Source of the DNA: Thermoproteota archaeon
Lineage (GTDB): Archaea; Korarchaeota; Korarchaeia; Korarchaeales; Korarchaeaceae
Length of the DNA stretch: 64,000 bases
NCBI GenBank assembly: GCA_027492205.1
Contig: JAOZFN010000014.1
Coordinates: 1 to 64,000 of the forward strand
Reading direction: 5' to 3'
Program-made: the position numbers and the translations under genes
The notes under the pieces: generated by a model
What the model was told of the DNA's origin: nothing
The model's input: only the letters and a program-made list of their open reading frames with translations
Databases searched by the model: none
Shown here: piece by piece, positions 1 to 64,000 of the stretch
How the letters are laid out: every line of letters begins with the position of its first letter
How positions within the stretch are numbered: position 1 is the stretch's first letter

Positions 1-1
1 A

Positions 2-2449
2 ATAAAATCCACAAACCCCTGCGTAGCTGGTGATGCTAGGGTGCTTACGCCCGTAGGATGGCTCCGGGCCTCTGAGATCTATCGACTATCTAAGATGACG
101 GGTCCTGTAAAGGCGGTGGCCGTCGATGGAGACGTCTTGGGCGAAGACGGTGAGCCTCAAGCCTATGAGGCGGAGCTGATAACTACTGAGGGAGATGAGG
201 TCATCTACAGAACTGCCCACGGAGATGAGTTGAGGCTCCTCGTTCCAAAGAGGGTCAGGACTTGGGTCTGGCATGTGGGAAGGAAGCAGGGACTGAGGGT
301 GATCACGGAGGAGGGATACGAATTGACGCTCACCCCGGCACACAAGGTCCTCACGCCGGATGGCTGGATAGAGGCGAAGGATCTCAAGCCTGGGGATAGG
401 ATCAAATTGGCGAGGTTGCACCCCTGGTTCTTGAATGAAGCCTATGAAGGTAGTTACGACTTGGACGAGGATGTGGCCTTCGCGTTGGGTTGGCTGGTTG
501 GTGACGGAACCCTCAACGAGCACTACGTAGCGTGGTTCTTCAGCCACGGAGATAAGGCTGCCGAGGAGAGGGTCAGGAGAGGGATAGAGAAACTCGGGGG
601 CAATCCACTCTCCCACACCTACGTACTGAGCGAGAGCGAGCACAAGGTTCAGTACAACAGGGCGACGACTGTCTACAAGAACGTCATGAAACTGATGGGT
701 CGCACGATGGACAGGAGCAGGGAGAGGCACCTGCCCGATATAGCATGGCGCCTCTCTCCTAAAGCTCTGCTAGCGTTCCTCAGGGGCTTGTTCACGGCAG
801 ACGGGTACGTGGACGCAGACAGGGCGGTGAGGCTGACTAGCGCCAGCTTGGAACTACTGAAGGAGGTACAGGTGCTGCTCACCACCATGGGAATGTACTC
901 AGCCATATACGAGAGGCCCTACGAAGGAGAGTTTCATTACACGACCAAGGATGGAGAAGAGAGGACTTACAGGGCCGATGGGTACTACGAGCTGATAGTT
1001 AAGGGCTACAGCAGAAAGATCTTCAAGGACTTGATAGGATTTGAGAGCATTGAAAAGCTAGAGAAACTTCTCTTAAGAAAGACAAAGAGGGACTCGGTGT
1101 GGGTCACTGTCTCTTCGGTTGAGGATGCCGGGTTAGTGGACTTCTACGACTTCACCGTTCCAACATATCATAACTACATCGCTAACGGTCTGATAAACCA
1201 CAACTGTGGCGAGGAGCCTCTATATCCTTATGAGTCCTGCAATCTGGGAAGCATCAACCTCTACGCCTACGTGAGGATAGACGAAGACACCGGCGCCGCC
1301 GAGTTCGACTGGGAGGCCTACGCGAGGGACGTCAGGCTGGCCCTCCACTTCTTGGACAACGTGATAGACGTGAACAAGTTCCCGCTCCCGGAGATAGAGA
1401 GGCAGACCAAGCTCACAAGGAAGGTCGGGCTGGGCCTGATGGGCCTGGCCGACGTGCTCTTCGCCCTCGGGATCCCCTACCACAGCGAGGAGGGCTTCGA
1501 GTTCATGCGCGTCGTGGCCGAGCACCTCACGTACCACGCCCTCGAGGAGTCGACTCGGCTGGCCTCGGAGAGGGGGACCTTCCCGCTCTACGAGCGCTCA
1601 GGATACGCCAGGGGCGAGTTCCCGGTCGAGGGCTACTACCACCCAGAGTGGTGGACGCTCGACTGGTCAAAGCTGGCCCGGGAGATATCCGAGAGGGGAG
1701 TCAGAAACGCTGAGGTCACGACCATAGCCCCGACGGGCTCGATCTCAATGATAGCCGACGTCTCCTCCGGGATAGAGCCGCAGTTCGCCCTAGTCTACGA
1801 GAGGAGGGTCAGCGTGGGGCAGTTCTTCTACGTCGACAGGGAGTTCGAGCGCCAGCTGAAGAGGCTCGGGCTCTACAGCGAGAGGCTGCTGAAGGAGGTC
1901 GCCGACAACGGCGGGTCGGTTCAGGACATCGAGGAGATCCCGGAGGATCTGAGGAAAGTATTCGTGGTGGCCTACGACGTGCCCTGGTGGGACCACGTAC
2001 GCGCCCAGGCCGAGATAACCAAGTGGGTCTGCGCCGCCGTGAGCAAGACCATCAACATGCCGAACTGGGTCACGGTCGATGACGTGGAGAAGGCCTACCT
2101 GTTCGCCCACAGGCTGGGGCTGAAGGGCCTCACCATATACAGGGACGGGTCGAAGGCGGCCCAGGTGCTCGTGACCCCCTCCCAGAGGAGCGGAGAGTAC
2201 GTCCTGGACGTCTCCAACGAGACCCTAGACATAATGAGGTCCCTCGGCATAGAGCCCCCGCCCCGGCGAAGGGCGCCCCCAGAGCAGGCCCGGGGTCAAC
2301 AAGCGACGTCAGCCGTGTTCAGGCCGCCTCCCAGACCCAGCTCGAACCACTTCGAGGTCTGCCCCGAATGCGGGAGCAAGAGGCTGGTGCACCGCGAGGA
2401 CTGCGTCACCTGCCTGGACTGCGGCTGGTCCGCCTGCGTGGTGACCTGA
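2..2449 (+). CDS. nrdJ: Class II (adenosylcobalamin-dependent) ribonucleotide reductase, 5'-truncated by window edge, intein-containing
   Basis: Frame open from nt 2 (IKSTNP). After intein removal it reads TNP-CGEEPL...ESCNLGSINL. Also RKVGLGLMG, TIAPTGSIS, SSGIEP, AVSKTINMP, KGLTIYRDGS and a C-terminal Zn ribbon (CPECG...CLDCGWSAC). Adjacent to cobO. Confidence 0.95.
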   Translation: MKSTNPCVAGDARVLTPVGWLRASEIYRLSKMTGPVKAVAVDGDVLGEDGEPQAYEAELITTEGDEVIYRTAHGDELRLLVPKRVRTWVWHVGRKQGLRVITEEGYELTLTPAHKVLTPDGWIEAKDLKPGDRIKLARLHPWFLNEAYEGSYDLDEDVAFALGWLVGDGTLNEHYVAWFFSHGDKAAEERVRRGIEKLGGNPLSHTYVLSESEHKVQYNRATTVYKNVMKLMGRTMDRSRERHLPDIAWRLSPKALLAFLRGLFTADGYVDADRAVRLTSASLELLKEVQVLLTTMGMYSAIYERPYEGEFHYTTKDGEERTYRADGYYELIVKGYSRKIFKDLIGFESIEKLEKLLLRKTKRDSVWVTVSSVEDAGLVDFYDFTVPTYHNYIANGLINHNCGEEPLYPYESCNLGSINLYAYVRIDEDTGAAEFDWEAYARDVRLALHFLDNVIDVNKFPLPEIERQTKLTRKVGLGLMGLADVLFALGIPYHSEEGFEFMRVVAEHLTYHALEESTRLASERGTFPLYERSGYARGEFPVEGYYHPEWWTLDWSKLAREISERGVRNAEVTTIAPTGSISMIADVSSGIEPQFALVYERRVSVGQFFYVDREFERQLKRLGLYSERLLKEVADNGGSVQDIEEIPEDLRKVFVVAYDVPWWDHVRAQAEITKWVCAAVSKTINMPNWVTVDDVEKAYLFAHRLGLKGLTIYRDGSKAAQVLVTPSQRSGEYVLDVSNETLDIMRSLGIEPPPRRRAPPEQARGQQATSAVFRPPPRPSSNHFEVCPECGSKRLVHREDCVTCLDCGWSACVVT
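20..1204 (+). mobile_element. Intein with LAGLIDADG homing endonuclease (395 aa) inside nrdJ
   Basis: Starts CVAGDARVLT, block B LTPAHKV, two LAGLIDADG-like helices (ALGWLVGDG, FLRGLFTADG), ends YIANGLINHN followed by extein Cys (TGT 1205-1207). Visibly less GC-rich than the downstream extein. Confidence 0.95.
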
Positions 2450-2458
2450 GACTGGGCG

Positions 2459-3028
2459 GTGTCCGCCTTGGGGGGGCGGGAAGGTTCGAGGAGGGGGCCG
2501 AGGTCCGGCGCCTCAGGTCTGGTCCACGTGTACACGGGCGACGGTAAGGGAAAGACCACGGCGGCCTTTGGGCTGGCCATGCGGGCCGTCGGCAGGGGGT
2601 GGAAGGTACTCATCATCCAGTTCCTGAAGGCGAGGGAGTCCGGGGAGGTCCTGGCGGCCGAGAGACTAAGGCCCGAGCTGGAGGTGAGGAGGTTCGGGAC
2701 AGAGAGGTTCATAGATCCGAGGCACCCCAGAGAGGAGGACCTGGCCGTTCTGCGGGCCGGCCTCGAGGAGGCCAGAAGGGCCCTGGCCTCCGGCGACTAC
2801 CGTCTGGTCGTACTAGACGAGATAAACGTCGTCGCCCACATGGGGCTGATTGGCGAGGACGAGATCCTAGAGGCGATCAATTCGAGGGCGGAGGGCGTTG
2901 AGGTGGTCCTGACCGGCAGGTACGCGCCTAAGTCGTTTATAGAAGCGGCCGACTACGTGACTGAGTTCAGGGAGATCAAACACCCGTTCAAGGAGGGCGT
3001 TCAGGCCAGAGAGGGCATAGAGTTCTGA
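2459..3028 (+). CDS. cobO: Cob(I)yrinic acid a,c-diamide adenosyltransferase (CobO/BtuR)
   Basis: VHVYTGDGKGKTTAAFGLAMRA, QFLK, VVLDEIN, VLTGR, KHPF..G..AREGIEF. Confidence 0.95.
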   Translation: MSALGGREGSRRGPRSGASGLVHVYTGDGKGKTTAAFGLAMRAVGRGWKVLIIQFLKARESGEVLAAERLRPELEVRRFGTERFIDPRHPREEDLAVLRAGLEEARRALASGDYRLVVLDEINVVAHMGLIGEDEILEAINSRAEGVEVVLTGRYAPKSFIEAADYVTEFREIKHPFKEGVQAREGIEF

Positions 3029-3611
3029 GGGCCCCTCGCGGAAACTTGGCGACCTGGCGTACCGTCTCGCGGGAGCCAGGAGGGGAAAGAGGCCCTGTCA
3101 AAGCGTCCTGACTAGCAGTAACGCCTAGCCAGCGGCGAGCCTGTCAAAGGGATGTGCCGAAGTCGAGCCCGTAGGCCGCACACCTGAAGGTCATCCCCTC
3201 GTAGGTGGGCGTCTTGTACAGGCGGAGGACTACACGAGGTCAACGGCTGAGAGTTCTGCGGTGCTGGGGGGCGACCTTGGCACGGGGACCAGGTGAGAGT
3301 CCAAACTCCTCCTTGTAGCTGGCCGAGTAGGCGATTAGGGATACCGGCGGCGAGGGAGGCGTCAGTCTAACCCCTGCTGACATCCCTTCCTGCGAGACGC
3401 TCAGTCCCGAGATGGCCGAGGCCATCTCGCGCAGGGCTGGCGGACGGGTCGCGCGCCCGGGGCTCCCGGCCCCTTGGGATCCCTGGCTAGCTAGCCGATT
3501 CTGATGGGCTAACTCGCCTTCTTCGAGCCTCAATCGTCTAGACAGGTGCCCCCCACATCCTCAGCGCGTGCTGCCCCCCTTCTTCTCGCGCCGGGCCGTT
3601 TTGATCTAAAG

Positions 3612-3640
3612 TTAAATAGAGGTAACAGTTCTGTTACCTC
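3612..3640 (+). promoter_or_regulatory. TATA box plus perfect inverted-repeat operator upstream of the AbiEi gene
   Basis: TTAAATA (3612-3618), immediately followed by GAGGTAACAG-TT-CTGTTACCTC (3619-3640), a perfect 10-bp inverted repeat. Confidence 0.7.
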
Positions 3641-3643
3641 GAT

Positions 3644-4219
3644 GTGATTATGCGTCTCTACGAGATGAGGGAGGCCCTCCTGAGGTCGGGCAGGGCGGTG
3701 TTCACCACCCGCCAGCTGTCCGTGGTCCTTGGGGTTCCCAGGGAACACGCCAAGGTCTACGCCCACAGGCTCGTCTCCAGGGGCTGGGCCTGGAGGCCGA
3801 TGAGGGGGCGCATAGCCGTAGCGGACGACGACTTCGCCCTGGCCACGCAGCTCGTGGAGCCGTCGTACGTCACGACCCACGCCGCCCTGCACTTCAGGGG
3901 CCTTCTCGACCAGGTGCCGAGGGAGGTGGAGTGCGCCACCACCAGGCTCAGCATCAGGCTGGACCGCCTCGGGATCAGGTACAGGAGGGTCCACCCCTCG
4001 CTGTTCTTCGGGTACGAGAGGGTGGAGAGGGGCATCAGCTACGCCTTCGTCGCCTCGCCTGAGAAGGCCCTGCTGGACGCGGTGTACTTCGGGTACTCCC
4101 CGACAGAGTGGGGCTTCGCCGACCTCGACACGCTCAGGAGGATGGCCGGGGCCTACGAGAGGCTGGGCACGCCGAGGGCCAGGAGGGTCGTCAGGTGGGT
4201 GAGGGAGGTTGCTGGGTAG
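3644..4219 (+). CDS. Type IV TA antitoxin, AbiEi-like transcriptional regulator
   Basis: N-terminal wHTH, PSYVTTHAALHFRGL, ASPEKALLD motif; overlaps the AbiEii gene. Confidence 0.88.
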   Translation: MIMRLYEMREALLRSGRAVFTTRQLSVVLGVPREHAKVYAHRLVSRGWAWRPMRGRIAVADDDFALATQLVEPSYVTTHAALHFRGLLDQVPREVECATTRLSIRLDRLGIRYRRVHPSLFFGYERVERGISYAFVASPEKALLDAVYFGYSPTEWGFADLDTLRRMAGAYERLGTPRARRVVRWVREVAG

Positions 4220-4991
4220 GGAGGAGATCCTGAGGCTGGCGAGGGCCAGGGGGCTGAGGCCCTGGCAGGAGGAGAAGAGGTACGTCCAGGCGCTCGTCCT
4301 GTACGCGGTGAGCGACTGGCCTGTCGTTATGAAGGGTGGAACATATCTCTGGCTCTTCCACGGCCTCAACAGGTTCTCCGAGGACCTGGACTTCACCGAG
4401 CTCGAGCCCATCGACGCCGAAGCTCTTGAGGAGTTGAGCCTGACCCTGGAGCTCTTCGGCCTCAGGAACAGGGCGAGGGTCCTGAAGGACGATGACTACA
4501 CGCTGTCCTTCAGGGTCAGCGCGTACGGCCCTCTCCACACGTCCGAGAAGGACCTGACCCACGTCAGGGTGGACGTTAGCAGGAGGGAGTCCGTGATCCT
4601 GGACCCTATCCCGGTCAGGCTGGACGAGCCGCGCTACGGGATCCCCCTGACCTTCCTCAGGGGGATGGACCTCAGGGAGGTCCTGGCCGAGAAGCTGAGG
4701 GCCCTGCTGGTGAGGGGTAGGGCCCGCGACCTGTACGACATCTGGTTCCTGGTGAGGAGGGGCGTCGAGGTCGACCCCACGTTGCTCAGGGGGAAGCTCT
4801 CGTTCTACGGCATAGAAGACGCCTCGGCCGTCTTGAGGAGGATCAGGGGGCTGGAGAGGGGCTGGAGGTCGGAGATCGGTCCGCTGGTGCTCGGCGACCT
4901 CCCATCATTTCAGGAGGTGAGAGACGAGGTCCTCGCGGCGCTGAGTGGGTTCACCCGAGGAGGCGAGGGTCAGGAGGGTCAGCGGGCCTGA
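4209..4991 (+). CDS. Type IV TA toxin, AbiEii/AbiGii nucleotidyltransferase
   Basis: KGGTYL...RFSEDLDF, EVLAEKLRAL, RARDLYDI. Confidence 0.92.
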   Translation: MLGREEILRLARARGLRPWQEEKRYVQALVLYAVSDWPVVMKGGTYLWLFHGLNRFSEDLDFTELEPIDAEALEELSLTLELFGLRNRARVLKDDDYTLSFRVSAYGPLHTSEKDLTHVRVDVSRRESVILDPIPVRLDEPRYGIPLTFLRGMDLREVLAEKLRALLVRGRARDLYDIWFLVRRGVEVDPTLLRGKLSFYGIEDASAVLRRIRGLERGWRSEIGPLVLGDLPSFQEVRDEVLAALSGFTRGGEGQEGQRA

Positions 4992-5424
4992 CGGCCTCGA
5001 CCTTGCTCTGGGACTCCCTGCTCGGACCTCAATCGCACGGCCAGGCTCGCGGCGGACGCGGTGCTCAGGGGGATGGAGGAGGGCTGGCCCAGGTCGAGGA
5101 AGTAGGAGTACGACCAAGTCCCTACGGCCCCGAGAGGGTGAGCTTCACCCACCTGGGGTCGTCTACGGGCCTATGGGCCCGTAGACCGCTTGAGTCCAGA
5201 GGAGCTGCCTCCCTCGCGAACGCCCCCGTCAGGCCTCATTATGCCGACCTGCGGCTAGGACGACTCTATAACGGCGATCGGCGCTACAACCAGAGAGACT
5301 TCGGCCATCGCTCCTTTATGCGCCCAGGCTCGGTAAATCTCAGGCCCACCAGGTGTTGAAAAACCTGGGGCCAAGGTCGCGCGTAATATAGGGCAGACGC
5401 GCCGAGCTCGTTGAGGGGAGCGCG

Positions 5425-6762
5425 CTGCGGTACGACACGGTGATCGTGAGGTACGGGGAGCTCTGGACGAAGTCCGAGGTGACCAGGAGGAGGATGGAGT
5501 CAGCCCTGCTGAAAAACATCAGGACCGCCCTTTCTGGATTCCAGTTTGAGATCCGGAGGTGGAGGGGCAGGATCTTCGTGGACTCCCGGCAGGCAGAGTT
5601 GGCGGCCGACAGGCTCTCGCGCGTCTTTGGGGTCGCCTCGGTCAGCCCGGCCTCGACCGTGGAGAAGGACTTGGAGGCCATTTCACTGGCGGCCTTGGAG
5701 TTAGCCAGGGAGAGGATAAGTCCGGGGGATTCGTTCGCCGTCAGGGCCCACAGGGCTGACAAGAAGTTCCCCCTGACCTCCCCCGAGATCCAGAGGAGGG
5801 TCGGTGGGAGGATAAAGGCCGAATCTGGGGCGAGGGTCGACCTGAAATCGCCCGATGTCGAGATTTGGATCGAGATATCGGACAGGGCGTATGTCTACGA
5901 TCGGATCATTAGGGGGCCGGGGGGCCTGCCCTACGGGACTCAGGGGAGAGCCGTCATGCTCTTCTCCGGCGGGATAGACAGCCCCGTCGCCGCCTGGATG
6001 GTGGCCAGGCGAGGGGTCCGGCTGGACTTCCTCTTCTTCAACCCCGGCGTCCCAGAGGCAGAGGAACACGCCCACCGCGTGTACAGCTACCTCAGGGACC
6101 GGTGGTACGTGAGCGGGGAGTTCTATGTTTACGACGGCTCAGAGGTCGCGTGGCAGATCCTGAGCAGGGTGAGGGAGGGCCTTAGACAGGTTGTCCTCAA
6201 GAGGGTTATGTACCGACTGGCGCAGGAGCTGGCCCGCAGGACGGGGGCCCTGGCCATCGTGACGGGCGAGAGCATAGGCCAGGTGTCCTCCCAGACCCTG
6301 ACCAATCTAGCGGTGATAGAGGAGTCCGTTGAGATCCCTGTGATCAGGCCGCTGGCTGGCTTGGACAAGGACGAGACCGTGAGTTGGGCGAGGAGGATCG
6401 GGACATACGACCTCTCCATCCAGATCAGGGAGTTCTGCTCGCTTGAGAGGCACTCGAACGCGTCGGCGACGCTCGAGGAGGTCTTCAGAGAGGAGGAGAA
6501 ACTCAAGTTCGATCCCTCAAACGCGGAGTTCAGGGGATACTCTCCCGCTCCTGTGGAGAAGGCTCCGCCGCCCGCCGAGGTGGTTGTGATCAACCTGGAG
6601 AGGGAGCAGGTTAGCCTCGACGAGCTGAGGCCCGGGAGACCCTATGTGTTCGTCTGCCGGGCCGGGGTGTCCGCCAAGCTGTACGCCGAGAAGGCGCGTG
6701 AGAGGGGGGTAGAGGCCTACGCCCTGAGCGAGGAGGAGGCCAGGGAGCTGGGGCTGCTGTGA
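5425..6762 (+). CDS. thiI: tRNA 4-thiouridine synthase ThiI with C-terminal rhodanese-like domain
   Basis: IVRYGELWTK, THUMP domain, GGLPYGTQG, PP-loop SGGIDS, TGESIGQVSSQT, RPL, C-terminal FVCRAG. Probable CTG start at 5425 (MRYDTVIVRYGE) behind GAGGGG. Confidence 0.92.
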   Translation: MRYDTVIVRYGELWTKSEVTRRRMESALLKNIRTALSGFQFEIRRWRGRIFVDSRQAELAADRLSRVFGVASVSPASTVEKDLEAISLAALELARERISPGDSFAVRAHRADKKFPLTSPEIQRRVGGRIKAESGARVDLKSPDVEIWIEISDRAYVYDRIIRGPGGLPYGTQGRAVMLFSGGIDSPVAAWMVARRGVRLDFLFFNPGVPEAEEHAHRVYSYLRDRWYVSGEFYVYDGSEVAWQILSRVREGLRQVVLKRVMYRLAQELARRTGALAIVTGESIGQVSSQTLTNLAVIEESVEIPVIRPLAGLDKDETVSWARRIGTYDLSIQIREFCSLERHSNASATLEEVFREEEKLKFDPSNAEFRGYSPAPVEKAPPPAEVVVINLEREQVSLDELRPGRPYVFVCRAGVSAKLYAEKARERGVEAYALSEEEARELGLL

Positions 6763-6799
6763 GAAGCGGCAAGGTTCCAACATCCTCCGTGGAGATCGC

Positions 6800-7132
6800 C
6801 ATCTCGGAATCCAGGTCTCGCCTGCCCAGCCTCTCTAAGAACCTCTTCAGAGATCTGTCCTCCGACAGGAACCTCCCGCCAATGGCCACGGCGCAGCCGT
6901 GGCCTAAGCAGTCGAAGAGGTCCCTGTGGCCAGCCAACCTGAGTTCGGCGGCCACCAGCAGCTGTCTGGAGGTTGGCTCGGCTAGTCCCACATCTCCTGA
7001 CAACTTCTTTGATCCTTTTGGCGTATCTAAGGGGATCTTCGAGTACTCTTCCACTCTCTGACTCTCTCGGCCTCCAGCTCCACTAGGCTCGAGTACCTCC
7101 CACGCATCCGAGTACCTCCAACACCCCCCCAA
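6800..7132 (-). pseudogene. Degraded PIN-domain (VapC-like) gene
   Basis: PIN C-terminal signature AAELRLAGHRDLFDCLGHGCAVAIGGRFLSEDRSL is retained. The N-terminal catalytic DT motif is not recognisable and the frame runs on antisense into thiI. Confidence 0.55.
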
Positions 7133-7201
7133 ACCTCAGCACCTTCCCTGCTATCTCTCTATCGTAAGAGAGTCTTTTATCCCAGACAGCCCTTCCACTA
7201 T

Positions 7202-8011
7202 GTGCCTCACGGGTCGGACTGGGTCCCTGAGCTATTCTTGAGGCGACCCGAGCTCTTCCTGCGGGTAATGGAACGAGAGGAGATGCTGCGGAGGGGAGAG
7301 AGGCTGGCCAAGGCGATCTCCGACCTGTTGAGGGAGAGGGGGATGGAGGGGGCCAGGCTCCTCGATGTGGGGTGTGGGATAGGGAGAGTTGCGATTCCCC
7401 TAGCCAGGCTCGGGTTCTCGGTGGTAGGCTTGGACATCTCTCCGCTCTACGTGCAGAGGGCTATGGAGAGGGCTGAGAGGGAGGGCGTTGCTGAGTCAAC
7501 CCGCTTCTTGGAGGGGGACGCCAGGTCCATGGTCGATGTGCTCGGAGAGCACTCCCCGTTCGACGCCGTGCTCTTCGTCTGGACCTCCGTCCTGGGATAC
7601 TACGACGAGGAGACCGACTTGGAGGTCCTGAGGCAGGCCAGGAGACTGACTAGGCGGGGTGGGCTGCTGCTGATAGTGGACACGGCGAACCAAGACCACA
7701 CGGCATTCGCCGCGTCGTTCTGCGGGCGTTCGCTCTTCTCTGATTTCGGGGACTTTGCCGTGGTCGAGGAGAGCGAGTACGACCCCAAGAGATCCCGCGT
7801 CAGGACAAAGTGGACCTACTACGAGAGGCGGGGGAGGGATCTCAAGTACGTTGGGGAGGCCGGGTACGACGTAAGGGTTTACGCCCTGCACGAGCTTGTC
7901 GCCCTAGCAGAGCGCGCCGGATGGAAGTTCCAAGAGGCGTTCAGGAACCTCGAGTTGAGGACACAGTTCAGACCGGTTGGCCCCCTAAATGCCATCTTCG
8001 AGGCGGTCTGA
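7202..8011 (+). CDS. Class I SAM-dependent methyltransferase
   Basis: LLDVGCGIGR, GLDIS, EGDAR, TSVLGY. Confidence 0.9.
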   Translation: MPHGSDWVPELFLRRPELFLRVMEREEMLRRGERLAKAISDLLRERGMEGARLLDVGCGIGRVAIPLARLGFSVVGLDISPLYVQRAMERAEREGVAESTRFLEGDARSMVDVLGEHSPFDAVLFVWTSVLGYYDEETDLEVLRQARRLTRRGGLLLIVDTANQDHTAFAASFCGRSLFSDFGDFAVVEESEYDPKRSRVRTKWTYYERRGRDLKYVGEAGYDVRVYALHELVALAERAGWKFQEAFRNLELRTQFRPVGPLNAIFEAV

Positions 8012-8075
8012 GCGGCGCGGGAACGGTGGGCGAATCCAGCAGGGGGCAGGCCCTCGGGAGGAGGCGCGTGTAAAC

Positions 8076-9149
8076 TCAGGGGATTATCTCGGTCGTGTTG
8101 TTGAACCCGGGGTAGTCCACCTCACGCCGGCGGATCACGCCCGCCTGCAGGAGTTCCTCGACCTCGGGCGCGATCCCCAGGACCTCGTCTATGAGGTGCC
8201 TGGTGAGTTCACAGACCTTTCTGAACCCTTCACCCCCCCACATCCTCTCCCTGTATGCGTAGAGGCACCTCCCACCGCAGTACCTGTAGTAGGGACAGGA
8301 CGTGCACGGCTCACCTATGAGAACCGAGTCCCTCAGCTCCTCCGGACCTCGGACCCGCCCCACCCTGCCGACCACCGCCCAGCTCTCCTGCACCGCTATT
8401 GGGCAGGCGAGTATCCTGCCGTCTGTGGAGATCGCGAAGGCGTCCCGGCCGGCGCCGCAGGGCAGCCTGAATCCTCCACCGAAGAGCCTCACCCTCAGCA
8501 CGCCGAGGATCGGCACTATTCCGAGCACCCTGCCCCGGCGGGCCTCATCGATCCAGAGGTCGACGAGCCTGCTCAGGCCCTCCTTGTACCGCCCCGCCCA
8601 ACCGTCGAAGTCCTCCCACCCGTCGCTCCACACCACGTCAAGCTGCCAGTGGACGTGGTCGAACAGCCCAAGCTCCAGGAGGTGCGTCACGTCCCTGTAC
8701 ACATCCCCCCGCTCCGAGAGGGCCATCCGTGCGATCAGATCGCCAGAAAACCCGACTCGCCTGAGCCACTTGGCGGACGTGAGGACGGAATCGTAGACGC
8801 CCCTCCCCCGGTAGAAGTCCGTCACCTCCCTGACGCCGTCGATGGACAGCAGCACGGCGTCGAACCTCCTCCAGTACTCAGGCTCGAGGGACCTCACCGA
8901 GATGCCGTTGGTCTGAATGACGAACCTCCTCGCCCTGACGTTGTCCATCACCATCCTGATGAACTCGGGGTTTAGGAGGGGCTCCCCGCCGTAGAACGCG
9001 ACCACCGCATCTGGATCCGATTCCACCAGCCGCCTGAGGTCCTCGAGCTCGTACTGGACCTCCCAGGGCACTATCGCTGGCGGGAAGCTGCCCCCACAGT
9101 ACTTGCAGCTCAGGTTGCACCGCCCGGTGGTGAGCACGATGTAGAGCAC
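8076..9149 (-). CDS. Radical SAM/SPASM protein (AF0577/TIGR04084-like)
   Basis: CNLSCKYC, FYGGEPLL, QTNG, LSIDG, SPASM CGAG...ACP...CTSCPYYRYCGGRC...C; ends NNTTEIIP. Confidence 0.9.
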   Translation of the reverse strand: MLYIVLTTGRCNLSCKYCGGSFPPAIVPWEVQYELEDLRRLVESDPDAVVAFYGGEPLLNPEFIRMVMDNVRARRFVIQTNGISVRSLEPEYWRRFDAVLLSIDGVREVTDFYRGRGVYDSVLTSAKWLRRVGFSGDLIARMALSERGDVYRDVTHLLELGLFDHVHWQLDVVWSDGWEDFDGWAGRYKEGLSRLVDLWIDEARRGRVLGIVPILGVLRVRLFGGGFRLPCGAGRDAFAISTDGRILACPIAVQESWAVVGRVGRVRGPEELRDSVLIGEPCTSCPYYRYCGGRCLYAYRERMWGGEGFRKVCELTRHLIDEVLGIAPEVEELLQAGVIRRREVDYPGFNNTTEIIP

Positions 9150-9212
9150 GTCGCCCGGTCCTGTGAGACCCCTATGTTAAACTCTCTCCACACCCAGCGA
9201 GTCTGAAACTCC

Positions 9213-10592
9213 TCATCCGGCGCCGGCCCACAGCCCCGCCTCCTCCCGGATGAACCTCCTGAACGCATCGACGTCGTTCCTCCTGGCCCTGACCGGGGCC
9301 GACGTCACCGCTGACCTTATGGCCATGAGCCTCCTGTCCGGGGCGAGCTCGGGCCTCCTGACGTAGAGGGCTCTCAGCTCTCCGAGGCTCCTCTCCAGGG
9401 GGCGCATGTCGGGCACGTCACACGCGATCTTCAGGGCTTCCGGGACGCACCTCCTGCCCCACGTCTTCTCGATATCGAAGAGGGCGCCGTACCCCTCCTT
9501 GTAGGGGTTGACGGGCCTCCCGTATACAGCCTCGAAGTACTCACTTCTGGTCCGCCCGAACGGGTCCTCGTCCGGCCCCAGGTAGCGGAGGGTCTCCTCG
9601 TCGACGATCGCCTCTCCGAGCGCCGGCCTCAGCTCCTTGAGAACCGCCAGCTCAACCCAGAGGGTGAACCCCTCGTCCACCACGAGGAGGGGGTCCCTCA
9701 CGGCGGACAGCTTCTCCTCTGCCGCCACTCTCTCCACTCCCGAGAGGTTCCTGGCTGCTCTAACGGCTTCTGCGAGGGACCGGCCGGCCCGGGTGTGGGA
9801 GTACACGTAACCGTGCCCCAGGTATTCGTGAGCCAGGTGGGCGACCAGTCTAGCGAACCTCGGGACTAGGGACCCCCTGGCCTCCGGTCGCAGACTGGCC
9901 TCCTCAGGATCGTAGAGGAGGAAGGCCCCGAGGCCGGGCTCTGCGAAGGGCGCGAGGGGGCCATTGAGGGAGCCCCTGGCGGCGGCGTACTCCCGGAGGG
10001 TGAAGTGGACCGGGAACTCTGGAGGCTCCAGACCTAGCCTCTCCCTCGCGGCGTCTCTCATGATCTCTACGAGCGAGTCAAGCTCCCCCGGCTTCAGGTG
10101 TGAGACCGAGGCCAGGAGCGCGAGCTTGGAGATCTCCGCCTCAAGGGATCCGGGCGCCAGGGGCCTGAGTCTCACCACAGACGTGGCGAGCAGGTCCACC
10201 GGGGCGACCCTAGACGCCCCCTCGGTCGGCCTCTCCACTCCGCCCGAGAAGTACAGCTCCGCGACGGCCATAGCCTCTGCCAGGGTGGGCAGCTCCTCTG
10301 GCCGGGCCCCCCTCCCCAGGACCCTTGACTTCACCCTCGAGTAGGCGTCCCTCGCCAGCTCGGACCCCACCTGCCTGCCGAACTGCTGGTAAGCGTGCTT
10401 CGCCAGCTCCTTCAGGAACTCCGCAAGGAAGTAGGCGACCGGGGCCAGGAGGATCCCCTCGGCCAGGGCGTGAGCCCTGGCCGACTCCTCCCTGAGGATC
10501 CCCTCCTCTGCGATTATCGCCCTCCTGACCCTCGCGGGCGCCCCCGGGGTCAGGGGGAGCCTCCTGACGAACTCCTCTGGGTCCTCCCTCAC
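9213..10592 (-). CDS. Hypothetical protein, putative zinc metallopeptidase (HExxxH)
   Basis: AHLAHEYLGHGY, downstream gluzincin-like DEGFTLWVE and NPYKEGY; 4-nt overlap with the upstream gene. Confidence 0.6.
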   Translation of the reverse strand: MREDPEEFVRRLPLTPGAPARVRRAIIAEEGILREESARAHALAEGILLAPVAYFLAEFLKELAKHAYQQFGRQVGSELARDAYSRVKSRVLGRGARPEELPTLAEAMAVAELYFSGGVERPTEGASRVAPVDLLATSVVRLRPLAPGSLEAEISKLALLASVSHLKPGELDSLVEIMRDAARERLGLEPPEFPVHFTLREYAAARGSLNGPLAPFAEPGLGAFLLYDPEEASLRPEARGSLVPRFARLVAHLAHEYLGHGYVYSHTRAGRSLAEAVRAARNLSGVERVAAEEKLSAVRDPLLVVDEGFTLWVELAVLKELRPALGEAIVDEETLRYLGPDEDPFGRTRSEYFEAVYGRPVNPYKEGYGALFDIEKTWGRRCVPEALKIACDVPDMRPLERSLGELRALYVRRPELAPDRRLMAIRSAVTSAPVRARRNDVDAFRRFIREEAGLWAGAG

Positions 10593-11044
10593 GCCCCTCC
10601 CTCCACCAGTATCAGGGCCCCCTTCGACGCGAGGGACCTGGCCGCCGCCATCACGGTCTCGCGAGGCAGGCCCAGCTCCCTGGAGGCCTCTTCCAGGTCG
10701 AACCAGCCGCCGGTCCTGTGGAGGTACTCCAGGAGCCTCCTCTCGGCCTCCGTCGCGCTGACGCCTGAAAGTCTCTCCACCTCCTTGGTGAGTTCCTCCA
10801 CAATCTTCCTGAGCCTCTCAAGCTCGCGCTCGCAGTCCCCCGCCGAAGCCACTCGCCCGGCGGCCTGCTTATTCTCCGCCGGGGGCCGACCGCCAGGTGC
10901 CCGCTCCTCCCTCAGCCTCTGGAGTTCAGCCTCTAGCTGAGCGACCTTCTCCCCGAGCTCGGCGACTTGGCTCTCCAGCTCCTTGACCCTCCTCCTATAC
11001 CTGTCCAGGAGGGCGGCAACTGTGGGAGGTAGTCGATAGCTCAG
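10589..11044 (-). CDS. Coiled-coil protein with C-terminal winged helix (151 aa, CTG start)
   Basis: The frame extends upstream of the called 87-aa ORF (YRLPPTVAALLDRYRRRVKELESQVAEL...) to CTG at 11044, which overlaps the upstream TGA and follows GAGGAGGTG. C-terminus LLEYLHRTGGWFDLEEASRELGLPRETV. Confidence 0.7.
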   Translation of the reverse strand: MSYRLPPTVAALLDRYRRRVKELESQVAELGEKVAQLEAELQRLREERAPGGRPPAENKQAAGRVASAGDCERELERLRKIVEELTKEVERLSGVSATEAERRLLEYLHRTGGWFDLEEASRELGLPRETVMAAARSLASKGALILVEGGA

Positions 11045-13140
11045 ATCTCACACCTCCTCAAGGCCCCCTCATCCTTCAGCGCCTCTAAAACCTTCTTAGC
11101 CAACCGTGGCGAGATCCCGAGGGCAGAGGCCAGCTCGGCGGGAGTGACCCTTCCTCCCCGGTCCAGGGCCACCTCCAAGGCTCGGACCTTCAGCTCTTCG
11201 ATCCTGGAGGCCCTCGACCTTAGGGCGAATGCGGCCAGCCCCGTACCCGCGAGGGCGGCCAGCAGGACCTTCATCACGGCACCCACCGTCGATCCCGGGA
11301 CCTCCACGACCAGCTCCCGAGAGGCTGCCGGGGACCCCGCCACGATCAAGGTCACCGTCAGCCTGTGTGTCCCCTTCTCCAAGCCCAGCTCCGCCCTGAA
11401 GGGCTCAATCCGGCCTGTTATGGTGATTGGAATCGTAGTCAGAGTCTCTCCGAGTTCCGAGACCTGCACCTGGGCTTCGACGGGGAGATGTGGGCTGGGG
11501 GGAGGGTCAAGCCCCACGACCCCAGTGAGGGTGACCTTGCCAGGCCCTGTAGACGAGTTGACGTCGAGGGTGGCGGAGTAGACCCACACTCTCGCCTCGG
11601 CATCGGCGAGCGCCTCGCCGTCGTACACAAGCTCTATCGACAGCTCGTGGACGCCGGGCTCGAGTTCGAGCTGAACGTTCCTCTCGGAGATCCCAGAGCT
11701 TATGTTCCACCGCTCCTCGAGCAGGACTCGACCTGACTCCGTCACAACCAGCTCGGCGGGGAGCGGCCACCTGGGATCCGGCGCCGGGGCGAGCTCGGCC
11801 CTGACACTCAGTGAGTCCGATCCAAAGCCGAGGACGGAGAGAGAGGCGCTCTCAGGGGGAGGGGGGAGGACCTCGGCCTCAACCACCTGGGAGGCCACCT
11901 CCTCGCCTCCTACGCTGGCCCTGAGGGTGAGGATGTGGTGCCCCGGCCTGAGGGGTGCGTTGAGGGGTATAGCGAGGGAGCCGCCGGTCCCGGACAGGGC
12001 GGCATCCACGCTCGCCAGCTCCTCGCCCCCCTCTAGAAGGCTGACCCGCACCCTCACCGGCTCCGGGAGGCTGGGGCTGACCGAGATGCCCACCGTAACG
12101 TTGGACCCGTACCTCGACACCCTCACCTCCGAGATGGAGACGGTCGGGTTCACCTTGACGAGGACGCGGACGCTCCAGGTGCCGACCGCCAGGGCAGACG
12201 AGTCCGGGCTCCACGCGAGCGAGCCGACCGCCTCACCCAGCGTGGCGGAGAGCACCTCCGCCCCGGTCGGCGTCACGACCACCAGCTCGCCCCCTAGGCC
12301 GCCGACGGCCAGCAGGGAGCCGTCAGGGGCCCACTCAACCTCGGTTACAGCCGAGCCGATGGAGTCCGACCAGACCTCCTCTCCGGAGGGGGTGACGACC
12401 CGCACGACGCCGTCCTCGGATCCCACCGCCAGCAGGTCTGTGGGCCCCCAGCCGAGGTCCTCAATGGCGCCCGAAGACAGCTTCAGCAGGAGCACATCCT
12501 CCTCTCTCACCACAGCCACCATCCCGGCGGTCGATCCGGCTGCGAGGAGGCCGCTCCTCGAGACGGACAGGCAGGTGACCGGGGAGTCGAGCTTCGCGAT
12601 CCTGCTGACGTTATCCCCGACTAGGAGAACGTCGCTGCCCACGGAGGCGACCGACCCGTTTCCCACCAGGGCGACGTGTGAGACGGTCCCGTTGAGCCCG
12701 ACCCTCCCCACGACGTTGCCCGACGAGTCGAGGATCACCAACTCTGAGCCCGCGGCCGCCGCTATGGTACCGGGGCCAGCGGCCAGGTCCGAGACGGGCG
12801 CCGGCAGCTGGAGGGACCACGCCCACTCCCCTGACCGCGAGTAGGCCCTGACGAGACCAGACGAGGTCGATGCCACGATCAGGGAGTCGATCCAGGCAAC
12901 TGAGGTGACGGTGGACCCGAGCCCCCTCGTCCAGAGACCAGATCCCGAACCGCCGAACAGGAAGAGGGACCCGGTCCCCGTGCCGGCGGCCAGCCCCTCG
13001 CCGTCGGGACTCCACGCCAGCGCTTCGACTGAACCCCAGGCGCTCTTGCTCCACGACTCCTCCAGCGTCACTGGGCCCGCTGAGAGCAGGGCAGGCGCGA
13101 TCAGTAGCAGCGTCGTGAGCGCGGCGGCCGCCTTCCTCAT
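11041..13140 (-). CDS. Surface WD40 beta-propeller + Ig-like domains + TM helix + cytoplasmic wHTH
   Basis: Signal peptide MRKAAAALTTLLLIAPALLSA, repeated LAWSPDG..LAVG blades, beta-rich Ig-like repeats, TM VLLAALAGTGLAAFAL, then GGRVTPAELASALGIS. Confidence 0.8.
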   Translation of the reverse strand: MRKAAAALTTLLLIAPALLSAGPVTLEESWSKSAWGSVEALAWSPDGEGLAAGTGTGSLFLFGGSGSGLWTRGLGSTVTSVAWIDSLIVASTSSGLVRAYSRSGEWAWSLQLPAPVSDLAAGPGTIAAAAGSELVILDSSGNVVGRVGLNGTVSHVALVGNGSVASVGSDVLLVGDNVSRIAKLDSPVTCLSVSRSGLLAAGSTAGMVAVVREEDVLLLKLSSGAIEDLGWGPTDLLAVGSEDGVVRVVTPSGEEVWSDSIGSAVTEVEWAPDGSLLAVGGLGGELVVVTPTGAEVLSATLGEAVGSLAWSPDSSALAVGTWSVRVLVKVNPTVSISEVRVSRYGSNVTVGISVSPSLPEPVRVRVSLLEGGEELASVDAALSGTGGSLAIPLNAPLRPGHHILTLRASVGGEEVASQVVEAEVLPPPPESASLSVLGFGSDSLSVRAELAPAPDPRWPLPAELVVTESGRVLLEERWNISSGISERNVQLELEPGVHELSIELVYDGEALADAEARVWVYSATLDVNSSTGPGKVTLTGVVGLDPPPSPHLPVEAQVQVSELGETLTTIPITITGRIEPFRAELGLEKGTHRLTVTLIVAGSPAASRELVVEVPGSTVGAVMKVLLAALAGTGLAAFALRSRASRIEELKVRALEVALDRGGRVTPAELASALGISPRLAKKVLEALKDEGALRRCEI

Positions 13141-13206
13141 CGGGCCACCCAGAGCTTCCCCATGTTAAGGGTTATCCGGCGATGGCCTTCGGATCTGGGC
13201 CAGAGA

Positions 13207-13653
13207 TCAGGCGTCTGGGTCGTCTGCCTTCCTCACATAGAGGATGTTCTCCGCGACCTGATACCCGAGCTTCCTGAAGAGGTTCAGGGAGGGTTCGTTC
13301 CGCCCTTCGATCAGGGCTGAGATCACGTGCGCGCCCCTCTCGCGGAGGATCCTCTCAGCCTCCCGGACGAGGGCCGAGGCGATCCCCCTCCTCCTGTAGT
13401 CCGGGTGAACTGCCAGCCGATTTATCCACCCCTTGCGGCCGTCGAAGGTTGCGATCACGGCTCCTATCAGCCTTCCCCCGTCGTAGGCGCCGACGAAGCC
13501 CCAGGGAAACTCCTCCATCTGCCTCCTCAGACTCTCTGGGCTGTCCCTGCCCTTGGGCTTGTGCGGCAGGCCGGCCTCCCTCCAGAGCCTCAGGAGATCG
13601 TCGACCTCCTCCCGCGTGATCCTCCGAAACCTGACCACGGTCAGCCCCTCCAC
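13207..13653 (-). CDS. GNAT N-acetyltransferase
   Basis: DGRKGWINRLAVHPDYRRRGIA, NEPSLNLFRKLGY; probable GTG start at 13653. Confidence 0.88.
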   Translation of the reverse strand: MEGLTVVRFRRITREEVDDLLRLWREAGLPHKPKGRDSPESLRRQMEEFPWGFVGAYDGGRLIGAVIATFDGRKGWINRLAVHPDYRRRGIASALVREAERILRERGAHVISALIEGRNEPSLNLFRKLGYQVAENILYVRKADDPDA

Positions 13654-13741
13654 GGCAAATGCGTTAATTCTTTTCCCGCCGAGTCTGGAGGTGGCGAGAA
13701 GGGTGACTGGTCTGCTGGACCGGCTCAGGGCCTCCCTGAAG

Positions 13742-13927
13742 ATGCTTCCCAGGTGTGCGAACTGCGGCAGACCCATAGAGGGAAGCCTTTTCTAGTTGAG
13801 GGGAAGAAAGTTCTGCACAAGGGCCTGCAAAGATGCGTACAGAAGGTCGCACCCTCAAAAGAGATCCGAGGGTAGGTCACGAGCGAGGTTGTCGCGGGAC
13901 GCGTTCGCCGCGGTGTGCTGGAGGTAG
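13742..13927 (+). pseudogene. Small TRASH/YHS-like metal-binding protein interrupted by an in-frame TAG
   Basis: One frame reads MLPRCANCGRPIEGSLF*LRGRKFCTRACKDAYRR (TAG at 13793-13795); CxxC...FCxxxC pattern. Confidence 0.6.
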
Positions 13928-13968
13928 CCCGTCATCCCTGCTGGTCTGACCCGTGACCCTGCGTCAGG

Positions 13969-14556
13969 TCACCGAGTTCCGGCGGTCATCCACCTGCTGA
14001 GCCCCGAACACAGGGGCTCCGACGCCTTCTTCACCCCCCTGTAGACCCGGTAGGCGTAGTAGGCCGTCGCCCCCGTCATCGTGGCCAGCCCGAGAGCTCG
14101 GATCCCGTAGGCCAGGGCCGCCGAGGACACCGAGGCCGCAGCCGCCCCGGCGAAGGACACGAGCGGGGCTGGCGCTACGGTGCAGCACGTGGTCACGGTT
14201 ACGGCGGAGGCAACCCCTACAGAGGCTGAGGAAACCCCCAACTTGCCCAGCGACCGCTCGACCGCAGAGTAAAGGCCTAGGGTGAGACTGAGGACAACTA
14301 GGAGGGCGAACTCCGGCCACCCGAGTAGGAGTGTTGGGTTCTCCTCGCCCGGAAAGCTCACCGCCAGGGCCGCGCCCTCCTCCGCGACGCCGAGGCCGCT
14401 CGGCGGTGACCCGAAGATTAAGGCTCCAACCGCGGCCAGGATGACGACCGGTATTAGAAGCGTTGAGAGTGAGCTCAGGGCGAACCTGCCCGCCGCCGAC
14501 GTCACGGCGGACTTGAGCAGGCCCACGTACCTGCCCATGCAGCCCGACATTCTCAC
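13969..14556 (-). CDS. Small multi-TM membrane protein with a CC motif (possible metal transport accessory)
   Basis: About 4 hydrophobic segments; VTTCCTVAPAP; divergent from the P1B ATPase. Confidence 0.55.
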   Translation of the reverse strand: MRMSGCMGRYVGLLKSAVTSAAGRFALSSLSTLLIPVVILAAVGALIFGSPPSGLGVAEEGAALAVSFPGEENPTLLLGWPEFALLVVLSLTLGLYSAVERSLGKLGVSSASVGVASAVTVTTCCTVAPAPLVSFAGAAAASVSSAALAYGIRALGLATMTGATAYYAYRVYRGVKKASEPLCSGLSRWMTAGTR

Positions 14557-14764
14557 CCGATGCGGAGGTTAGTCGGTATATATAGGCAGGCGCCGCAGCG
14601 CTTCGGAGCCCTCAGGCCGTCGCGGAGGCCGCCTGCTTCGGCGGGAGTTCACACATGTAATATTAGCCCTACGTGGTCCCACTGGGAGAGTTAGGCGTCA
14701 TAGAGGGGAGTTTTCACCGGACATCACTTATTTCCCGATCCCAGTGGGCTGGTAGGGAGAGGCC

Positions 14765-16621
14765 ATGAGCGATCAGGAGGGGCACCGGGAGGGCGGCCAC
14801 GACGGCGGGGAGAAGCTGACCTGGCTGACGATATCCGCCATGGCCTTCGGCTCGGCCGCCCTGCACTGGCTGGGAGTCGAAGGCCTTGAGGCGTACACCC
14901 TCCCTCCTGTCACCGCGGCCATCGGGCTATACACCCTCTACGAGGTGATCTCGAAGCGCGAGCTGGAGATCGAGCACGGAGTGGCCGCCCTGATGATGAT
15001 AGTGGGCGTCATCACCTACCGTCTGAACCTGCACGTAGAGGGAGAACTCGTACTCGGCCTGTACGGCACGGCGGAGCTGCTGGAGCACTACGCCGTGGAG
15101 AGGGCGGAGTCGGGGATAAGGTACCTGATCGAGCTGATGCCCAGATCCGCTAAGGTCGTGAGGGAGGGGGAGGTCCGAGAGGTGGACCCCTCCGAGATCC
15201 GGCCTGGGGACACTGTACTGGTCGCGCGCGGGGAGAGGGTCCCCGTCGACGGGCTGGTGGTCGATGGCAGGGGAAGTGTGGACCAATCCATCGTTACCGG
15301 GGAGCCCCTCCCGGTGGAGGTTGCCGAGGGGAGCTACGTCTACGCCGGGTCCCTGGTCGAGGATGGCTCCCTCGTGGTGAGGGCCCTCAAGGCTGGCGGC
15401 GACACCCTGCTATCGAAGATGCTCACCCTGGTGAACAAGTTCCGTCAGGAGAAGTCCTCAAGTGAGAGGCTGGTCCACAGGTTCTCGAGGATCTACCTCC
15501 CGGCAATGCTCGCCCTCGCCCTCCTCTCAACCGCCTTTCTGGGTCTGGAGCGCTCCATAGTTCTCATAGCCGTGGCATGCCCAAGCGCCTTCCTCGTGGC
15601 GATACCCGCGACGATGCTGTCCTCCTTGGCGGCGTCGGCGAGGAGAGGGGTCTTGTTCAAGGGTACTCCGCCGATCGAGCGGGCCGCCAAGGTAAGGGTC
15701 GTGGCGCTAGACAAGACTGGGACCCTCACGCTCGGCAGGCCCGTAGTAAGGCGGATCGTGAGCCTGGAGGGATTTGCGGGGGAAGAGGTGCTCAGGCTCG
15801 CGGCCTCCCTAGAGTTGGCGTCGGAGCATCCCCTCGCGAGGGCGATCGTGAAGGAGGCCAGGCGAAGGGGGTTGCGGCTCTCGGTTCCGGGTTCTGTGAG
15901 GGAGTTCCCCGGCGCGGGTATCGAGGGCGTCGTCGACGGCCGTGCGGTGATCGTCGGGCGGCCGGAGTTCCTCGCTGGCAGGGGGATCGAGCCGCCACCC
16001 CTCTCCCCCAACGGTATGCTGGTGATGGTTGCAGTAGACGGCTCAGTCTGTGGGGCGCTCGAACTAGGGGACGAGGTGAACCCAGACTCTGCCGATGTGG
16101 TGAGGAGACTGGTCGAGAGCGGACTCCACGTGGTGGTCCTCACAGGCGACAGGAGGGAGAGCGCCGAGCCGATAGTTGAGTCCCTGGGCGTGGGAGAGTT
16201 CTACGCCGACCTGACCCCCGAGGACAAGTATCAGATAATTGAGGACTTGCGGGAGAGGTATGGCCCGGTCGCCATGGTGGGAGACGGCATAAACGACGCG
16301 CCCGCGCTGGCCAGGGCCGACGTGGGGTTCGCGGTGGGGGGAATCGACGCGGCCATCGAGGCGGGAGATGTGGTCCTCGTCTCTGGGCTCAAGAGGCTGC
16401 CTTGGGCTATCAAGATCTCCAAGATCACCGTCTCTAAGGCGTGGCAGAACCTCGCGATAATCCTCGCCGCAAAGTCAGCCGCGGCCCTGCTCGGGCTTTC
16501 CGGGGTACTGCCCCTGTGGGCGGCCGTGGCCATCGGGGACGACGGCGGGCTCGCCATAACCTCGCTGAACGCTGTTTTGGGGCTCAGGAAGCTGCTGTCG
16601 AATGACAGATCGGGTATCTGA
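14765..16621 (+). CDS. Heavy-metal-translocating P1B-type ATPase (Zn/Cd-like, no N-terminal metal-binding domain)
   Basis: TGE, ACPSAF, DKTGTLT, SEHPLA, TGD, GDGINDAPALA. Confidence 0.93.
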   Translation: MSDQEGHREGGHDGGEKLTWLTISAMAFGSAALHWLGVEGLEAYTLPPVTAAIGLYTLYEVISKRELEIEHGVAALMMIVGVITYRLNLHVEGELVLGLYGTAELLEHYAVERAESGIRYLIELMPRSAKVVREGEVREVDPSEIRPGDTVLVARGERVPVDGLVVDGRGSVDQSIVTGEPLPVEVAEGSYVYAGSLVEDGSLVVRALKAGGDTLLSKMLTLVNKFRQEKSSSERLVHRFSRIYLPAMLALALLSTAFLGLERSIVLIAVACPSAFLVAIPATMLSSLAASARRGVLFKGTPPIERAAKVRVVALDKTGTLTLGRPVVRRIVSLEGFAGEEVLRLAASLELASEHPLARAIVKEARRRGLRLSVPGSVREFPGAGIEGVVDGRAVIVGRPEFLAGRGIEPPPLSPNGMLVMVAVDGSVCGALELGDEVNPDSADVVRRLVESGLHVVVLTGDRRESAEPIVESLGVGEFYADLTPEDKYQIIEDLRERYGPVAMVGDGINDAPALARADVGFAVGGIDAAIEAGDVVLVSGLKRLPWAIKISKITVSKAWQNLAIILAAKSAAALLGLSGVLPLWAAVAIGDDGGLAITSLNAVLGLRKLLSNDRSGI

Positions 16622-16888
16622 GTAACGGATACGGTCAAAATTGAATCTACTTTTTCCGCCTGATAGAGAACCTTATCACATCCCCTCAAGCCGCTGAACG
16701 GCTAGAATCTCGTGGCCCCGCGACTTTGCCCAGGCTGGAATGTCCGCGATGGGTCCTGGGTCCGTGGCTCGGGTCTGCAGGGGCTCGGAGAGATGTGTGG
16801 GCGGAAAAAGCGTGTCCAGATCTAAACATATGTATAGCTTAATAGCCTTAAATAATCTCGGAGGTGTCGGCAAGGTTGGTGACCGCAT

Positions 16889-17122
16889 TTGGCCACTATC
16901 CAAGTTGACGCGAGGGGAATGGCATGCCCCGGACCGATCTCTGCGCTGACCAAGGCATACAGGAAGGCGAAGAACGGCGACGTTATAGAGGTCCTCGCCA
17001 CGGATCCAGGCTTCAAGCCCGATGTGCAGGCATGGATCTCCCGCACTGGCAACGAGCTGGTTGAACTCAAGGACGAGGGCGGGGTTATCAAAGCCGTCAT
17101 AAAGGTCACGGCGAAGAAGTGA
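16889..17122 (+). CDS. tusA: Sulfur carrier TusA family
   Basis: VDARGMACPGP, EVLATDPG; TTG start after an AT-rich TATA region (about 16822-16856). Confidence 0.9.
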   Translation: MATIQVDARGMACPGPISALTKAYRKAKNGDVIEVLATDPGFKPDVQAWISRTGNELVELKDEGGVIKAVIKVTAKK

Positions 17123-17199
17123 TGGGTCCAGCTCCTCCCCCATCTTTTTCACAACTCCGCCCAACACTCTCTTCGCAAAAAGGTAGGAGGGGGGCGCGG

Positions 17200-17628
17200 T
17201 CAGTCCTGCTGAGCTCCTCGGAGCGATCTCCCCACAGCCTTAAGGACGTTCAGGGTGAACCCGAGACCTCTTCTGATGTCGGGGTCTCTGAGGGACGTGG
17301 CAAGGCCAATGAGCCCCACGGGTTTGCTCTCCTCCGTGACAGCGCTCGAGACGGCCGAAATCAGGTCGCCCAACCTGTCCAAGGAGTCGTAGTCGACCTC
17401 GCCCAGCAGGCCCGTGAGCCTGTCTACGTTGTCGAGCGCCTTCAGCGTGCCGGTGTTCAAGAGCAGCCCTGCCAGTCCGCCCACCACATCCTCGGACAGG
17501 ATATCCGAGACTGCGTCAAGCAGGCCCAGCTCGTTCAACCTCTTGAGCAGGCCCACGAACTTGACGAGTGCCTCGGCCCCCTCCTCGTCTATCCTGACGG
17601 AACCGACCTCCAAATTGCGCGCCACCAA
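17200..17628 (-). CDS. DUF1641-like protein (SQR partner)
   Basis: LNELGLLD...KPVGLIGLATSLRDPDIRRGLGF; directly downstream of SQR. Confidence 0.85.
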   Translation of the reverse strand: MVARNLEVGSVRIDEEGAEALVKFVGLLKRLNELGLLDAVSDILSEDVVGGLAGLLLNTGTLKALDNVDRLTGLLGEVDYDSLDRLGDLISAVSSAVTEESKPVGLIGLATSLRDPDIRRGLGFTLNVLKAVGRSLRGAQQD

Positions 17629-17631
17629 AGC

Positions 17632-18822
17632 TCACCACCCGCCCAGCCTCTCCAGAACCTCAGGCTCGGTTGCCCTGAAGTAGGCCTCGAAGACCGGGCC
17701 CCAGAACCCTGGGTTCCTGATGCTGCTCCAGTATGCGGCCACGAACAGGTCCTCCATGAATCTCTTGAACTTGGACAGCCTCACCGGCACTGGTGGATGT
17801 TCGTAGTCGCTGATCACGAACGTCCCCAGCCCGTCCAGTATGATGGGGCAGTTAGTCCTCCCAGTGTACCGCGCGTCCATCCCCATTATCCTCTTGGCGA
17901 CAGTCTCGGCCTGGAGGTGCGCCGTGACCCCGCTCTTCGACGTCGGGGCGTTGGTGCAGTCGCCGATCGCGAAGGCGTCGTCGTACCCCTCAACTTGGCT
18001 GGTGAACTTGTCGATCTTCAGGAATCCGCTCCCGTCCCTGACGGCGTCGGGGCGGATCTCGATCTTGGGTCCCTCGTTGGGGGGCACCACGGTGGCAACG
18101 TCGAACTTCAGCTCCTCTCCCTCGAGGCTGACTATCTTCCTCCCCTCCAAGTCGATCTGGTCCGCCGTGAAGATCGTCCTCACCTCTATCCCCCTGGCCT
18201 CGAGTTCAGGCTCCACGACGTCGCTGACGGTCTTCGAGGGGTAGGCGTGAGGGAAGGGGACTGCCAACACGACCCTGACTGAGCTCGACCTCCCCATCCT
18301 ATTCAGGAGTTCCCTTGAGAGGAAGGCGGCCTTGAGCGGTCCCGGCGGGCACTTGTAGATAGGGTCGGCCACCGCTATAACGAAAGTGCCGCTCTTAAGT
18401 CCCCTCAGGGACTCATGAAGTTTCACAGCCATCTCCTGGGTGTGGTAGTAGTCGCCGAACGTGTTCAGGAGAGCCTCGTGATTCTCCAGGGCCGAGTAGT
18501 CAAGGTGGACGCCCGCGGCTATGATCAAGCGGTCATAGTTCAACTCCCTTCCGCTGGCAGTAACCACCTCCCTCTCGTCAAGGTCAATGGAAGCGACCTC
18601 GTCGCGAACGAAATCCACTCTGGGCTTGAGAAGGTCTGCGATCCTCCTCCTATAGAGGGTGGGGCCCTTACCCTGAAAGGCTATGAACAGGTTCCCGGGC
18701 TGGAAGTAGTGGTACTCGCTGCGGTCAATGACGGTGACATCGAACTTGCCAGCGAGGAGGTTGGCCGCTATGGCCCCACCCCCTCCCCCACCGACTATCA
18801 CAACTTTGCCCCCTTCAGCCAA
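17632..18822 (-). CDS. sqr: Sulfide:quinone oxidoreductase-like FAD-dependent oxidoreductase
   Basis: VVIVGGGGGG FAD motif, YKCPPGP, AIGDCTNAPTSKSG, RTNCP; probable TTG start at 18822. Confidence 0.85.
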   Translation of the reverse strand: MAEGGKVVIVGGGGGGAIAANLLAGKFDVTVIDRSEYHYFQPGNLFIAFQGKGPTLYRRRIADLLKPRVDFVRDEVASIDLDEREVVTASGRELNYDRLIIAAGVHLDYSALENHEALLNTFGDYYHTQEMAVKLHESLRGLKSGTFVIAVADPIYKCPPGPLKAAFLSRELLNRMGRSSSVRVVLAVPFPHAYPSKTVSDVVEPELEARGIEVRTIFTADQIDLEGRKIVSLEGEELKFDVATVVPPNEGPKIEIRPDAVRDGSGFLKIDKFTSQVEGYDDAFAIGDCTNAPTSKSGVTAHLQAETVAKRIMGMDARYTGRTNCPIILDGLGTFVISDYEHPPVPVRLSKFKRFMEDLFVAAYWSSIRNPGFWGPVFEAYFRATEPEVLERLGGW

Positions 18823-18857
18823 CTCCCCTCCCCCCAGACCTTCTCCGCGGGTCGTCA

Positions 18858-19319
18858 TCACACGAAGAGTACGATAGCATCTTCGGCGGCCTGCTGGAGG
18901 AAGAATGTGGCGCCGACTATGTCGTCTACCTCCTCGATCAGGTCCTCCCTCTTAAGCCCCATGAGTTCGACTGTGTTGGAGCACGCGTAGAGCTTAACGC
19001 CCATCTCTTTCAGCTCCTTGAGCATCTCCCTGATCGTCGGCATCCCCAGCTCCTTGATTTTCTTCTTCATCATGCTGGTGGCCATGCCGGTCATGCCGGG
19101 AAGTATTGAGAGGATCGCTGGCATCCCCATGGACGGGTTGCCCACCGGGGTTACCTTCAGGTTGTCTACCCTATCCTTCCTGATTATGTCCAGGCCCCAG
19201 AATGTGAAGAACACAGCAGCCTCCATGCCCAGGGCGGCGGCGGTCTGGGCCAGTATCAGGGGAGGGTAGGCCATGTCTAGGCTACCCTTGGAGGCCACAA
19301 TCATCAGCTTCTTGGCCAT
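18858..19319 (-). CDS. DsrE2/DrsH-like sulfur relay protein
   Basis: SKGSLDMAYPPLILA, FFTFWGL, LYACSNT, VGATFFL. Confidence 0.9.
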   Translation of the reverse strand: MAKKLMIVASKGSLDMAYPPLILAQTAAALGMEAAVFFTFWGLDIIRKDRVDNLKVTPVGNPSMGMPAILSILPGMTGMATSMMKKKIKELGMPTIREMLKELKEMGVKLYACSNTVELMGLKREDLIEEVDDIVGATFFLQQAAEDAIVLFV

Positions 19320-19453
19320 AAGGACCACTCTCCCGCTGGAGGATCGCGGTCTGGAGGAGTGTTAAGGAGAGTAGAACGATCGTCCGGACGTACTGGCGCG
19401 CCGTACTGGGATTATGGGGGAACGTTTTATCGGAGCGCCGATCGCTGGGATAG

Positions 19454-20152
19454 ATGATGGCCAGAGAACCCAGACCAGGAAAAATGGCTGAGAAGGCGAT
19501 CGTGGCGGTCCTAGGGCCGGACTCCGCCTCCCTCCTCAGGGGCATGTGTTCCAACTTGATGTACCTCGTCCAGGCCTCCACCGAGGAGGGTGGCTTGGTG
19601 ATCTACATGTTTGGCCTGAGAGTCGGTGAGAGGCTGGGAAGGGAGATGGCCAGGATGGGCCTCGCAGATCCGGTGGAAGGACTGAGGTCGGTCCTGAGGG
19701 ATCTTGGCCTGGTCGATGACGTTAAGGTGATGCATGAGACCCCCCGGGAGATCTCTCTAAGGGTGGAAGGCTCGCTCGAGGCGAAGAAGATGAAGCTCGT
19801 CTACTCGTCCAGCGCTGGCTGCAACTTCACGAGGGGATTCGCGGCTGGCTTCCTGTCAGAAGTCTTGGGGGAGACGGTGTTTGTCGAGGAGAGGGAGTGC
19901 TACTCCCGCGGGGACCCGGCCTGCGTTTTCGCTGCGAGGACAATAGTCGCCAACCCTTCTGTGAGGCATTCGGTGAGGAGGGCCATAGTGGACTACCTGA
20001 GGGCCAACCCGGGAGCCCACCTCCGGCAGATCGCCCGAGACCTGGGCCTCAGCTTGGGTACCCTCCGCTGGCACATCGGCGTGCTGGAGAGGCACGGCAT
20101 GGTAAGAGAGAGAAGGAAAGGAAATCTCACAGAGTTCTATCTGGCGGAGTGA
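19454..20152 (+). CDS. V4R ligand-binding domain + C-terminal wHTH regulator
   Basis: GCNFTRGFAAG...ERECYSRGDPACVF; NPGAHLRQIARDLGLSLGTLRWHI. Confidence 0.82.
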   Translation: MMAREPRPGKMAEKAIVAVLGPDSASLLRGMCSNLMYLVQASTEEGGLVIYMFGLRVGERLGREMARMGLADPVEGLRSVLRDLGLVDDVKVMHETPREISLRVEGSLEAKKMKLVYSSSAGCNFTRGFAAGFLSEVLGETVFVEERECYSRGDPACVFAARTIVANPSVRHSVRRAIVDYLRANPGAHLRQIARDLGLSLGTLRWHIGVLERHGMVRERRKGNLTEFYLAE

Positions 20153-20309
20153 GGTCAACTGAGTAGTTGAGGGTTGTCGCCCCGCGTAACTCGGAGCGCC
20201 TACCAAGGGAGTCAGGTTCAGTTTATTTGGGATGGGCGGCCCTCCGTTCAGGATCCTGATCGCGATCTGGTGAACCTTAATTTTTCGAAGGCTTTAAGCC
20301 CGCAGGTCG

Positions 20310-20774
20310 GTGACCCCCTTGGCCGATGTGTGCATGGAGTACTGCTCCTCACTCCTCCTGGAGATAGTGGCCGCCATTGACTCCATCGGGGGAGAGAGTC
20401 TTGTTAGGGGGATCATGGGATACGGAATCGGCCGAAGGGCGGCGGACAACCTCATGACAATCCTCCGGGTGGACCCGTCCGAGCTCAAGGGGCTCCCTCC
20501 GGCGCGGGCGGCAGAGCTTCTGGCCAGGCTCCTCAGGAGAGAGGGAGGTCCGGAGATATCCTTTCAGGTGAACGAGGGGGAGATCGTAGCCGAGGTGTCG
20601 GAGTGCCACTTCATGCCTTGGGCGGCCAGACACCCCCTCTTCTGTAGGATAACGGCGAGTTTCCTGGAGTCCGTGGCGAGAAGCCTGGCGGGGGGCAGGT
20701 GGTCTGCAGAGGAGGTGCAGACCATCGCCCACGGCGGAGACAGGTGTGTGTTCAGGCTGAGGAGTAGGGACTGA
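20310..20774 (+). CDS. Stand-alone V4R-like / methanogen output domain protein
   Basis: ECHF...FCRITASFL...TIAHGGDRCVF. Confidence 0.7.
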   Translation: MTPLADVCMEYCSSLLLEIVAAIDSIGGESLVRGIMGYGIGRRAADNLMTILRVDPSELKGLPPARAAELLARLLRREGGPEISFQVNEGEIVAEVSECHFMPWAARHPLFCRITASFLESVARSLAGGRWSAEEVQTIAHGGDRCVFRLRSRD

Positions 20775-20845
20775 GGACTTCACAGGCAGCGGCGGTCGGG
20801 GGGCGGAGCGCGAGAGGCGCGATTGCTGCGGGAGGACCCCAATCG

Positions 20846-23230
20846 TCAACTCTCTCCTAGCATGCTTTCCAGGGTTGACGCTACCTCCTCCGGCGAGGAC
20901 GCGGTGTAATACTCTCCTTTAGTCAGGTGGGCTATGAGAGCGGAGACGGCGGAGCCCACCGCAAATGGGTCGTATCTCCTAGAAGCCAGTTTGACAAATC
21001 GCTCGGCGTCGAACCAGCCGTCCTCGGATAGGCTGAGCCTGTACAGCAGACCAGCGCCTTGAGGCGTTATCCTGTGGGCCGACGCCACGGGGTCGGGGTT
21101 TATCACGGCGACCTTCAGCCCCTCCCTGGCCATCAGCTGGGCCGCGGCCGCGACGTCCTCGATCGCCTGATGCCTCTGGACGTTGCTGACCGCGTGCTCC
21201 CTCCTCCCCCTCCTCCCGGTGAGGGGGTTGACCGGCAGGGGCACGTTTGGGTAGCCGTCCGTCAGGACTATCACGAGGGGATCAGAGTCCGGGTCCCTCA
21301 GCCTCTCCGCCCGGGCGAGGGCTAGCGCGAGCATCAGGCCGGACGCGAGAGGCGTGAGCCCGGAGACGCTGAGCTTTCCCAGGAGCCTCGCAACCTTCGC
21401 GACGTTTGTCGTCGGCGGGTGCACCACGAAGGCGTCCATGTCCCTGAGGGCCACGACCCCTACCCTGTCCCTCCTGGAGCTGAGCTCCCTGTACAGCCGG
21501 GACAGCGCCCTGGCAAACTCGATCCTGACCAGCGTCATGGAGTCGCTGAGGTCCAGGACTATGATCGCCGTCAGGGGGACGTTTCTCTCGTAGAGCTTCT
21601 CCCTGACATCCTCCGGACGTATCCTCACCCTCAGTACCTCCTCCACCGGCGCCGCGCCCGCTGAGACGGCCGACACTATGCTGGCCGTCACGTGAATCGA
21701 CGCGGGCCTCCCCCTCGGGATCCTCCACCCCCTTACCCTGCCCCTCTTGACCTCGGGGTCCGTCTTCGTCCTCCCACCCCTAGCAGATCTGCCGACTTCC
21801 TCCACCTCCAGTATGGGGAGGGCGATCCTCCCCATCGTGGGTGTCACTTCAACGCTCTCCTCCGGACCGAACCCCGTCACCACAAGACCGAGAAACGGCC
21901 TCAGGAGCGCGCTGACCACGGCTGGCTTAGTGAGCTCGAACCTCGTCCTAGACAGCAGGTAGCGGTAGATCGCCAGCGCCAGGGCCGACCAACCCAGCAG
22001 AATCAGCCTCTGCGCGAGGCTTGCCCCGGGAAAGAGGGAGGCGAAGGCCAGGCTGAGGGCGGCCAGAAGCGCCAGGAAGAAGGGCGCCGACACTGGCACC
22101 GCGGGGAGCCTGATCCCCCTCCTCTCCCTCCTACGCTCCCGCTCCCCCTCTCCCCTGGGCTTGGAGCCCCTCACCTTGCCCGCCCTCACCTCGGCCCTTG
22201 TTGCCTCGGAGAGCGCCTCCTCGATCTCGACCTCAGTCGCGGGCTCCAGAGTTCCACCGGCCCTGGTCCTGTGAGAAAGCGCCAGCCTCGCTGCCAGCCT
22301 GACGTGCTCCCAGTCGACCTCTCGCCTCCCGTCGAGGGCGGCCAGGGCCCGGGAGGTCTCGTAGATCGCAATGTCCGGCCTCACACCGTCCACCCTCAGC
22401 CTGTGGCAGAGCCGGGCTATTCCCCTTATCACCTCCTCCGGAACCCTAACCTCCGGCAGGATCTCCCTCGCCCTCCTGATCCTTTCCCTGCTCCTCTCCT
22501 GCTCCTCCCTGTACCTCTCGTAGAACCCGACGGGATCGGCCCTGAACTCCGCGTTCCTCCTGATGATCTCCGCCCTCTCCTCCGGCGAGTAGCTTCCAGC
22601 CACAGTCACCGAGAGGGCCAGCCTGTCCAGGAGCTGGGGCCTCAGCTCACCCTCCTCAGGGTTCATGGAGCCTATCAGGATGAACTCGGATGGGTGCTCG
22701 ACCGAGACTCCCTCCCTCTCCACCACGTTTATCCCCGAGGCGGCCACGTCGAGCAGGTCGTCCACTAGGAAGTCGGGGAGCAGGTTGATCTCGTCCACGT
22801 AGAGGATGTTCCTGTTGGCCTCAGCCAGCACGCCGGGCCTGAACCTGACCCTCCCCTCCCTTAGCGTGGCCTCCACGTCCAAGCTACCGACCAACCTGTC
22901 CTCCGTGGCGCTCAGGGGGAGGGTGACGATCCTCATCCTCCTCCTTCGGGTTGGGAGGGGGCTCTCCCCCCGCTCCATCCGCTCCCTGCACTCCCAGCAG
23001 AGGTTGGGCGAGCGCGGGTCGCACCCGAACCTGCACCCCTCCACGACCTCGACCTCCGGGAGGAGATCCTCCAGCGCGCGGACGGCCGTGCTCTTCCCGC
23101 TGCCCTTGGGGCCCCTGATGAGGAGCCCCCCGATCTTCGGGTTGACGACGACGGCCAGGAGGGCAAGTTTCAGCTCGTCGAGCCCGACCAGAGCGGCGAA
23201 GGGATACCTGAGCCACCCCCTCCCGGACAA
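20846..23230 (-). CDS. Mg-chelatase ChlI/ChlD-like AAA+ ATPase with internal TM helices and VWA domain
   Basis: YPFAALVG, GPKGSGKST, ATEDRLVG, LYVDEINLL, SMNPEEGELRPQLLDR; MIDAS DLSDSM, TPL, LTDG. Confidence 0.88.
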   Translation of the reverse strand: MSGRGWLRYPFAALVGLDELKLALLAVVVNPKIGGLLIRGPKGSGKSTAVRALEDLLPEVEVVEGCRFGCDPRSPNLCWECRERMERGESPLPTRRRRMRIVTLPLSATEDRLVGSLDVEATLREGRVRFRPGVLAEANRNILYVDEINLLPDFLVDDLLDVAASGINVVEREGVSVEHPSEFILIGSMNPEEGELRPQLLDRLALSVTVAGSYSPEERAEIIRRNAEFRADPVGFYERYREEQERSRERIRRAREILPEVRVPEEVIRGIARLCHRLRVDGVRPDIAIYETSRALAALDGRREVDWEHVRLAARLALSHRTRAGGTLEPATEVEIEEALSEATRAEVRAGKVRGSKPRGEGERERRRERRGIRLPAVPVSAPFFLALLAALSLAFASLFPGASLAQRLILLGWSALALAIYRYLLSRTRFELTKPAVVSALLRPFLGLVVTGFGPEESVEVTPTMGRIALPILEVEEVGRSARGGRTKTDPEVKRGRVRGWRIPRGRPASIHVTASIVSAVSAGAAPVEEVLRVRIRPEDVREKLYERNVPLTAIIVLDLSDSMTLVRIEFARALSRLYRELSSRRDRVGVVALRDMDAFVVHPPTTNVAKVARLLGKLSVSGLTPLASGLMLALALARAERLRDPDSDPLVIVLTDGYPNVPLPVNPLTGRRGRREHAVSNVQRHQAIEDVAAAAQLMAREGLKVAVINPDPVASAHRITPQGAGLLYRLSLSEDGWFDAERFVKLASRRYDPFAVGSAVSALIAHLTKGEYYTASSPEEVASTLESMLGES

Positions 23231-23295
23231 CAGGCCCCCCTCAGACTCAGTGGGCCCACCCAGAATAAAACGCCGACCTCGCGCGCCTGAGGGAG

Positions 23296-24741
23296 TCAGC
23301 TCTCGCGCGGCGGAGCCAAGATCGCGACGATTCTCTGACCGCGAAATATCGGCTTCCCCTCCATGTGTGGGGCCGGAGAGCCCCTGCAGATGACGAATAC
23401 TTCGGCGCCGGCGCCTCCCCCCTGTCCACCTTTCGGTCCCATCGGAGCCGTAGAGAGCAGGTACTCGGCCCAGTAGGGCCCGATCCCCCTGCAGAACACC
23501 CTGACGCCGGACTCAGGGGGGATGACCCGGCTCAGGGCGACCAAGTCCGCCCAGGTGACTGGGTCTATCCTCGGGTGGACGGCGGCGACGGAGGCGGGGA
23601 CCTGTACGGCGAGTGGGAGCAGGAGCGCAGCCGCCAGGATCGGCCTGAGGGCGCCCCTCACCAGAGCCCCAACGGCCGACCCCACGATGACGGAGGTCGG
23701 AACGCAGGACACAAGGAGGAACCTCCAGGCCCACTCCCTGAGCCCGAGCAGGCTTGGCACCAGAGTCCAGGCGCCGACCGCGATGGCCGCGGAGACCGCA
23801 ACAGCCCTCCCCGACGCGCCCCATGGGTCTCCGTCTAGGTCCCTGAACGCGAGCGCGGCGAGCAGGGTCCCCAGGGCAAGGTACGCGATCAGGTACTCAC
23901 CCCCGGGGGTCACGAGCCCGGGCGGGGAGGGCGGCGGCTTTGGGGGGAGCGGCCCTCGGGGCGGCGCTCCGAGCGGGCCCTCCCCGGCGGCGGAGTTGAA
24001 CAGGTCTCTGAGGAAGGCGATCCCCTTTCCGACGTCTGTGAAGAGCCACGGGAGGGACGCGGCCGTGGCACCCGAGGCAACCCACCCCGGGAGAACCGAT
24101 ATGGCCCACCTCCGGCCGACCCCTCCCCCGGGACGCGGAGGCGTGGGGCGGAGGGCGAGCGCCGCGGGGGGCAGGTAGGCGAGCGCGAAGACGGCCGTCA
24201 GGGCGAAGTCGAGGGAGTGCATGAGGAAGGCCAGGTACGAGGCCAGCGAGGACAGGAGAGCCGACCTCCACCAGTCTTCTCCACCCGCGAGCGCCGAGTG
24301 GAGCCAGTACACGGAGAGAACGACGAAGAGAATCCCAGAGGCGTTCTTCATGAGGTCTCCGGCCATCCTGAACATCTGAGGTGAAAGGGACAGGGTCAGG
24401 GCGGAGGCGACGCCGGCGACCCCGCTGCCGGTGAGTCTCTTGACGAGCGCGTAGCTCGGGGCGGCCGAGAGTCCGCACATGGCCGCCACCGTCATGGACA
24501 CGCCGAGCCTAAGGCCACCGACCAGCCTGCAGGCCGCCGCGGCGAGGTAAAACAGCAGGGGAGGGTCTCCGTAGACCATCCCCGCCCCCGAGAGGATTGA
24601 CCTCACCTGGATCAGGTAGTATGGTCCGTCCACCCCGGGCATGAAGTCCCACGAGAGGAGGGCGGCCAGGTGAGCGACTGCCGATGCCAGGGAGAGCGCC
24701 GCCGCGAGGAGTAGGTCCCCTCGGTCGAGTTGGCGGGCCAC
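23296..24741 (-). CDS. Polytopic membrane protein, GT-C-like glycosyltransferase
   Basis: N-terminal TM, then PGVDGPYY...DPPLLFYL, and more than 10 hydrophobic segments. Confidence 0.6.
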   Translation of the reverse strand: MARQLDRGDLLLAAALSLASAVAHLAALLSWDFMPGVDGPYYLIQVRSILSGAGMVYGDPPLLFYLAAAACRLVGGLRLGVSMTVAAMCGLSAAPSYALVKRLTGSGVAGVASALTLSLSPQMFRMAGDLMKNASGILFVVLSVYWLHSALAGGEDWWRSALLSSLASYLAFLMHSLDFALTAVFALAYLPPAALALRPTPPRPGGGVGRRWAISVLPGWVASGATAASLPWLFTDVGKGIAFLRDLFNSAAGEGPLGAPPRGPLPPKPPPSPPGLVTPGGEYLIAYLALGTLLAALAFRDLDGDPWGASGRAVAVSAAIAVGAWTLVPSLLGLREWAWRFLLVSCVPTSVIVGSAVGALVRGALRPILAAALLLPLAVQVPASVAAVHPRIDPVTWADLVALSRVIPPESGVRVFCRGIGPYWAEYLLSTAPMGPKGGQGGGAGAEVFVICRGSPAPHMEGKPIFRGQRIVAILAPPRES

Positions 24742-24819
24742 GGGTTCACCAGATATGAGTGAGCTAATAACGGAGAAGGACGATGGGTCTATGAAACGGC
24801 CGAGAGGTTCGACCTCACT

Positions 24820-26703
24820 CTACAGGGGGAGCCTCCTCGATCTCCTCCGGCGACGCCTCTCCTCCTCCAGCAGTCCGGGTATATACTCGGCGAGCGCCTT
24901 CCTCCTCCTCTTGGCCAGCGCCTCCTCTATCGTGCCCCCCGTGACGATCTCGTAGACCCTCGCCACCTTCCCGGGCCTGCCCCTCAGCACCCTCCCGACC
25001 CTCTGTGCCATCTGCCTCGGAGAGCCGCTGCCGCTGGCTATGATGGCCACGTCGGCGTCCGGCACGTCGATCCCCTCGTCTAGCACTCGGGTCGTCACTA
25101 TCACGTCCAGGTCGCACCTCCTGAAGGCGTCGAAGATCTCGGCCCTCTCCCTGGTCTTCCCGACCATCAGGGCCGACCTGATGCCCCGCCTCTCCAGCTC
25201 CCTTTGGATGGCCTCGGCCTGGTCCACGTACTCGCAGAACACCAGTATCTTGCGCCCCCTCTCCGACTCCACGATGGACGCCACCACGGGGACCTTGGCC
25301 CTCGCCCTCAGGGCGTGCCTCTTCATCACGGCCAGCCTCGCGTTCTCGTCCCTAACCCTGGCCAGCTGGGCCATCATCGCCCTGCGCTCGTCGGGATCCA
25401 TCCTGACCCTGACCACCCTGTGCTCCACCCTCGCGAGCACGCCCATCTCGACGAGTTCCCTGTACCCCACCTTGTACACCACGTCGCCGGAGGAGAGGAA
25501 GATCAGGTGCTCGTTCCCGTCGCTCCTCTCGGGGGTGGCGGACAGACCCAGGCGGTACTTGGCCTTGCTGGCGAAGGCGACCCTCCTGAACGTCGAGGCC
25601 GGGACGTGGTGAACCTCATCGAAGATCACGAGGCCGAACAGGTCCCGGAGCCTGTCGACGTGCTTCGCGACCGAGTTGTATACCCCCACCACCACGTCGG
25701 CCGAGAGGTCCTTCTCCCTCCCGCTGAACTCCCCGGCCCTCACCCCCAGCTTGGACTCTATGAGCTCGCGCCACTGAGTGGCGAGCTCAACCGTGACGAC
25801 GCACACGAGCGTCCTCAGCCGGGTGCGGGCGATGGCCTCCATCCCGACGTAGGTCTTCCCTCCCCCCGTGGGGATCACGACGGTGCCGAACCTCTCAGCC
25901 TCCTCCCACCTGCTCACGGCCTCCTCCTGAAACTGGTAGAGCTGGTAGTCCCTCCTCGGGACGTCGATGGGCTCAGAAGGCCAAGCGACGTTCTCGATGA
26001 GCTCGAGCCCCTCCCGCGAGGCGAACCTCTTCAGGTGGTGGTACATGAAGGGCGGGACGAGGTACCTGGCCCTCCCGACCCTCTTGGCGAGCCTCGCCCT
26101 CCTCGCCTGCAGGCCGGACCTCGTCTGGACGTTCACCTCGATGGTGAACATGTCGTCCAGCCTGGCCAGCTGGTCCTGGGTCAGGCCCTTCGCCTCCACG
26201 AGCAGGCCCTCCGCGTGATCCGAGAGGGCTATCCTCCCGGGGCCGGTCGCCGTAGAGGCGGCCAGTCTGACGAGGTCCTCCCTCCAGTAGCCCCTGACGC
26301 CGGAGCGCAGGAGCTCGAGCACGCCCTCGACGCCAGATCCCCCCATCACCTCGGCGAGCCTCGAGCCCTCGAGGACCAGGTAGTCCCCTCTGCGCTCGAA
26401 CGGCTCCGGGGGCCGGTCCCTTCCCGGAGAGAAGATGGCCACGGTCCCCTCTCTGGCCATCTTCTCAAGTTCGACATCCACCGACCTCCGCACTTCGGCC
26501 ACGGCCTCTTCCACCGCTTCTTCCGGGACCCGAATCCTGCGCAGCACCCCCCACCCCCTCGCCAGCGCGAGCCCCGGGTCGAGGACCCACTCTCTCTTGT
26601 CCGGGTCAAACCTGCATATCTCCCTGATCTGCCCCAGAATCTCGTTGAACTCTCTGTCGTCCAGGCTCCTCGCGAATACCCGGCCTTTGATCCTGATCTT
26701 CAA
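24820..26703 (-). CDS. XPB/Rad25-like SF2 helicase with N-terminal extension
   Basis: LYQFQ, PTGGGKT, DEVHH, LSAT, LDEGID, QRVGRVLR. Confidence 0.9.
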   Translation of the reverse strand: MKIRIKGRVFARSLDDREFNEILGQIREICRFDPDKREWVLDPGLALARGWGVLRRIRVPEEAVEEAVAEVRRSVDVELEKMAREGTVAIFSPGRDRPPEPFERRGDYLVLEGSRLAEVMGGSGVEGVLELLRSGVRGYWREDLVRLAASTATGPGRIALSDHAEGLLVEAKGLTQDQLARLDDMFTIEVNVQTRSGLQARRARLAKRVGRARYLVPPFMYHHLKRFASREGLELIENVAWPSEPIDVPRRDYQLYQFQEEAVSRWEEAERFGTVVIPTGGGKTYVGMEAIARTRLRTLVCVVTVELATQWRELIESKLGVRAGEFSGREKDLSADVVVGVYNSVAKHVDRLRDLFGLVIFDEVHHVPASTFRRVAFASKAKYRLGLSATPERSDGNEHLIFLSSGDVVYKVGYRELVEMGVLARVEHRVVRVRMDPDERRAMMAQLARVRDENARLAVMKRHALRARAKVPVVASIVESERGRKILVFCEYVDQAEAIQRELERRGIRSALMVGKTRERAEIFDAFRRCDLDVIVTTRVLDEGIDVPDADVAIIASGSGSPRQMAQRVGRVLRGRPGKVARVYEIVTGGTIEEALAKRRRKALAEYIPGLLEEERRRRRRSRRLPL

Positions 26704-26889
26704 CGAGGCGGCCGCTCGGAGGTGTCGAATAAATCTCGCGCGAGGGAGCCGCGCGGTCGGCTTCCCGAACCGTGCGCGGTTCGCCCTGCCCTTCTACCCC
26801 GACCCCAGGTTGCGGCAACGAATTGTGCGCGCCGGCGAAGTGGCAGCAACGTTAATGGCTGTGCCTCTCTCAATGATGCGGCGGTTTTC

Positions 26890-27546
26890 ATGGAGGTGCC
26901 TGAGTTCAAGACGAGGGAGGAGGCCAAGGCGGCACTCGACAGGCTGGATGAGGAGCTGATTGATGGGAAGATCACCGAGGAGGAGTATCGCGCCAAGAAG
27001 GCGGCCATAGAGAGGCAGATAGAGCTCATGGACCTTGAAGACATGCTCATTGAGGGGAAGATCACCGAGGAGGAGTACAGGAAGGCCAAGGCCTCCCTGC
27101 TGGGGAAGGTCCAGTCCTCTCCCCCCGGGCCTGAGGAAGCCTCCGAGGTGGCCCAGAAGATCTCACAGATAGCGTCCAAGCTTGCCGATGTGAGGGAGAA
27201 GAGGGAGAAGCTGAGGGACCTCTTGATATCCAGGGAGATCAGCGAGCCCACCTTTCAGAAGCTTGACTCAGAGTATGAGGAGAAGCAGAACTCTCTCGAG
27301 CTCAAGATCAAGGAGCTCGAGGAGGAGGCTAGGAATAGGCTGAAGGAGATCGAGCAGAAGCTCGAGGAGATCAAGTTGATGAGGGAGGAGATAAAGGCGA
27401 GACACCTGCTGGGGGAGATGTCCGACGGAGAATTTCGACGCAGGGATGAAGAGCTAGCCAAACAGGCAGAGAGGCTCTCTAAGGAGAGGGACTCGATCTC
27501 TTCGGCCCTGAAGCTGGCCGGGTTGGAGGGGAGAGAATCTCACTAA
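26890..27546 (+). CDS. SHOCT-repeat / CdvA-like coiled-coil protein
   Basis: Only the 3' part of the 780-aa ORF looks coding. Repeats GKITEEEY x2, REISEPTF, GEMSDGEF within coiled coils. Confidence 0.75.
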   Translation: MEVPEFKTREEAKAALDRLDEELIDGKITEEEYRAKKAAIERQIELMDLEDMLIEGKITEEEYRKAKASLLGKVQSSPPGPEEASEVAQKISQIASKLADVREKREKLRDLLISREISEPTFQKLDSEYEEKQNSLELKIKELEEEARNRLKEIEQKLEEIKLMREEIKARHLLGEMSDGEFRRRDEELAKQAERLSKERDSISSALKLAGLEGRESH

Positions 27547-27740
27547 ACTTGGGTCTCTACAAGGCCCAGATGACCACCCACCCACCGGAGACCGGATTCA
27601 ATCAAGAAGAGATGCTGAGTTGCTCAAAACTGTTCGAGAGGTCATCTAAGTCGGCCCTGTACAGTGACGCCTGGGGAGTTCGGGAGGGGAAGCCCCTTCC
27701 GCCGAATCGCTCGACGCTCGGATTTGAGGTGAGGCCCTGG

Positions 27741-27902
27741 ATGTGGTTCCCGATTCTGGGAGTTCCCCTGCTAGCCGTCGTCCTCCTCGCGCTGTTGAAG
27801 GGCGCCCCCGCCGAAGAGGCGAGAATGAATCAGGAGGCGCGGCGTCTGCTGAAGAGATTAGATGTACTCGCCAGGGCGGCACCGCGGGAGGGGGAACGCT
27901 GA
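27741..27902 (+). CDS. Small single-TM protein (53 aa)
   Basis: ATG after GAGGTGA; MWFPILGVPLLAVVLLALLKG followed by a charged tail. Confidence 0.45.
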   Translation: MWFPILGVPLLAVVLLALLKGAPAEEARMNQEARRLLKRLDVLARAAPREGER

Positions 27903-27926
27903 GAGGTCCGGGAGGAGTGAGACAAA

Positions 27927-29129
27927 TCACCACCTCCTCCCGTCTCCGGTGAAGGGCCTGAAAGCTATCTTGTCTTTCTCCCGGAGTATCCACCTGAGGA
28001 GCTTCTCGGCCCTGTCTGGGGGGAGGTTCAGGAACAGGGCGGCCAGGTGCTTGCAGAACATCTTCCTCTGAGACTGCCTCGTCCAGTCCGCGCAGTCGTG
28101 CAGGATAACGCCCTGCCTGACGTCTATCGTCACGTCGTAGTCCTTCACCCTGGCCATAAGGATGTCCGTCTTGTCCGTAACGACCACCACCTGGCTTGAG
28201 GGTATCTTTTTGGCCCTCTCCAGCCTCCTCTCGTCCGTCAAAATCCTGAGCATCTCGAGCACGCCCTCCCTGGGTTTGGGGGCCGCCCCCTTCTCCAACC
28301 CCTCCACGTACTCCTCCAGCGAGGATCCGGCCGCCCCGAGGGACTCCCTCCAGGACCTGATCCTCCTGAGGGCCTCCTCGTGCTGGGGGCCCGCCGCCCC
28401 CAGCATCCTCAGCATCTCCATGGCGTTCTCGGGCGCGTAGGCGTGATAGTGGTTGTTGAAGTAGCCGTAGACCCTCCTCACCGAGGATCCGGCCTCTTCC
28501 ACGGCCCTGGCCCAGGGCCTCAGCTCATCCTCGGAGTAGAGGTAGTTGTACGGGACTCTCCTCCCCCTCCCGTGCCACCTGAAGTAGGCCACGTCGGACG
28601 TGACCACGGCCCTCGGAGGGGCCCCGCCCCAGTCCGAGACGACGTAGGCGGCGCCGGCGGACTCCAGCATCTTGAGCACCCTCGGGTCGTCCCAGCTCGG
28701 GTGCCTGAACTCTATGGCGAGGGTGGCCCACTCCGGGGAGAGGGAGAGGAGGTGCTCAAGCCTGTCCGGCTTGGCCCTGAAGCTGGGCGGCAGCTGAACG
28801 AGGATCGGGCCGAGCTTTCCCGCCGAGCGGAGGGGCTCCAGAGAGTCGAAGAAGAGCTCTAGGTCGACCTTGATCCCCCTGTCGAGCCTGAGCCTCTTCC
28901 TGTGGGTCACTTCCCTGAGCATCTTGACCGAGAAGTCGAACCCCGCAGGGGTGACCCTCGCCATGCCCTCGACGGTCTCCCTGTCGAGGAGCTGGTAGAA
29001 GGTGGAGTTGACCTCCGTGGTGTTGAACAGCTTCGAGTAGAGCGTGAGCCTGGCCCCTCCCGACTTGGGGTAGAAGGGGCCCACCCAGTCGGCGTAGTCC
29101 CACCCGGAGGTCCCTATCCTGATGTCCAA
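27927..29129 (-). CDS. DUF72 (YecE-like TIM barrel) fused to a C-terminal SWIM-like Zn finger
   Basis: IGTSGW, EVNSTFY, QLPPSF, EFRHPSW, YFRWHGR, YFNNH; tail HDCADW...FCKHLAALF. Confidence 0.88.
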   Translation of the reverse strand: MDIRIGTSGWDYADWVGPFYPKSGGARLTLYSKLFNTTEVNSTFYQLLDRETVEGMARVTPAGFDFSVKMLREVTHRKRLRLDRGIKVDLELFFDSLEPLRSAGKLGPILVQLPPSFRAKPDRLEHLLSLSPEWATLAIEFRHPSWDDPRVLKMLESAGAAYVVSDWGGAPPRAVVTSDVAYFRWHGRGRRVPYNYLYSEDELRPWARAVEEAGSSVRRVYGYFNNHYHAYAPENAMEMLRMLGAAGPQHEEALRRIRSWRESLGAAGSSLEEYVEGLEKGAAPKPREGVLEMLRILTDERRLERAKKIPSSQVVVVTDKTDILMARVKDYDVTIDVRQGVILHDCADWTRQSQRKMFCKHLAALFLNLPPDRAEKLLRWILREKDKIAFRPFTGDGRRW

Positions 29130-29220
29130 ATCTCTCCGGCAGACTGGCGGCCGCCCGCATTATAATTAATGGGGGGCAGTCTCGGGCGAGCCCAGCCCCC
29201 TCGGATCAAGCACTCACGGG

Positions 29221-29550
29221 GTGTCTACGGTGATCTCCCTGGACGTGGACCCGAGCGCGTGGAGCCCGGCTGGCGGGGCGGTCGTTGACCTGAGTGGCGA
29301 CTTGCTCACGCCTGCGGACGGGCCTGAACGTCGACCCATCCCGGCCAGCGCCCTGGTCACCCAGGCGAGGTCGTCTACAGGCCGCGCTACTGGTGCCGCG
29401 ACCCCCTTGAGGTGCGGATCGACGACCCAGGATCCAGACCCTGGAGACCCCACCGTCGCCCACGTGGGCCGCCCCAACCTGGAGGACCCTCAGACGTCGT
29501 CAAGGAGGGTGGATGGATCCGGCTTCCCGGTACTGACCTACGAGGTGCGG
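29221..29550 (+). pseudogene. Collapsed relic copy of the surface-protein gene at 42.1-44.5 kb
   Basis: The 5' part matches about 42345-42445 at protein level. 29352-29550 matches 43793-43995 at DNA level (e.g. gaggtcgtctacaggccgc, acgtgggccgccccaacctggaggaccc). Confidence 0.8.
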
Positions 29551-29998
29551 GGGGTGTCCGGCAAGCTTCTGGGCAGGGCCGTGGAGACGATGTTCAAGGT
29601 CTCTCTGAGCCTCTTCCTCTACGAGGCGGAGTTCCTGCTCTTCGTGCACTTGCTAGCCGAGTCCTTCAGCCCCGGGTGGACGATTAAGCATATCTCCTTC
29701 TCCTGGGTCTCTACTTACCCACCGACCTCTGCATCCTCCCCGCCCTGACGCCGACCCTGGAGGCCGTGGCGGGGACCTACCTGCTGCTGTGGGCGCTGAC
29801 CCCCCTCAAGCAGGTCTCCATCAGGTGCGCAGAGTTCCTGACGGTCTCGCCCGTCGCGAGGTTCGCGATCGGAATCGCGCCCCTCTTTTCGGCCGCGGGC
29901 CTGATACCCGCGTTAGCCGAGTTCCCCGGTGTATTCTCATCACACTCGGGGCAGGCCTCGGACCTCTGCTCTGAGTGATCGACCTCCGGGAGTGTTAC

Positions 29999-30286
29999 TC
30001 ACCACCCCATGAGTTCCTCCCAGCTTCCCGGTATGAATCCCCTCTCTGTCGCCCGCCTCGCCGCGACTATCGCCCACTTCGGCGGCCTCCTCTCCCCCCT
30101 GCCCACCCTCAGCCCACACCCTGAGCAGTAGTCCGGCCCCACCATCCTGCCGAGCACCCTGTGCACGCCTAGGGAGCAGTGACCCTTGGGGCCGCCCTCT
30201 CCTTCAGCGCCACGGGCGAAGACTTGGAACCAGCGACAGTCCACGAGAGACCCCTTAGCTGGGAGGCTCGTCGCCATGCGACTCAC
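29999..30286 (-). CDS. Small Cys-containing hypothetical protein
   Basis: C...C...CSGC pattern; divergent from the AEP gene; function not recognised. Confidence 0.4.
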   Translation of the reverse strand: MSRMATSLPAKGSLVDCRWFQVFARGAEGEGGPKGHCSLGVHRVLGRMVGPDYCSGCGLRVGRGERRPPKWAIVAARRATERGFIPGSWEELMGW

Positions 30287-30409
30287 CCCCGCCGAGGGAT
30301 TTCAGGGAGGGCCCCGCGCCCATTTAACCTTGCCGCCTCGGAGAACGTTTATCCGCCTCCGCGGGTGAGTGGGCTGGGCTGAGCCCGGGGGGCGGTCGAG
30401 AGGCCGGGG

Positions 30410-31285
30410 CTGGGAGTTGAGTTCATCGCGTCCCACTACTCGAACCCGAGAGTAGGGCGCACGATCGTCGACTTCTGCTGCGGCAGGTGGACGGCCGCCT
30501 GGCTCACAGACGGCAGGGTGGTGAGGTGGCTGGGCGGAAAGCCGCTTACCGTGGGCTTCGAGGGGGACCTAGGCCTCCTGACCTCCGGCCGCCTGGGCGC
30601 CCCGGTCAGGAGCCTCTACTCGACGGCGGAGCGGTACGCCCGACTCCGCGGTGAGGAGGACGTCTTTGACAGGGACAATGTCGTCGAGGCGACCGCGTTC
30701 TGGGACATCGACAACGACCCCGGGAGGTGGAGGGCGACCGTCGAGGCGGCCAGGGTCGTCGTGGATGCGCTCGAGTCGCTCGGGATTGTGAAATCAGTCT
30801 ACGTGATGTGGAGCGGAAGGGGAATGCACGTCAGGGTTCACGAGGGGGCGGTCTCCGCGGATGTCAGGCGGAGGGTGGGCGCCCTCGACGCGGCCTGGGC
30901 GCTCGTCGAGGACGTCAGGCTCAGGGTCGAGGGGAGGGTCGCGGAGCTGAGGTCGGAGTTCGAGGCGCCCAAGCTGAGGGTGGAAAACGAGGTCAGGCCC
31001 AGGGGCCTCTTCTCCGTCCCCCTGAGCCTGCACAGGAGCGTCAACGCGGTGGTCGTTTGCCTGAGCCCCGACGACTTGGACGACTTCGACCCGTCCTGGT
31101 CGGACCCGCAGAACTTCAGGTCCGCGGACTCGTGGAGGACGTTCGAGCCGGGAGAGGCCGACCAGGCCGTCCTCAGGGCGATCGAGGTGCACGGGGGATA
31201 CCCCAGCCCGCGGACCCGGGCCAGGCGGAGGAAGGAACCTCCGGTGGATGAGATGATAAGGAGGTGGCTGGATGAGGGGCCCTGA
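30410..31285 (+). CDS. Archaeo-eukaryotic primase (AEP) superfamily primase-polymerase-like protein
   Basis: Motif I FWDIDND, motif II WSGRGMHV, then FSVPLSLH. The frame is open upstream to CTG 30410 (ASHYSNPRV...). Confidence 0.75.
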   Translation: MGVEFIASHYSNPRVGRTIVDFCCGRWTAAWLTDGRVVRWLGGKPLTVGFEGDLGLLTSGRLGAPVRSLYSTAERYARLRGEEDVFDRDNVVEATAFWDIDNDPGRWRATVEAARVVVDALESLGIVKSVYVMWSGRGMHVRVHEGAVSADVRRRVGALDAAWALVEDVRLRVEGRVAELRSEFEAPKLRVENEVRPRGLFSVPLSLHRSVNAVVVCLSPDDLDDFDPSWSDPQNFRSADSWRTFEPGEADQAVLRAIEVHGGYPSPRTRARRRKEPPVDEMIRRWLDEGP

Positions 31286-31322
31286 CGGACGCTGAGGGAA
31301 ACCGGCCCCCGCCGCCGGGCAC

Positions 31323-31700
31323 GTGGGAGGCGTTGACTTGCCGGACCTTAGCGACGAGGAGAAGGCGAGGGTCGTCGAGCTGATACTCGCTGGGAGGGCT
31401 GAGGAGGCCCTCAGGATTGTGTGCGAGGCGCACGGCAGGTCCCCTCCCAGGGTAAGGGTGGGGAGGGTGAGGGGTCATTCCAGCTCCCTGGCCGTCTACG
31501 ACCCCAAGTCCGAGACCATATTCCTCTCAGACGGGAGTCTCTTCAGAGACCCCTTCGTCCTGCTCCACGAGCTCTATCATCACCTGAGGATGTTCGCAGG
31601 CAAGCACAGGGGCACAGAGAAGCACGCCGACAGGTTCGCCCGCGGGTTCGTTGAGGCCTACGCCAGGCTTAGGCGACGCGACGGAAAAACATTTGACTAG
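31323..31700 (+). CDS. Small HExxH zincin (SprT/M48-like)
   Basis: AVYDPKSETIFL...VLLHELYHH...TEKHADRFA. Confidence 0.7.
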   Translation: MGGVDLPDLSDEEKARVVELILAGRAEEALRIVCEAHGRSPPRVRVGRVRGHSSSLAVYDPKSETIFLSDGSLFRDPFVLLHELYHHLRMFAGKHRGTEKHADRFARGFVEAYARLRRRDGKTFD

Positions 31701-31770
31701 AGCCAACTGTAACGGCGTAATGAGAACTTTTTATCTGGGGTGTGGAATCCACTGACTGGAGGAGAATTAG

Positions 31771-34700
31771 CTGAAGAGTTGGGTCATCCCCTTTCTAATC
31801 CTCCTCTCGTCGGCAGTCACTCCCCTGACGGCCCAGGGGGCGTATCTCGTCGGGGAGCCGGTCCGACTCGTCGTCACCGTAGAAAACCCGACGGAGGCGA
31901 CGCTGAGCTATGTGGCCACCCTGAGCGTCAACGGCACGGTCGTGAATCAAAGCAGAGTGACGGCCGAGCCCGACACCTCAGCCTCGGTTGAGCTGTCCTG
32001 GACGCCTGGTGCGCCGGGAACCTACGAGCTGAGGGTTGAGGTGAATGACGAGTCCGGCGAGCTCGTGAAGGTCGAGACGTACGTGATAGAGGTCGCGGTG
32101 CCCCCCCTCCCCGACCTGACCCTTGTGGATCTGCGGGTGCAGCCCAGCGAGTTCGGACCAGGCGACGCGGTCACGGTGTACGTTACCGTGGCCAACGTGG
32201 GAGACGCCGAGTCTCCGTCTGCCCCCATAGCCGTCACGGAAGAGCCGACTGGGAGGGTCGTCTACTTCGGGGAGGTTGAACCGCTGCCGCCGGGAGGGGA
32301 GGAGGTTCTCTCATTCGACTATCAGGTTCCTGGGGAGGAGGGCGAGTACTCGCTGGTGGTGAACCTCGATCCGGAGAATGAGATCGAGGAGAGTGACGAA
32401 GACAACTCGTTTGGGTTTGAGTTCCCCGTGTCTCCAGCCGAGACCGAGGCCCCCCTACCTCCCCCGACTGAGACCGAGGCCCCAACCCAGCCTCCAACCA
32501 GCCCGACCGCGCCGACCGAGACGGGGCGCCCACCTGCCGAGGAGGAGGGTGAGGTCCCCACGGCAGTCCTGGTGGTTGGGGCAGCCATAGCCGGCGCGGT
32601 GGCGTCCTACCTGGCTTGGAGGTCCTTCTACTTCCCGACAGGGCCAGGAGAGGCGCCTGCCGCGCGCTGCTGCCTGGACTGGAACGTGAGGCCCGGGGGG
32701 ACTATCTTGAAGACCGTGAAGCCCGTCCTTAGGTATGTGGAGGCTACTGAGGGCGGGCGCGGGGGGGAGACGCTGTACGTAAAGGCGCTCTTCGCTCCGA
32801 TAGGCGGGTACCTTCCCCTGGTGGCTAAGTGCGTCAACGTGGACTGGGTAGATGCCAGGGGAATTCTGAAGGGCTGTGAAGGCGGCTCCGGCGGGGAGGC
32901 TGGGGCAGTCCACGTGCCCATTCCGGAGAACGTCTCTTTCAGGTGGGAGATCTTGAGCGGTCCCGGCTACCTGCTCTCCACCCCCCCGCTATCTCACTCA
33001 CACTCGTCCGTGGCGGAGGGCCCAGCCGCGATCTACGTGGCCCCGCCGTTCGTGATGGAGGATCCCGGCAGGCGCATACGGGAGAGGATAAGGGAGGGAA
33101 GGGAGGCTCTCATCCGCCTGACCGTGGACGACCCGGAGGGTCAGCTGAAGGGACTCGACTCCCCCATCGAGGAGAGGCACTTCAGGATAGTCCTGGTGGG
33201 GCAGGGCCTCGCGCTGCGAGACCCGACCCTCAACGAGCCCCTGGACGAGTCTGACCTAGGCAGGTGGGCCGACTACTCAGAGGTTGGGGACGCCATCTCG
33301 CTCGACGAGTTCGACTGGATCAGGCCGGGGCGCACACCAGAACCTAGCTCCGGGGAGGTGAAGCGCATCGAGGCTCGGCTGGAGGAGGTTCGGAGGCGCA
33401 GGAGGGCGGAGGAGGAGGCCCTGAGGCAGAGAGAGGGGCTGCTCCGGGAGAAGAGGAGGGCGCTGGAGAGGGCCGAGAGGGAGCTCAGGAGGATGAACTC
33501 GGAGCTAGGGCGGGTGGAGGGGCAGCTGGAGGATCCGTGGAGGGCCTGGCGGGGCGCCAGGGGGGAGGCCCGCAGGCGCGTGGAGGGGAGGTACAAGCCC
33601 GAGATAGAGGAGCTCAGGAGGAAGAGGAGGGAGCTCTGGAGGTCGCACCTCGAGGAGGTTCGCAGGGCGAGGGAGGAGGGGAGGAGCGACGAGTACGTCA
33701 CGGAGCTCAACAGGAGGTTCGGAGAGCAGTCGGCTGAGATTGACCGAGAGATTGGAGGGCTGCTGCGGAGGATGGTGAGCGAGATAGGGGAGGCGCAGAG
33801 GGAGATCGGCCTTCCCTCCCAGCCAGGTCCCGGACTCGAGCGGCATCTAGAGTCGCTGAGGCGGAGGAGGGAGGAGCTGGCGAGGGCCCTCGACGGGAAG
33901 AGGAGGGAGGTTGAGGCCCTCAGGAGGGAGGTCGAGGAGCTCGAGGGGGCCGTAGAGGACCTCAGGGGGAGGGTCGAGGATCTCAGGTCGGAGGAGGAGG
34001 GTTGGCGCTCCTCCCTGGAGTCCGCCAAGGCGAGGGCTGGGGCCGAGGAGGAGTGCGGGCCGGCATTCGGGTGGGAGGACGCCAAGTCCATCGAGGGGGA
34101 GCTGCTGACGCCCCTCAGGTTGTACGACCGAGATTCGCTCGACTCGGAGTCTCCAACTCCGGAGAGATGTCAGATCGAGGTGAGGCCGAGGGAGATATTG
34201 ATACTGAGGGCCAGGGCTGAGGACGTGGACCGGCTGAGGCTGTGGATAGAGGACGGTCAGTCAGTCGAGTTGGAGGTCAAGGACTGGCTCAGGTTTGAGT
34301 GGTCTTCGAGGTGGGTGGACGGCGGCAGGCACGGCGTGGGGCCAGGGAAGTTCTTGGTGACGAGGGAGGGCGAGACCGTGATATTCCTGGCCCCGGAGGA
34401 GGAGGGAGACGTCGAGATAACCTGCGAGATATACGACAGCGGTATTCAGCATAGAGACGGCAGGCTGGAGAGGAGCACGAAGCTCCGGGTGAGGGGCCCA
34501 GACCCCCTGTCGTCCATCGAGGAGGGGCTGAAAGAGCTGGAGAAGATCATTCACCGGCCCAGCGAGGGGGAGTGGGAGAGACCCGACTACGACCGCAGGC
34601 CCAGCGAGAGGCTGGGGGATTTGGAGAGGTGGATGGTAATCGACGCCCGCACAACCAGGCACTGTCTCGAGCAGGTGACCGAGGAGTGCTCGTACAACCT

Positions 34701-35484
34701 GAGGGTGCTCTGGTGGTCAGACCTCCTCTGGAACGTCGGGAACGCCTTGCTTGCCGTCGCGTCGATAGGGGCGGCCATAGCCACCACCGCAAGCGCGGTC
34801 GGAAGGGTCGCCGCGGCCCCGAAGCTTCGAGACGTCATATTCACCTGGCTGTCGACCTCGGCCGGCGCCGCCTCCACCGCAACCGCGCTCGTCCCCTACA
34901 GGTGGGACCTCTCCACGCTTCAGGGGAAGTTGACCAAGGGCGCCATCTCTGCCTATCGTGATTGGGTAAAGGGCCTTGGAGAGAAGGCGAGGTGGCTTGG
35001 CCCGGCCGTACCAGCTGAGGAGCTCGAGGCCCCTCCATGCGAGCCCAGAGTGAGATCGCTCGAGAGGGAAGTTCACGGGGCCCTCAGAGTCGCGAAGGGG
35101 ACCGCACAATCCATCTGGAACACTTACGTTGACACCACTCAGAAGATCACGAGGGGGATTAATGAGGCTTTAGACCGCGCCTCGAAGGTTGAGGCGTCGT
35201 GCGTCTTGGTCCGCCACTTCGTCCAGAACCTCGTCTTCCTGCTGAGCCTGATTCGACCCCCAAGCGAACTCCTCTCGCGCCTGAGGAGGCTGCTCGAGGG
35301 CGCCGAGTGGGACAGCCTGAGGGAGGCGCTGTCACCCCTCGCCCGGATAATCTCTCAGGAGAGGGAATCTCTCACGATCTCAGGCCTCATAGACGTCCTG
35401 ACGGAGGCCAAGGGTATCTTCGACGAAGAGCTGCGTCGTCAGGAGGACATATTTCTCGGCCTGGAGAGGCTCGGGGTCCGCTAA
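31771..35484 (+). CDS. Large membrane-anchored protein: CARDB/Ig ectodomain, TM helix, two beta domains flanking a long coiled coil, hydrophobic C-terminal region
   Basis: CTG start at 31771 after GGAGGA gives signal peptide MKSWVIPFLILLSSAVTPLTAQ. CARDB signature LPDL...VANVG...DPENEIEESDEDN, P/T linker, TM AVLVVGAAIAGAVASYLAW. Confidence 0.8.
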   Translation: MKSWVIPFLILLSSAVTPLTAQGAYLVGEPVRLVVTVENPTEATLSYVATLSVNGTVVNQSRVTAEPDTSASVELSWTPGAPGTYELRVEVNDESGELVKVETYVIEVAVPPLPDLTLVDLRVQPSEFGPGDAVTVYVTVANVGDAESPSAPIAVTEEPTGRVVYFGEVEPLPPGGEEVLSFDYQVPGEEGEYSLVVNLDPENEIEESDEDNSFGFEFPVSPAETEAPLPPPTETEAPTQPPTSPTAPTETGRPPAEEEGEVPTAVLVVGAAIAGAVASYLAWRSFYFPTGPGEAPAARCCLDWNVRPGGTILKTVKPVLRYVEATEGGRGGETLYVKALFAPIGGYLPLVAKCVNVDWVDARGILKGCEGGSGGEAGAVHVPIPENVSFRWEILSGPGYLLSTPPLSHSHSSVAEGPAAIYVAPPFVMEDPGRRIRERIREGREALIRLTVDDPEGQLKGLDSPIEERHFRIVLVGQGLALRDPTLNEPLDESDLGRWADYSEVGDAISLDEFDWIRPGRTPEPSSGEVKRIEARLEEVRRRRRAEEEALRQREGLLREKRRALERAERELRRMNSELGRVEGQLEDPWRAWRGARGEARRRVEGRYKPEIEELRRKRRELWRSHLEEVRRAREEGRSDEYVTELNRRFGEQSAEIDREIGGLLRRMVSEIGEAQREIGLPSQPGPGLERHLESLRRRREELARALDGKRREVEALRREVEELEGAVEDLRGRVEDLRSEEEGWRSSLESAKARAGAEEECGPAFGWEDAKSIEGELLTPLRLYDRDSLDSESPTPERCQIEVRPREILILRARAEDVDRLRLWIEDGQSVELEVKDWLRFEWSSRWVDGGRHGVGPGKFLVTREGETVIFLAPEEEGDVEITCEIYDSGIQHRDGRLERSTKLRVRGPDPLSSIEEGLKELEKIIHRPSEGEWERPDYDRRPSERLGDLERWMVIDARTTRHCLEQVTEECSYNLRVLWWSDLLWNVGNALLAVASIGAAIATTASAVGRVAAAPKLRDVIFTWLSTSAGAASTATALVPYRWDLSTLQGKLTKGAISAYRDWVKGLGEKARWLGPAVPAEELEAPPCEPRVRSLEREVHGALRVAKGTAQSIWNTYVDTTQKITRGINEALDRASKVEASCVLVRHFVQNLVFLLSLIRPPSELLSRLRRLLEGAEWDSLREALSPLARIISQERESLTISGLIDVLTEAKGIFDEELRRQEDIFLGLERLGVR

Positions 35485-35594
35485 CTACAAGTTCTGAGAC
35501 GGCCTCGCGCGTCGCAGGCCGAGGGCCGGCCACCAAAATGCGCTAAATCCAAACGTCGATGGACTTCAGACCGCCTGCGCGATGGAGCCCGGGG

Positions 35595-35936
35595 TCACCT
35601 TACCCTCACCCTCCTCCTAACGAACCGGAGATACCACCTCTCTTCCTCAGGCGTGATAAGGTGAATTTCGAGCGGGGCGTGAAGGCCGACCTCGCTTTGA
35701 ATCTCTGACACGAGCTTGGACCTCTCGCTCAGCCTCCTCGGCGCTGAACCCGAGACTATCATCACATCGATGTCGCTGGAGGGAGTGTCTCTACCCTCGA
35801 CGATTGATCCGAAGACGTAGACCCTCACCTCCCCCAGGAGGCGCTCCGCCGCCTCCTTAACTGCCCTGGCCAACCTCATGTAGTCTCTCCTGCACCTCTC
35901 CTCCTCTCTAACGAGGTCTATGAGATGCTCAAACAT
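35595..35936 (-). CDS. Minimal nucleotidyltransferase (MNT)
   Basis: VYVFGSIVEGRDTPSSDIDV (GS-x10-DxD). Confidence 0.9.
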   Translation of the reverse strand: MFEHLIDLVREEERCRRDYMRLARAVKEAAERLLGEVRVYVFGSIVEGRDTPSSDIDVMIVSGSAPRRLSERSKLVSEIQSEVGLHAPLEIHLITPEEERWYLRFVRRRVRVR

Positions 35937-36312
35937 CTTTCCACCAGCCCGAATATGGCCAACGTGACTTCTCGGAGTTCTCGACCTCCTCCTTTAGGAA
36001 CTCGGCCGGAAGGTATCTGGAGGTCATGTAGGCATTCTCGAGGTTGGAGATCCTGTCTATGTTCTCCCTCAGGAACCTTAAGATGTCCTGGTCGTCCGTG
36101 ACTCTGGAGAGGAGCCTGAGCAGCCTCTTTATGGAGTGGGTTCTAGGGTAGTCCCCAGCCTTCCTGAATAGCGCGTACTTCAGGATTAGTTCTGCGGCCT
36201 GGTGGAAGTTAAAGGCCGCAAGGTCAAGCAGGCCCTCGTCTAGAAGCTTCCCTCCGACCTCTAAGAACTTTGCTGCCCTCTCTCTGAGAAACTCGCCTTC
36301 TTCCTTCCTCAT
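35929..36312 (-). CDS. HEPN domain protein (HEPN-MNT pair), probable frameshift near the 3' end
   Basis: AAFNFHQAAELILK, PRTHSI, AYMTSRY. Confidence 0.85.
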   Translation of the reverse strand: MRKEEGEFLRERAAKFLEVGGKLLDEGLLDLAAFNFHQAAELILKYALFRKAGDYPRTHSIKRLLRLLSRVTDDQDILRFLRENIDRISNLENAYMTSRYLPAEFLKEEVENSEKSRWPYSGWWKDV

Positions 36313-36523
36313 CTCAAGGACAAGGGGTTCTGCCTAAGTTTTATCCCTTTACATCGCGTTCACGAGCCGGACTGTGGGGGGAGGGTCTGCCCAGATGGCG
36401 CCGGGAGAACCTCAACGGGAAAAATCGCCCTGGGTGCGTCCGATGTATCTAATCTAGTAGGAAGACTGTCCCCTCCCAGGGGCACTCGAGTCAGATCGCT
36501 CAAGTGATGACATTGGTCCACTC

Positions 36524-36771
36524 TGAGGCCCGTGGGTCCACTGAAAGCCGAGTCAACCGCCAACGACGGCGCGGCCACGCCGAAGTATATTGGCGGCTTC
36601 GGCGAATCTCCTCCAGAAGGAGCCTCCTTCACCACCGATACGAAGAATGTAAACGGGAGTACGACTGGCGGGGCATCGAGCAGCGCCAGGACGAGGGCAG
36701 GCTCGTATCTAGAGACTGAAAGAAGGGCGCCACGAGCCTCGTGTTACGCCGTGCTCAGCCGGCCAACGCGC
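36524..36771 (-). pseudogene. Relic of the 3' half of the VIT1/CCC1 gene at 46.7-47.6 kb
   Basis: Translates ALVLALLDAPPVVLPFTFFVSVVKEAP/FWRRFAEAA/FGVAAPSLA, versus ALALALLDALLVILVFTFFVSVVREAPFWTRFAEAAAVSFGVAALSFA in the intact gene. Confidence 0.85.
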
Positions 36772-37127
36772 CCTCCCCCCTCTCCGGCGGACCGTATCAG
36801 ACGTCGTGGGTGTCTGAACCCCCCGGACCCCCTGGGTGCCTGAGGGACGTGGGGGAGGTACACGAGGTGGGGGCTGACGCCAGATGCGATGTTCGAGGGA
36901 TTGGGGGGGCGGGGGTTGACTGAACCCCAGACTCCCTCCGGCAGAGCCGCTCTGGGCGACCGCGTTGCGCGGCCTCAACCGGCCCGAGCGGAATCGGTCC
37001 GCGCAGGGAGGCGGGGCCCGGTCGCCGAGATCCCAACGGCGTCTCCGCGCCCCACCGGGTCGCCCCCTACCGCCCCCAGGTCTCGAATTCCCGGGAGGAC
37101 GCTCACCCCGGCACCAGGGCAAAGCTT

Positions 37128-37940
37128 ATGAGTCAGGAGGGTGAGATAGGCTATCCGATGGGGCGCAGGCGCTCAGGGAGGGCTAGGAAGCGCGGTGGGA
37201 GGGGCCCAGGCGCGAAGAGGGCCGCGCTGATCCTGTCAATCGCGATCGCCCTCTCGGCCACGATCTACGTGGCCCGCAGGCCGGCCGCCGGGGGTCTCGC
37301 TCCCGGGAGGAGGGCGGCCCTGATCGACGGCCTGAGCGTCGACTATCCGAACCCGGAGTTTGAGAGGGAGGCCGTCTCAATCCTGAGGGGGATGGGGTTC
37401 GAGGTCGACGTGTACAACGGCTCGGAGGTGACCGTGGACCTCTACAGGAGGCTGCCGGCGATGGGCTACGACCTCGTCATCCTGAGGGTCCACGCCGCCC
37501 CCATGGACTCCGGCGGGGGCGTCGCCCTATTCACGGCCGAGCCATGCGACAGGACCTCCTACCTGACTGAGAGGCTGGTGGGGTGGGTGAGGAACGCCAG
37601 GACCCTGGACGAGCGGAAGTGCTACCTGGCCGTGACCCCGGACTTCATAGTCGAGGGCACGGAGGGGGCCTTCGACGGGGCCGCGGTGGTGGTGTCCAGC
37701 TGCTTCGGGTCCATCGACGAGGTGACGGCCAGGGCCTTCTTCCTCCGGGGCGCCTCCACCTTCGTTGGGTGGGACGGGTACGTCGGCCCCGGGCACACCG
37801 ACCGGGCCATCCTGAGCCTGCTGAGCGCCCTGGCCTCAGGCTCGGACATCGAGGGGGCCGTGGGCCGGGCGATGTCGGAGGTTGGGGGGGACCCGGCCTA
37901 CAACTCGACCCTGAGGCTGATAACCAGGGGAGGGGGGTGA
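37128..37940 (+). CDS. Membrane-anchored protein with putative caspase/gingipain-like (clan CD) fold
   Basis: N-terminal basic stretch plus TM; LVILRVH...VVVSSC...AFFLRGASTFVGW. Confidence 0.6.
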   Translation: MSQEGEIGYPMGRRRSGRARKRGGRGPGAKRAALILSIAIALSATIYVARRPAAGGLAPGRRAALIDGLSVDYPNPEFEREAVSILRGMGFEVDVYNGSEVTVDLYRRLPAMGYDLVILRVHAAPMDSGGGVALFTAEPCDRTSYLTERLVGWVRNARTLDERKCYLAVTPDFIVEGTEGAFDGAAVVVSSCFGSIDEVTARAFFLRGASTFVGWDGYVGPGHTDRAILSLLSALASGSDIEGAVGRAMSEVGGDPAYNSTLRLITRGGG

Positions 37941-37974
37941 GGGGCCGGCCGGCCAGCTGGCCAGCCGGGCGGGC

Positions 37975-40908
37975 TCAGCCCCTCGGTCGACGGGCCCAAG
38001 CGAGGGCGATCAGGAGGGAGGCCAGCGCCGCGGCCGAGGCCGCCCAACCTGGCGGGATCCCCTCCAGCCTGCCCCCGACGGCGGCAGCGGCCCAGTTGTT
38101 GTTCCTACCCAGGCTGTCCACGGCCTCGTACCCGGAGCACACGAAGTCGTCGGTGTCCACTGTTATCGGTCCGGGGGCCGTGTCCGAGGTCGTCAGCTCC
38201 CAGTCGAGGCCCGAGTCCGATACTTTTCCGTTTGGCGTCAGGGAGATGCTCTGCATTCTGGGGGCCCCGCCTGGGGCGTTGTTTCCGTCCCACATCCCCG
38301 GGGGAGGCGCGTCCTTGAGCCCCCCATCCGACCCGTAGGCCACGTAGTCCACGACCCTCCCCTCCGAGTCGAGGAGCCACAGGTCGTCGCCGTCGTTGTT
38401 GAGGAGGCACCTGCACCCCCTACCATCGTTTATCCTGTACTGCCCGTCGGCCCAGGGGGCGTCTCCGGTCTGGCCTATCCACACGATCACGTAGTCCCCC
38501 CGGTGGTATACGGAGCCGCTGGGGAAGGTGAACTCAAAGTGCCCGCTGCACTCCAGGCCCTCGCTACCATCGGTCAGCGTCCACCCGGAGATGTCCACGT
38601 CGCCGTTGAAGTAGAGCTCGATCGACTCGTTGTTGTCCCAGCAGGAGCACTGACTGTAGAGGATCTCGTTTATCACGACCTCACCGGCGTGGGGGGACTC
38701 CTCTACCTGCCTGAAGGTCACCCTGGCGTACTGGTACCTGTAGGCGCCGGACCTGGGCGGGGACTCCGTTGCGCCGCCGGACTCGGCTGGCGGGCTTGGA
38801 TAGTCTCCGTCCCAGGAGTAGAGTTCGTAGACCGGTAGGGAGCCGGGTATCCTGAACTCGTGCACGTTGTAGTTCTTGTACTCCCCAGAGGAGGTTATCT
38901 CCTCCTCCACTATCCAGAACCACGTTGTCACGTCGTCGTAGTCGAAGCCCGAAGGCCCGTACCTCCCCTGGGAATCGTAGGTTGAGGAGGTGTAGTCAGC
39001 CACCCAGTCATCATCGTCCCTGAGCACCTCCACAGTCACGCCCAGCACGGGATTCCCGCCTGGATCCTCGACCCTCACGTAGCCGAACCAGACCTTCCTA
39101 GCGTCCCCCTGGGAGTTGCCGGAGATCTGGTTGTCGGCCTTAGCCGGGTCTCGGAGGTCGTCCAAAGTAGCCCACGGGGTATCTATGATGTATATCCCGT
39201 ACTCGCCGTTATTCTCTATCCTGTTGCCGTAGATCCCGTAGCCGTCGGGGTCGGTGGGCTGAGAGAGGACGTCGTCATCGCATGTCGAGGGGCTCAGGGC
39301 TTGGTGGCCAGTACCCTCGTAGCCCCAGAAGGGCTCTATCCTGATCCCGCTCAAGTCGTTGTCGGTGATATTATTCTTATCGTGAACCTCGCCAGTGGAA
39401 CCTATCCAGTAGATCCCGTTTCCGGAGTTGTAGGTCACGTTATTCCTGTATACGTCGAAGTTGGTGGTCCATATGAGGATGATGCCGTTTCCACGGTTCC
39501 CCGTCACGTTGTTGTGGTGTATCTCGGCGCCGGAGGGTCCCTCGTGGTAATACGCAGGGTCCCTGGCGTATACTGGGAACGGGAAGGTCACGCGGGGGTG
39601 GGCCTCGCTCACCACGGCTATCCCGGCTCCGTTGCCGTCATTCCTGTTGCCCGTGTAGCCGCCGGAGGAGTCGAAGGCCCCCACCCTGTTGTATGAGATC
39701 TCGTTCCCGTCGGTGCCCCCTCCGTACACGGCTATGCCCTCATACTTGTGACCCGCCACGATGTTCCAGCCGGTGGGATCTCCGCCTATGACGTTGTTGG
39801 ATGCGCCCTCGCTGACCACAATGCCTATGTAGCATTGAGGATCTGTCAGAGTGGGATTGCAGTGCACGTAATTACCGATCAGAACGTTGGAGTCGGTTCT
39901 ATCACCCACCAGTGCGATGTTCTGGTAGTAGTGCCAGGCGACCTCGTTGTGCTTCACCTGGTTGCCGTGCGCCCCGGACGCCAAGACTATTCCCCCATCC
40001 CCCTTGGGCCCAGCGCCATCCCCGTTGGGGGCCATTCCCCCGCTTTGATCCACCCCCACCTTGTTGTAGTAGACATTGCAGTCGTGGACATTCCCGCTAA
40101 GCAGTATGCCCTCTGCTCCGTTGGAGTACACGTAGTTGCCTGAATTACTGTCCGAGGGATCTCCCACATTCACGTTGTAGAGTTCCACCCCTGAGGCCGT
40201 CCCGTCCAGCCATATACCCTGTTGTCCGTTGCTGTGGATGCTACCCTCGACGATCGTCACCGCGCTGCCTCCACTCGATCCAGAGACGCCAACGTAGACT
40301 CCCTGCTTGTTGTTATCGTGGACTTCCGCGGATTCCAGCCGAACCTCGCTGTTTGCGTATGATGTAGAGTATATAGAGATGCCTACGTCGGAGTACCTCA
40401 CCTCCACATCGTGCACGTATACCTGGCCCTGCGGCGTCACGGCGAAGGAGTAGGAGACGAACCTCTCGAAGACCAGATTCATGATCTCGATATCGGGATC
40501 TATGCCTGATCCATCCCAGGCTATCACGTTAAACGCGTGATCAACATCTGACGCCTCATCGCCGTCGTAGTCCCCAGAGATCACGATCCTGTCATCGCCG
40601 TCAATGATCATAGGACACGTCAGGTCGGGGAGCGGACCCAACGTCGGGTTCAGCCTCACCGTCCCCGAGAGCGATGGATCAAACTCTATGACGTCAACGG
40701 CATCCCAGCAGTTCGCTTGGGCTGCGTCTATAGCCTCCCTGAGGGTGCAGTCTCCGAAGGGTGCAGCGTCGCAGGAGCCGTCGTCGTGGTCGTCCAGGGT
40801 GTTCACAGTGTACGTGCCCGGCGAGGCTTGGGCCGGGGCGGGGTATGTCACCAGGGCCACAACCAACACGACCACTAATGGGAGAGCGAGGCGCCTGGCG
40901 AGGGCCAC
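37975..40908 (-). CDS. Cell-surface adhesin-like protein: CSLREA motif, right-handed beta-helix, lamin-tail domain, C-terminal VGG + TM anchor
   Basis: VNTLDD...CTLREAI, many N..GI beta-helix repeats, VVINEILY...ESIEL...DISGWTL...LNNDGD, AVGGRLE...LAWARRPRG. Confidence 0.88.
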   Translation of the reverse strand: MALARRLALPLVVVLVVALVTYPAPAQASPGTYTVNTLDDHDDGSCDAAPFGDCTLREAIDAAQANCWDAVDVIEFDPSLSGTVRLNPTLGPLPDLTCPMIIDGDDRIVISGDYDGDEASDVDHAFNVIAWDGSGIDPDIEIMNLVFERFVSYSFAVTPQGQVYVHDVEVRYSDVGISIYSTSYANSEVRLESAEVHDNNKQGVYVGVSGSSGGSAVTIVEGSIHSNGQQGIWLDGTASGVELYNVNVGDPSDSNSGNYVYSNGAEGILLSGNVHDCNVYYNKVGVDQSGGMAPNGDGAGPKGDGGIVLASGAHGNQVKHNEVAWHYYQNIALVGDRTDSNVLIGNYVHCNPTLTDPQCYIGIVVSEGASNNVIGGDPTGWNIVAGHKYEGIAVYGGGTDGNEISYNRVGAFDSSGGYTGNRNDGNGAGIAVVSEAHPRVTFPFPVYARDPAYYHEGPSGAEIHHNNVTGNRGNGIILIWTTNFDVYRNNVTYNSGNGIYWIGSTGEVHDKNNITDNDLSGIRIEPFWGYEGTGHQALSPSTCDDDVLSQPTDPDGYGIYGNRIENNGEYGIYIIDTPWATLDDLRDPAKADNQISGNSQGDARKVWFGYVRVEDPGGNPVLGVTVEVLRDDDDWVADYTSSTYDSQGRYGPSGFDYDDVTTWFWIVEEEITSSGEYKNYNVHEFRIPGSLPVYELYSWDGDYPSPPAESGGATESPPRSGAYRYQYARVTFRQVEESPHAGEVVINEILYSQCSCWDNNESIELYFNGDVDISGWTLTDGSEGLECSGHFEFTFPSGSVYHRGDYVIVWIGQTGDAPWADGQYRINDGRGCRCLLNNDGDDLWLLDSEGRVVDYVAYGSDGGLKDAPPPGMWDGNNAPGGAPRMQSISLTPNGKVSDSGLDWELTTSDTAPGPITVDTDDFVCSGYEAVDSLGRNNNWAAAAVGGRLEGIPPGWAASAAALASLLIALAWARRPRG

Positions 40909-41034
40909 GCTGACCCGGCCGCAGGGTCACCAAAAAAATTGTGGCGCCCGCCGCTAACGATCCCGGGTCCACCGGCTTCTGGAAAGGGTTTGAAGGAGCC
41001 GAGAACTCGGCAGGTTACCCCTGACAGAAAAACC

Positions 41035-41760
41035 TCAGAAGGCCGGCCTGATCTCCACTCCCAGCTCTTTGGCCGACTCGCGGGCGGACTCGTCTATCAG
41101 GCCCCCTACTATCACCAGCCTCGGCCTGACCCCCTCCGCGCGCTCGTAGAGGAGGCCAATCCTGTGGAGCTCGGCCACGTCCCCCCTGGAGACCCTCGAC
41201 TTCACCTCTATCAGGATGTGCTCCCCGTCCCTCACCAGGGCGTCCACCTCGACCTCCGCCGGGTGACCGTACACCAAACCGTCCGGGTCCCTCAGCCTGA
41301 GCCTTGTCACCTCGGCCACCCCGAAGACCTCCTGCAACACGAACCTGAGGCCCTCCCTGAAGGAGGCCTCCGAGATCACGCCGAACCTGTGGGCTATGAC
41401 CGCCATGAGCCTCCTCCCCCTCGCCAGCTCCTCCTCCAGCTTCAGCTGCCTCTCCTCCAGGTCCGCGAAGCGCTCCTCCAGCCTGGCCATCCTCTCCTCC
41501 AGCTTCAGCTGCCTCTCCTCCAGGTCCGCGAAGCGCTCCTCCAGCCTGGCCATCCTCTCCTCCAGCTTCAGCTGCCTCTCCTCCAGGTCCGCGAAGCGCT
41601 CCTCCAGCCTGGCCATCCTCTCGTCGACGGCCGAGAACCTACGGAGGATCTCCTCGTACCCGATCAGCCCGGCCACGGAGTACCTGAACGCCTCGTCCTC
41701 CCTGAGGGCCCTCAGCACCTTCCTCTTCTCCTCCTCGGTGAGGGACATCCCGTGACTCAC
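41035..41760 (-). CDS. Coiled-coil + PD-(D/E)XK nuclease protein (DUF3782/paREP-like)
   Basis: ALREDEAFRY N-terminus, heptad repeats, YGHPAEVEVD...LIEVKS. Confidence 0.88.
   Translation of the reverse strand: MSHGMSLTEEEKRKVLRALREDEAFRYSVAGLIGYEEILRRFSAVDERMARLEERFADLEERQLKLEERMARLEERFADLEERQLKLEERMARLEERFADLEERQLKLEEELARGRRLMAVIAHRFGVISEASFREGLRFVLQEVFGVAEVTRLRLRDPDGLVYGHPAEVEVDALVRDGEHILIEVKSRVSRGDVAELHRIGLLYERAEGVRPRLVIVGGLIDESARESAKELGVEIRPAF
41431..41622. repeat. Three perfect 63-bp tandem repeats (21-aa coiled-coil unit)
   Basis: Unit ctcctccagcttcagctgcctctcctccaggtccgcgaagcgctcctccagcctggccatcct at 41431, 41494 and 41557. Confidence 0.95.
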
Positions 41761-41985
41761 AGGCCCCCGTGTCTAAAAAACCTCGGGGGTGTCCTCGCCC
41801 CGGTCCCGGGCCCATATCCCGCCAGCCTCCACCCGCTCCGGTCGACGATCCGCCCCCGGGATGACGGGGCCCGCGCGACCGCGCGGCCCCTCAGAGGCCC
41901 GGTCAATTGACGCCGCGCCGCACGGACTGGCCGCCGCCGGCCAGTCCGGGATCGCTGGGCCGCGCGGGCCCGCCCCCCATCCGGG

Positions 41986-42115
41986 AAATCTTTAAGACGA
42001 CGTCCGTTTTACTGTTTTTGAGATTTTACTGAATTAAAACATCCATATATAAAATTAATTTGCGTTAAGTGTCCAACGTATGCCTCGTAGGGACAAAATT
42101 TTTTTAGAATTACCC
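41986..42115 (+). promoter_or_regulatory. AT-rich promoter region
   Basis: Sharp AT island containing TATATAAAA (about 42046-42054), upstream of the surface-protein pseudogene. Confidence 0.55.
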
Positions 42116-42133
42116 GTAGGGCCGCCCCCCATT

Positions 42134-44504
42134 ATGGTCAAGCGAAATGTCGTACTGTTCACGATATCGCTTGTCATTATGGCAGGATTCCCGGCTGACG
42201 GGTCGGCGAGCCCGAGTGGACCCGACCTTCCCGTCCGGGTATCGGGCGCCGTGTCCGTCGAAGTTGAACCGTCAGGAGGGGGTATGTGCCTTCGCCTGCT
42301 CTTGGCAACGCCCTCCATTAAGGCGCCCCCATGGGGGCCTCGGGGGATCATCTCCTTGGACGGAGTGCCGAGCCCTTGGATCCGGTCTGGGCCGCCGATC
42401 GACCTGGATGGCCGGTCCTTCACGCCCGCCGACGAGCCGTCACCGGTCGAGGGTAGAGCCGGTGACGCCGGGCACGACGTTCGGGGGATGCGCCCATGAT
42501 CGGCTCGGTCAACTTCACCGACGTTGCGTACGGCGTGAAGCTTTACGGCGTGGCCAGGGGGAGCTCTCAGGTCCTGATAGCCGACTCCCTGTTCCACAGG
42601 TGCTACTACTACGGCGTGTACGCGTTCATAGCCTCGATCGAGGTGGTCGGGTCCAACTTCACGGACTCCCCAGTGTACTGGATGTCAGACTGGTGGACCT
42701 GGACCAGCGCGATTGGGCTCGTAAGGTCGACCAGCGCGCCGAACTGGTACGACGTGAGGAGGAGCGCTGTCCGACACAGCAGGTTCAATATGACCGGGGG
42801 AGGGGCCATCTGCGGGTACTTCTCCGATCCCCTCCTCGAGGGGAACCTGTTCGACCAGGTCATGGGGGTCCAGGCGGTGATGATCAAGGGGGGGACCGGC
42901 TACGACCCCTCCCAGGGGGCCTTCGCCCATGGACGATAAGGGGAAGCGAGCTCGTAGACCACCACTCGGGCAAGCCCACCAACTGTGCCGTCTTCGCGAC
43001 TGGCGGAGGATATGGACTCTCCGGCGTAGAGATCCACTCCAACAACGCCTCCGGGTTCTACTGCGGGGTCAGGCTGCCTGGACGTCGGCCCGCCAGACAT
43101 GAGGGTGGACTACGCGAACGTGAGCTGAAACCTCGTCCAGGACTTCACCCACTGCGGGATATGCCTCGAGGACGACACGAGGAACGTTACGATCTTCAGA
43201 AACAACTTGACTTCAACCGCTCCGGGGTCAACGGCTCTCTGGATCTCGGCAGAAGTCTCGGAGCTGCTCGCCTTCGACAACTACATCGCGGCGGATGAGT
43301 GCTCCTCGAACCCTGGCATGGTCGGGTCTTGGTCTCTGGACCCACCGGAACTCGGCCCGAACATCGTGGGTGGTCCTTACGTTGCGGGAAACTACTGGAG
43401 CGACTACTCTGGGGTCGACCTGGATTCCGACTGGCTCGGAGACACGGGCGTGCCCCACCACCTTGACCCTCACCCGCTCATCCGACCCCCGAGCCTATAC
43501 TCGCCCAACCTCTCGGCCCACCTGAGGGCCGACCTACCCTAGCCGGCGGTGGAGGGGGATGTTCTTAGGCTCACCGCCACGCTGAACAACACTGGGGAGC
43601 TTGCCGCGAAGGGGGCGACCCTGGTCGTACCCTTGCCCAACGGCACGGACGACCTCTCCCTTGCGGACATACCGCCAGGGGCCGTTGACGCCTCCAACTC
43701 GTCCCACCTGGTGGTGGAGAACCTCTCCGTTCCGGCCCACGGGTCCGTATCCGTCGGCTTCTCGGTGGTCAACAGGGCCCCCCGGGCAGCGTCCTGGTCA
43801 CCCAGGGTGAGGTCGTCTACAGGCCGCCCCACTGCTGCTGCGGCCCCAGGAGGGTGCCCACCGACGACCCCAGGACCCCCGAGCCCCGGGACCCGACGGC
43901 GGTCTACGTGGGCCGCCCCAACCTGGAGGACCCCCCCAACGTCGTCAAGGAGGTGGACCCCTCCGGCCTTCCGGTCCTCACCTGCGGAGTGCGCCTGGAA
44001 AACACGGGGACCGCGCCGGCGCTGGGACTGGTCCTCTACGATCCGATCCCCGAGGGAACCTCCTACGTCCCCAGGTCCACCGAGATCTCCCGGTCCTGGT
44101 CTGGGGGCTGGGAAGATGTGAGCGACGCGTGGCCGGACTCGGACGGCGGGTTCAACGGGACGCACGTGATCGTGGTCCTTGGGGACCTCCCGGCCGGAGA
44201 GAGCGTCAAGGTACACTTCTCAGTGAGGGTTTCAGGAGACCTGCCCCCCGGCTTCGTGGTGCGGAATCAGGGGACTGTGACCGGATTGAACGTTCCCGAC
44301 GACCCGACGGACTTCCCCTCCTCCCCGGAGGAGGACGATCCAACGCCGTTTTCGGCTTCCGACACCCGCCGTTGGGGGGAGCTGGAATCCGACCATGGGC
44401 TTGGGACAGATCTAGCGCAGCTGGCCCTAGCGCTCCTGGCCGCGATGGTGGTTCCCCTGATGGGCGGGATGACTTCGGGGCCGGTTGGGACGCGCGACGG
44501 GTAG
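42134..44504 (+). pseudogene. Frameshifted surface protein (beta-helix/NosD-like + DUF11-like Ig domains + TM anchor)
   Basis: Signal peptide, GPNIVGGPYVAGNYWSDY, LYDPIPEGTSYVP, NQGTV...PTDFP...DDPT, C-terminal TM. Split across at least 5 frame segments with an internal TAA at 42937-42939. Confidence 0.8.
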
Positions 44505-44720
44505 CTGAGCCCGGAGGCCCAGGTCCCCTGGCGGCGCGTGGGTGAGCCCCCGGCTGGGTCCCCGGATTGGGGGCCTCCGTAGTCACCTGGCGGAGAGACG
44601 CTAGGGGTCGCTGTCGACGCGCCTTGGGTCCTCAGGGGGCGTCTAACTTGGCTGCAGACCCCCCTCCGGAGGGGCCCGAGTCGCCACACCTGGCCCGCCC
44701 TGGCCGCTGATGGCCCGCCC

Positions 44721-46508
44721 TCAGCCCCGTCTACGGGCCGCCCACGCCAGCGAGAGGAGGGACGCGGCCGCGAAGACCTCCCACGCCAGGCCGGGAGGGT
44801 CGGTCAGCGACCCACCCGCGGCCTCGGCGGACCTGGCCTCGAAGGTCGGGAGCTTCCTCAGGAAGGCCCTGCTGAGCGGGATCCCCTCCAACACCTGCAG
44901 GTCGCATCCCGAGACCGAGAGGCTCAGCGCGTACGAGTCCATAGTCGCCGGGCCTGCTGGGGGGGCTCCCGGGGTGCGGCCCAGGTCGACGCCACCGAAG
45001 GACAGACCGGGCGTGATCGACTCGTAGCTGAGCCCCTGGTAGAGCTGCGCGACCCAGCCGTCGGACCCACCGCTCCCCACGGACCCGGTGAAGCCACGAG
45101 GTTGAGGTATTCACCCAGGCCGACGACCTCCGTGAACTGGTCGTACCCTCCCCCCCGTAGGAAATCGCCCTGACCAGGCCAAGCTCAGGGTCTAGGGTGG
45201 CGATCAGGCCGTCCAGGTCCCCGTCAGACCCGTGATACCCCACGACGTGGAGGAGTCCGCCGTGGGCGTAGACGGCGCCGACGCTCTCATTCAGCGGTCC
45301 CCCCAGCACCGCCGAGTCAATCACGTTGAGGTCGCCGTCCGGCTCGTAGACCGCGATGTCCACCTCCCCGAAGCCCGTCGAGGTCGTGATGCCCGCCACG
45401 TAGAGGTCGCCACCCAGGGCTTCGGCGGAGTACAGGAACTCGTGCCCCCCGCCGCCCGCCACTAGGCCCGCCTCGAAGCTCAGGCTCGGGTCGACCCTCA
45501 GCACGAGGCCATCCCCGTGCATCCAGAAGGTGTGTCCGAGCTGGTCAACCCCGACGGAGGTGGAGTTGGCTATCCCCACGGCGTACAGTTTCCCGCCCAG
45601 CGTGGCGAGGTCCTGGAGCCCGTCGTTGTTCCCTCCCCCCGCAGCCCAGGCCTGAGGCCTCTGCCAGGTCCGGGCTCATCCTCACCACGAGGCCGTCGAA
45701 GGTAAGCGGCCGGGTCGAGTTGGCGTGGTAGTCAACGGCGTAGAGGTAGGGCCCCAGGCCGGAGACCGCGTAGAGGTAGTCCAGGCTCCCGCTGCCCAGG
45801 GCCTCGACGGCCTCCACCTCCAGGTCCGGGCTCAATCTCACCGCGAGGGCGGTCCCCTCTCTGCAGGAGTAGGAGTACCCGACGGCGTACAGGCTGGTCC
45901 CGTCGAAGTAGACGCCGAAGAGCTCCTCCCAGGACGACCCCCCCAGGACCACCTCAGCCTCCACGTTCATCAGACCGTCCAGCTTCACGACCACGGCGTC
46001 CCAGTCCCCGTACCGGGAGGTCACCCGGCCGACGGCGTACACGTGGATCCCGTCCGTGGTCACGTCGTACAGCCAGTCGTCTCCCACGCCACCGTAAGTG
46101 ACGATCCTGTCCATCGTGGCCACCAGGTCGCTCTCGCTTGCGGCCGAGGGGTTCCCGTAGTACATGTAGATCAGGTTGGGGCTGGGAGACACCTCAGGCA
46201 CCCTCACCCACACCCTCTCCTCCCCGGTTCCGCAGCCCCCTCGACCCAGTACCTCAGGGGCGCGCCGGAGGCGTCGGCGAACCGGAGGTCCCCGCAGTCC
46301 GGCCTCATCTCCCCCCTCGTTATCAGGGCCAGCGGGTCAAACCTGACCAGGACCTAGTGGTCGATCAGGGGGCCGTTTGAGTTGTCCACGACCAGCCTCC
46401 TGACGTGCGACCAGGAGTCGTATGGGCCGGGGACGCGCCCGCCGCGGAGATAATCAGGGAGGCCGCCAAGGTGAGTGAGACGATCAGCGCAGCGGCTCTG
46501 AACCCCAT
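44721..46508 (-). pseudogene. Frameshifted DUF2341 + beta-propeller surface protein
   Basis: MRPDCGDLRF...YWVE...WVRVP...IYMYYGNPSA (DUF2341), propeller blades YAVG, TM anchor; in-frame TAG at 46354-46356 and several frameshifts. Confidence 0.8.
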
Positions 46509-46705
46509 GAACACCTCTCCCAGCCTCTCCTCGCGCCAATGCTTGGTGCTTTTAACGGTCTCGGATCCACCCGAGGGGACCCATCCTCCTGACGGTGGTC
46601 TCCATCGACGGAGGGGGCTCGTCTGGGGGTTCGAGGGGGCCGCACTCGTGGGTACATGGATGCGTGTCGAGCGACCTTCAATCCCCCTGAGGGGGCTTCA
46701 CCCCT

Positions 46706-47566
46706 TCAGGGGCCCACGAGCCCCCTGAAGGCTAGACCCATGGCGAACGACAGCGCCGCCACGCCGAAGCTCACCGCCGCGGCCTCCGCGAACCTCGTCC
46801 AGAAGGGCGCCTCCCTGACGACGGAAACGAAGAAGGTGAACACTAGGATTACCAGCAGGGCGTCAAGGAGGGCCAGGGCCAGCGCGGCCTCGTAGCTGGA
46901 GAGCAGGAAGAACGGCGCCACCAGGGCCAGCACCGTGAGGACGTAGGCGGCCCCCGTGTAGAGCGCCGCCTTTCCGGGGTTTGCGGCACCCTCCGACCTC
47001 TGGGACAGGTACTCCGAGGCGGCCATCGATAGGGACGCGGCCATCCCCGTGATCGCGCCGGCCACGGCCACGAGCCTCGTGTTACGGAGGGTCATGCTCA
47101 GCCCCGCCACGGCGCCAGTGAGCTCCACGAGGGCGTCGTTTAGGCCGAGGACCATCGACCCTATGTACTCGAGCCTCTCCTCCCTGATGAGCCTCACCAG
47201 CTCCCGCTCGTGCCTCTCCTCGTCCTCGAGGACGGGCCTCGCCTCCGGCATGACCTCGAGCACTCTGGAGTAGCTCTCCTGGGCGCCCTCCTCCCCCCTC
47301 TCCATGAGCTTGAGCGCGAAGGTGATCCCCAGCAGGCGCGCCATCAATAGGTAGAGGAGGACCTTCAGCCTGCTGGGCTTCACGTCGACCCCCGTGTACC
47401 TCCTCCAGAACTCGTAGTGCTCCAGCTCATCCCTCCCGATCTCCTCCAGCAGCTCCCTGTTCTCTCCCCGCTGGAGCCTGGCGAGCCTGAGGTAGACGTG
47501 GTGCTCGGTTATCTCGTTCCTCTGGAAGTCCAATATAAGCCCCACGAGGTCCCTAGAGAGGGGCAT
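46706..47566 (-). CDS. Ferritin/rubrerythrin-like domain + VIT1/CCC1 iron transporter
   Basis: NEITEH..Y, DELEH, DEERHE; VLGLNDALVE, SMAASEYLS. Confidence 0.92.
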   Translation of the reverse strand: MPLSRDLVGLILDFQRNEITEHHVYLRLARLQRGENRELLEEIGRDELEHYEFWRRYTGVDVKPSRLKVLLYLLMARLLGITFALKLMERGEEGAQESYSRVLEVMPEARPVLEDEERHERELVRLIREERLEYIGSMVLGLNDALVELTGAVAGLSMTLRNTRLVAVAGAITGMAASLSMAASEYLSQRSEGAANPGKAALYTGAAYVLTVLALVAPFFLLSSYEAALALALLDALLVILVFTFFVSVVREAPFWTRFAEAAAVSFGVAALSFAMGLAFRGLVGP

Positions 47567-47658
47567 CCAAGGACGCCGACACGCGCCACGGTATAAGGTC
47601 GCCTGCTCTCTCCCACCAATACTTTAATTCCCACAGTGGATTTTTGCAGTGATGTGGG

Positions 47659-47904
47659 ATGGAGGTGCTGGCGACCGTCGACGATAGGGGGAGGGTGACC
47701 CTCCCAAAGGAGTTCAGAGAGGCCCTCGGCATAAAGAGGAGGGTCAGGATAAGGAGAGAGGGTGGAAAGATAGTGATAGAGCCAGCCGATCCCGTGTCCA
47801 AGAGGTTCTACGGCGCCTTCCGGGCGGAAGTCCCCGAGGATCTGAACGGGATCGTGGTAGAGGCGGTGGCGGCTTGGTGGAGGAGAGGTCGTACGTCGAC
47901 GTGA
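47659..47904 (+). CDS. vapB: AbrB/MazE-type antitoxin (VapB)
   Basis: VDDRGRVTLPKEFREALGI. Confidence 0.88.
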   Translation: MEVLATVDDRGRVTLPKEFREALGIKRRVRIRREGGKIVIEPADPVSKRFYGAFRAEVPEDLNGIVVEAVAAWWRRGRTST

Positions 47905-48284
47905 ACGTGTTCGTCTACTGGCTCACCGCCGATCCCAAGTTCGGTGAGAGGGCCCTGAGGTGGATTGAGAGGATTGAGGAGGATCCGAGGTCCTACGTTA
48001 CATCGGCGCTGACCCTCTGGGAGGTGCCCGTCATCCTAGCCGGCGTCCGGGGATCAACGCTGCGAGACCCGGACCTGGTGGGTAGGGCGGTGCGAGCCGT
48101 CGTAGAGACGGGCGTGACCGTGCTGGAGCTGAGGAGGGAGGACTACCTGACGGCGCTGGAGTTCGTTCGCCAGGGGGTCGACCTCGAGGACGCGCTGCAC
48201 CTCGCCTCGGCGCACCGGTCAGGCTGCGGAAGGGTCGTGTCCAACGACAGGGACTTCGAGAGGTTTCTAAAGAGGGTCTTCTAG
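47874..48284 (+). CDS. vapC: PIN-domain toxin VapC
   Basis: YVDVNVF, TLWEV, EDALHLA, SNDRDF. Confidence 0.9.
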   Translation: MVEERSYVDVNVFVYWLTADPKFGERALRWIERIEEDPRSYVTSALTLWEVPVILAGVRGSTLRDPDLVGRAVRAVVETGVTVLELRREDYLTALEFVRQGVDLEDALHLASAHRSGCGRVVSNDRDFERFLKRVF

Positions 48285-48327
48285 ACGCGTAAATTGGGGC
48301 CCTCCCCCGCGGGGGTGGATCTCAGAG

Positions 48328-49254
48328 ATGGTCCAGGTCGAGGTGGCCTCTCTCCGGCACGTCTCGGAGATCGTGGAGGTTCACCACTCAGATCTGGGGC
48401 CCCTGAGGGCTTGGACACGAGGGGGCTGGAGAGAGGCCTCCCCGGAGGAGCTTGACCCGTGTCGGTGGGTCCTCAACGGCGGGCCCTGGATGAGTGTGGA
48501 GACTTGTGCGATACACATCAACAACCTCCTTTTGCGCGGTCAAACGCCGATGGTCGCCCTAGAGGGAGATCGAGTTGTCGGGGAGGCCGAGCTTATCGTA
48601 GGAGATGAGGGCTGCAGGAGGGGCCTAGTAGCACACGTGAGCGTGATCCAAGTCCACAGGGACTTCAGGGGCAGGGGCGTCGGAAGGGCGCTCGTGGAGT
48701 CCGCGGTAGAGGCCACGCGGGACCTGGGGGCCCGGACCCTCACGGTCGTGCCGGAGGATGAGGCGAAGGGCTTCTACGGGGCCACGGGGTTCAGACCGGC
48801 TGAGAGGTGGGTGGAGGTCGACGTCTCGCCTGGGGACCTGCCCGACCCCAAGATGGAGGCGGGGCTGGCCTCGCCCGACCTCGAGGACTTCGAGGGGATG
48901 GAGCTGGTGGTGGGCAGGTACCAGAGCGGAGTCGACGTGGCCCTCAGCCTCCTGGAGAGGTTCGCCGGGTGCGACGTGCTGGGGACCGGAAAGTTCTGGA
49001 CAGGCGCCGTCGAGGGCGTGGAATTCATTTCCCATGTGCGGGACGTCCCCTTTCTCGGCGCGAGGATCGTCTACGCCTGGGTCAGGCCGTCGTCCAGGAG
49101 GGAGAGGGAGCTCGAGGCCAGACTGGCGCTCTCCGCGAGCCTGGCGCTGGCCGGCTCTCCGGTGAGGACCCTCGTTCCCGAGGGGCTGGCGGACCAGCTC
49201 AGGGCGGCTCGACGCAGGGTGGTGGAGTTCTGGGCCCGGGAGGTGGCCCCTTGA
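48328..49254 (+). CDS. GNAT acetyltransferase with C-terminal extension
   Basis: VHRDFRGRGVGRAL, AKGFY..TGF. Confidence 0.8.
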   Translation: MVQVEVASLRHVSEIVEVHHSDLGPLRAWTRGGWREASPEELDPCRWVLNGGPWMSVETCAIHINNLLLRGQTPMVALEGDRVVGEAELIVGDEGCRRGLVAHVSVIQVHRDFRGRGVGRALVESAVEATRDLGARTLTVVPEDEAKGFYGATGFRPAERWVEVDVSPGDLPDPKMEAGLASPDLEDFEGMELVVGRYQSGVDVALSLLERFAGCDVLGTGKFWTGAVEGVEFISHVRDVPFLGARIVYAWVRPSSRRERELEARLALSASLALAGSPVRTLVPEGLADQLRAARRRVVEFWAREVAP

Positions 49255-49985
49255 GTGGGACCAAGGTGTATGTGGGGACGTCGGGGTGGTCCTACGACTG
49301 GAACCCCGACGGGCTCGAGTGGTACGCGAGCGCGTCTGGGCTGAACGCCGTAGAGCTCAACGCCAGCTTCTATCGCTTCCCGAGGGCGTCGACTGTGAGG
49401 AGGTGGGCCAGGGTTGGAGGTAGGTTGAGGTGGGCCGTGAAGGTCCACAGGGGCGTCACCCACACCAGAAGGCTCTCCAGATCCTCCTTGGACCTCTGGG
49501 AGAGGTTCAGAGAACTCTTCTCACCGATGGACCACCTCATCGACTTCTACCTGTTTCAGATGCCTCCAAGCTTCTCTAGAACTCCTGAGAACGAGGACAG
49601 GGTGGAGTCTTTCGCCGGGGAATCGGGGCTGGGGCCAAGGATGGCGGTGGAGTTCAGACACCCCAGCTGGTTCTCGGTAGAGGTTGAGGACTGGGCTGTG
49701 GACCTGGGCGTCACGCTCGTCTCCGTGGACGCGCCGGACCTCCCGAGGACTCTGTTCAACACCTCGGGCCGAGTCTACCTCAGGATGCACGGCAGGACTT
49801 GGTGGTATGTCCACCGATACACACGCAACCAGCTGAGAGAGGTGGCCGAGGCTCTGGCCTCTCTCTCAGCAGACGCGATCTACGTGTTCTTCAACAACGA
49901 CCACGACATGTTGGACAATGGGCGGACGATGCTTGCCCTCTTGGGCGGAGAAGCCAAGGGGCAGAGTACTCTCGATTTAGATTGA
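49251..49985 (+). CDS. DUF72 family protein
   Basis: TTG start overlapping the upstream stop; VGTSGWSY, ELNASFY, EFRHPSW, YLRMHGR, FFNND. Confidence 0.9.
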   Translation: MSGTKVYVGTSGWSYDWNPDGLEWYASASGLNAVELNASFYRFPRASTVRRWARVGGRLRWAVKVHRGVTHTRRLSRSSLDLWERFRELFSPMDHLIDFYLFQMPPSFSRTPENEDRVESFAGESGLGPRMAVEFRHPSWFSVEVEDWAVDLGVTLVSVDAPDLPRTLFNTSGRVYLRMHGRTWWYVHRYTRNQLREVAEALASLSADAIYVFFNNDHDMLDNGRTMLALLGGEAKGQSTLDLD

Positions 49986-50121
49986 TGCCAAAACTAGATT
50001 CTGCAGTGGTGCCGATCGCATCAGAGCCCACTCACGCGAGTAGATCCTGCGACGCCCGCCTGCCGGTCGCGGGCAGCCAATCGTTAAAAATTGAGCCGAA
50101 TGAGTCGCCAAGATCGGGCAC

Positions 50122-50736
50122 ATGGCCGACCTCTCGGCGCTACTGCTGCTGGGCGCGCTGAGCCTCCTGGGCGTGATCCTCTACTTGGCGATACACTACA
50201 GCGTCCGGCCAGGAGCGAAGCCCGGGGGGATAGATGATCCTCTCAGGCGAGCATTCCTCAGGTACTCCGTCTTGGCCTCGCTGGTCCTCGTCCTGGGGCA
50301 CGCCTGGGTGGGCGTGGAGGAGATGTTCAGGAGCCTCACAAGGCAGATCAAGCTAGAGCCCGTCTACGTGGCGAACCTGAGGGAGCTGGAGCCCGGGTCG
50401 GCGGTGTCCTTCATGATGCCGGTCGACCCGGACATGCTGCCTGCGGATCACCCCTGCATCCTCATCAGGCTCACGCCGGAGGAGGCCCAGAGGGCCGGGA
50501 GGGAGCTGGTCGCGTACAGCGCCAGGTGCACCCACCTCGGGTGCATAGTGGAGTACCTGGAGACGGACGGCAGAGAGATCTACTGCCCCTGCCACGCTGG
50601 GATATTCGACCCCCTGACGGGGAACCCAATCTCCGGACCCCCGAAGAGGCCGCTCCCGGAGGTACAGCTCAGGGTAGAGGAGGACGGTTCAATCTACGCC
50701 GTGGGGTGGGTGGGGCAAGGTGAGCAGGGCGAGTGA
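50122..50736 (+). CDS. Rieske 2Fe-2S subunit of a Rieske/cytochrome b complex
   Basis: CTHLGC and CPCHAG boxes, GPPKRPL; internal Tat-like RRAFL. Confidence 0.93.
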   Translation: MADLSALLLLGALSLLGVILYLAIHYSVRPGAKPGGIDDPLRRAFLRYSVLASLVLVLGHAWVGVEEMFRSLTRQIKLEPVYVANLRELEPGSAVSFMMPVDPDMLPADHPCILIRLTPEEAQRAGRELVAYSARCTHLGCIVEYLETDGREIYCPCHAGIFDPLTGNPISGPPKRPLPEVQLRVEEDGSIYAVGWVGQGEQGE

Positions 50737-52141
50737 GGGTCCCTCCCTCAGGGAGAGGTGGACGCTCAAGTGGTGGGCCAGGGTGCACGGGGGCTGCAAG
50801 ATCCCCCTGCACGCCCTAAGCCCGCTCAACGGCCTCGGCGGCCTGGCGTTCCTCATGCTCCTGATCGAGGCCGTGACCGGCATCATCCTGGGCATGTACT
50901 ACGAGCCCAGGTTCAACGAGGCCAACCTGGCCTACGAGAGCGTTGTCGCCATCACCGAGAACCTCAAGTACGGCTGGCTCCTCAGGGGAATTCACTACCA
51001 CGCCGCCAACCTGATGATCGTGCTCAGCCTGCTCCACTTCCTGAAGACCTACATCGCCGGCAACTACCGAGAGCCGAAGGGCCTCTGCCACGTGGTCGGC
51101 ATCCTGACCGGCCTCCTGGCCATACTGGCCTCCATCACGGGATACTCGATGAGGGCCGACCACATAGGGGCGGAGGCGATCCTCATCGGCCAGACGCTGG
51201 TGAAGTACATGCCCATGGGGGGCCTGCTCTTCAGGATGGTCTACGGGGTCGGCACCATGGACGACGCCCTCATCAGGTACAACGCCTACCACTACGCCCT
51301 CGGGGCCCTGCTGATAGGGCTTGTCCTCCTCCACGTGTGGTTCAGCCACAGGCACCACGCCGCCCCTCCCATGGACGACGGGCCCTCCATCCCCGCGATG
51401 CCCGTCTTCCCGAACTTCCTGCTGTCCGTCCTGTCGGGGGTGTTCATGGTCCTAGGCGGGTTGGTGCTGCTCAGCGTCGCGTTCCCTCCCCACCTAGGCG
51501 TGAAGTACGTGCCGGGAGAGCCCGTCCCGCCCGGCGTGCCGGAGTGGTACATGGTGGGAGACTACACCCTCATCAAGAGCGGCATAAACCCGGTGATCGC
51601 GGGCATGGTCGTACCGCTCCTGGCCGTGACCCCGATAGCCCTCATGCCCTGGATAGACAGCTCTGGGCCCAGGCACCCCAGGCACAGGAGGTTCGCGATG
51701 ACCTACCTGTCGGTGTTCATGGCCGAGTTCACCCTCATGACCGTGTGGGGTTACCTGACCCCGGGTCAGCAGGTCCTGCTCTCGCAGCAGCTTCCGGCGG
51801 CCCTGGCCGTGGCGGTGCTGGCCGCGATCCCGGCCCACTGCGCCACCAGGCCGAGGGTGGTCAAGTTCGGGGCCCCGGAGGCCAAGAGGGTGGAGAAGAA
51901 GCCGATCCTGCCGTGGAGGAATATAGCATCGTGGGTCATGGCGATGCCAGTCGGCGTGGTGACGGCCCTTCTGGGGTGCCAGGTGGCTCTGGCGCTGCTG
52001 GGGTGGTACTGGAACCACCTGGGACTCCAGCGGCTATACGCAATGTCACTGGGCGCCTCGCTGTTCGCGCTCGGGGTCGTGCTGCTGGTGGCCAAGTCGG
52101 CGCTATTCGATCTCGACATGCTAAGGAGGAGGCCTACGTGA
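50720..52141 (+). CDS. Cytochrome b (unsplit) of a Rieske/cytochrome b complex
   Basis: Heme ligands GIHYH..LLHF and AYHY..LLHV; Qo motif PEWY. Confidence 0.92.
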   Translation: MSRASEGPSLRERWTLKWWARVHGGCKIPLHALSPLNGLGGLAFLMLLIEAVTGIILGMYYEPRFNEANLAYESVVAITENLKYGWLLRGIHYHAANLMIVLSLLHFLKTYIAGNYREPKGLCHVVGILTGLLAILASITGYSMRADHIGAEAILIGQTLVKYMPMGGLLFRMVYGVGTMDDALIRYNAYHYALGALLIGLVLLHVWFSHRHHAAPPMDDGPSIPAMPVFPNFLLSVLSGVFMVLGGLVLLSVAFPPHLGVKYVPGEPVPPGVPEWYMVGDYTLIKSGINPVIAGMVVPLLAVTPIALMPWIDSSGPRHPRHRRFAMTYLSVFMAEFTLMTVWGYLTPGQQVLLSQQLPAALAVAVLAAIPAHCATRPRVVKFGAPEAKRVEKKPILPWRNIASWVMAMPVGVVTALLGCQVALALLGWYWNHLGLQRLYAMSLGASLFALGVVLLVAKSALFDLDMLRRRPT

Positions 52142-52164
52142 ACGTGGCGTGTCGGAAGGGGAAC

Positions 52165-54297
52165 TCAATTCGGTCCCCCGGGAGTAGCCGCCCTGAACCG
52201 CCAGGTGTCGGATCCGTCCGGAACCCTCTGCCAGGTGCGGCCGTCATCCCGAGTGTCCCTCATCAGTATGGTGAAGTCGACGAGCTTCCCCCTGCTGTCT
52301 ATAAGCTGGACGCACTCATTTCTGTTGTCCAGCCACCTGCCAGAGGGGAGGAAGACGTAGTACGGCTGCCACGGCCAGATTATCGCGAACGGAATCTCCC
52401 GCTCCGCCGGCTCTCCGTGGAGCGCCACGACCCTCCACCCCCGGATGATGACCGGGTACCAGTTTGGATTGTACAGCTCCACCCACTCACCGTCCGCGTC
52501 CCCCCCTTCTGGGTTGAGCTCCACCTCGTTCACGTACACCAGGTGACTCGGCCTCTGCACGACGGCGTACATCCTCCACGCCGCGGTCCCCGACTCTGTG
52601 TCTCCGTCGGTGAAGTGTATCAGGAGGGCCCCCTCGTGAGTCCCGGGGGACGCCGAACCGGCCTCTATCCTGAACGTCACGGCGGCATATCCTCCCGGGG
52701 CTATGGTGGCCTCTCCCACCTTTCCGGCATCCCTCCTCCAGACGAGGGTACCGCCCACCCTCACCTTGTAGATCAGGTCGACCATCTCGCCTGTCGGCTC
52801 GGCCCAGACGTACTGGGTCTCGTCGTCGTAATTCACAAGAACCACTATTCCGTTCCTCACGCTGACCTCGCCCTGTCCAACTATCCCGAGGTCGATTAGT
52901 ATCTGACCGTCGGTGACGTTGCTCCAGTACCGGTCGCCCGTGGCCACGTTGGCCCCCCCTGGGAGGACTATTGAGACCCGCCCTGAGAGTCCCCAGACGC
53001 CATACTCGCTCGCGCTCGCGTACCCTGAGGAGGCCAGCAGTGAGAGGGCGACCAGAGCGACCGCCGCTAGCTTCACTTCCCCCGCCAGCCTCAGCTCCGA
53101 CCTGACCCTGGGATGAGCCCGCCTCCCAGTCATCTCCTCGAGATCTCTCACTATCTCTGCGAGAGTTATCACCTCTTCGTCGCTGAGCCTTCCCCTCGCC
53201 GCCGCAAATCGCCTGGGCAGCTCCTCAAGCATCTGCTCCAGGACGTCTCCCTTTTCCCTGTAGAGGAGCAAGAAGACAACGGGAAGAGCGGAGATAAGTG
53301 CTACGACTAGCGAGTTACCAAAGATTATTCCCGCGAGGGGGTCTAGGTGGGAGAGTCTCTCGAGGGTCGAGTCCGGCAGGATCATGCCGAAGGTGACGCT
53401 CCATATGTGGATCTTCCCACCGAGTTTGACCACACCCTCACTCTGAGGGGCCAGAACGGGCACCCTGAGTTCCACCCTCCCCCCGGCCGGGACGCTGACC
53501 ACCCGCGCGGGCAGCTCTACCATATCCCAAAGCTCTCCCTCCGGGCTCAGTACGGCGGTCGTCGGAAGCATTCCGTCGTTTTCTACCGTTATAGTGAGGT
53601 TCGCCGACCCGCCCGGGGGAAGCGCCACGCTGGTGCCCATCCCCACGGACTCTCTGAGCCTCGGATCCACAATAACCGTGAACCCGACGACGTCGCTGTT
53701 CATCACCCCGAGGATCCCCATCATGACCATCGCCACGAGGACTGCCATCAGCACGCCCGCACGGCCTCCCCTCTCCTTCCTCTCGAGGATTGAGGGTCCG
53801 ATCAGCAGTCCCATGACCACAGCGGATGTCGCGAACAGGCCCGCCGGGTTCGTGAGCACAGACCTCAGCCCGGGACCCAGGTAGATGGCCAGGTAGCCCA
53901 CCCTAGGTACCTTGATCGGCCGACCGCCGAGCGAAAGGGCCCTCCCCCTGACCTGAGAGATGGGGGTGTACTCCACTCCGCATGCCTCCTGATCCGTCAG
54001 CTCGTTCGCATCGCCCTTCGTTACGATACCCTGGTGCGTCACTTCGACGACCCTGTGGAGGACCTCGTACCCGTTGCAGATCCTGACAAGCACTATGTCC
54101 CCCACCTCGACGCCCTTAATGGGCCAGACCACCACCAGGTCTCCCCTCTGAAGGGTGGGCCTCATGGACCCCGAGGTAACGACGCGGAGGGGGTACGGAA
54201 CGCCCAGGAAGGTGGAGGCGATGAAAAACAGAGAGAGGGCGAGCGCGCTCAGGAGGGCCGCATCAGCAGCCACCCTCAGAGCGCGCCGCCAGGTCAT
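52165..54297 (-). CDS. SipW/S26B-type signal peptidase fused to an Ig-like domain, a fibre-subunit-like domain and a lamin-tail domain
   Basis: SGSMRPTL..GD, VLHRV, TKGDAN..D (Ser/His type); five hydrophobic segments; C-terminal VYVNEVELNP...EWVELYNP...WLDN...TPGGPN. Confidence 0.88.
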   Translation of the reverse strand: MTWRRALRVAADAALLSALALSLFFIASTFLGVPYPLRVVTSGSMRPTLQRGDLVVVWPIKGVEVGDIVLVRICNGYEVLHRVVEVTHQGIVTKGDANELTDQEACGVEYTPISQVRGRALSLGGRPIKVPRVGYLAIYLGPGLRSVLTNPAGLFATSAVVMGLLIGPSILERKERGGRAGVLMAVLVAMVMMGILGVMNSDVVGFTVIVDPRLRESVGMGTSVALPPGGSANLTITVENDGMLPTTAVLSPEGELWDMVELPARVVSVPAGGRVELRVPVLAPQSEGVVKLGGKIHIWSVTFGMILPDSTLERLSHLDPLAGIIFGNSLVVALISALPVVFLLLYREKGDVLEQMLEELPRRFAAARGRLSDEEVITLAEIVRDLEEMTGRRAHPRVRSELRLAGEVKLAAVALVALSLLASSGYASASEYGVWGLSGRVSIVLPGGANVATGDRYWSNVTDGQILIDLGIVGQGEVSVRNGIVVLVNYDDETQYVWAEPTGEMVDLIYKVRVGGTLVWRRDAGKVGEATIAPGGYAAVTFRIEAGSASPGTHEGALLIHFTDGDTESGTAAWRMYAVVQRPSHLVYVNEVELNPEGGDADGEWVELYNPNWYPVIIRGWRVVALHGEPAEREIPFAIIWPWQPYYVFLPSGRWLDNRNECVQLIDSRGKLVDFTILMRDTRDDGRTWQRVPDGSDTWRFRAATPGGPN

Positions 54298-54331
54298 GAT
54301 GCCCCTCTAGCTAGACCAGCTGGCGACTAGA

Positions 54332-54898
54332 TTAACTCTCCGGACTGCCGGGGCTGGACGGGGTGCCGCTCGCGCCCTGCTCCATGCCCTGCATCTGTAC
54401 CGTGAACGCCTGGTCGGATCCCAGCGGGGCCGTCGGGCCTATGCTCAGCATCACCCCGACGGTACCAGTCTCATCGCTGTCAAGTGTGAGCGGGTCGCTC
54501 TGGGTTATCTGGGTCCACGAGCTCCCGGTCCACTTGTAGAACGTCAGGCTCACCCCGCTGGGGAGCCCACTCGTCTCGAACCAGAAGACCCACGTCTCGT
54601 CGTCGTAGTTGGTCACGTTGAAGGCAGCCATGGCCTTGAAGGTCATCCCCCTCGCCCAGGGACCGAAGTCGCACTCGATCATGCTGGAAGAGTTGACGTA
54701 GCAGACGTTGTGGGCCGAGGCGCCGGGGCCTTTCACCGTGTCCAGGCCGGGTATTATCGCAATGTTGGCGCTCTGCGGGGCTACTATGCTGACCCTGGCC
54801 CCGATGCCCGCCTGCATGTACTCGTAGGCCCTGACTCCCACCGAGAGCGTTAGCATCAGGAAGGTGAGGGCCAGCGCGGCCCTTCTCCAGTTGGCCAT
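54332..54898 (-). CDS. Secreted beta-rich protein, putative TasA/DUF1102-like fibre subunit
   Basis: Signal peptide MANWRRAALALTFLMLTLSVGVRA, no C-terminal anchor, immediately upstream of the SipW-like peptidase; FNVTN motif. Confidence 0.7.
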   Translation of the reverse strand: MANWRRAALALTFLMLTLSVGVRAYEYMQAGIGARVSIVAPQSANIAIIPGLDTVKGPGASAHNVCYVNSSSMIECDFGPWARGMTFKAMAAFNVTNYDDETWVFWFETSGLPSGVSLTFYKWTGSSWTQITQSDPLTLDSDETGTVGVMLSIGPTAPLGSDQAFTVQMQGMEQGASGTPSSPGSPES

Positions 54899-54934
54899 GG
54901 CCAACACCGCTATACTGTTTAGCCCACCTCCTCT

Positions 54935-55113
54935 ATTAATGTTGGCACCTCTGCTTCTATTGCAAGCAATTGACTTGAAATTCATGCGATATACCGGGCA
55001 TTCTCCCCCATGGAGATATGTTTGAACAATATCTTTAATTTCCTCCGATTGATTTTCATTTTCTCTCATATTAATCAAAACATCTTTCATAAATTGGGTA
55101 TTAAAGTTTACTG
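54935..55113. promoter_or_regulatory. AT-rich divergent promoter region
   Basis: Strong AT island between the fibre operon and the hydrolase; imperfect inverted repeat AGATATGTT..AACAATATCT near 55014-55034. Confidence 0.55.
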
Positions 55114-55408
55114 CGTGCGGATCTGCAGGAGGCGAAGCTCAGGAGTGAGAAGAGTTACGGAGGTTCGCTTCCCAACTCGGGGAGCCTTGGAAATCGCCTC
55201 AGCCTGTACGTCTTCTCTATCCTGGGCTCTGACCGATCCCCTCTCGCCAAGAATCTCAGATAGGGACTTCAACTCGGTGTAGGAGGAGAAGAGGGCGCGG
55301 GAAAACGTGGTGGAGAATCGTTCAAAGGACTAGACCTCTCATACCCTTCCTCTCGGGCGAGTACGGCAGAGGTAATTAAAATACCGAATGTGTGCTTAAG
55401 AGTTTAAG

Positions 55409-57274
55409 ATGAGGCCCACTGGGCGGGCGGCGGACAGGGTGGTGATCCGCCGCCCCATCGTCTTTCTCCTCCTCTCAGGGCTGATGCTCCCAAACGCTCT
55501 CGCGGCCGCCGGAGGTCCACACTCTGGCCGAGTTGTGGTCGGCTGGCGACCCAGAAAGCTCCTCTTCTATTACGGATACCCCAGTCTGTTCAACGGGGCC
55601 GGCGGGAATCTGGAGCGGGCTGCCGCCCAGTTCGACCGCTACGACATCGTGGTCCTAGGGGCCGGCCTCGAGGACCCGGCCCACCCCCAGCACCAGGCCG
55701 CTTCAGCGGTCATAGGACTGAGCGAGGCGCAGTTCTATGGGTACGTCCCGCTTACGCTGCCGATCGGAGAAGTCTGCGAGAGGATAGACGAGTGGGCCGA
55801 CATGGGGGTCGCGGGGGTGTTCCTCGACGAGGGCGGGTACGACTACCTTGCGCCGAGGCTGGGGGGCATCCTGCGGGCCAGGATGCACCAGGTCGAGGCC
55901 GTCCGGTGTGCCAGGGAAAGGGGGCTGGCGGAGGCCCTGAACGCCTGGAACCCCGCAGACGTGCTCGCGTCCTCCCACGGGGAGCCCCCCCTACCGCTCG
56001 GGGAGGGAGACGCGGTGCTGATCGAGAGCTTCGTCTACGGCGCGGGGGAGACTAGGGAGGAGTACCTCTGGCACGTCGACGAGTACGCCCGAATGAAGGT
56101 GAGTGGAGGCCCGGAGTACTGGTGCCTCGTCACCACGGGGGCGGCGAGCGAGCACGAGAACCGACTGGTGGGGTACGACGCCCTGACCTACGCTGGAGAG
56201 ATCTGCGACGCCGTGGCAGTTCAGGAGGACCTTGGGGAGGACTCTACAGTGTTCTACGCGTTCGCCGAGCGGGAGGGAGCGCCCGGATGGCGGAGGATCA
56301 GGGGAATGACGCTGGCCGCCTACTGGGTCGGCGACTTCGACAATCGGACCGAGCTAAGGATCGTGCTGGAGAGGGTCAGGGGCATGTGCCTGAACACGAT
56401 AGCGATTTCTCCCTACTGGGCCACTCCCAACCTGCGATCGACCGAGATAAGGCCGACGGAAGTCACCGTGAGCGACGACGACCTTCGGGCCCTCATCAGG
56501 ATGGCGAAGTCCCTCGGGTTCCGGGTCATGCTGAAGCCCTCCCTGATAGTCGAGACGGGCGAGTGGTTCGCCCTCCTTGATCCGGTGGACAGGGACGCTT
56601 GGTTCGAGTCCTACAGGAGGTTCCTGCTCCACTACGCCGAGATCGCCCAGGAAGAGGGCGTCGAGTATCTGGTGGTGGAGGTGGAGCTCAGCTCGATGGT
56701 CTCAGACGAGAGGTGGTTCGGGCTCATCGACGAGGTTCGGGCCGCGTACTCCGGCCTCATAGGGTACGCCCAGCCGCAGGGTGGGGAGTTCAACCCCCAG
56801 GAGGCCCTGCCCGTGTTCGCGGAGGGGGTCGACTTTATCGGGATAGACGCCTACTACCCCCTGCCCTCGGGGAACCTCTCCGAGATCGCGGGGGCCTGGA
56901 GGGAGATTCACCTGAGGAGGATAGAGCCGCTCGGGCTCCTGTTCGGGAAGCCCGTGGTGTTCACCGAGATAGGCTACAGGAGCGTGGTCGGGGCCGCAGA
57001 TGCCCCGTGGGACTGGCGGTCCGACCTGCCGATGAGCGAGGAGGAGCAGGCCCTCCTCTGGAGGGCCTTCCTGGTGGCCGAGGAGCCGCTCGTAGACGGG
57101 TTCGTCTACTGGGCCGAGACGAGCGGCGAGTGGGACCCGTCTACCGACAAGGGATACTCGATCCTCTACAAGGAGGCTGAGCTGGTTGTGAGGGGGGCGG
57201 CGTGCGGGGGACAGAGACCTCGAGGCAGACCGAGTGTGTACAAATCGAGGTCTTTCGGGTTGTTCCCGCTCTAG
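55409..57274 (+). CDS. Secreted tandem glycoside hydrolase: N-terminal TIM barrel (GH114/GH135-like) + GH113-like domain
   Basis: Signal peptide; GVAGVFLDEGGYDY..NAWNP; then RVMLKP, WFESY..FLLHYA, VDFIGIDAYYPL, KPVVFTEIGYRS. Confidence 0.75.
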   Translation: MRPTGRAADRVVIRRPIVFLLLSGLMLPNALAAAGGPHSGRVVVGWRPRKLLFYYGYPSLFNGAGGNLERAAAQFDRYDIVVLGAGLEDPAHPQHQAASAVIGLSEAQFYGYVPLTLPIGEVCERIDEWADMGVAGVFLDEGGYDYLAPRLGGILRARMHQVEAVRCARERGLAEALNAWNPADVLASSHGEPPLPLGEGDAVLIESFVYGAGETREEYLWHVDEYARMKVSGGPEYWCLVTTGAASEHENRLVGYDALTYAGEICDAVAVQEDLGEDSTVFYAFAEREGAPGWRRIRGMTLAAYWVGDFDNRTELRIVLERVRGMCLNTIAISPYWATPNLRSTEIRPTEVTVSDDDLRALIRMAKSLGFRVMLKPSLIVETGEWFALLDPVDRDAWFESYRRFLLHYAEIAQEEGVEYLVVEVELSSMVSDERWFGLIDEVRAAYSGLIGYAQPQGGEFNPQEALPVFAEGVDFIGIDAYYPLPSGNLSEIAGAWREIHLRRIEPLGLLFGKPVVFTEIGYRSVVGAADAPWDWRSDLPMSEEEQALLWRAFLVAEEPLVDGFVYWAETSGEWDPSTDKGYSILYKEAELVVRGAACGGQRPRGRPSVYKSRSFGLFPL

Positions 57275-57332
57275 GCCCAATCTCAAGCCTGGTCCCGGTG
57301 GATCGGCCGCCGGAGAATCAGGGGGGCCTTCC

Positions 57333-58700
57333 TCACGGCCTCCATCCAACGACCTCCCTAGACAAGAATCTGAGGAGAGACTCCAGCTTGAGATATGAGA
57401 GCCACAGGGAGTAGGCAACGTGGTAGGGAACGGTCCAGGGAATGAGATCCGCCCTCCCCTTCGACGCCAGAACCGTCGACGTCACGATGATCCCCGGGAC
57501 GTGCTGGAGCGGTAGGAAGGCGAGGAAGGCCAGAGATATCACCTTGAGCGGCACGGATCCCAGGAGCAGACCGACTCCGGTGAGCCTCGAGATCAGGAGG
57601 GCGAGCGGCACGGCCACGTATCCCAACACGCCCAGCGAAGGGAGTAGATACTCGACCAGGATCAGGTACGCGAAGAGGGCGACTCCCACGGCCCCCCGCC
57701 TCAGGCTGAGTATCATCTCCGGGTACTTGGAGAGGACCTGCAGCCCCCCGACGAACCACCTCACCCTCTGGGACCTCAGCTCCCGAGCGCTCCTCACCGG
57801 CTTGGTCCAGGCGACGGCCTGGGGCGCGTAAACCACCCTGTAACCCCTCCTCCAGGTCGAAAGGGACACGTCAAAGTCCTCCGCAACGGTGTCAGGTGGA
57901 ATCAGACCCATCTCCCTCAGTAGGGACCCCTTGTAGATCCCCATGGCCCCCGGGGTTATGAGCACCCACCCCATGTAGTCCTGGACCGTCTTCCCGAGCC
58001 AGTAGGAGGCGGCGTACTCTATCTCCTGCATCCTCTGCAGGAAGGAGGGCCTGATCGACGGGGCCACCCTCACGTCCCCGGAGGCGGCGCCCACGTCCTC
58101 AGCTCGGAGGGCGTCAACGGCCGCCCGGGCCGCCCACCTGGACAGCACGGTGTCCGCGTCCGTGGTTATTATCACCTCCCCCCTGGCCGATGCTATGCCC
58201 AGGGTCAGGGCCTCCGCCTTTCCCCTGTTCTCGGGGTTGACCAGAACCCTGGCCCCAGCGGCGCGAGCGACTTCGGCCGTTGAGTCCGTGGATCCGTCGT
58301 CCACCACTATGACCTCCAGCCTGTCTTGGGGGTAGTCCTGCCTGAGCGCGCCCTTGACGGCCAAACCGACGGAGAGTTCCTCGTTGTAGGCGGGGATGAC
58401 CACCGACAGGCTCGGCGGGTCTCCCCCGTCTTGGATCACGTCGGTGGGGCGGGACCTCACGGCTGCAAGCCAGACCAAGAACAGGAATAGGTAGACGGAG
58501 ACCAGGAACGCCCCGAGGAGGAGGAACAGGGAGATCACCACAAGGCGTACCTGGTCTGGAGGGGCATCCGGGTAGACCAGGGAGACCAGCCACGGGATGG
58601 CCCTGGTCAGGAACACCCCGTGGGCGGCGGTCCCCCCCACGCTGCCCGCGAGGGCAACCGCGTAGACTGCCCTCCTCCTCCAGCGCCCACCAGAGCTCAA
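57333..58700 (-). CDS. Processive GT2 glycosyltransferase (IcaA/PgaC-like polysaccharide synthase)
   Basis: IPAYNEE, DDGSTD, GKA, TDAD, AEDFD, QRVRW; N- and C-terminal TM helices. Confidence 0.9.
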   Translation of the reverse strand: MSSGGRWRRRAVYAVALAGSVGGTAAHGVFLTRAIPWLVSLVYPDAPPDQVRLVVISLFLLLGAFLVSVYLFLFLVWLAAVRSRPTDVIQDGGDPPSLSVVIPAYNEELSVGLAVKGALRQDYPQDRLEVIVVDDGSTDSTAEVARAAGARVLVNPENRGKAEALTLGIASARGEVIITTDADTVLSRWAARAAVDALRAEDVGAASGDVRVAPSIRPSFLQRMQEIEYAASYWLGKTVQDYMGWVLITPGAMGIYKGSLLREMGLIPPDTVAEDFDVSLSTWRRGYRVVYAPQAVAWTKPVRSARELRSQRVRWFVGGLQVLSKYPEMILSLRRGAVGVALFAYLILVEYLLPSLGVLGYVAVPLALLISRLTGVGLLLGSVPLKVISLAFLAFLPLQHVPGIIVTSTVLASKGRADLIPWTVPYHVAYSLWLSYLKLESLLRFLSREVVGWRP

Positions 58701-60139
58701 AGGGCGGTCCCTCCGACGGCCCTCCTAAGGGCGTCGCTCGGGTACAGCTCGGTCAGGCCCCCGACATCCGCGGCGGCGACCGCCCCTATGTCTACCAGCC
58801 ACCTAACCAGCCTGACCACCCTCTCGAGCGGAGCCCCCATCTCCACGGCAATCTCCTCCGGCGTGAGCCCCGGCCTCTCAGAGATGAGGGTCAGCACCCT
58901 CCAGGTGAGCGGGTCGGCGGCCAGGCTCATGGCCAGGACCAGCTCCCTGTCCCTGGGGTGGAACCAGAGCCTCCCGACCCCCCTGACCACCGCCGAGTCG
59001 ATCAGCCCGCAGGCCTCCATGGCTGCCAGCCTGACCTTCGTGGGAATCCTGCACCCCTCACACTCCGCCTCCAGCTCGGGGAGAGACCTCCCAGGGGCGT
59101 CGAGGATCAGGGAATACAGCTTTCCACTGGACCTGTCGGCCCTGAGCACCTTCCTCAAGATGGGCCTCAGGGGCATCAGGGCTGCCACGCCCGCGGCGTA
59201 GGGCGCGTAGCCGACCAGCGTCGCGCCCAACAGGGCCGCGTAGGATAGGCTGGCGAACCACGCCACCCCCCTGGGAGTCGCGATGGACGCCGCCGCGGAC
59301 CTCACCAACGCCGCCGCCCTGTCCCACGCTGGCGGGGGTCTGGGCACCACGCCCTCCTCGGCCGCCGAGAGAGCGCGACCGACCAGCTCCAGGATCCCCC
59401 CGGATTTGACCTTCGACTCCACGACCGGGACCACCGGGTTGAAGGCCAGCGTGAGCACCGCGCCCCCGCCAGAGCGGCAGGCGACGATGGCGGGTGAGCC
59501 GTCCGCTTCTGACGTGGCGAGGACCGAGCAGTTGGAGGATGGTCTCAGGTTCGCCCACCACAGGGAGGGGTCGTAGCTCGCCGTCACCGACCCCCCTACC
59601 TCGTGGATAGTCACAGTCCCGGTGCCGGTGTTCAGCGAGGTGAGCTCAACTCCGGTCAGCTCCTCGAGAGGGGGAGACCAGCTCTGCGAGTAGGTGTTTA
59701 GGCCCACCAGCAGGACCCTCCCCTCGCCCACCACCCGGCCGAGGGCTCGAATCTCCTCCTCGGTGATTGCCCCGCCCTCGGTCCAGGGGACGTTCAGGTC
59801 TGGGATCCAGATTTCGGAGAAGCCTCTCAGGAACCAGGTGTCAGACAGCCTCTCCCTCTCTTCGTCCGCCCCCGAGTACTCAGAGCCGAGGTAGAGGACC
59901 TCAACCCTGATCTCGCGACCCTCTGCCTCAGACAGCGAGCCGGCCAGCTCCTTCCCGAACCTGACGTCCTCGACGTCTGAGGCTACCAGGAGGACGCTGG
60001 GGGGAGGGGTCTGCCCACCCCTGGTCTCACTTCCCCCCTGGACCGCAGAGCCGGGGAGAAGCGCGCCCGCGACCAGGAGCACGGAGGCGGAGAGGGCGAT
60101 AAGCAGAAGAGGCCGAGGGGCTGACTGGGATCTGGACAA
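58697..60139 (-). CDS. Extracellular alpha/beta (GATase-like) domain + TM + tandem wHTH regulator, paralog 1
   Basis: Signal peptide, GGGAVLTLAFNPV, TM, APGRSLPEL and RPGLTPEEIAVEMG HTH units. Confidence 0.7.
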   Translation of the reverse strand: MSRSQSAPRPLLLIALSASVLLVAGALLPGSAVQGGSETRGGQTPPPSVLLVASDVEDVRFGKELAGSLSEAEGREIRVEVLYLGSEYSGADEERERLSDTWFLRGFSEIWIPDLNVPWTEGGAITEEEIRALGRVVGEGRVLLVGLNTYSQSWSPPLEELTGVELTSLNTGTGTVTIHEVGGSVTASYDPSLWWANLRPSSNCSVLATSEADGSPAIVACRSGGGAVLTLAFNPVVPVVESKVKSGGILELVGRALSAAEEGVVPRPPPAWDRAAALVRSAAASIATPRGVAWFASLSYAALLGATLVGYAPYAAGVAALMPLRPILRKVLRADRSSGKLYSLILDAPGRSLPELEAECEGCRIPTKVRLAAMEACGLIDSAVVRGVGRLWFHPRDRELVLAMSLAADPLTWRVLTLISERPGLTPEEIAVEMGAPLERVVRLVRWLVDIGAVAAADVGGLTELYPSDALRRAVGGTAL

Positions 60140-60210
60140 CTGAAAGCACCTCCCACAGGCTTCAGCCCCTCCCTCGCCCTCTTGAGGCAGGATGGAGCGA
60201 AGGAGGCGGC

Positions 60211-60903
60211 TCAGCGCTGGTCAGCCGCCTCCAGCCTCCTCCAGCCCAGTGGGGCCAAAATCAGTCCCAGGACGGCAGCCACGAACAGGGGGACCTCCGG
60301 AACCTCCTGCCCGTCTATCTTCACGCTATTCGCCGTTCCGTCGGAAGCAATCACTCCGTTCCCCGGGTACAGCCTGTCCCACTTGATCGCGAACTGCTCA
60401 ACGTAGGTGACGGAGATCTCGTCGCCCTCCTTGAGGCTCCCGTCTTCGGTGCTCCAGGTATAACCGTCGACCGTCAGCGTGGTGGCACCCCCCACCACAA
60501 CCTTGACGTTGTAGCTGTGCTCGACCCCACTACCGGTGCAATCGACGTCGAGGTAGCCACTCACCTCCTTCCCGCCGTTGACGCTCACCGACCCGTAGGC
60601 GCCTCCCTCCACGTGCAGCGCGCCCTGACTACCCGAGATGTACCCGTCCTTCCCCACCCGCTCAACCGTCACTGTCACGGAGTCCCCGGGGTTCACCTCC
60701 ACGGGCTTCCCGCTCACCTTTATGGTGCAACTCCCCGCCTTCTCGATTGTGGTCTTTCCTGTCACGAAGTATTTGTTGGATGGCTTCATGGCTTCGAGCC
60801 GGGCGCTGTACGTCTGCGCCTCTGCCATGGCCAGGGAGCCCACCAGCGCCGCCAGCACCAGCAGGGCCAGGCTCCTCCGGACGGACTTACCCAACCTCAT
60901 CAC
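60211..60903 (-). CDS. Secreted protein with PEF-CTERM-like sorting signal (archaeosortase substrate)
   Basis: Signal peptide; C-terminus EVPEVP-LFVAAVLGLILAPLG-WRR (motif, TM, basic cluster). Confidence 0.75.
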   Translation of the reverse strand: MMRLGKSVRRSLALLVLAALVGSLAMAEAQTYSARLEAMKPSNKYFVTGKTTIEKAGSCTIKVSGKPVEVNPGDSVTVTVERVGKDGYISGSQGALHVEGGAYGSVSVNGGKEVSGYLDVDCTGSGVEHSYNVKVVVGGATTLTVDGYTWSTEDGSLKEGDEISVTYVEQFAIKWDRLYPGNGVIASDGTANSVKIDGQEVPEVPLFVAAVLGLILAPLGWRRLEAADQR

Positions 60904-61451
60904 CCCTCATCACCTCCACCAGGCTCTCGGGGCCGTCCATTAAAAGGAGTCTGGCGCGCGGCGCTAACGGTCCCCCCGGTCGGCCCCCTCGCGGGGAGGA
61001 CGTCTCGGAGCCAGAGCCCCCACATGGTGATCGCGACGACGAGCAGGAGCGCCCCGCCGACGACCCTGTGGGCCAGCCCCACCGCCACCTCCCCGAACGC
61101 CTTGTAGGCCAGCAGGGTGGCGGCGAGCCTCGCCAGGTTGGCCAGGTACAGGGCGGCGAGGCCCTCCGCAACCCCCCAGGCCTTGGCCCTCCACCCGACC
61201 CCGGGGGCGGGCGCGATGAGCGAGGCGTAGAGGGTCATGGACATGGCGCCCGAGCACTCAGCCGTTATGACTATGGACGGCCCCCCTCGCAGGGTCACGA
61301 TCCCGGGACCCGTGACGGCGGACCCCACCCCGACCAGGGAGAGCAGCCAGGCCGTGTGTTTCGCCTCCACGAGCAGTATCGCGTCAGAGGACCTCCAGAA
61401 GGCCAGTGTCAAGCCGGCCATGGCGACGCAGAAGCCGGCGACGTATCTCAG
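60900..61451 (-). CDS. Archaeosortase/exosortase family protein
   Basis: Catalytic pattern ITAECSG...ANLARL...LAHR. CTG start at 61451 overlaps the upstream stop and adds MRYVAGFCVA. Confidence 0.85.
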   Translation of the reverse strand: MRYVAGFCVAMAGLTLAFWRSSDAILLVEAKHTAWLLSLVGVGSAVTGPGIVTLRGGPSIVITAECSGAMSMTLYASLIAPAPGVGWRAKAWGVAEGLAALYLANLARLAATLLAYKAFGEVAVGLAHRVVGGALLLVVAITMWGLWLRDVLPARGPTGGTVSAARQTPFNGRPREPGGGDEG

Positions 61452-62773
61452 GACGAGCCGTCCGCCCCCTGCCTGCCGAGCAGCCAGCGCTCGATCACCT
61501 CCCTTGCCCAGTCCGATAGGGACACGCTGACGGACCTACCGTTCCTGCTGACGGTCACTACGCCGTGAAAGGCCATGACGTCCACGTTCCTCTTCACGGT
61601 CGGGGCCGAGACGCCCAGCCTCCTGGCGAGCCCCCTCACGCTCTCCGGACCGTCGAGGAGTAGGGTCTCTGCCAACCTCCTCCTCACCTCGCTCGCGAGC
61701 AGGCTCCTCAGTCGGGCCTCGTTGGCCATCTCGGGCGGGTAGTATATCCTCCTCCCCAGAAACACGGTGGAGGACACCAGCCCCCTGCTCTCCAGGACGT
61801 AAAGGTGCCACCTGACCGTCGACTCCGGCTCCCCCAGCCTCGACGAGATCTCCCTCAGGTTCAAGCCGGGGTGCCTCCTCAGCAGGCTGAAGATGGCCGA
61901 CCTCTTGCCGTCCCTGAGGGCGTCTGCCCTACGTATCCTAACGACCAGGGACGCGATCAGGGCCTTCCCCCTCCTGGATCTCCTCACCAGCTCCCCCGTG
62001 CCCAGCCCTCCGGCGAGGGCGACGGCGCCGATCAGGGCGGGTGGGGCCGGGTGAGGCCTGGACGTCGCCCTGAGCAGGAGCTCCTCGGTCACCCTCACGA
62101 GGTCCCTGTCTCCAGAGTCCCAGTAGGGCCAGACCGGGTTGAAGGCCAGGGCGAGCACCGCCCCGCCGCCGCACCTCGCCAAGACAGCAGCGGGGCCTCC
62201 GTCTCTGAACCTCGCGAGCACCTCCCCGTCGGTGAACTTCAGCTCGGCTCGACCGTAACTGGCCGGATCGTATTCCACCCCTCCCAGGCCCCCGCTGGGA
62301 CTGAACTCAAGCTCGATCAAGTCGCCCCCGGTTTTGGGGAAGTCCCAGGGGAGTGTCAAGAGTCCCTCGAGCGCGCCCAGGTAGAGGAGGGTGTTTGCGT
62401 CCGCGACCAGCAGGCCGCCCCCCTCGACGTACGACCTGATCGCCCGGGCGACCTCGGGCGGCATGTCCCTCCCGTTCCAGTCGAGGATCACCAGGGCGTT
62501 TGGACGCAGGGAGGACCAGTCTTCGATGTCGCCCGCCCAGGCGACGCGGAGTGGGATGCCGAGAGATTTCAACTCGATTGCGAACCTAAAATCTGGCTCG
62601 TCCAGGGCCACAAAAAGCAGTTCACCGCCGACGGCTGAGGAGGCGCTGATCCCGGCCGACAGCAGGCCCAGCAGGATGCCCAGCGAGAGCGCCCTCGCCA
62701 GCCCCTTCCGGCCGATGGAAATCGGCACAAGATCTGTTGCGGCGGCGCTCTTTTTATTCGTTTTCGCCGCCAA
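61448..62773 (-). CDS. Extracellular alpha/beta (GATase-like) domain + TM + tandem wHTH regulator, paralog 2
   Basis: YVEGGGLLVA, VLARFRDGGPAAV, GGGAVLALAFNPV, TM, HPGLNLREIS...TVRWHL and SVRGLARRLGVSAPTV. True start uncertain. Confidence 0.78.
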   Translation of the reverse strand: MAAKTNKKSAAATDLVPISIGRKGLARALSLGILLGLLSAGISASSAVGGELLFVALDEPDFRFAIELKSLGIPLRVAWAGDIEDWSSLRPNALVILDWNGRDMPPEVARAIRSYVEGGGLLVADANTLLYLGALEGLLTLPWDFPKTGGDLIELEFSPSGGLGGVEYDPASYGRAELKFTDGEVLARFRDGGPAAVLARCGGGAVLALAFNPVWPYWDSGDRDLVRVTEELLLRATSRPHPAPPALIGAVALAGGLGTGELVRRSRRGKALIASLVVRIRRADALRDGKRSAIFSLLRRHPGLNLREISSRLGEPESTVRWHLYVLESRGLVSSTVFLGRRIYYPPEMANEARLRSLLASEVRRRLAETLLLDGPESVRGLARRLGVSAPTVKRNVDVMAFHGVVTVSRNGRSVSVSLSDWAREVIERWLLGRQGADGSS

Positions 62774-62867
62774 TCGTACTCAGCGAACGCCGAATCCCGG
62801 CGAGTGGGGAAATCGGATCGGGCCGGGGAGACCCCACCAATGGACAGATTGGCGGGGGAGTGAGTCG

Positions 62868-63617
62868 TCATATCTTCCCCGTCAGCCTGGCCCTGAGGGT
62901 CATCCTCTTGAGCTCGGCGATCAGGCTCCCCGGCCTGATGTGCTTGGGGCACACCTCGGCGCACGCGTAGACCTGGTGGCACCTCCAGACTCCGGAGGCC
63001 TCGCTGTCTGCCACCAGGAGCCTCAGGGGCTTCACGTCGTCCCTCTCCCTAGAGTCCACCGCGAACCTGTACAGCTGGGTCAGCGCCGCGGGCCCCAGGA
63101 AGAGCGGGTCCGTCGCGGCCACCGGACACGCGGAGACGCAGGCCCCGCACCATATGCAGTCGGAGGGGGACTTGTACCTCTCGAACTCCATTGGGGAGAC
63201 CCTTGGCTCTCGCACGCCCTCCCTCGGGTAGAGGTAGGGCATTACGGCCTCCATCTGCCTCAGGAACGGCTCTATGTCCACGACGAGGTCCTTGAGCACC
63301 CGGAAGTGGGCCAGGGGCTCCACCTTCACCCTCCTGCCCAGGTCCGCGATCTGGGTCTCGCAGGCCAGCCTCTGCACCCCGTTTATCATCATGGCGCAGG
63401 AGCCGCAGATCTTGGCCCTGCAGCTGTACCTGAACGACAGGGTGGGGTCGAGCTCCTGCAGGATGTAGAGCAGCCCGTCGAGGACCGTCATGCCCCTCCG
63501 GTAGGGGACCTCGTACTCCACGTAGTAGGGGGCCCTGTCCCTCCTAGGGTCGAATCGGAAGACTGTGAACCTGACGGTCTCGCCCTCCCGAACCCGCCCG
63601 GGCATTCGCCGACTCAC
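62868..63617 (-). CDS. sdhB: Succinate dehydrogenase/fumarate reductase iron-sulfur subunit
   Basis: SCRAKICGSC..LAC, CIWCGACVSAC, CHQVYACAEVCP. Confidence 0.95.
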   Translation of the reverse strand: MSRRMPGRVREGETVRFTVFRFDPRRDRAPYYVEYEVPYRRGMTVLDGLLYILQELDPTLSFRYSCRAKICGSCAMMINGVQRLACETQIADLGRRVKVEPLAHFRVLKDLVVDIEPFLRQMEAVMPYLYPREGVREPRVSPMEFERYKSPSDCIWCGACVSACPVAATDPLFLGPAALTQLYRFAVDSRERDDVKPLRLLVADSEASGVWRCHQVYACAEVCPKHIRPGSLIAELKRMTLRARLTGKI

Positions 63618-63624
63618 CCCCTCC

Positions 63625-64000
63625 TCAGTACCTCCTCTCCGTGGGCTGCCACTTGGTGATCACCACCGGCTTGTAGTCGAACTCCGGCCCGTCCGGCGTG
63701 TAGAAGGCCAGCGTGTGCTTAAGCCATTTCTCATCGTCTCTCTTCGGGTAGTCCGTGCGGTAGTGCCCGCCCCTGCTCTCCGTACGCCTCAGCGCGCCCT
63801 CGGCCACCACCAGCGCCACGTCGAGCATCCCCTCAATGATGAGGGCGTCCAGCAGGCCCTGATTGAACGGCCCGGGCGGAGCCGGGACACCGGCACTCTC
63901 CCGATACTCCTTTCTCAGCCTCCTGATGGTCTCCACACCCTTCCTGAGACGCTCCTCATCCCTGAAGATCCCCACGTAGTCCCACATGGCCTGCTGCATG
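63625..64000 (-). CDS. sdhA: Succinate dehydrogenase/fumarate reductase flavoprotein, C-terminal part (truncated by window edge)
   Basis: MWDYVGIFR, RTESRGGHYRTDYPKRDD..WLKHT. Confidence 0.93.
   Translation of the reverse strand, partial: MQQAMWDYVGIFRDEERLRKGVETIRRLRKEYRESAGVPAPPGPFNQGLLDALIIEGMLDVALVVAEGALRRTESRGGHYRTDYPKRDDEKWLKHTLAFYTPDGPEFDYKPVVITKWQPTERRY

Follow-up and report, generated by a model that had tools for sequence, protein, structure and literature searches.

A two-gene archaeal cassette in which a TafD-type signal peptidase is fused to a fibre-subunit-like domain

The cassette and its free subunit

The locus is a cassette of 3,276 bp (52123..55398 of the window, i.e. of the whole 64,000-nucleotide stretch of DNA that was analysed), which contains only two genes: that of a free (major) fibre subunit (54332..54898, minus strand) and a fused gene (52165..54297, minus strand) encoding a peptidase, a membrane module, a linker, an internal signal, a subunit-like domain and a lamin-tail-like domain. 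Both reading frames described in the earlier note, a 710-aa peptidase and an upstream subunit with an ATG at 54898, are indeed present in the ORF listing, the first at 52165..54297(-) and the second as a 252-aa frame at 54332..55090(-). The latter, whose further part up to 55090 is AT-rich, has probably been extended too far; counted from the ATG at 54898, the subunit comprises 188 residues. The fused gene starts 34 nt past the stop codon of the free subunit, with a GAGGGG run (54302-54307) situated 4 nt 5' of its ATG.

In a genome of the same genus (G001), 112 bp were found in place of the cassette, as contig C23 aligns to positions 50121-52122 of the window (92% identity) and then directly to 55399-55620 (88% identity). 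No regulator, adapter or separate anchor was found beside the two genes of the cassette, and DUF5305 (TafG; PF17231) had no match at E <= 1 in the genome to which the window belongs, which is 96.4% complete. A genome scan revealed a second, ordinary signal peptidase I elsewhere (C6, 212-aa frame, 90.1 bits), so that the fused copy can be a dedicated enzyme.

Residues 1-24 of the free subunit form a Sec-type signal peptide ending in V-R-A. The mature protein (164 aa, pI 4.08) starts with Y-E-Y. Four relatives of 187-192 aa, namely three database representatives and the free copy of genome G025, align with it over their full length. Its AF2 model was all-beta (pLDDT 84.1, pTM 0.79), and the nearest chain among 48,161 PDB chains was the Natrinema Tafi pilus (9p0a_C; Z 7.4, rmsd 3.3 Å, 110 aligned residues), followed by the Pyrobaculum bundling pilus (Z 6.6), while the Sulfolobus thread came twelfth (Z 6.0). 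The TasA superfamily is represented among the matches by AbpA (7ueg, Z 6.6), Saci_0406 (7pnb, Z 6.0) and Hyper2 (9bac, Z 5.1), it being understood that all of these matches have Z values below 8 and that unrelated Ig-like domains (integrin hybrid, MSP) come within about 1 Z of them. A Foldseek search with the free subunit returned nothing at E <= 0.001.

The fused protein and its conservation

The fused protein opens with a first membrane segment (TM1, residues 15-33) and a signal peptidase I catalytic domain (residues 34-152; 53842..54255, minus strand). Residues 16-121 matched TIGR02228 with 59.7 bits (cut-off 51.85), and the fused copy scored 62.4 bits with the same model in a six-frame scan of the genome. 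The motifs S44-M-x-P-T, L-H81-R-V-V and G-D-A-N...D-Q are invariant in all three aligned fused proteins, and human SEC11C and SEC11A are sequence matches of the catalytic domain (E 1.3e-6 and 2.2e-6). By its sequence, the fused enzyme is thus an archaeal/ER-type signal peptidase I (TIGR02228, peptidase S26B), with predicted activity.

The catalytic domain is followed by TM2 (153-171), TM3 (181-199), an outer beta-sandwich domain (200-323) and TM4 (324-342), encoded by 53272..53841 (minus strand). The strands of the beta-domain (202-300) were modelled with a block pLDDT of about 61-84 in a full-length model that was otherwise poor (mean pLDDT 56.5). Residues 10-338 matched a stand-alone 360-aa peptidase of genome G037 (E 6.3e-19, 27% identity). 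Other stand-alone relatives, of 369-373 aa, exist, one of which (P0062, 371 aa) covers 92% of residues 1-345. Residues 1-342 are therefore a two-domain, four-helix peptidase of the TafD type, the tie to Haloarcula TafD running through the published description of Thermococcus and Archaeoglobus homologues. The enzyme had previously been called a SipW, a name that does not hold: the SipW equivalog model (NF046067) gave 34.3 bits for a cut-off of 190, and the layout is that of TafD instead.

The subunit-like domain (residues 430-585; 52543..53010, minus strand), a homologue of the free subunit, begins with the predicted donor strand of ~21 residues. BLASTP aligned residues 409-503 of the 710-aa protein with residues 69-175 of the 252-aa ORF (36.2 bits, E 8e-7; 34 identical positions out of 108), across the stretches quoted in the earlier note. 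The resemblance seen there by eye was therefore borne out by the pairwise alignment, together with a shared cleavage-site motif and N-terminal strand. When the whole genome of 1.94 Mb was scanned with a profile made from four copies, two free and two internal, these two sites and no others were hit, with E values of 4.8e-67 and, for the internal copy, 2.6e-65. An N-Y-D-D-E motif is invariant and common to free and internal copies.

Neither copy matched any Taf, DUF1102 or TasA family model in Pfam and NCBIfam (including TafA NF052520, TafE NF052522 and PF06510), and PF06510 (DUF1102) was not found in the genome of the window. Comparison of the subunit family with three DUF1102 proteins by hhalign gave a probability of 16% (E 0.0016, 112 co-linear columns); in a language-model atlas a DUF1102 cluster is given at 0.92, a value that we take as a lead only. 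There was no PDB sequence match to any member of the TasA superfamily (TasA, AbpA, AbpX, thread, CanA).

The C-terminal part (residues 586-710; 52168..52542, minus strand) had been described as a lamin-tail domain. PF00932 does match residues 586-674, over 97 of its 109 profile positions, with an E value of 8.8e-6, but the score of 26.5 bits lies below the Pfam cut-off of 34.3, and this part is here called lamin-tail-like. A 713-aa homologue of the fused protein (P0001) has a precomputed PF00932 match, and the region 586-710 retrieves lamin-tail-bearing proteins; residues 584-710 have counterparts of 36-38% identity in genomes G034 and G036. In the full-length model this part has a pLDDT below 50. 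It is a candidate for the adhesive end of a minor subunit.

The fusion is not peculiar to the window. Four fused representatives, that of the window included, have 710, 713, 890 and 915 residues, with identities down to ~29%. P0001 is a full-length homologue (50% identity, 100% coverage, E 9e-236); the 890-aa form is P0012 and the 915-aa form is encoded in genome G025. In the two longer forms a ~330-aa outer region, unrelated to the lamin-tail-like domain, is found. A profile search among 1.84 billion representatives gave 42 matches at E <= 1e-3, of which six span the whole domain in one stretch: three are free subunits (187, 192 and 192 aa) and three are internal, at about residues 418-591 of fused peptidases. 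No stand-alone minor subunit was found in this search. Since the window comes from a single metagenome-type assembly, a frameshift or an assembly error joining two genes had to be considered. This is extremely improbable, as the architecture is uninterrupted in G025, P0001, P0011 and P0012, and as six database sequences with the fusion, falling into three clusters and drawn from NCBI, ENA and Logan assemblies, share 29-50% identity with the window protein. The question whether homologues are fused or split is thus answered by three further representatives, from separate assemblies, that have kept the fusion. We conclude that the fusion of a peptidase with a subunit-like domain is real and conserved.

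Predicted processing and strand donation

A 19-residue hydropathy window disclosed five hydrophobic segments in the fused protein (15-33, 153-171, 181-199, 324-342 and 408-426). Lys and Arg are enriched in the N-terminal tail (3 of 14 residues), in the loop 172-180 (4 of 9) and in the linker (12 of 65). This positive-inside pattern, taken with the hydrophobic segments, places the peptidase, the beta-domain and the subunit-like and lamin-tail-like parts outside the cell. The earlier proposal that five membrane segments bring peptidase and subunit to the same outer face is therefore supported as a prediction. The linker itself (residues 343-407; 53077..53271, minus strand) would be cytoplasmic; it is predicted to be helical and is charged, containing 14 Asp and Glu beside the 12 basic residues.

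The fifth segment (residues 408-429; 53011..53076, minus strand) opens with GTG-AAG (V-K) and ends with A-S-A, which is followed by S430-E-Y, the predicted cut lying between A429 and S430. The signal-peptide-like segment that had been noticed ahead of the internal copy (53076..53011) is thus confirmed, and it has the features of the signals of free subunits. Among eight aligned free and internal copies, position -1 is occupied by Ala in seven and by Thr in one, position -3 by Ala, Val or Thr, while all eight have E-Y at +2/+3 and, at -4/-5, a residue that is polar or breaks helices. The analysis shows the architecture and the homology, and it shows that both the fusion and the cleavage motif are conserved.

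The in-frame GTG at 53076, already pointed out in the earlier note, raises the possibility that the minor subunit is mainly made as a separate protein from this codon, a relic or still-used start of a once-separate gene, the read-through fusion being a by-product or a second isoform. A start at this place would yield a signal peptide of textbook form (M-K-hydrophobic-A-x-A); the codon comes shortly after a G-run, and the homologue of G025 has an in-frame GTG-AAG at the equivalent position. However, the G-run is only 2 nt from the GTG, compared with 4 nt between GAGGGG and the ATG of the gene itself, no Shine-Dalgarno-like run precedes the equivalent GTG of G025, and P0012 has no V-K at the corresponding place. 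Furthermore, an open frame and a linker of like length and charge are found in all four fused forms, and the linker is 42% identical to that of P0001 and 26% to that of the G025 protein, values similar to those of the neighbouring domains and no worse than for the beta-domain. Such a kept frame and linker would be unexpected if read-through had no value. The GTG does stand in frame behind a G-run, but we consider its use as the main start very unlikely.

Evidence on strand donation was sought by co-folding the mature free subunit with residues 429-585 of the fused protein. The ipSAE was 0.88, 0.85 and 0.88 in the three runs, compared with 0.00 for the best control; the pLDDT of the partners was at least 92 and the runs shared at least 88% of their contacts. 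Residues 430-450 of the fused domain (residues 2-22 of chain 2) contacted residues 49-67 and 133-149 of the free subunit. When the tool was calibrated, 58 of 80 solved complexes and 2 of 110 mismatched pairs scored this high, counts that hold only roughly here because our own alignments were used for the co-fold. The co-fold of homologous pilin-like domains could also pass through their likeness to solved donor-strand filaments, and it is blind to the difference between the cleaved and the uncleaved form. With these provisos, the strand complementation that had been suggested for multimer modelling is predicted: the N-terminal strand of the internal domain is placed in the free subunit, at a donor-strand interface modelled in silico with controls.

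A donor-strand type of interface might also be formed by a domain that holds or caps major subunits in the manner of PapD and stays outside the fibre. In a low-confidence model, residues 449-583 form an Ig-like sandwich with Z values of 9.2-10.6 to MSP domains and to the first domains of PapD, FimC and Caf1M, values that no pilin match of the free subunit attains. Yet the model from which these values derive has a mean pLDDT of 56.5, and the matches are dozens of near-tied Ig-like domains. The domain is, moreover, a close paralogue of the subunit, with which it shares N-Y-D-D-E and the N-terminal motif, and according to published reports (PMC12337348, PMC12518558) chaperones take no part in the assembly of archaeal donor-strand filaments. 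A role as chaperone or substrate-holding domain is accordingly highly improbable.

The reading that we prefer, with a slight balance of probability in its favour, is that the fused gene is a fusion of the tafD-tafC type, that the C-terminal part of its product is released by cleavage to prime the fibre, and that the two genes make up a minimal, tafi-like fimbrial cassette of the donor-strand type known from archaea, within the broader group of TasA-like systems. One protein would then probably both cut and start the fibre. The first gene would supply the acidic major subunit with its Sec signal peptide. The second would encode a TafD-type peptidase joined to a two-domain minor subunit of the TafC type, in which a pilin-like domain is paired with an outer domain of variable kind (lamin-tail-like in this case); such genes adjoin in canonical loci. 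The signal peptide of the minor subunit would persist as the fifth membrane helix and bring the C-terminal 281 residues to the same face as the catalytic domain. The peptidase would cut after A429, in cis or from a neighbouring molecule; the freed strand 430-450 would enter the first processed major subunit, by which the fibre would start, and each later cut of a major-subunit precursor would free the next donor strand. Through the fusion, enzyme and initiator would be linked as to where, when and in what number they act. The published tafi model (PMC11821415) accommodates a minor subunit at the tip or as nucleator, as had been suggested for the internal copy.

Alternatively, the fifth helix could be permanent. 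The tethered subunit-like domain would then be the cell-proximal end of the fibre, as in the proposed TafF anchors, and the fibre would be fixed to its own processing enzyme. The predicted topology allows this and the cassette has no other anchor candidate. We nevertheless find it rather unlikely, because in all four fused proteins the n-h-c layout, the residues at -3 and -1 and the spacing of E-Y are those of the cleaved-type signals of free subunits. The donor strand 430-450 of the co-fold begins right at the predicted cut and would have to exit a membrane helix without a spacer; anchors are expected to accept a strand, not to donate one; and a variable outer domain (lamin-tail-like, or the ~330-aa region) suits a tip more than a base.

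The preferred reading of a cleaved, fibre-priming minor subunit has a bolder form, which we consider unlikely, in which the fused protein would be a self-priming single-chain assembly machine and signal-peptide cleavage itself would drive polymerisation. The enzyme would first cut its own C-terminal part in cis. The new strand would be freed at the active site, where the next membrane-tethered precursor sits, and would insert there, this hand-over being repeated at every further cleavage, while the second outer, Ig-like domain of the peptidase would hold the growing base. If true, a dedicated signal peptidase would be the counterpart of the sortase in Gram-positive pili, and the assembly of archaeal donor-strand fibres on a single membrane without chaperone or usher would be explained.

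Relation to known fibre systems

The canonical locus of G037 contains, in order, a wHTH regulator, three DUF1102 genes, the 360-aa two-domain peptidase, a 462-aa secreted multidomain protein and DUF5305. The stop codon of its peptidase gene overlaps the start codon of the next gene as ATGA, so that a small indel could yield exactly such a fusion and topology.

The closest comparison is with the tafi system of Haloarcula hispanica (Tat-fimbriae) and with the Sec-dependent systems resembling it in Thermococcales and Archaeoglobales (PMC11821415; Natrinema, PMC12337348, PDB 9p0a). TafD is described as a dedicated peptidase that spans the membrane with four helices, carries two outer domains and is required for TafA processing, and TafC was modelled as a two-domain tip supplying the first donor strand; in the Thermococcus and Archaeoglobus loci the gene numbered beside the peptidase gene is the TafC analogue (PMC11821415). 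As presented there, the roles of TafC, TafF and TafG come without knockout tests (PMC11821415). Shared with the cassette are the four-helix peptidase with two outer domains, small acidic beta-sandwich subunits with N-terminal strand donation (predicted here), a two-domain minor subunit like the proposed tip TafC giving the first strand, and a peptidase gene immediately 5' of the tip-subunit gene, to which may be added the Tafi pilin as top but weak structural match of the free subunit (Z 7.4). The cassette differs in that peptidase and tip-type subunit are one polypeptide, in having two genes instead of five to seven, and in that neither DUF5305 (TafG) nor a regulator, an adapter or a separate anchor could be found. 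Its subunits match neither the TafA/TafE models nor DUF1102, its export signals are of the Sec type and not Tat, and its outer domain is lamin-tail-like instead of laminin-G-like.

Within the Bacillus subtilis operon tapA-sipW-tasA, too, the gene of a dedicated ER-type peptidase adjoins that of a donor-strand matrix fibre subunit, and a minor protein, TapA, provides the first strand (PMC9245690, PMC11821415). SipW, however, is separate, is described with two membrane helices and is not fused to TapA; the fused protein falls short of the SipW model (34.3 bits vs 190), and no TasA family match was found. AbpX and its downstream signal peptidase I, in Pyrodictium abyssi and at other loci (bioRxiv 10.64898/2026.01.04.697558, PMC12518558), likewise make up a minimal two-gene operon of a fibre subunit and a dedicated TIGR02228-type peptidase, the subunit having a pI of about 4 and a donor strand that opens with conserved aromatic and acidic residues. 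AbpX loci elsewhere include tip and minor subunits. The peptidases linked to AbpX are, in contrast, described with ten membrane helices, and the only peptidase fusion mentioned in the consulted parts of these sources has the accessory DUF5305 as its partner instead of a fibre subunit. In these signal peptidase I-DUF5305 fusions (for example in Anaerolinea and Actinoplanes), the peptidase of a fibre locus has also absorbed a neighbouring gene (same two sources), but the partner is an accessory membrane protein and not a substrate keeping its own cleavage site.

No mention of a fusion between a peptidase and a fibre subunit was found in the literature searched, supplementary locus tables left aside. 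Viral polyproteins offer a parallel: host signal peptidase of the SEC11 type cuts after an internal membrane-spanning signal and frees the downstream ectodomain. The enzyme is then a separate host complex, whereas enzyme and substrate would here be one chain encoded by a cellular gene.

In donor-strand fibres of archaea and Gram-positive bacteria (tafi, bundling pili, TasA), the start of the fibre and its coupling to the peptidase are still inferred from structure predictions. The natural fusion of the enzyme and a minor subunit, the latter with its cleavage site intact, hints on genetic grounds that both partners work at one site and in constant proportion. The fusion also brings the system down to two genes, and it offers a compact construct for three questions: cleavage in cis, nucleation by the released strand, and the coupling of processing to assembly.

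A two-gene cassette and the spread of the fusion

On the minus strand, 52165-55090 holds two ORFs with 34 nt between them. The upstream one (54332-54898) encodes a putative major fibre subunit, hereafter the free subunit, which reads as 188 aa from an ATG at 54898, with a signal peptide ending in V-R-A and a mature part of 164 aa (pI 4.08). As listed, this ORF is 252 aa long and extends upstream across a markedly AT-rich stretch (54899-55130), and the database copy (P0009) has 217 aa; the ATG is closely preceded by GTG and TTG codons in the same frame and, about 25 nt upstream, by a GGAGGTG run. The downstream ORF (52165-54297), with a GAGGGG run 4 nt before its ATG, encodes a fused protein of 710 aa, in which a signal peptidase and a beta-rich domain are followed by a linker (343-407), a signal-like segment (408-429), a subunit-like domain (430-585) and a lamin-tail-like part (586-710).

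A genome of the same genus (G001:C23, locus L021), with 92% nucleotide identity in the flank, carries 112 bp where the window has the 3,276 bp of 52123-55398. The two genes thus form a discrete cassette. The G001 contig runs from a cytochrome b gene to a GH113 gene across those 112 bp, the cassette being an indel. Another congener (G003, locus L022) has succinate dehydrogenase/fumarate reductase-like genes after the cytochrome b gene, indicating that the cassette junction is variable. In the window, Rieske and cytochrome b genes flank the cassette on one side. Genes on the other side (55409-60139) encode a 621-aa secreted protein of the mannanase family GH113, a 455-aa multi-helix glycosyltransferase of family 2 (GT2) with synthase-like matches, and a 480-aa protein with no family match. 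The subunit profile was present in 2 of 40 species genomes of the class, this one and G025.

The existence of a true peptidase-subunit fusion, proposed in the earlier note, was borne out by fused homologues of 713, 890 and 915 aa. The first, a database protein (P0001), is 50% identical to the fused protein over its full length. In G025, which belongs to the same order and another family, a 187-aa free subunit is directly followed by the 915-aa fused protein (30% identity to window residues 7-583). Identity to the peptidase domain, linker and subunit-like domain of the window protein was 62, 42 and 52%, respectively, for P0001, and 49, 26 and 28% for the G025 protein. When 1.84 billion representatives were searched exhaustively with the profile, 42 proteins passed E <= 1e-3. 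Of these, six matched the whole domain in one stretch, three as free subunits (187, 192 and 192 aa) and three internally in the 713-, 890- and 915-aa fused proteins; these three fused clusters comprise six sequences, drawn from assemblies of NCBI, ENA and Logan. The other 36 were partial profile matches, none reaching profile positions 1-11 and mostly falling in several stretches of long repeat proteins. Scanning genome contigs with the subunit profile gave 34 stretches that fit the pattern, one of which, the G025-type locus, was confirmed, and a word-based homologue search with the free subunit found the window's own protein only. Because the same fusion is conserved in other proteins and genomes, we discarded an assembly artefact joining two genes, which is now hardly credible.

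The peptidase part, membrane topology and C-terminal regions

Residues 16-121 of the fused protein scored 59.7 bits against the archaeal signal peptidase I model TIGR02228 (cut-off 51.85) and 34.3 bits against the Bacillus SipW equivalog, far under its cut-off of 190. A SipW orthologue was rejected on this score, and the name 'SipW' initially given to the enzyme was abandoned. The nearest solved structures by sequence were human SEC11C and SEC11A (E about 1e-6). Residues 10-338 matched a stand-alone 360-aa peptidase of the comparison genome G037 (E 6.3e-19), and further stand-alone relatives had 369-373 aa. A language-model atlas placed residues 1-350 near clusters of 327-362-aa peptidases, which is a lead only. 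Four database proteins (P0004, P0005, P0006 and P0008; 423-446 aa) combine a long, polytopic membrane region at the N-terminus with a signal peptidase domain at the C-terminus, and look like the 'ten-helix' peptidases tied to AbpX loci in the AbpX preprint.

The genome contains a second, ordinary signal peptidase I in a 212-aa frame (G000:C6:60668-61156, locus L013), which scores 90.1 bits against TIGR02228 and presumably serves as the housekeeping enzyme. The fused copy is therefore not the sole housekeeping peptidase and can be dedicated to the fibre.

A 19-residue hydropathy window gave five segments (15-33, 153-171, 181-199, 324-342 and 408-426), and Lys and Arg were concentrated in three places, the N-tail, loop 172-180 and the 65-residue linker (343-407). 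From this pattern, the peptidase domain, the beta-rich domain (200-323) and everything after residue 429 would be extracellular, so that the proposal of five membrane segments with peptidase and subunit on the same outer face stands as a prediction. The order of helices and strands in the full-length AF2 model agreed with this topology, the model itself being of low confidence (pLDDT 56.5, below 50 in the lamin-tail part) and too poor to describe the domain arrangement.

The Pfam lamin-tail domain matched residues 586-674 with an E value of 8.8e-6, under the gathering score. The region after the subunit-like domain differs by subgroup, being lamin-tail-like in the 710- and 713-aa forms and, in the 890- and 915-aa forms, consisting of about 330 aa of unrelated sequence without a family match. 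A PDB sequence search with the lamin-tail part returned the designed propellers 'Cake' and 'Scone' through one motif of about 20 residues (97-118 of that part, 682-703 of the fused protein, window 52189-52254). No stretch passed alone, and we rejected this match as probably due to chance, inflated by the propellers' internal repeats.

The subunit-like copy and its predicted contact with the free subunit

BLASTP aligned residues 409-503 of the fused protein with the free subunit (E 8e-7, 34/108 identical). The motifs A|x-E-Y, A-N-x-A and N-Y-D-D-E were invariant in a five-sequence alignment of free and internal copies, and a profile built on four copies, two free and two internal, hit only two places in the 1.94-Mb genome, corresponding to these two copies. 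The resemblance first seen by eye was thus confirmed. In the mature free subunit the N-Y-D-D-E cluster lies at residues 75-77, and in the fused protein at 490-493; invariant in the five copies, it varies at one position in each of P0012 (the 890-aa protein) and P0014. By analogy, this cluster, the invariant E-Y at the new N-terminus and the pI of about 4 recall the calcium-linked donor-strand contacts of AbpX and cannulae.

In all eight aligned free and internal copies, the hydrophobic segment closes on a small residue at -1 (seven A and one T) with A, V or T at -3, and E-Y occupies +2/+3. The internal segment therefore resembles a cleavable signal peptide as much as the segments of the free subunits do. 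We lean, by a little, towards reading the fused protein as a TafD-type peptidase joined to a TafC-type minor subunit (TafD and TafC being the peptidase and putative tip of archaeal tafi, or Tat-fimbriae, loci). Cleavage after A429 would release its last 281 residues, which would then prime the major subunit for polymerisation. In the main rival reading, the fifth helix (408-426) is an uncleaved anchor; this fits the hydropathy profile and has to accommodate the cleavage-type residues, and we hold it to be possible, on the unlikely side.

A structure search of 48,161 PDB representatives, independent of Foldseek, with the free-subunit model (pLDDT 84.1, pTM 0.79) ranked first the Tafi pilus of Natrinema (9p0a_C; 110 residues aligned at 3.3 A rmsd, Z 7.4) and second the Pyrobaculum bundling pilus (7ueg_A; Z 6.6), with the Sulfolobus thread at Z 6.0 and several chaperone-usher pilins at Z 5-6. 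These scores are middling; no chain reached Z 8, and integrin hybrid and MSP domains tied with pilins. The TasA fibre, TapA and AbpX structures were absent among the structural matches listed. Foldseek gave no match at E <= 0.001 with this model, and a PDB sequence search with the free subunit gave chance-level rows only (e.g. glycerol kinase, E 0.006). The free subunit matched no Taf, DUF1102 or TasA family model, hhalign of the subunit family against DUF1102 gave a probability of 16%, and the genome yielded neither DUF5305 nor DUF1102.

The mature free subunit was co-folded with residues 429-585 of the fused protein in three runs. The ipSAE values were 0.88, 0.85 and 0.88 (best control 0.00), with a partner pLDDT of 92 or more and at least 88% of contacts shared between runs. 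In the tool's calibration, 58 of 80 solved complexes and 2 of 110 mismatched pairs attained this mark, counts that are only a rough guide here since our own alignments were used. Residues 2-22 of the second chain, equivalent to 430-450 of the fused protein and starting right at the predicted cut, touch two sandwich strands of the free subunit (49-67 and 133-149). This modelled interface has the geometry expected of an initiator giving the first strand; the pass could also come from likeness to solved donor-strand filaments. That the domain would instead act on its partner as a chaperone-like holder appears quite improbable.

Relation to tafi-type fibres and a possible origin of the fusion

According to PMC11821415, TafA processing requires the dedicated peptidase TafD, which has four membrane helices and two outer domains, TafC is modelled as a two-domain tip donating the first strand, and Thermococcales and Archaeoglobales have Sec-dependent tafi-like clusters. 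The TafD-type layout is shared by the peptidase part studied here. Locus L018 (G037:C1:44000-58000) encodes, in this order, a wHTH regulator (DUF7344), three DUF1102 proteins, the 360-aa peptidase, a 462-aa DUF11-bearing secreted multidomain protein, whose N-terminus weakly matches the TafE and TafA models, and a DUF5305 protein; it is a complete canonical Sec-type tafi-like locus, of the cluster type described there.

In G037, the stop codon of the peptidase gene shares the sequence ATGA with the start codon of the next, putative tip gene, and a GGAGGTG run precedes this overlap by 13 nt. After a small indel at the overlap, a short cytoplasmic tail would continue into the signal peptide of that gene, giving the arrangement found in the window. 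In the window (at 53076) as in G025, the internal signal opens with an in-frame GTG-AAG, which may be the old start codon of the formerly next gene. As stated in the earlier note, the GTG is present behind a G-run, but its present use as an internal start is doubtful, because the run is only 2 nt away in the window and G025 has no such run; we consider internal initiation improbable.

Dedicated peptidases beside fibre genes and peptidase-DUF5305 fusions are described in PMC9245690, PMC11821415, PMC12337348, PMC12518558 and section 9 of the preprint 10.64898/2026.01.04.697558. The passages on dedicated peptidases in these sources (section 9 for the preprint) make no mention of a peptidase-fibre subunit fusion, and the supplementary locus tables could hold cases; our literature searches returned no other paper on a peptidase fused to a fibre subunit. 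The system would work like a tafi-type fibre, a class assigned by working mode and not by a pilin-family match, and the neighbouring GH113, GT2 and 480-aa genes could be an exopolysaccharide module beside a matrix fibre.

Follow-up and report, generated by a model that had tools for sequence, protein, structure and literature searches.

Gene content and genomic site

In the window, the 64,000-nucleotide stretch of DNA analysed here, eight contiguous ORFs occupy positions 52165-62773 between a Rieske/cytochrome b gene and sdhB (Table 1), and every one of the encoded proteins has at least one hydrophobic segment in a hydropathy scan. The initial annotation had described eight contiguous envelope genes at this place; the ORFs, the order of the five-gene run on the minus strand and most of the domain calls hold. 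It had also counted three 4-nt overlaps among the four junctions of that run. We find two, between the archaeosortase and substrate genes (GTGA) and between the 480-aa and GT2 genes (TTGA), the other junctions being gaps of 26 and 71 nt; the two pairs of genes are translationally coupled.

Table 1. Features of the block and of its flanks, arranged by the modules (A, B and C) used in the text
Feature	Position	Strand	Basis
Rieske/cytochrome b	50122-52141	+	flank of eight-gene block
Module A	52165-54898	-	
710-aa fusion: TafD-like S26 peptidase core, then pilin-like domain, lamin-tail domain	52165-54297	-	TIGR02228, PF10502, homologues
C-terminal lamin-tail domain (residues 586-710)	52168-52542	-	PF00932, homologous ORFs
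Pilin-like (DUF1102-like) domain within peptidase protein (residues 433-583)	52549-53001	-	BLASTP against subunit
Internal signal-peptide-like hydrophobic segment (residues 404-426) and ASA↓SEY (427-432)	53002-53088	-	hydropathy, alignment
Extracellular middle domain (residues about 200-320)	53338-53700	-	flanked by hydrophobic segments three and four
S26 catalytic domain (residues about 15-121)	53935-54255	-	family match 53935-54252
188-aa secreted pilin-like subunit	54332-54898	-	signal peptide; predicted cleavage VRA↓YEY after residue 24
GC-poorer divergent intergenic region between modules A and B (subunit gene/hydrolase gene)	54899-55408	.	GC profile
Module B	55409-57274	+	
621-aa secreted two-domain hydrolase	55409-57274	+	PF22612; hydrophobic segment residues 17-35
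N-terminal domain (residues about 45-300), possibly Spherulin4 (GH135)-like	55541-56308	+	lead only
GH113 catalytic domain (residues 320-584)	56366-57160	+	PF22612
Module C	57333-62773	-	
455-aa membrane GT2, processive-synthase type	57333-58700	-	PgaC_IcaA best NCBIfam family
480-aa membrane-tethered winged-helix protein, paralogue of 61448-62773	58697-60139	-	30% identity
230-aa archaeosortase substrate: signal peptide, beta-rich body, C-terminal tail	60211-60903	-	translation
173-aa minimal archaeosortase	60900-61421	-	TIGR04178
441-aa putative regulator tethered to the membrane, with a glutamine-amidotransferase-like ectodomain, a weak hydrophobic segment and two winged-helix domains	61448-62773	-	HTH_20, NF033788
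sdhB	62868-63617	-	other flank of eight-gene block

In four of five related genomes (G002, G003, G004 and L073), cytochrome b and sdhB are separated by 29-162 bp and the whole block is absent. The fifth and closest relative, G001, whose cytochrome b is 95% identical, carries nothing but the hydrolase between cytochrome b and sdhB, as pieced together from two contig ends. We saw neither boundary repeats nor a tRNA or an integrase around the block. Judged from these sequence comparisons, the interval is a variable insertion site and holds no conserved system.

A pilin-like subunit and its fused peptidase

On its own, the 188-aa subunit matched no Pfam family; a search of 1.84 billion representatives gave it a family of 7 (E<=0.001). 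One member, P0005, matches DUF1102 (E 6.2e-06). The subunit profile aligned with DUF1102 proteins of genome G037 at 94.4% probability (E 9e-08, hhalign) with P0005 included and at 35% (E 3.9e-04) without it, so that the link to DUF1102 depends on this one bridging sequence. The structure model is all-beta (pLDDT 74.6); among 48,161 solved chains its best match is the Tafi pilin of Natrinema (9p0a_C, Z 7.0, rmsd 3.2 over 110 residues); the Sulfolobus thread ranks second and the Pyrobaculum ABP fourth, Z values below 8 being such as a common beta-sandwich arrangement alone might also give. Foldseek placed no solved chain under E 1.0e-03, its top match, EcpA, being at 1.0e-03. Membership of TasA/SipW was rejected: SipW scored 34 bits against a cutoff of 190, and neither Pfam, read up to E 10, nor a scan of the genome gave a Peptidase_M73 match in the locus.

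When three copies of the subunit were predicted together from a custom 6-row alignment, the median score was 0.78, versus 0.02 for the best of three controls; a calibration that was set up differently had 20 of 30 solved pairs and 1 of 23 single chains at or above the mark. The runs agreed on at least 97% of contacts, and partner pLDDT was 84 or more. Each copy reaches with its residues 25-48 to residues 73-91 and 153-184 of its neighbour, which gives a predicted head-to-tail chain held by the N-terminal strand, although the model may here be reproducing solved strand-exchange pili that it had learned.

The neighbouring 710-aa protein scores 59.7 bits with the archaeal signal peptidase I family TIGR02228 (cutoff 51.85) and 24.8 bits with PF10502, and carries the S26 catalytic motifs, with Ser44 in SGSMRPT, His81-Arg82 in LHRV and Asp96 in KGDAN. 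It is a second paralogue, a housekeeping peptidase being encoded separately (G000:C6:60668-61156). Hydropathy places hydrophobic segments at residues 153-171, 181-199 and 324-342. The middle domain, which is kept in the G025 and G037 homologues, matched no Pfam family; by analogy with the description of TafD in PMC11821415, it may have an Ig-like fold.

We regard the fusion of this peptidase to a pilin as the most original feature of the block. The internal hydrophobic segment and ASA↓SEY align with the signal peptide and VRA↓YEY site of the subunit itself. The domain that follows is 31% identical to the subunit over 108 residues (E 8e-07), and the two have in common the motif NYDDET, seen also as DNA repeat D3. 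At the C terminus, the lamin-tail domain matches PF00932 at E 8.8e-06 (26.5 bits, under the 34.3 cutoff); ORFs of G034 and G036 that bear an LTD resemble it at 36-38% identity. The architecture is kept, internal site included, in a 915-aa homologue in G025 (29% identity to residues 4-583), which has ALA↓FEY at the equivalent position and lacks the lamin-tail domain. In the canonical DUF1102/DUF5305 cluster of G037, a 360-aa peptidase corresponds to the core (27% identity to residues 10-338).

That subunit and dedicated S26 peptidase form a fibre module, as initially claimed, is supported by the DUF1102 profile link, the Tafi pilin match and the trimer prediction. Module A has a divergent DUF1102-like pilin and a TafD-like peptidase, the latter fused to a second pilin-like domain, tethered to the membrane, and to a lamin-tail domain; we read it as a reduced two-gene relative of the archaeal tafi pilus clusters. 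A dedicated peptidase had been attributed to archaeal bundling pili in general. This applies to tafi, whose pili are described as dependent on TafD and as aiding biofilm formation (PMC11821415, PMC12337348), and not to the Pyrobaculum ABP, for which the account in PMC9245690 reports that no dedicated peptidase gene was found.

The subunit would be exported by Sec, and the Ser/His/Asp S26 domain in the 710-aa protein would cut off its signal peptide behind VRA; mature subunits would join into a head-to-tail polymer, each passing its N-terminal strand into its neighbour. Past a cytoplasmic linker, the 710-aa protein would cross the membrane by a fifth hydrophobic segment bearing the same A-x-A↓x-E-Y site, ahead of its own pilin-like and lamin-tail domains. 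This last part could be either a membrane-tethered fibre base or, following self-cleavage at the putative ASA↓SEY site, a two-domain tip or adhesin.

A secreted hydrolase

GC content falls to 0.549 at 54500-55499 (0.63 in the genome), and the A/T-rich TTAAAATA, about 30 nt upstream of the hydrolase ATG, is a candidate promoter region. The hydrolase had been called a double glycoside hydrolase, which is borne out for its C-terminal half: the GH113 domain matches PF22612 (154.8 bits, cutoff 27) and solved endo-beta-1,4-mannanases (E about 1e-22, phmmer). The likeness of its N-terminal half to Spherulin4 is a lead only, drawn from PF12138 at E 0.2-0.35 in two of three homologues and from the Atlas (feature score 0.90, 190 shared features, 10 of 10 best family-bearing matches sharing family or clan with the top one); a sequence-profile search gave no credible solved relative.

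Full-length homologues are found in G001 (90%), G007 (57%) and G019 (44%), none with a synthase alongside. Such solitary hydrolases, and the mannanase activity of solved GH113 relatives, speak for a reading of the block as general envelope maintenance and nutrition, in which GH113 proteins may digest environmental beta-mannans, GT2 would serve N-glycan or glycolipid synthesis, the archaeosortase would lipid-anchor one ordinary surface protein, and the pilus would act in adhesion or another non-biofilm role. We consider this improbable: a domain and translation survey found no sugar transporter or catabolic gene inside the block, Tafi pili of Natrinema are described as promoting biofilm formation (PMC12337348), and the GT2 has the features of a polymerising enzyme (below). 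If the modules are separable, as we prefer, the secreted hydrolase, a member of the beta-mannanase family with an extra N-terminal domain, would act independently of modules A and C.

An archaeosortase, a synthase-like GT2 and two winged-helix proteins

The genome has a single archaeosortase gene. Its product matches the exosortase/archaeosortase signature TIGR04178 (43.1 bits, cutoff 23), falls under the cutoffs for XrtX (56.3 bits, cutoff 170) and ArtF (50.8, cutoff 150), and has Cys56, Arg97 and His118. The adjacent protein ends (60214-60306) in QEVPEVPLF, a TM helix and the basic RRLEAADQR, with no second such tail among the 9,249 frames of the genome. The proposed pair of archaeosortase and substrate is upheld. 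The VPEVP first singled out is present (PEVP at residues 202-205), but the sorting motif is better read as E-V-P-L-F abutting the helix, since related genomes use (S/F)EMP(L/V)F. One-to-one sortase-target pairs in adjacent genes have been described, as has anchoring of the S-layer glycoprotein by archaeosortase A, which would suit a maintenance role (10.1101/2023.06.07.544157).

The GT2 scores 149.2 bits with PgaC_IcaA, well under the cutoff of 422.3, followed by NodC (70.7) and CelA (69.7), versus at most 46.5 bits for dolichol-phosphate and N-glycan transferases, which match its N-terminal half only. It has the full motif set of processive synthases (DDGS134, DAD181, EDFD274 and QRVRW311, the last being the QxxRW noted initially, at residues 311-315), and hydrophobic segments at residues 58-76 and in a C-terminal bundle (330-405). 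Grouping with processive synthases is therefore supported, the opposite of the grouping with non-polymerising lipid or protein glycosyltransferases that would have spoken against a matrix role. A non-polymerising role is nevertheless possible, because the score lies far under the PgaC_IcaA cutoff and the best solved relative, 6yv7 (79.8 bits; BcsA, 62 bits), is what we take to be a Pyrobaculum mannosyltransferase of N-glycan synthesis.

With its archaeosortase, single adjacent EVPLF substrate and PgaC/IcaA-like GT2, module C resembles the bacterial exosortase/exopolysaccharide loci, a link described in PMC1569441, and could be their archaeal counterpart. The archaeosortase would cleave and anchor the EVPLF-tailed substrate, while the GT2 would make and export a beta-linked polymer. 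A comparable pairing occurs in the four examined genomes of the sister genus (4/4), where two genes (about 1.3 kb) separate a PgaC-like GT2 with QLRRW from a different archaeosortase; EMP(L/V)F-tailed proteins are found nearby in all three genomes where tails were read.

The two remaining proteins, 30% identical over 217 residues, have an N-terminal hydrophobic segment that was scored, a second, weaker one seen by eye, and C-terminal winged-helix domains. Pfam gives the 480-aa protein a weak MarR_2 match only, while the 441-aa protein matches HTH_20 (51.5 bits) and the ArsR/SmtB family NF033788 (63.7 bits, cutoff 55) and belongs to a family of five proteins among 5.8 billion. Its ectodomain model (pLDDT 73.9, pTM 0.77) has 160 Foldseek matches at E<=1e-3, with non-catalytic domains of GH42/GH164/Op5Man5 enzymes and ThuA-like proteins at the top. 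The 441-aa protein is a putative regulator. The ectodomain is glutamine-amidotransferase-like, and nothing here indicates that it binds a ligand. Feedback sensing, first attributed to both proteins, is not supported.

One matrix system or separable modules

The eight genes had been taken as one biofilm-matrix system, acquired and used as a unit and providing fibre, exopolysaccharide, remodelling hydrolase, anchor and feedback sensors. All are contiguous and predicted to encode envelope proteins, they are missing together from the site in four of five relatives, matrices of fibre and exopolysaccharide are known in Bacillus (PMC9245690), the archaeosortase and PgaC-like GT2 recur together in the sister genus, and the winged-helix paralogues are confined to this locus in the genome. 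We nevertheless think a single integrated system unlikely, the full combination being absent from every other genome searched: none was found in 40 relatives, in 43 genomes of the phylum searched through the fused peptidase, or in 185,579 species representatives and a metagenome set searched through the subunit. Homologues that never co-occur elsewhere were what the initial annotation had named as refuting its reading, and for the full set this is largely what we see. What does recur is the subunit-peptidase pair, alone in G025, a genome of the same taxonomic order, where it lies amid housekeeping genes, and alone in one metagenome contig. G001 retains the hydrolase alone; none of five other GH113 loci has a related GT2 within the fetched flanks, and none of five GT2 paralogue loci has a hydrolase. 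The block itself uses both strands, with at least four transcription units by spacing, and within the genus the 441-aa protein has homologues that adjoin a giant surface protein instead.

We therefore lean towards reading the 10.6 kb as a composite island of cell-surface genes, made up of three separable modules. On the other side, its GC content (0.648) matches that of the genome (0.633), and a single gain of the whole set plus two deletions in G001 takes three events, as many as three separate gains, so that the two histories are equally parsimonious. Separability is compatible with cooperation between the modules, and a role of the block in biofilm formation, which we infer, is plausible.

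Organization of the locus and its variable site

The locus is best described as a composite surface island made of three parts. The first is a reduced pilus unit of tafi-like kind, in which peptidase, pilin and adhesin form a novel fusion; the second is an independent hydrolase of family GH113; and the third is an archaeal sortase and synthase unit with lineage-specific membrane regulators. By analogy, a common role of these parts in adhesion or matrix is plausible, since Natrinema forms biofilm with the aid of Tafi pili (PMC12337348), and since in bacteria exosortases (EpsH) correlate with exopolysaccharide (EPS), a link established by phylogenetic profiling (PMC1569441).

Eight open reading frames fill the interval 52165-62773 of the window. 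Most domain calls of the initial annotation were borne out by Pfam and NCBIfam, which left the 188-aa subunit, the 230-aa protein and the larger part of the 480-aa protein without a family match. Three of the four junctions in the five-gene run had been described as 4-nt overlaps; we count two, between archaeosortase and substrate (GTGA) and between the 480-aa gene and GT2 (TTGA), the other two being gaps of 26 and 71 nt, of which the 71-nt gap carries GGAGGTG ahead of a TTG start. A defence-island reading of the block was dropped, because models of defence systems match only the winged-helix parts of its proteins. Within the 94 bp that separate sdhB from the five-gene run lies a perfect inverted repeat of 6 bp (GTGGGG ... 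CCCCAC) with a G+C-rich loop, possibly a terminator or a site of regulation.

Features of the locus and of the loci compared with it (positions without a prefix refer to the window)
Feature	Position	Strand	Content
Left flank	50122-52141	+	Rieske/cytochrome b genes
Peptidase fusion	52165-54297	-	710 aa
Pilin-like subunit	54332-54898	-	188 aa
Hydrolase	55409-57274	+	621 aa
Five-gene run	57333-62773	-	GT2 (455 aa), 480-aa protein, substrate (230 aa), archaeosortase (173 aa), 441-aa protein
Winged-helix protein, 480 aa	58697-60139	-
Winged-helix protein, 441 aa	61448-62773	-
Spacer	62774-62867		Inverted repeat
Right flank	from 62868	-	sdhB/sdhA
taf-like cluster of another phylum (G037)	L054:7043-12898		DUF7344 winged-helix regulator, three DUF1102, S26 peptidase (360 aa), DUF11, DUF5305
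Sister-genus cluster (example)	L051:6771-17308		In order: PgaC-like GT2; two 219-246-aa proteins with weak left-handed-beta-helix acyltransferase-like matches; archaeosortase (254-259 aa); secreted protein of ~220 aa; ~1,000-aa proteins ending in EMP(L/V)F, helix and K/R; small GT2; 843-861-aa membrane protein; further glycosyltransferase-like genes
Lamin-tail domain (L055)	G034:C1:1080476-1080871
Lamin-tail domain (L056)	G036:C8:23988-24362
Locus with 441-aa homologue, G001	L058:9676-19988
Locus with 441-aa homologue, G004	L057:159-5913

The host genome (1.94 Mb in 17 contigs, 96.4% complete) carries these genes at a site that varies among its relatives. Cytochrome b and sdhB are spaced by 29 to 162 bp in three congeners (G002, G003 and G004) and in a fifth relative (L073). 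The closest relative is G001, whose cytochrome b is 95% identical. On one of its contig ends, cytochrome b is followed after 112 bp by the beginning of the hydrolase gene, and on a second one the 3' part of the hydrolase gene is followed after about 120 bp by sdhB; the hydrolase therefore stands alone at the G001 site. Three gains, or one gain and two deletions, fit this distribution equally well, and the G001 junction sequences hold no gene remnants. No repeats, tRNA or integrase were found at the block borders, the repeats detected in the locus reflect its two paralogue pairs, and the GC content of the block (0.648, against 0.633 for the genome) is host-like.

Whichever history holds, the three parts (fibre pair, hydrolase, five-gene run) can each occur without the others. 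The initial annotation had taken the eight genes as one system, encoding a fibre, an exopolysaccharide, its remodelling enzyme, anchoring and sensing; what it had observed was largely right, but the distribution in relatives lends no support to this interpretation. The comparative result is that envelope genes lying side by side at a variable site are no evidence of a single system.

As regards the flanking genes, Rieske protein, cytochrome b and succinate dehydrogenase subunits are encoded together here (50122-52141 and 62868-63999), and in a genome of the same order, G025, neither cytochrome b nor sdhB was matched. In this lineage, the capacity to respire may be a trait of particular genera.

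A probable two-gene pilus unit related to tafi clusters

It was not until 2023-2025 that strand-exchange pili of the tafi type were described, in haloarchaea, Thermococcales, Archaeoglobales and Sulfolobales, where they promote biofilm formation (PMC11821415, PMC12337348). The tafi and taf-like clusters, held by Haloarcula hispanica, Natrinema sp. J7-2, Thermococcales and Archaeoglobales, encode TafA/TafE pilins or DUF1102 proteins, the signal peptidase TafD, the DUF5305 protein TafG and the regulator TafB (PMC11821415, PMC12337348). As a reference set we used a complete taf-like cluster from the complete 1.9-Mb genome G037, which belongs to another phylum; this cluster has the make-up given in section 17 of PMC11821415.

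The family of the 188-aa subunit is small: a word-based search returned the query itself only, and seven representatives were found at E<=0.001 among the 1.84 billion searched, four of them full-length relatives. Scanning with the narrow family alignment recovered one genome record, that of G025, and one metagenome contig. By itself the subunit has diverged too far for the DUF1102 model to detect it; P0005, a full-length relative that bridges the two families, matches Pfam DUF1102 (PF06510) at 6.2e-06. When the subunit family was compared with three DUF1102 proteins of G037, hhalign gave a probability of 94.4% (E 9e-08, 151 columns), which fell to 35% (E 3.9e-04) once P0005 was removed. We assign the DUF1102 / TafA-TafE fold to the subunit with moderate, not strong, confidence.

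AlphaFold predicts an all-beta subunit (pLDDT 74.6, pTM 0.66). Among solved structures, the family profile found nothing credible by sequence (best E 0.54), and none of the Foldseek matches fell below E 1.0e-03, chaperone-usher pilins ranking best, with EcpA on top at 1.0e-03 and ABP at rank 18. In a search independent of Foldseek, over 48,161 chains, the top match was the Tafi pilus of Natrinema (9p0a_C, Z 7.0, rmsd 3.2, 110 residues), with a Sulfolobus thread second (Z 6.4) and the Pyrobaculum ABP fourth (Z 6.2), all Z scores being below 8 and rows within 1 of each other counting as ties. TasA and AbpA had been put forward for structural comparison: the Tafi pilin and ABP were recovered, and TasA lies outside the 50 best matches of this search, which taken alone says little.

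A trimer of residues 25-188 was predicted with a score of 0.78 (runs 0.80, 0.62 and 0.78) against 0.02 for the best control. The mark was reached in calibration by 20 of 30 solved pairs and by one of 23 single chains; the present job differs from the calibration by its three copies and its own alignment, and the pass possibly reflects memory of solved pili. Contact agreement between runs is at least 97%, with a partner pLDDT of 84 or more. Through its residues 25-48, one copy contacts residues 73-91 and 153-184 of the next, a predicted geometry of donor-strand complementation, in which the N-terminal strand would insert into the following copy.

With tafi clusters, the fibre pair shares a dedicated S26 peptidase that, like TafD, possesses additional membrane segments and a second domain outside the cell, and whose gene adjoins that of a small Sec-exported beta-rich pilin. 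The profile link to DUF1102, the Tafi pilus as top fold match and the predicted head-to-tail chain, joined through the N-terminal strand, are further likenesses, in part model-based. There are also differences: tafi clusters count five to seven genes, whereas the unit here counts two. The clusters include DUF5305 (TafG), for which PF17231 gave no match at E<=0.1 in the host genome (96.4% complete) and none in the eight proteins. Finally, their tip and terminator subunits are separate, whereas here a pilin-like domain with its own signal-like segment and a lamin-tail domain are fused to the peptidase. This lineage is not named in the parts of PMC11821415 and PMC12337348 covered. The locus would extend tafi-type pili to an uncultured lineage.

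The fibre pair had also been likened to tapA-sipW-tasA of Bacillus subtilis, where an archaeal/ER-type signal peptidase is encoded beside the subunit of a strand-donation polymer (PMC9245690). The logic of a dedicated type I signal peptidase gene next to that of a secreted fibre subunit is indeed shared. However, the peptidase scores 34.3 bits on the SipW equivalog NF046067, for a cutoff of 190, and instead scores above cutoff on the general model for archaeal signal peptidase I; Peptidase_M73 (TasA/camelysin, PF12389) has no match in the locus (Pfam at E<=10, and genome scan), and no TapA-like gene is present. With both family models failing, membership in the TasA/SipW system did not hold.

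The peptidase fusion

The 710-aa protein passes model TIGR02228 with 59.7 bits (cutoff 51.85), and its peptidase motif residues are Ser44, His81-Arg82 and Asp96. Since a separate housekeeping signal peptidase is encoded on another contig (90.1 bits), we consider it a dedicated paralogue. Hydropathy places hydrophobic segments at residues 15-33, 153-171, 181-199, 324-342 and 404-429. Past the fourth of these come a charged linker of about 60 residues, the fifth segment, an ASA|SEY site, the pilin-like domain, and a C-terminal lamin-tail domain that scores 26.5 bits, below its cutoff. The fused pilin-like domain is 31% identical to the subunit over 108 residues (E 8e-07), in an alignment spanning the signal peptide and the VRA|YEY site of the latter, and residues 10-338 of the fusion are 27% identical to the 360-aa peptidase of the G037 cluster.

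Two of the 43 genomes of the phylum have the fused form. The 915-aa homologue in G025 is 29% identical up to residue 583, including an ALA|FEY site, and differs in its C-terminal part; its gene lies downstream of a subunit gene (49% identical), amid KaiC-like, enolase and other unrelated genes. A metagenome contig repeats this subunit-fusion arrangement.

What could be the use of such a fusion? We infer that the fused pilin-like domain may replace the separate tip/terminator subunits of taf clusters, either tethered or self-cleaved. A bolder reading, which we hold as tentative and somewhat doubtful, is that the 710-aa protein is a self-servicing pilus machine that, with one pilin gene, constitutes the smallest known strand-exchange pilus unit, order-wide. 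The signal peptidase would carry its own substrate, as a TafD-like core would be followed by a cytoplasmic linker and then by an internal signal peptide whose site, A-x-A|x-E-Y, would copy that of the pilin. The enzyme would free its own C-terminal half or keep it tethered, and the product, a pilin-like domain with a lamin-tail adhesin, would prime or cap the fibre, replacing separate TafC, TafF and TafG. A peptidase-pilin fusion was not found in the portions of the literature on DUF1102 and TafD pilins covered by our search, and the part of PMC12337348 covered makes no mention of a fused peptidase, a fusion or Korarchae-. The fusion suggests a way in which a tip or anchor subunit could be supplied with no additional genes, and the two-gene form makes minimal assembly requirements testable in a heterologous host.

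Lamin-tail domains 36 to 38% identical to that of the 710-aa protein occur in 1,096-aa and 350-aa ORFs of two unrelated archaeal genomes (L055 and L056), and the domain appears to move among archaeal surface proteins.

The GH113 hydrolase

The hydrolase had been called a double glycoside hydrolase. Its C-terminal domain clearly belongs to GH113 (Pfam, 154.8 bits, cutoff 27), a family with solved beta-mannanases (7dvz, 4cd6, 5ylh, 3civ), and matches solved endo-beta-1,4-mannanases at E about 1e-22. The protein differs from these solved enzymes by a signal peptide and an extra conserved N-terminal domain of 250 residues, for which the claim stands at the level of a lead. This domain is possibly like Spherulin4, which we take to be GH135: PF12138 matches weakly (E 0.2-0.35) in two of three homologues, and Atlas gives a Spherulin4 likeness of 0.90 with 190 shared features. 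No Spherulin4 member was available among 41 genomes for profile comparison, and the profile of the domain against solved structures had one chance-like match (E 0.006), to a respiratory complex subunit.

GH113 was present in eight of the 24 family genomes searched, and the two-domain architecture is kept in G001 (90%), G007 (57%) and G019 (44%). None of five other GH113 loci had a related GT2 in the fetched flanks, and none of five loci with GT2 paralogues had the hydrolase; the synthase-hydrolase pairing is therefore not conserved. The protein encoded downstream of the G007 hydrolase looked by eye like the ectodomain of the winged-helix proteins of our locus, but it is unrelated.

An archaeosortase, its substrate and a probable polysaccharide synthase

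The 173-aa archaeosortase carries the exosortase/archaeosortase signature (TIGR04178, 43.1 bits, cutoff 23) with Cys56, Arg97 and His118 in the motifs ECSG (55-58), NLARL (95-99) and AHRV (117-120). It falls below the cutoff of every named subfamily: XrtX (56.3 bits for 170), ArtF (50.8 for 150), ArtC (29.8 for 100) and ArtB (19.9 for 150). A word-based search of 5.8 billion proteins found no close homologue, and the part of the literature on Korarchae- archaeosortases covered by title and abstract has no such locus.

At the C-terminus of the adjacent 230-aa protein, QEVPEVPLF is followed by a hydrophobic stretch of 16 residues and by RRLEAADQR, with PEVP at 202-205. The protein had been described as a VPEVP substrate: the tripartite tail is real, and the motif is better given in another form. 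Archaeosortase subfamily motifs include VPXXXP; in a sister genus, substrates beside a different archaeosortase end in (S/F)EMP(L/V)F, a helix and K/R, so that the recognisable element is E-(V/M)-P-(L/V)-F rather than VPEVP. Because the genome has a single archaeosortase and a single matching tail among its 9,249 stop-to-stop frames, we regard the two as a pair of one enzyme and one target, as reported of dedicated sorting systems (10.1101/2023.06.07.544157). Such a pair is well suited to the biochemistry of archaeosortase cleavage.

The GT2 protein has PgaC_IcaA as its best NCBIfam family, at 149.2 bits; an XrtG-associated family follows at 80.3 bits (the XrtG/XrtP-associated glycosyltransferase models being TIGR03111 and NF053846), then NodC and CelA, and BcsA is matched as well. 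The motifs DDGS134, DAD181, EDFD274 and QRVRW311 and the hydrophobic segments at 58-76 and 330-405 provide the D, DxD, ED, QxxRW and flanking membrane segments of a processive synthase, which is how we read the protein from its sequence. A grouping with non-polymerising enzymes, which would have spoken against the synthase originally proposed, was not seen: dolichol-phosphate/N-glycan transferase models reach at most 46.5 bits, on the N-terminal half only. Two cautions apply. The PgaC_IcaA cutoff of 422.3 bits is missed widely, with model positions 22-307 of 407 aligned, and the best solved relative is 6yv7 (79.8 bits), which, from a paper title cited in PMC8993221, we take to be a mannosyltransferase of N-glycan synthesis. 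A locus scan with GT2 recovered one unrelated bacterial contig.

Two known systems can be compared with this unit. PgaABCD and IcaADBC share with it the best family, the motif set and the flanking hydrophobic segments of GT2, but their deacetylase (PgaB/IcaB), PgaD/IcaD and porin are absent here, no deacetylase or PgaD/IcaD-like domain being found by Pfam among the eight proteins. Moreover, the adjoining hydrolase is a GH113 enzyme, and GH113 is not known to act on poly-N-acetylglucosamine, the polymer of these systems. The PEP-CTERM/exosortase system shares with the unit a polytopic Cys/Arg/His enzyme, a substrate with signal peptide and motif-helix-basic tail, a nearby membrane GT2 synthase and dedicated regulators. 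It differs in that the bacterial enzymes have many targets, whereas the relation is one-to-one here, in its PEP motif instead of EVPLF, and in its PrsK/PrsR regulators, replaced here by membrane-tethered winged-helix proteins in an archaeal host without an outer membrane.

Support for the sortase-synthase link comes independently from the sister genus, in four genomes of which a 456-480-aa PgaC-like GT2 with QLRRW is encoded at a distance of two genes, or about 1.3 kb, from an archaeosortase of 254-259 aa; in the three genomes whose tails were read, large proteins with EMP(L/V)F tails are close by. The five-gene run is a compact archaeal case of a link so far mainly bacterial. The sister-genus loci themselves (L048-L051, in G005, G012, G018 and G009) form a conserved cluster that looks like an undescribed archaeosortase/EPS locus.

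Membrane-tethered winged-helix proteins

The 441-aa protein, which has two winged-helix domains, and the 480-aa protein are paralogues (30% over 217 residues). Their family is narrow, with five proteins among 5.8 billion in a word-based search, and a locus scan of genome contigs with the 480-aa protein gave no match. The ectodomain was modelled with pLDDT 73.9 and pTM 0.77, and a fold search gave 160 matches at E<=1e-3 (best 8e-08, TMq 0.56-0.64), to ThuA-like proteins and to the glutamine-amidotransferase-like non-catalytic domains of GH42, GH164 and Op5Man5 enzymes, in agreement with weak Pfam hints (Glyco_hydro_42M, DUF4159). Atlas scores of 0.90-0.92 came with only 125-132 shared features and were treated as uninformative. 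Together, the modelled ectodomain, a hydrophobic segment and presumed cytoplasmic winged helices fit a membrane-tethered regulator.

In two congeners, a homologue of the 441-aa protein has as neighbours a giant surface protein and a small winged-helix protein of the membrane: in L058 (G001) and L057 (G004) its gene lies downstream of those for a giant secreted protein, which in G001 has 2,845 aa, and for a MarR-like membrane protein of 150 aa. This regulator family may generally accompany large surface proteins.
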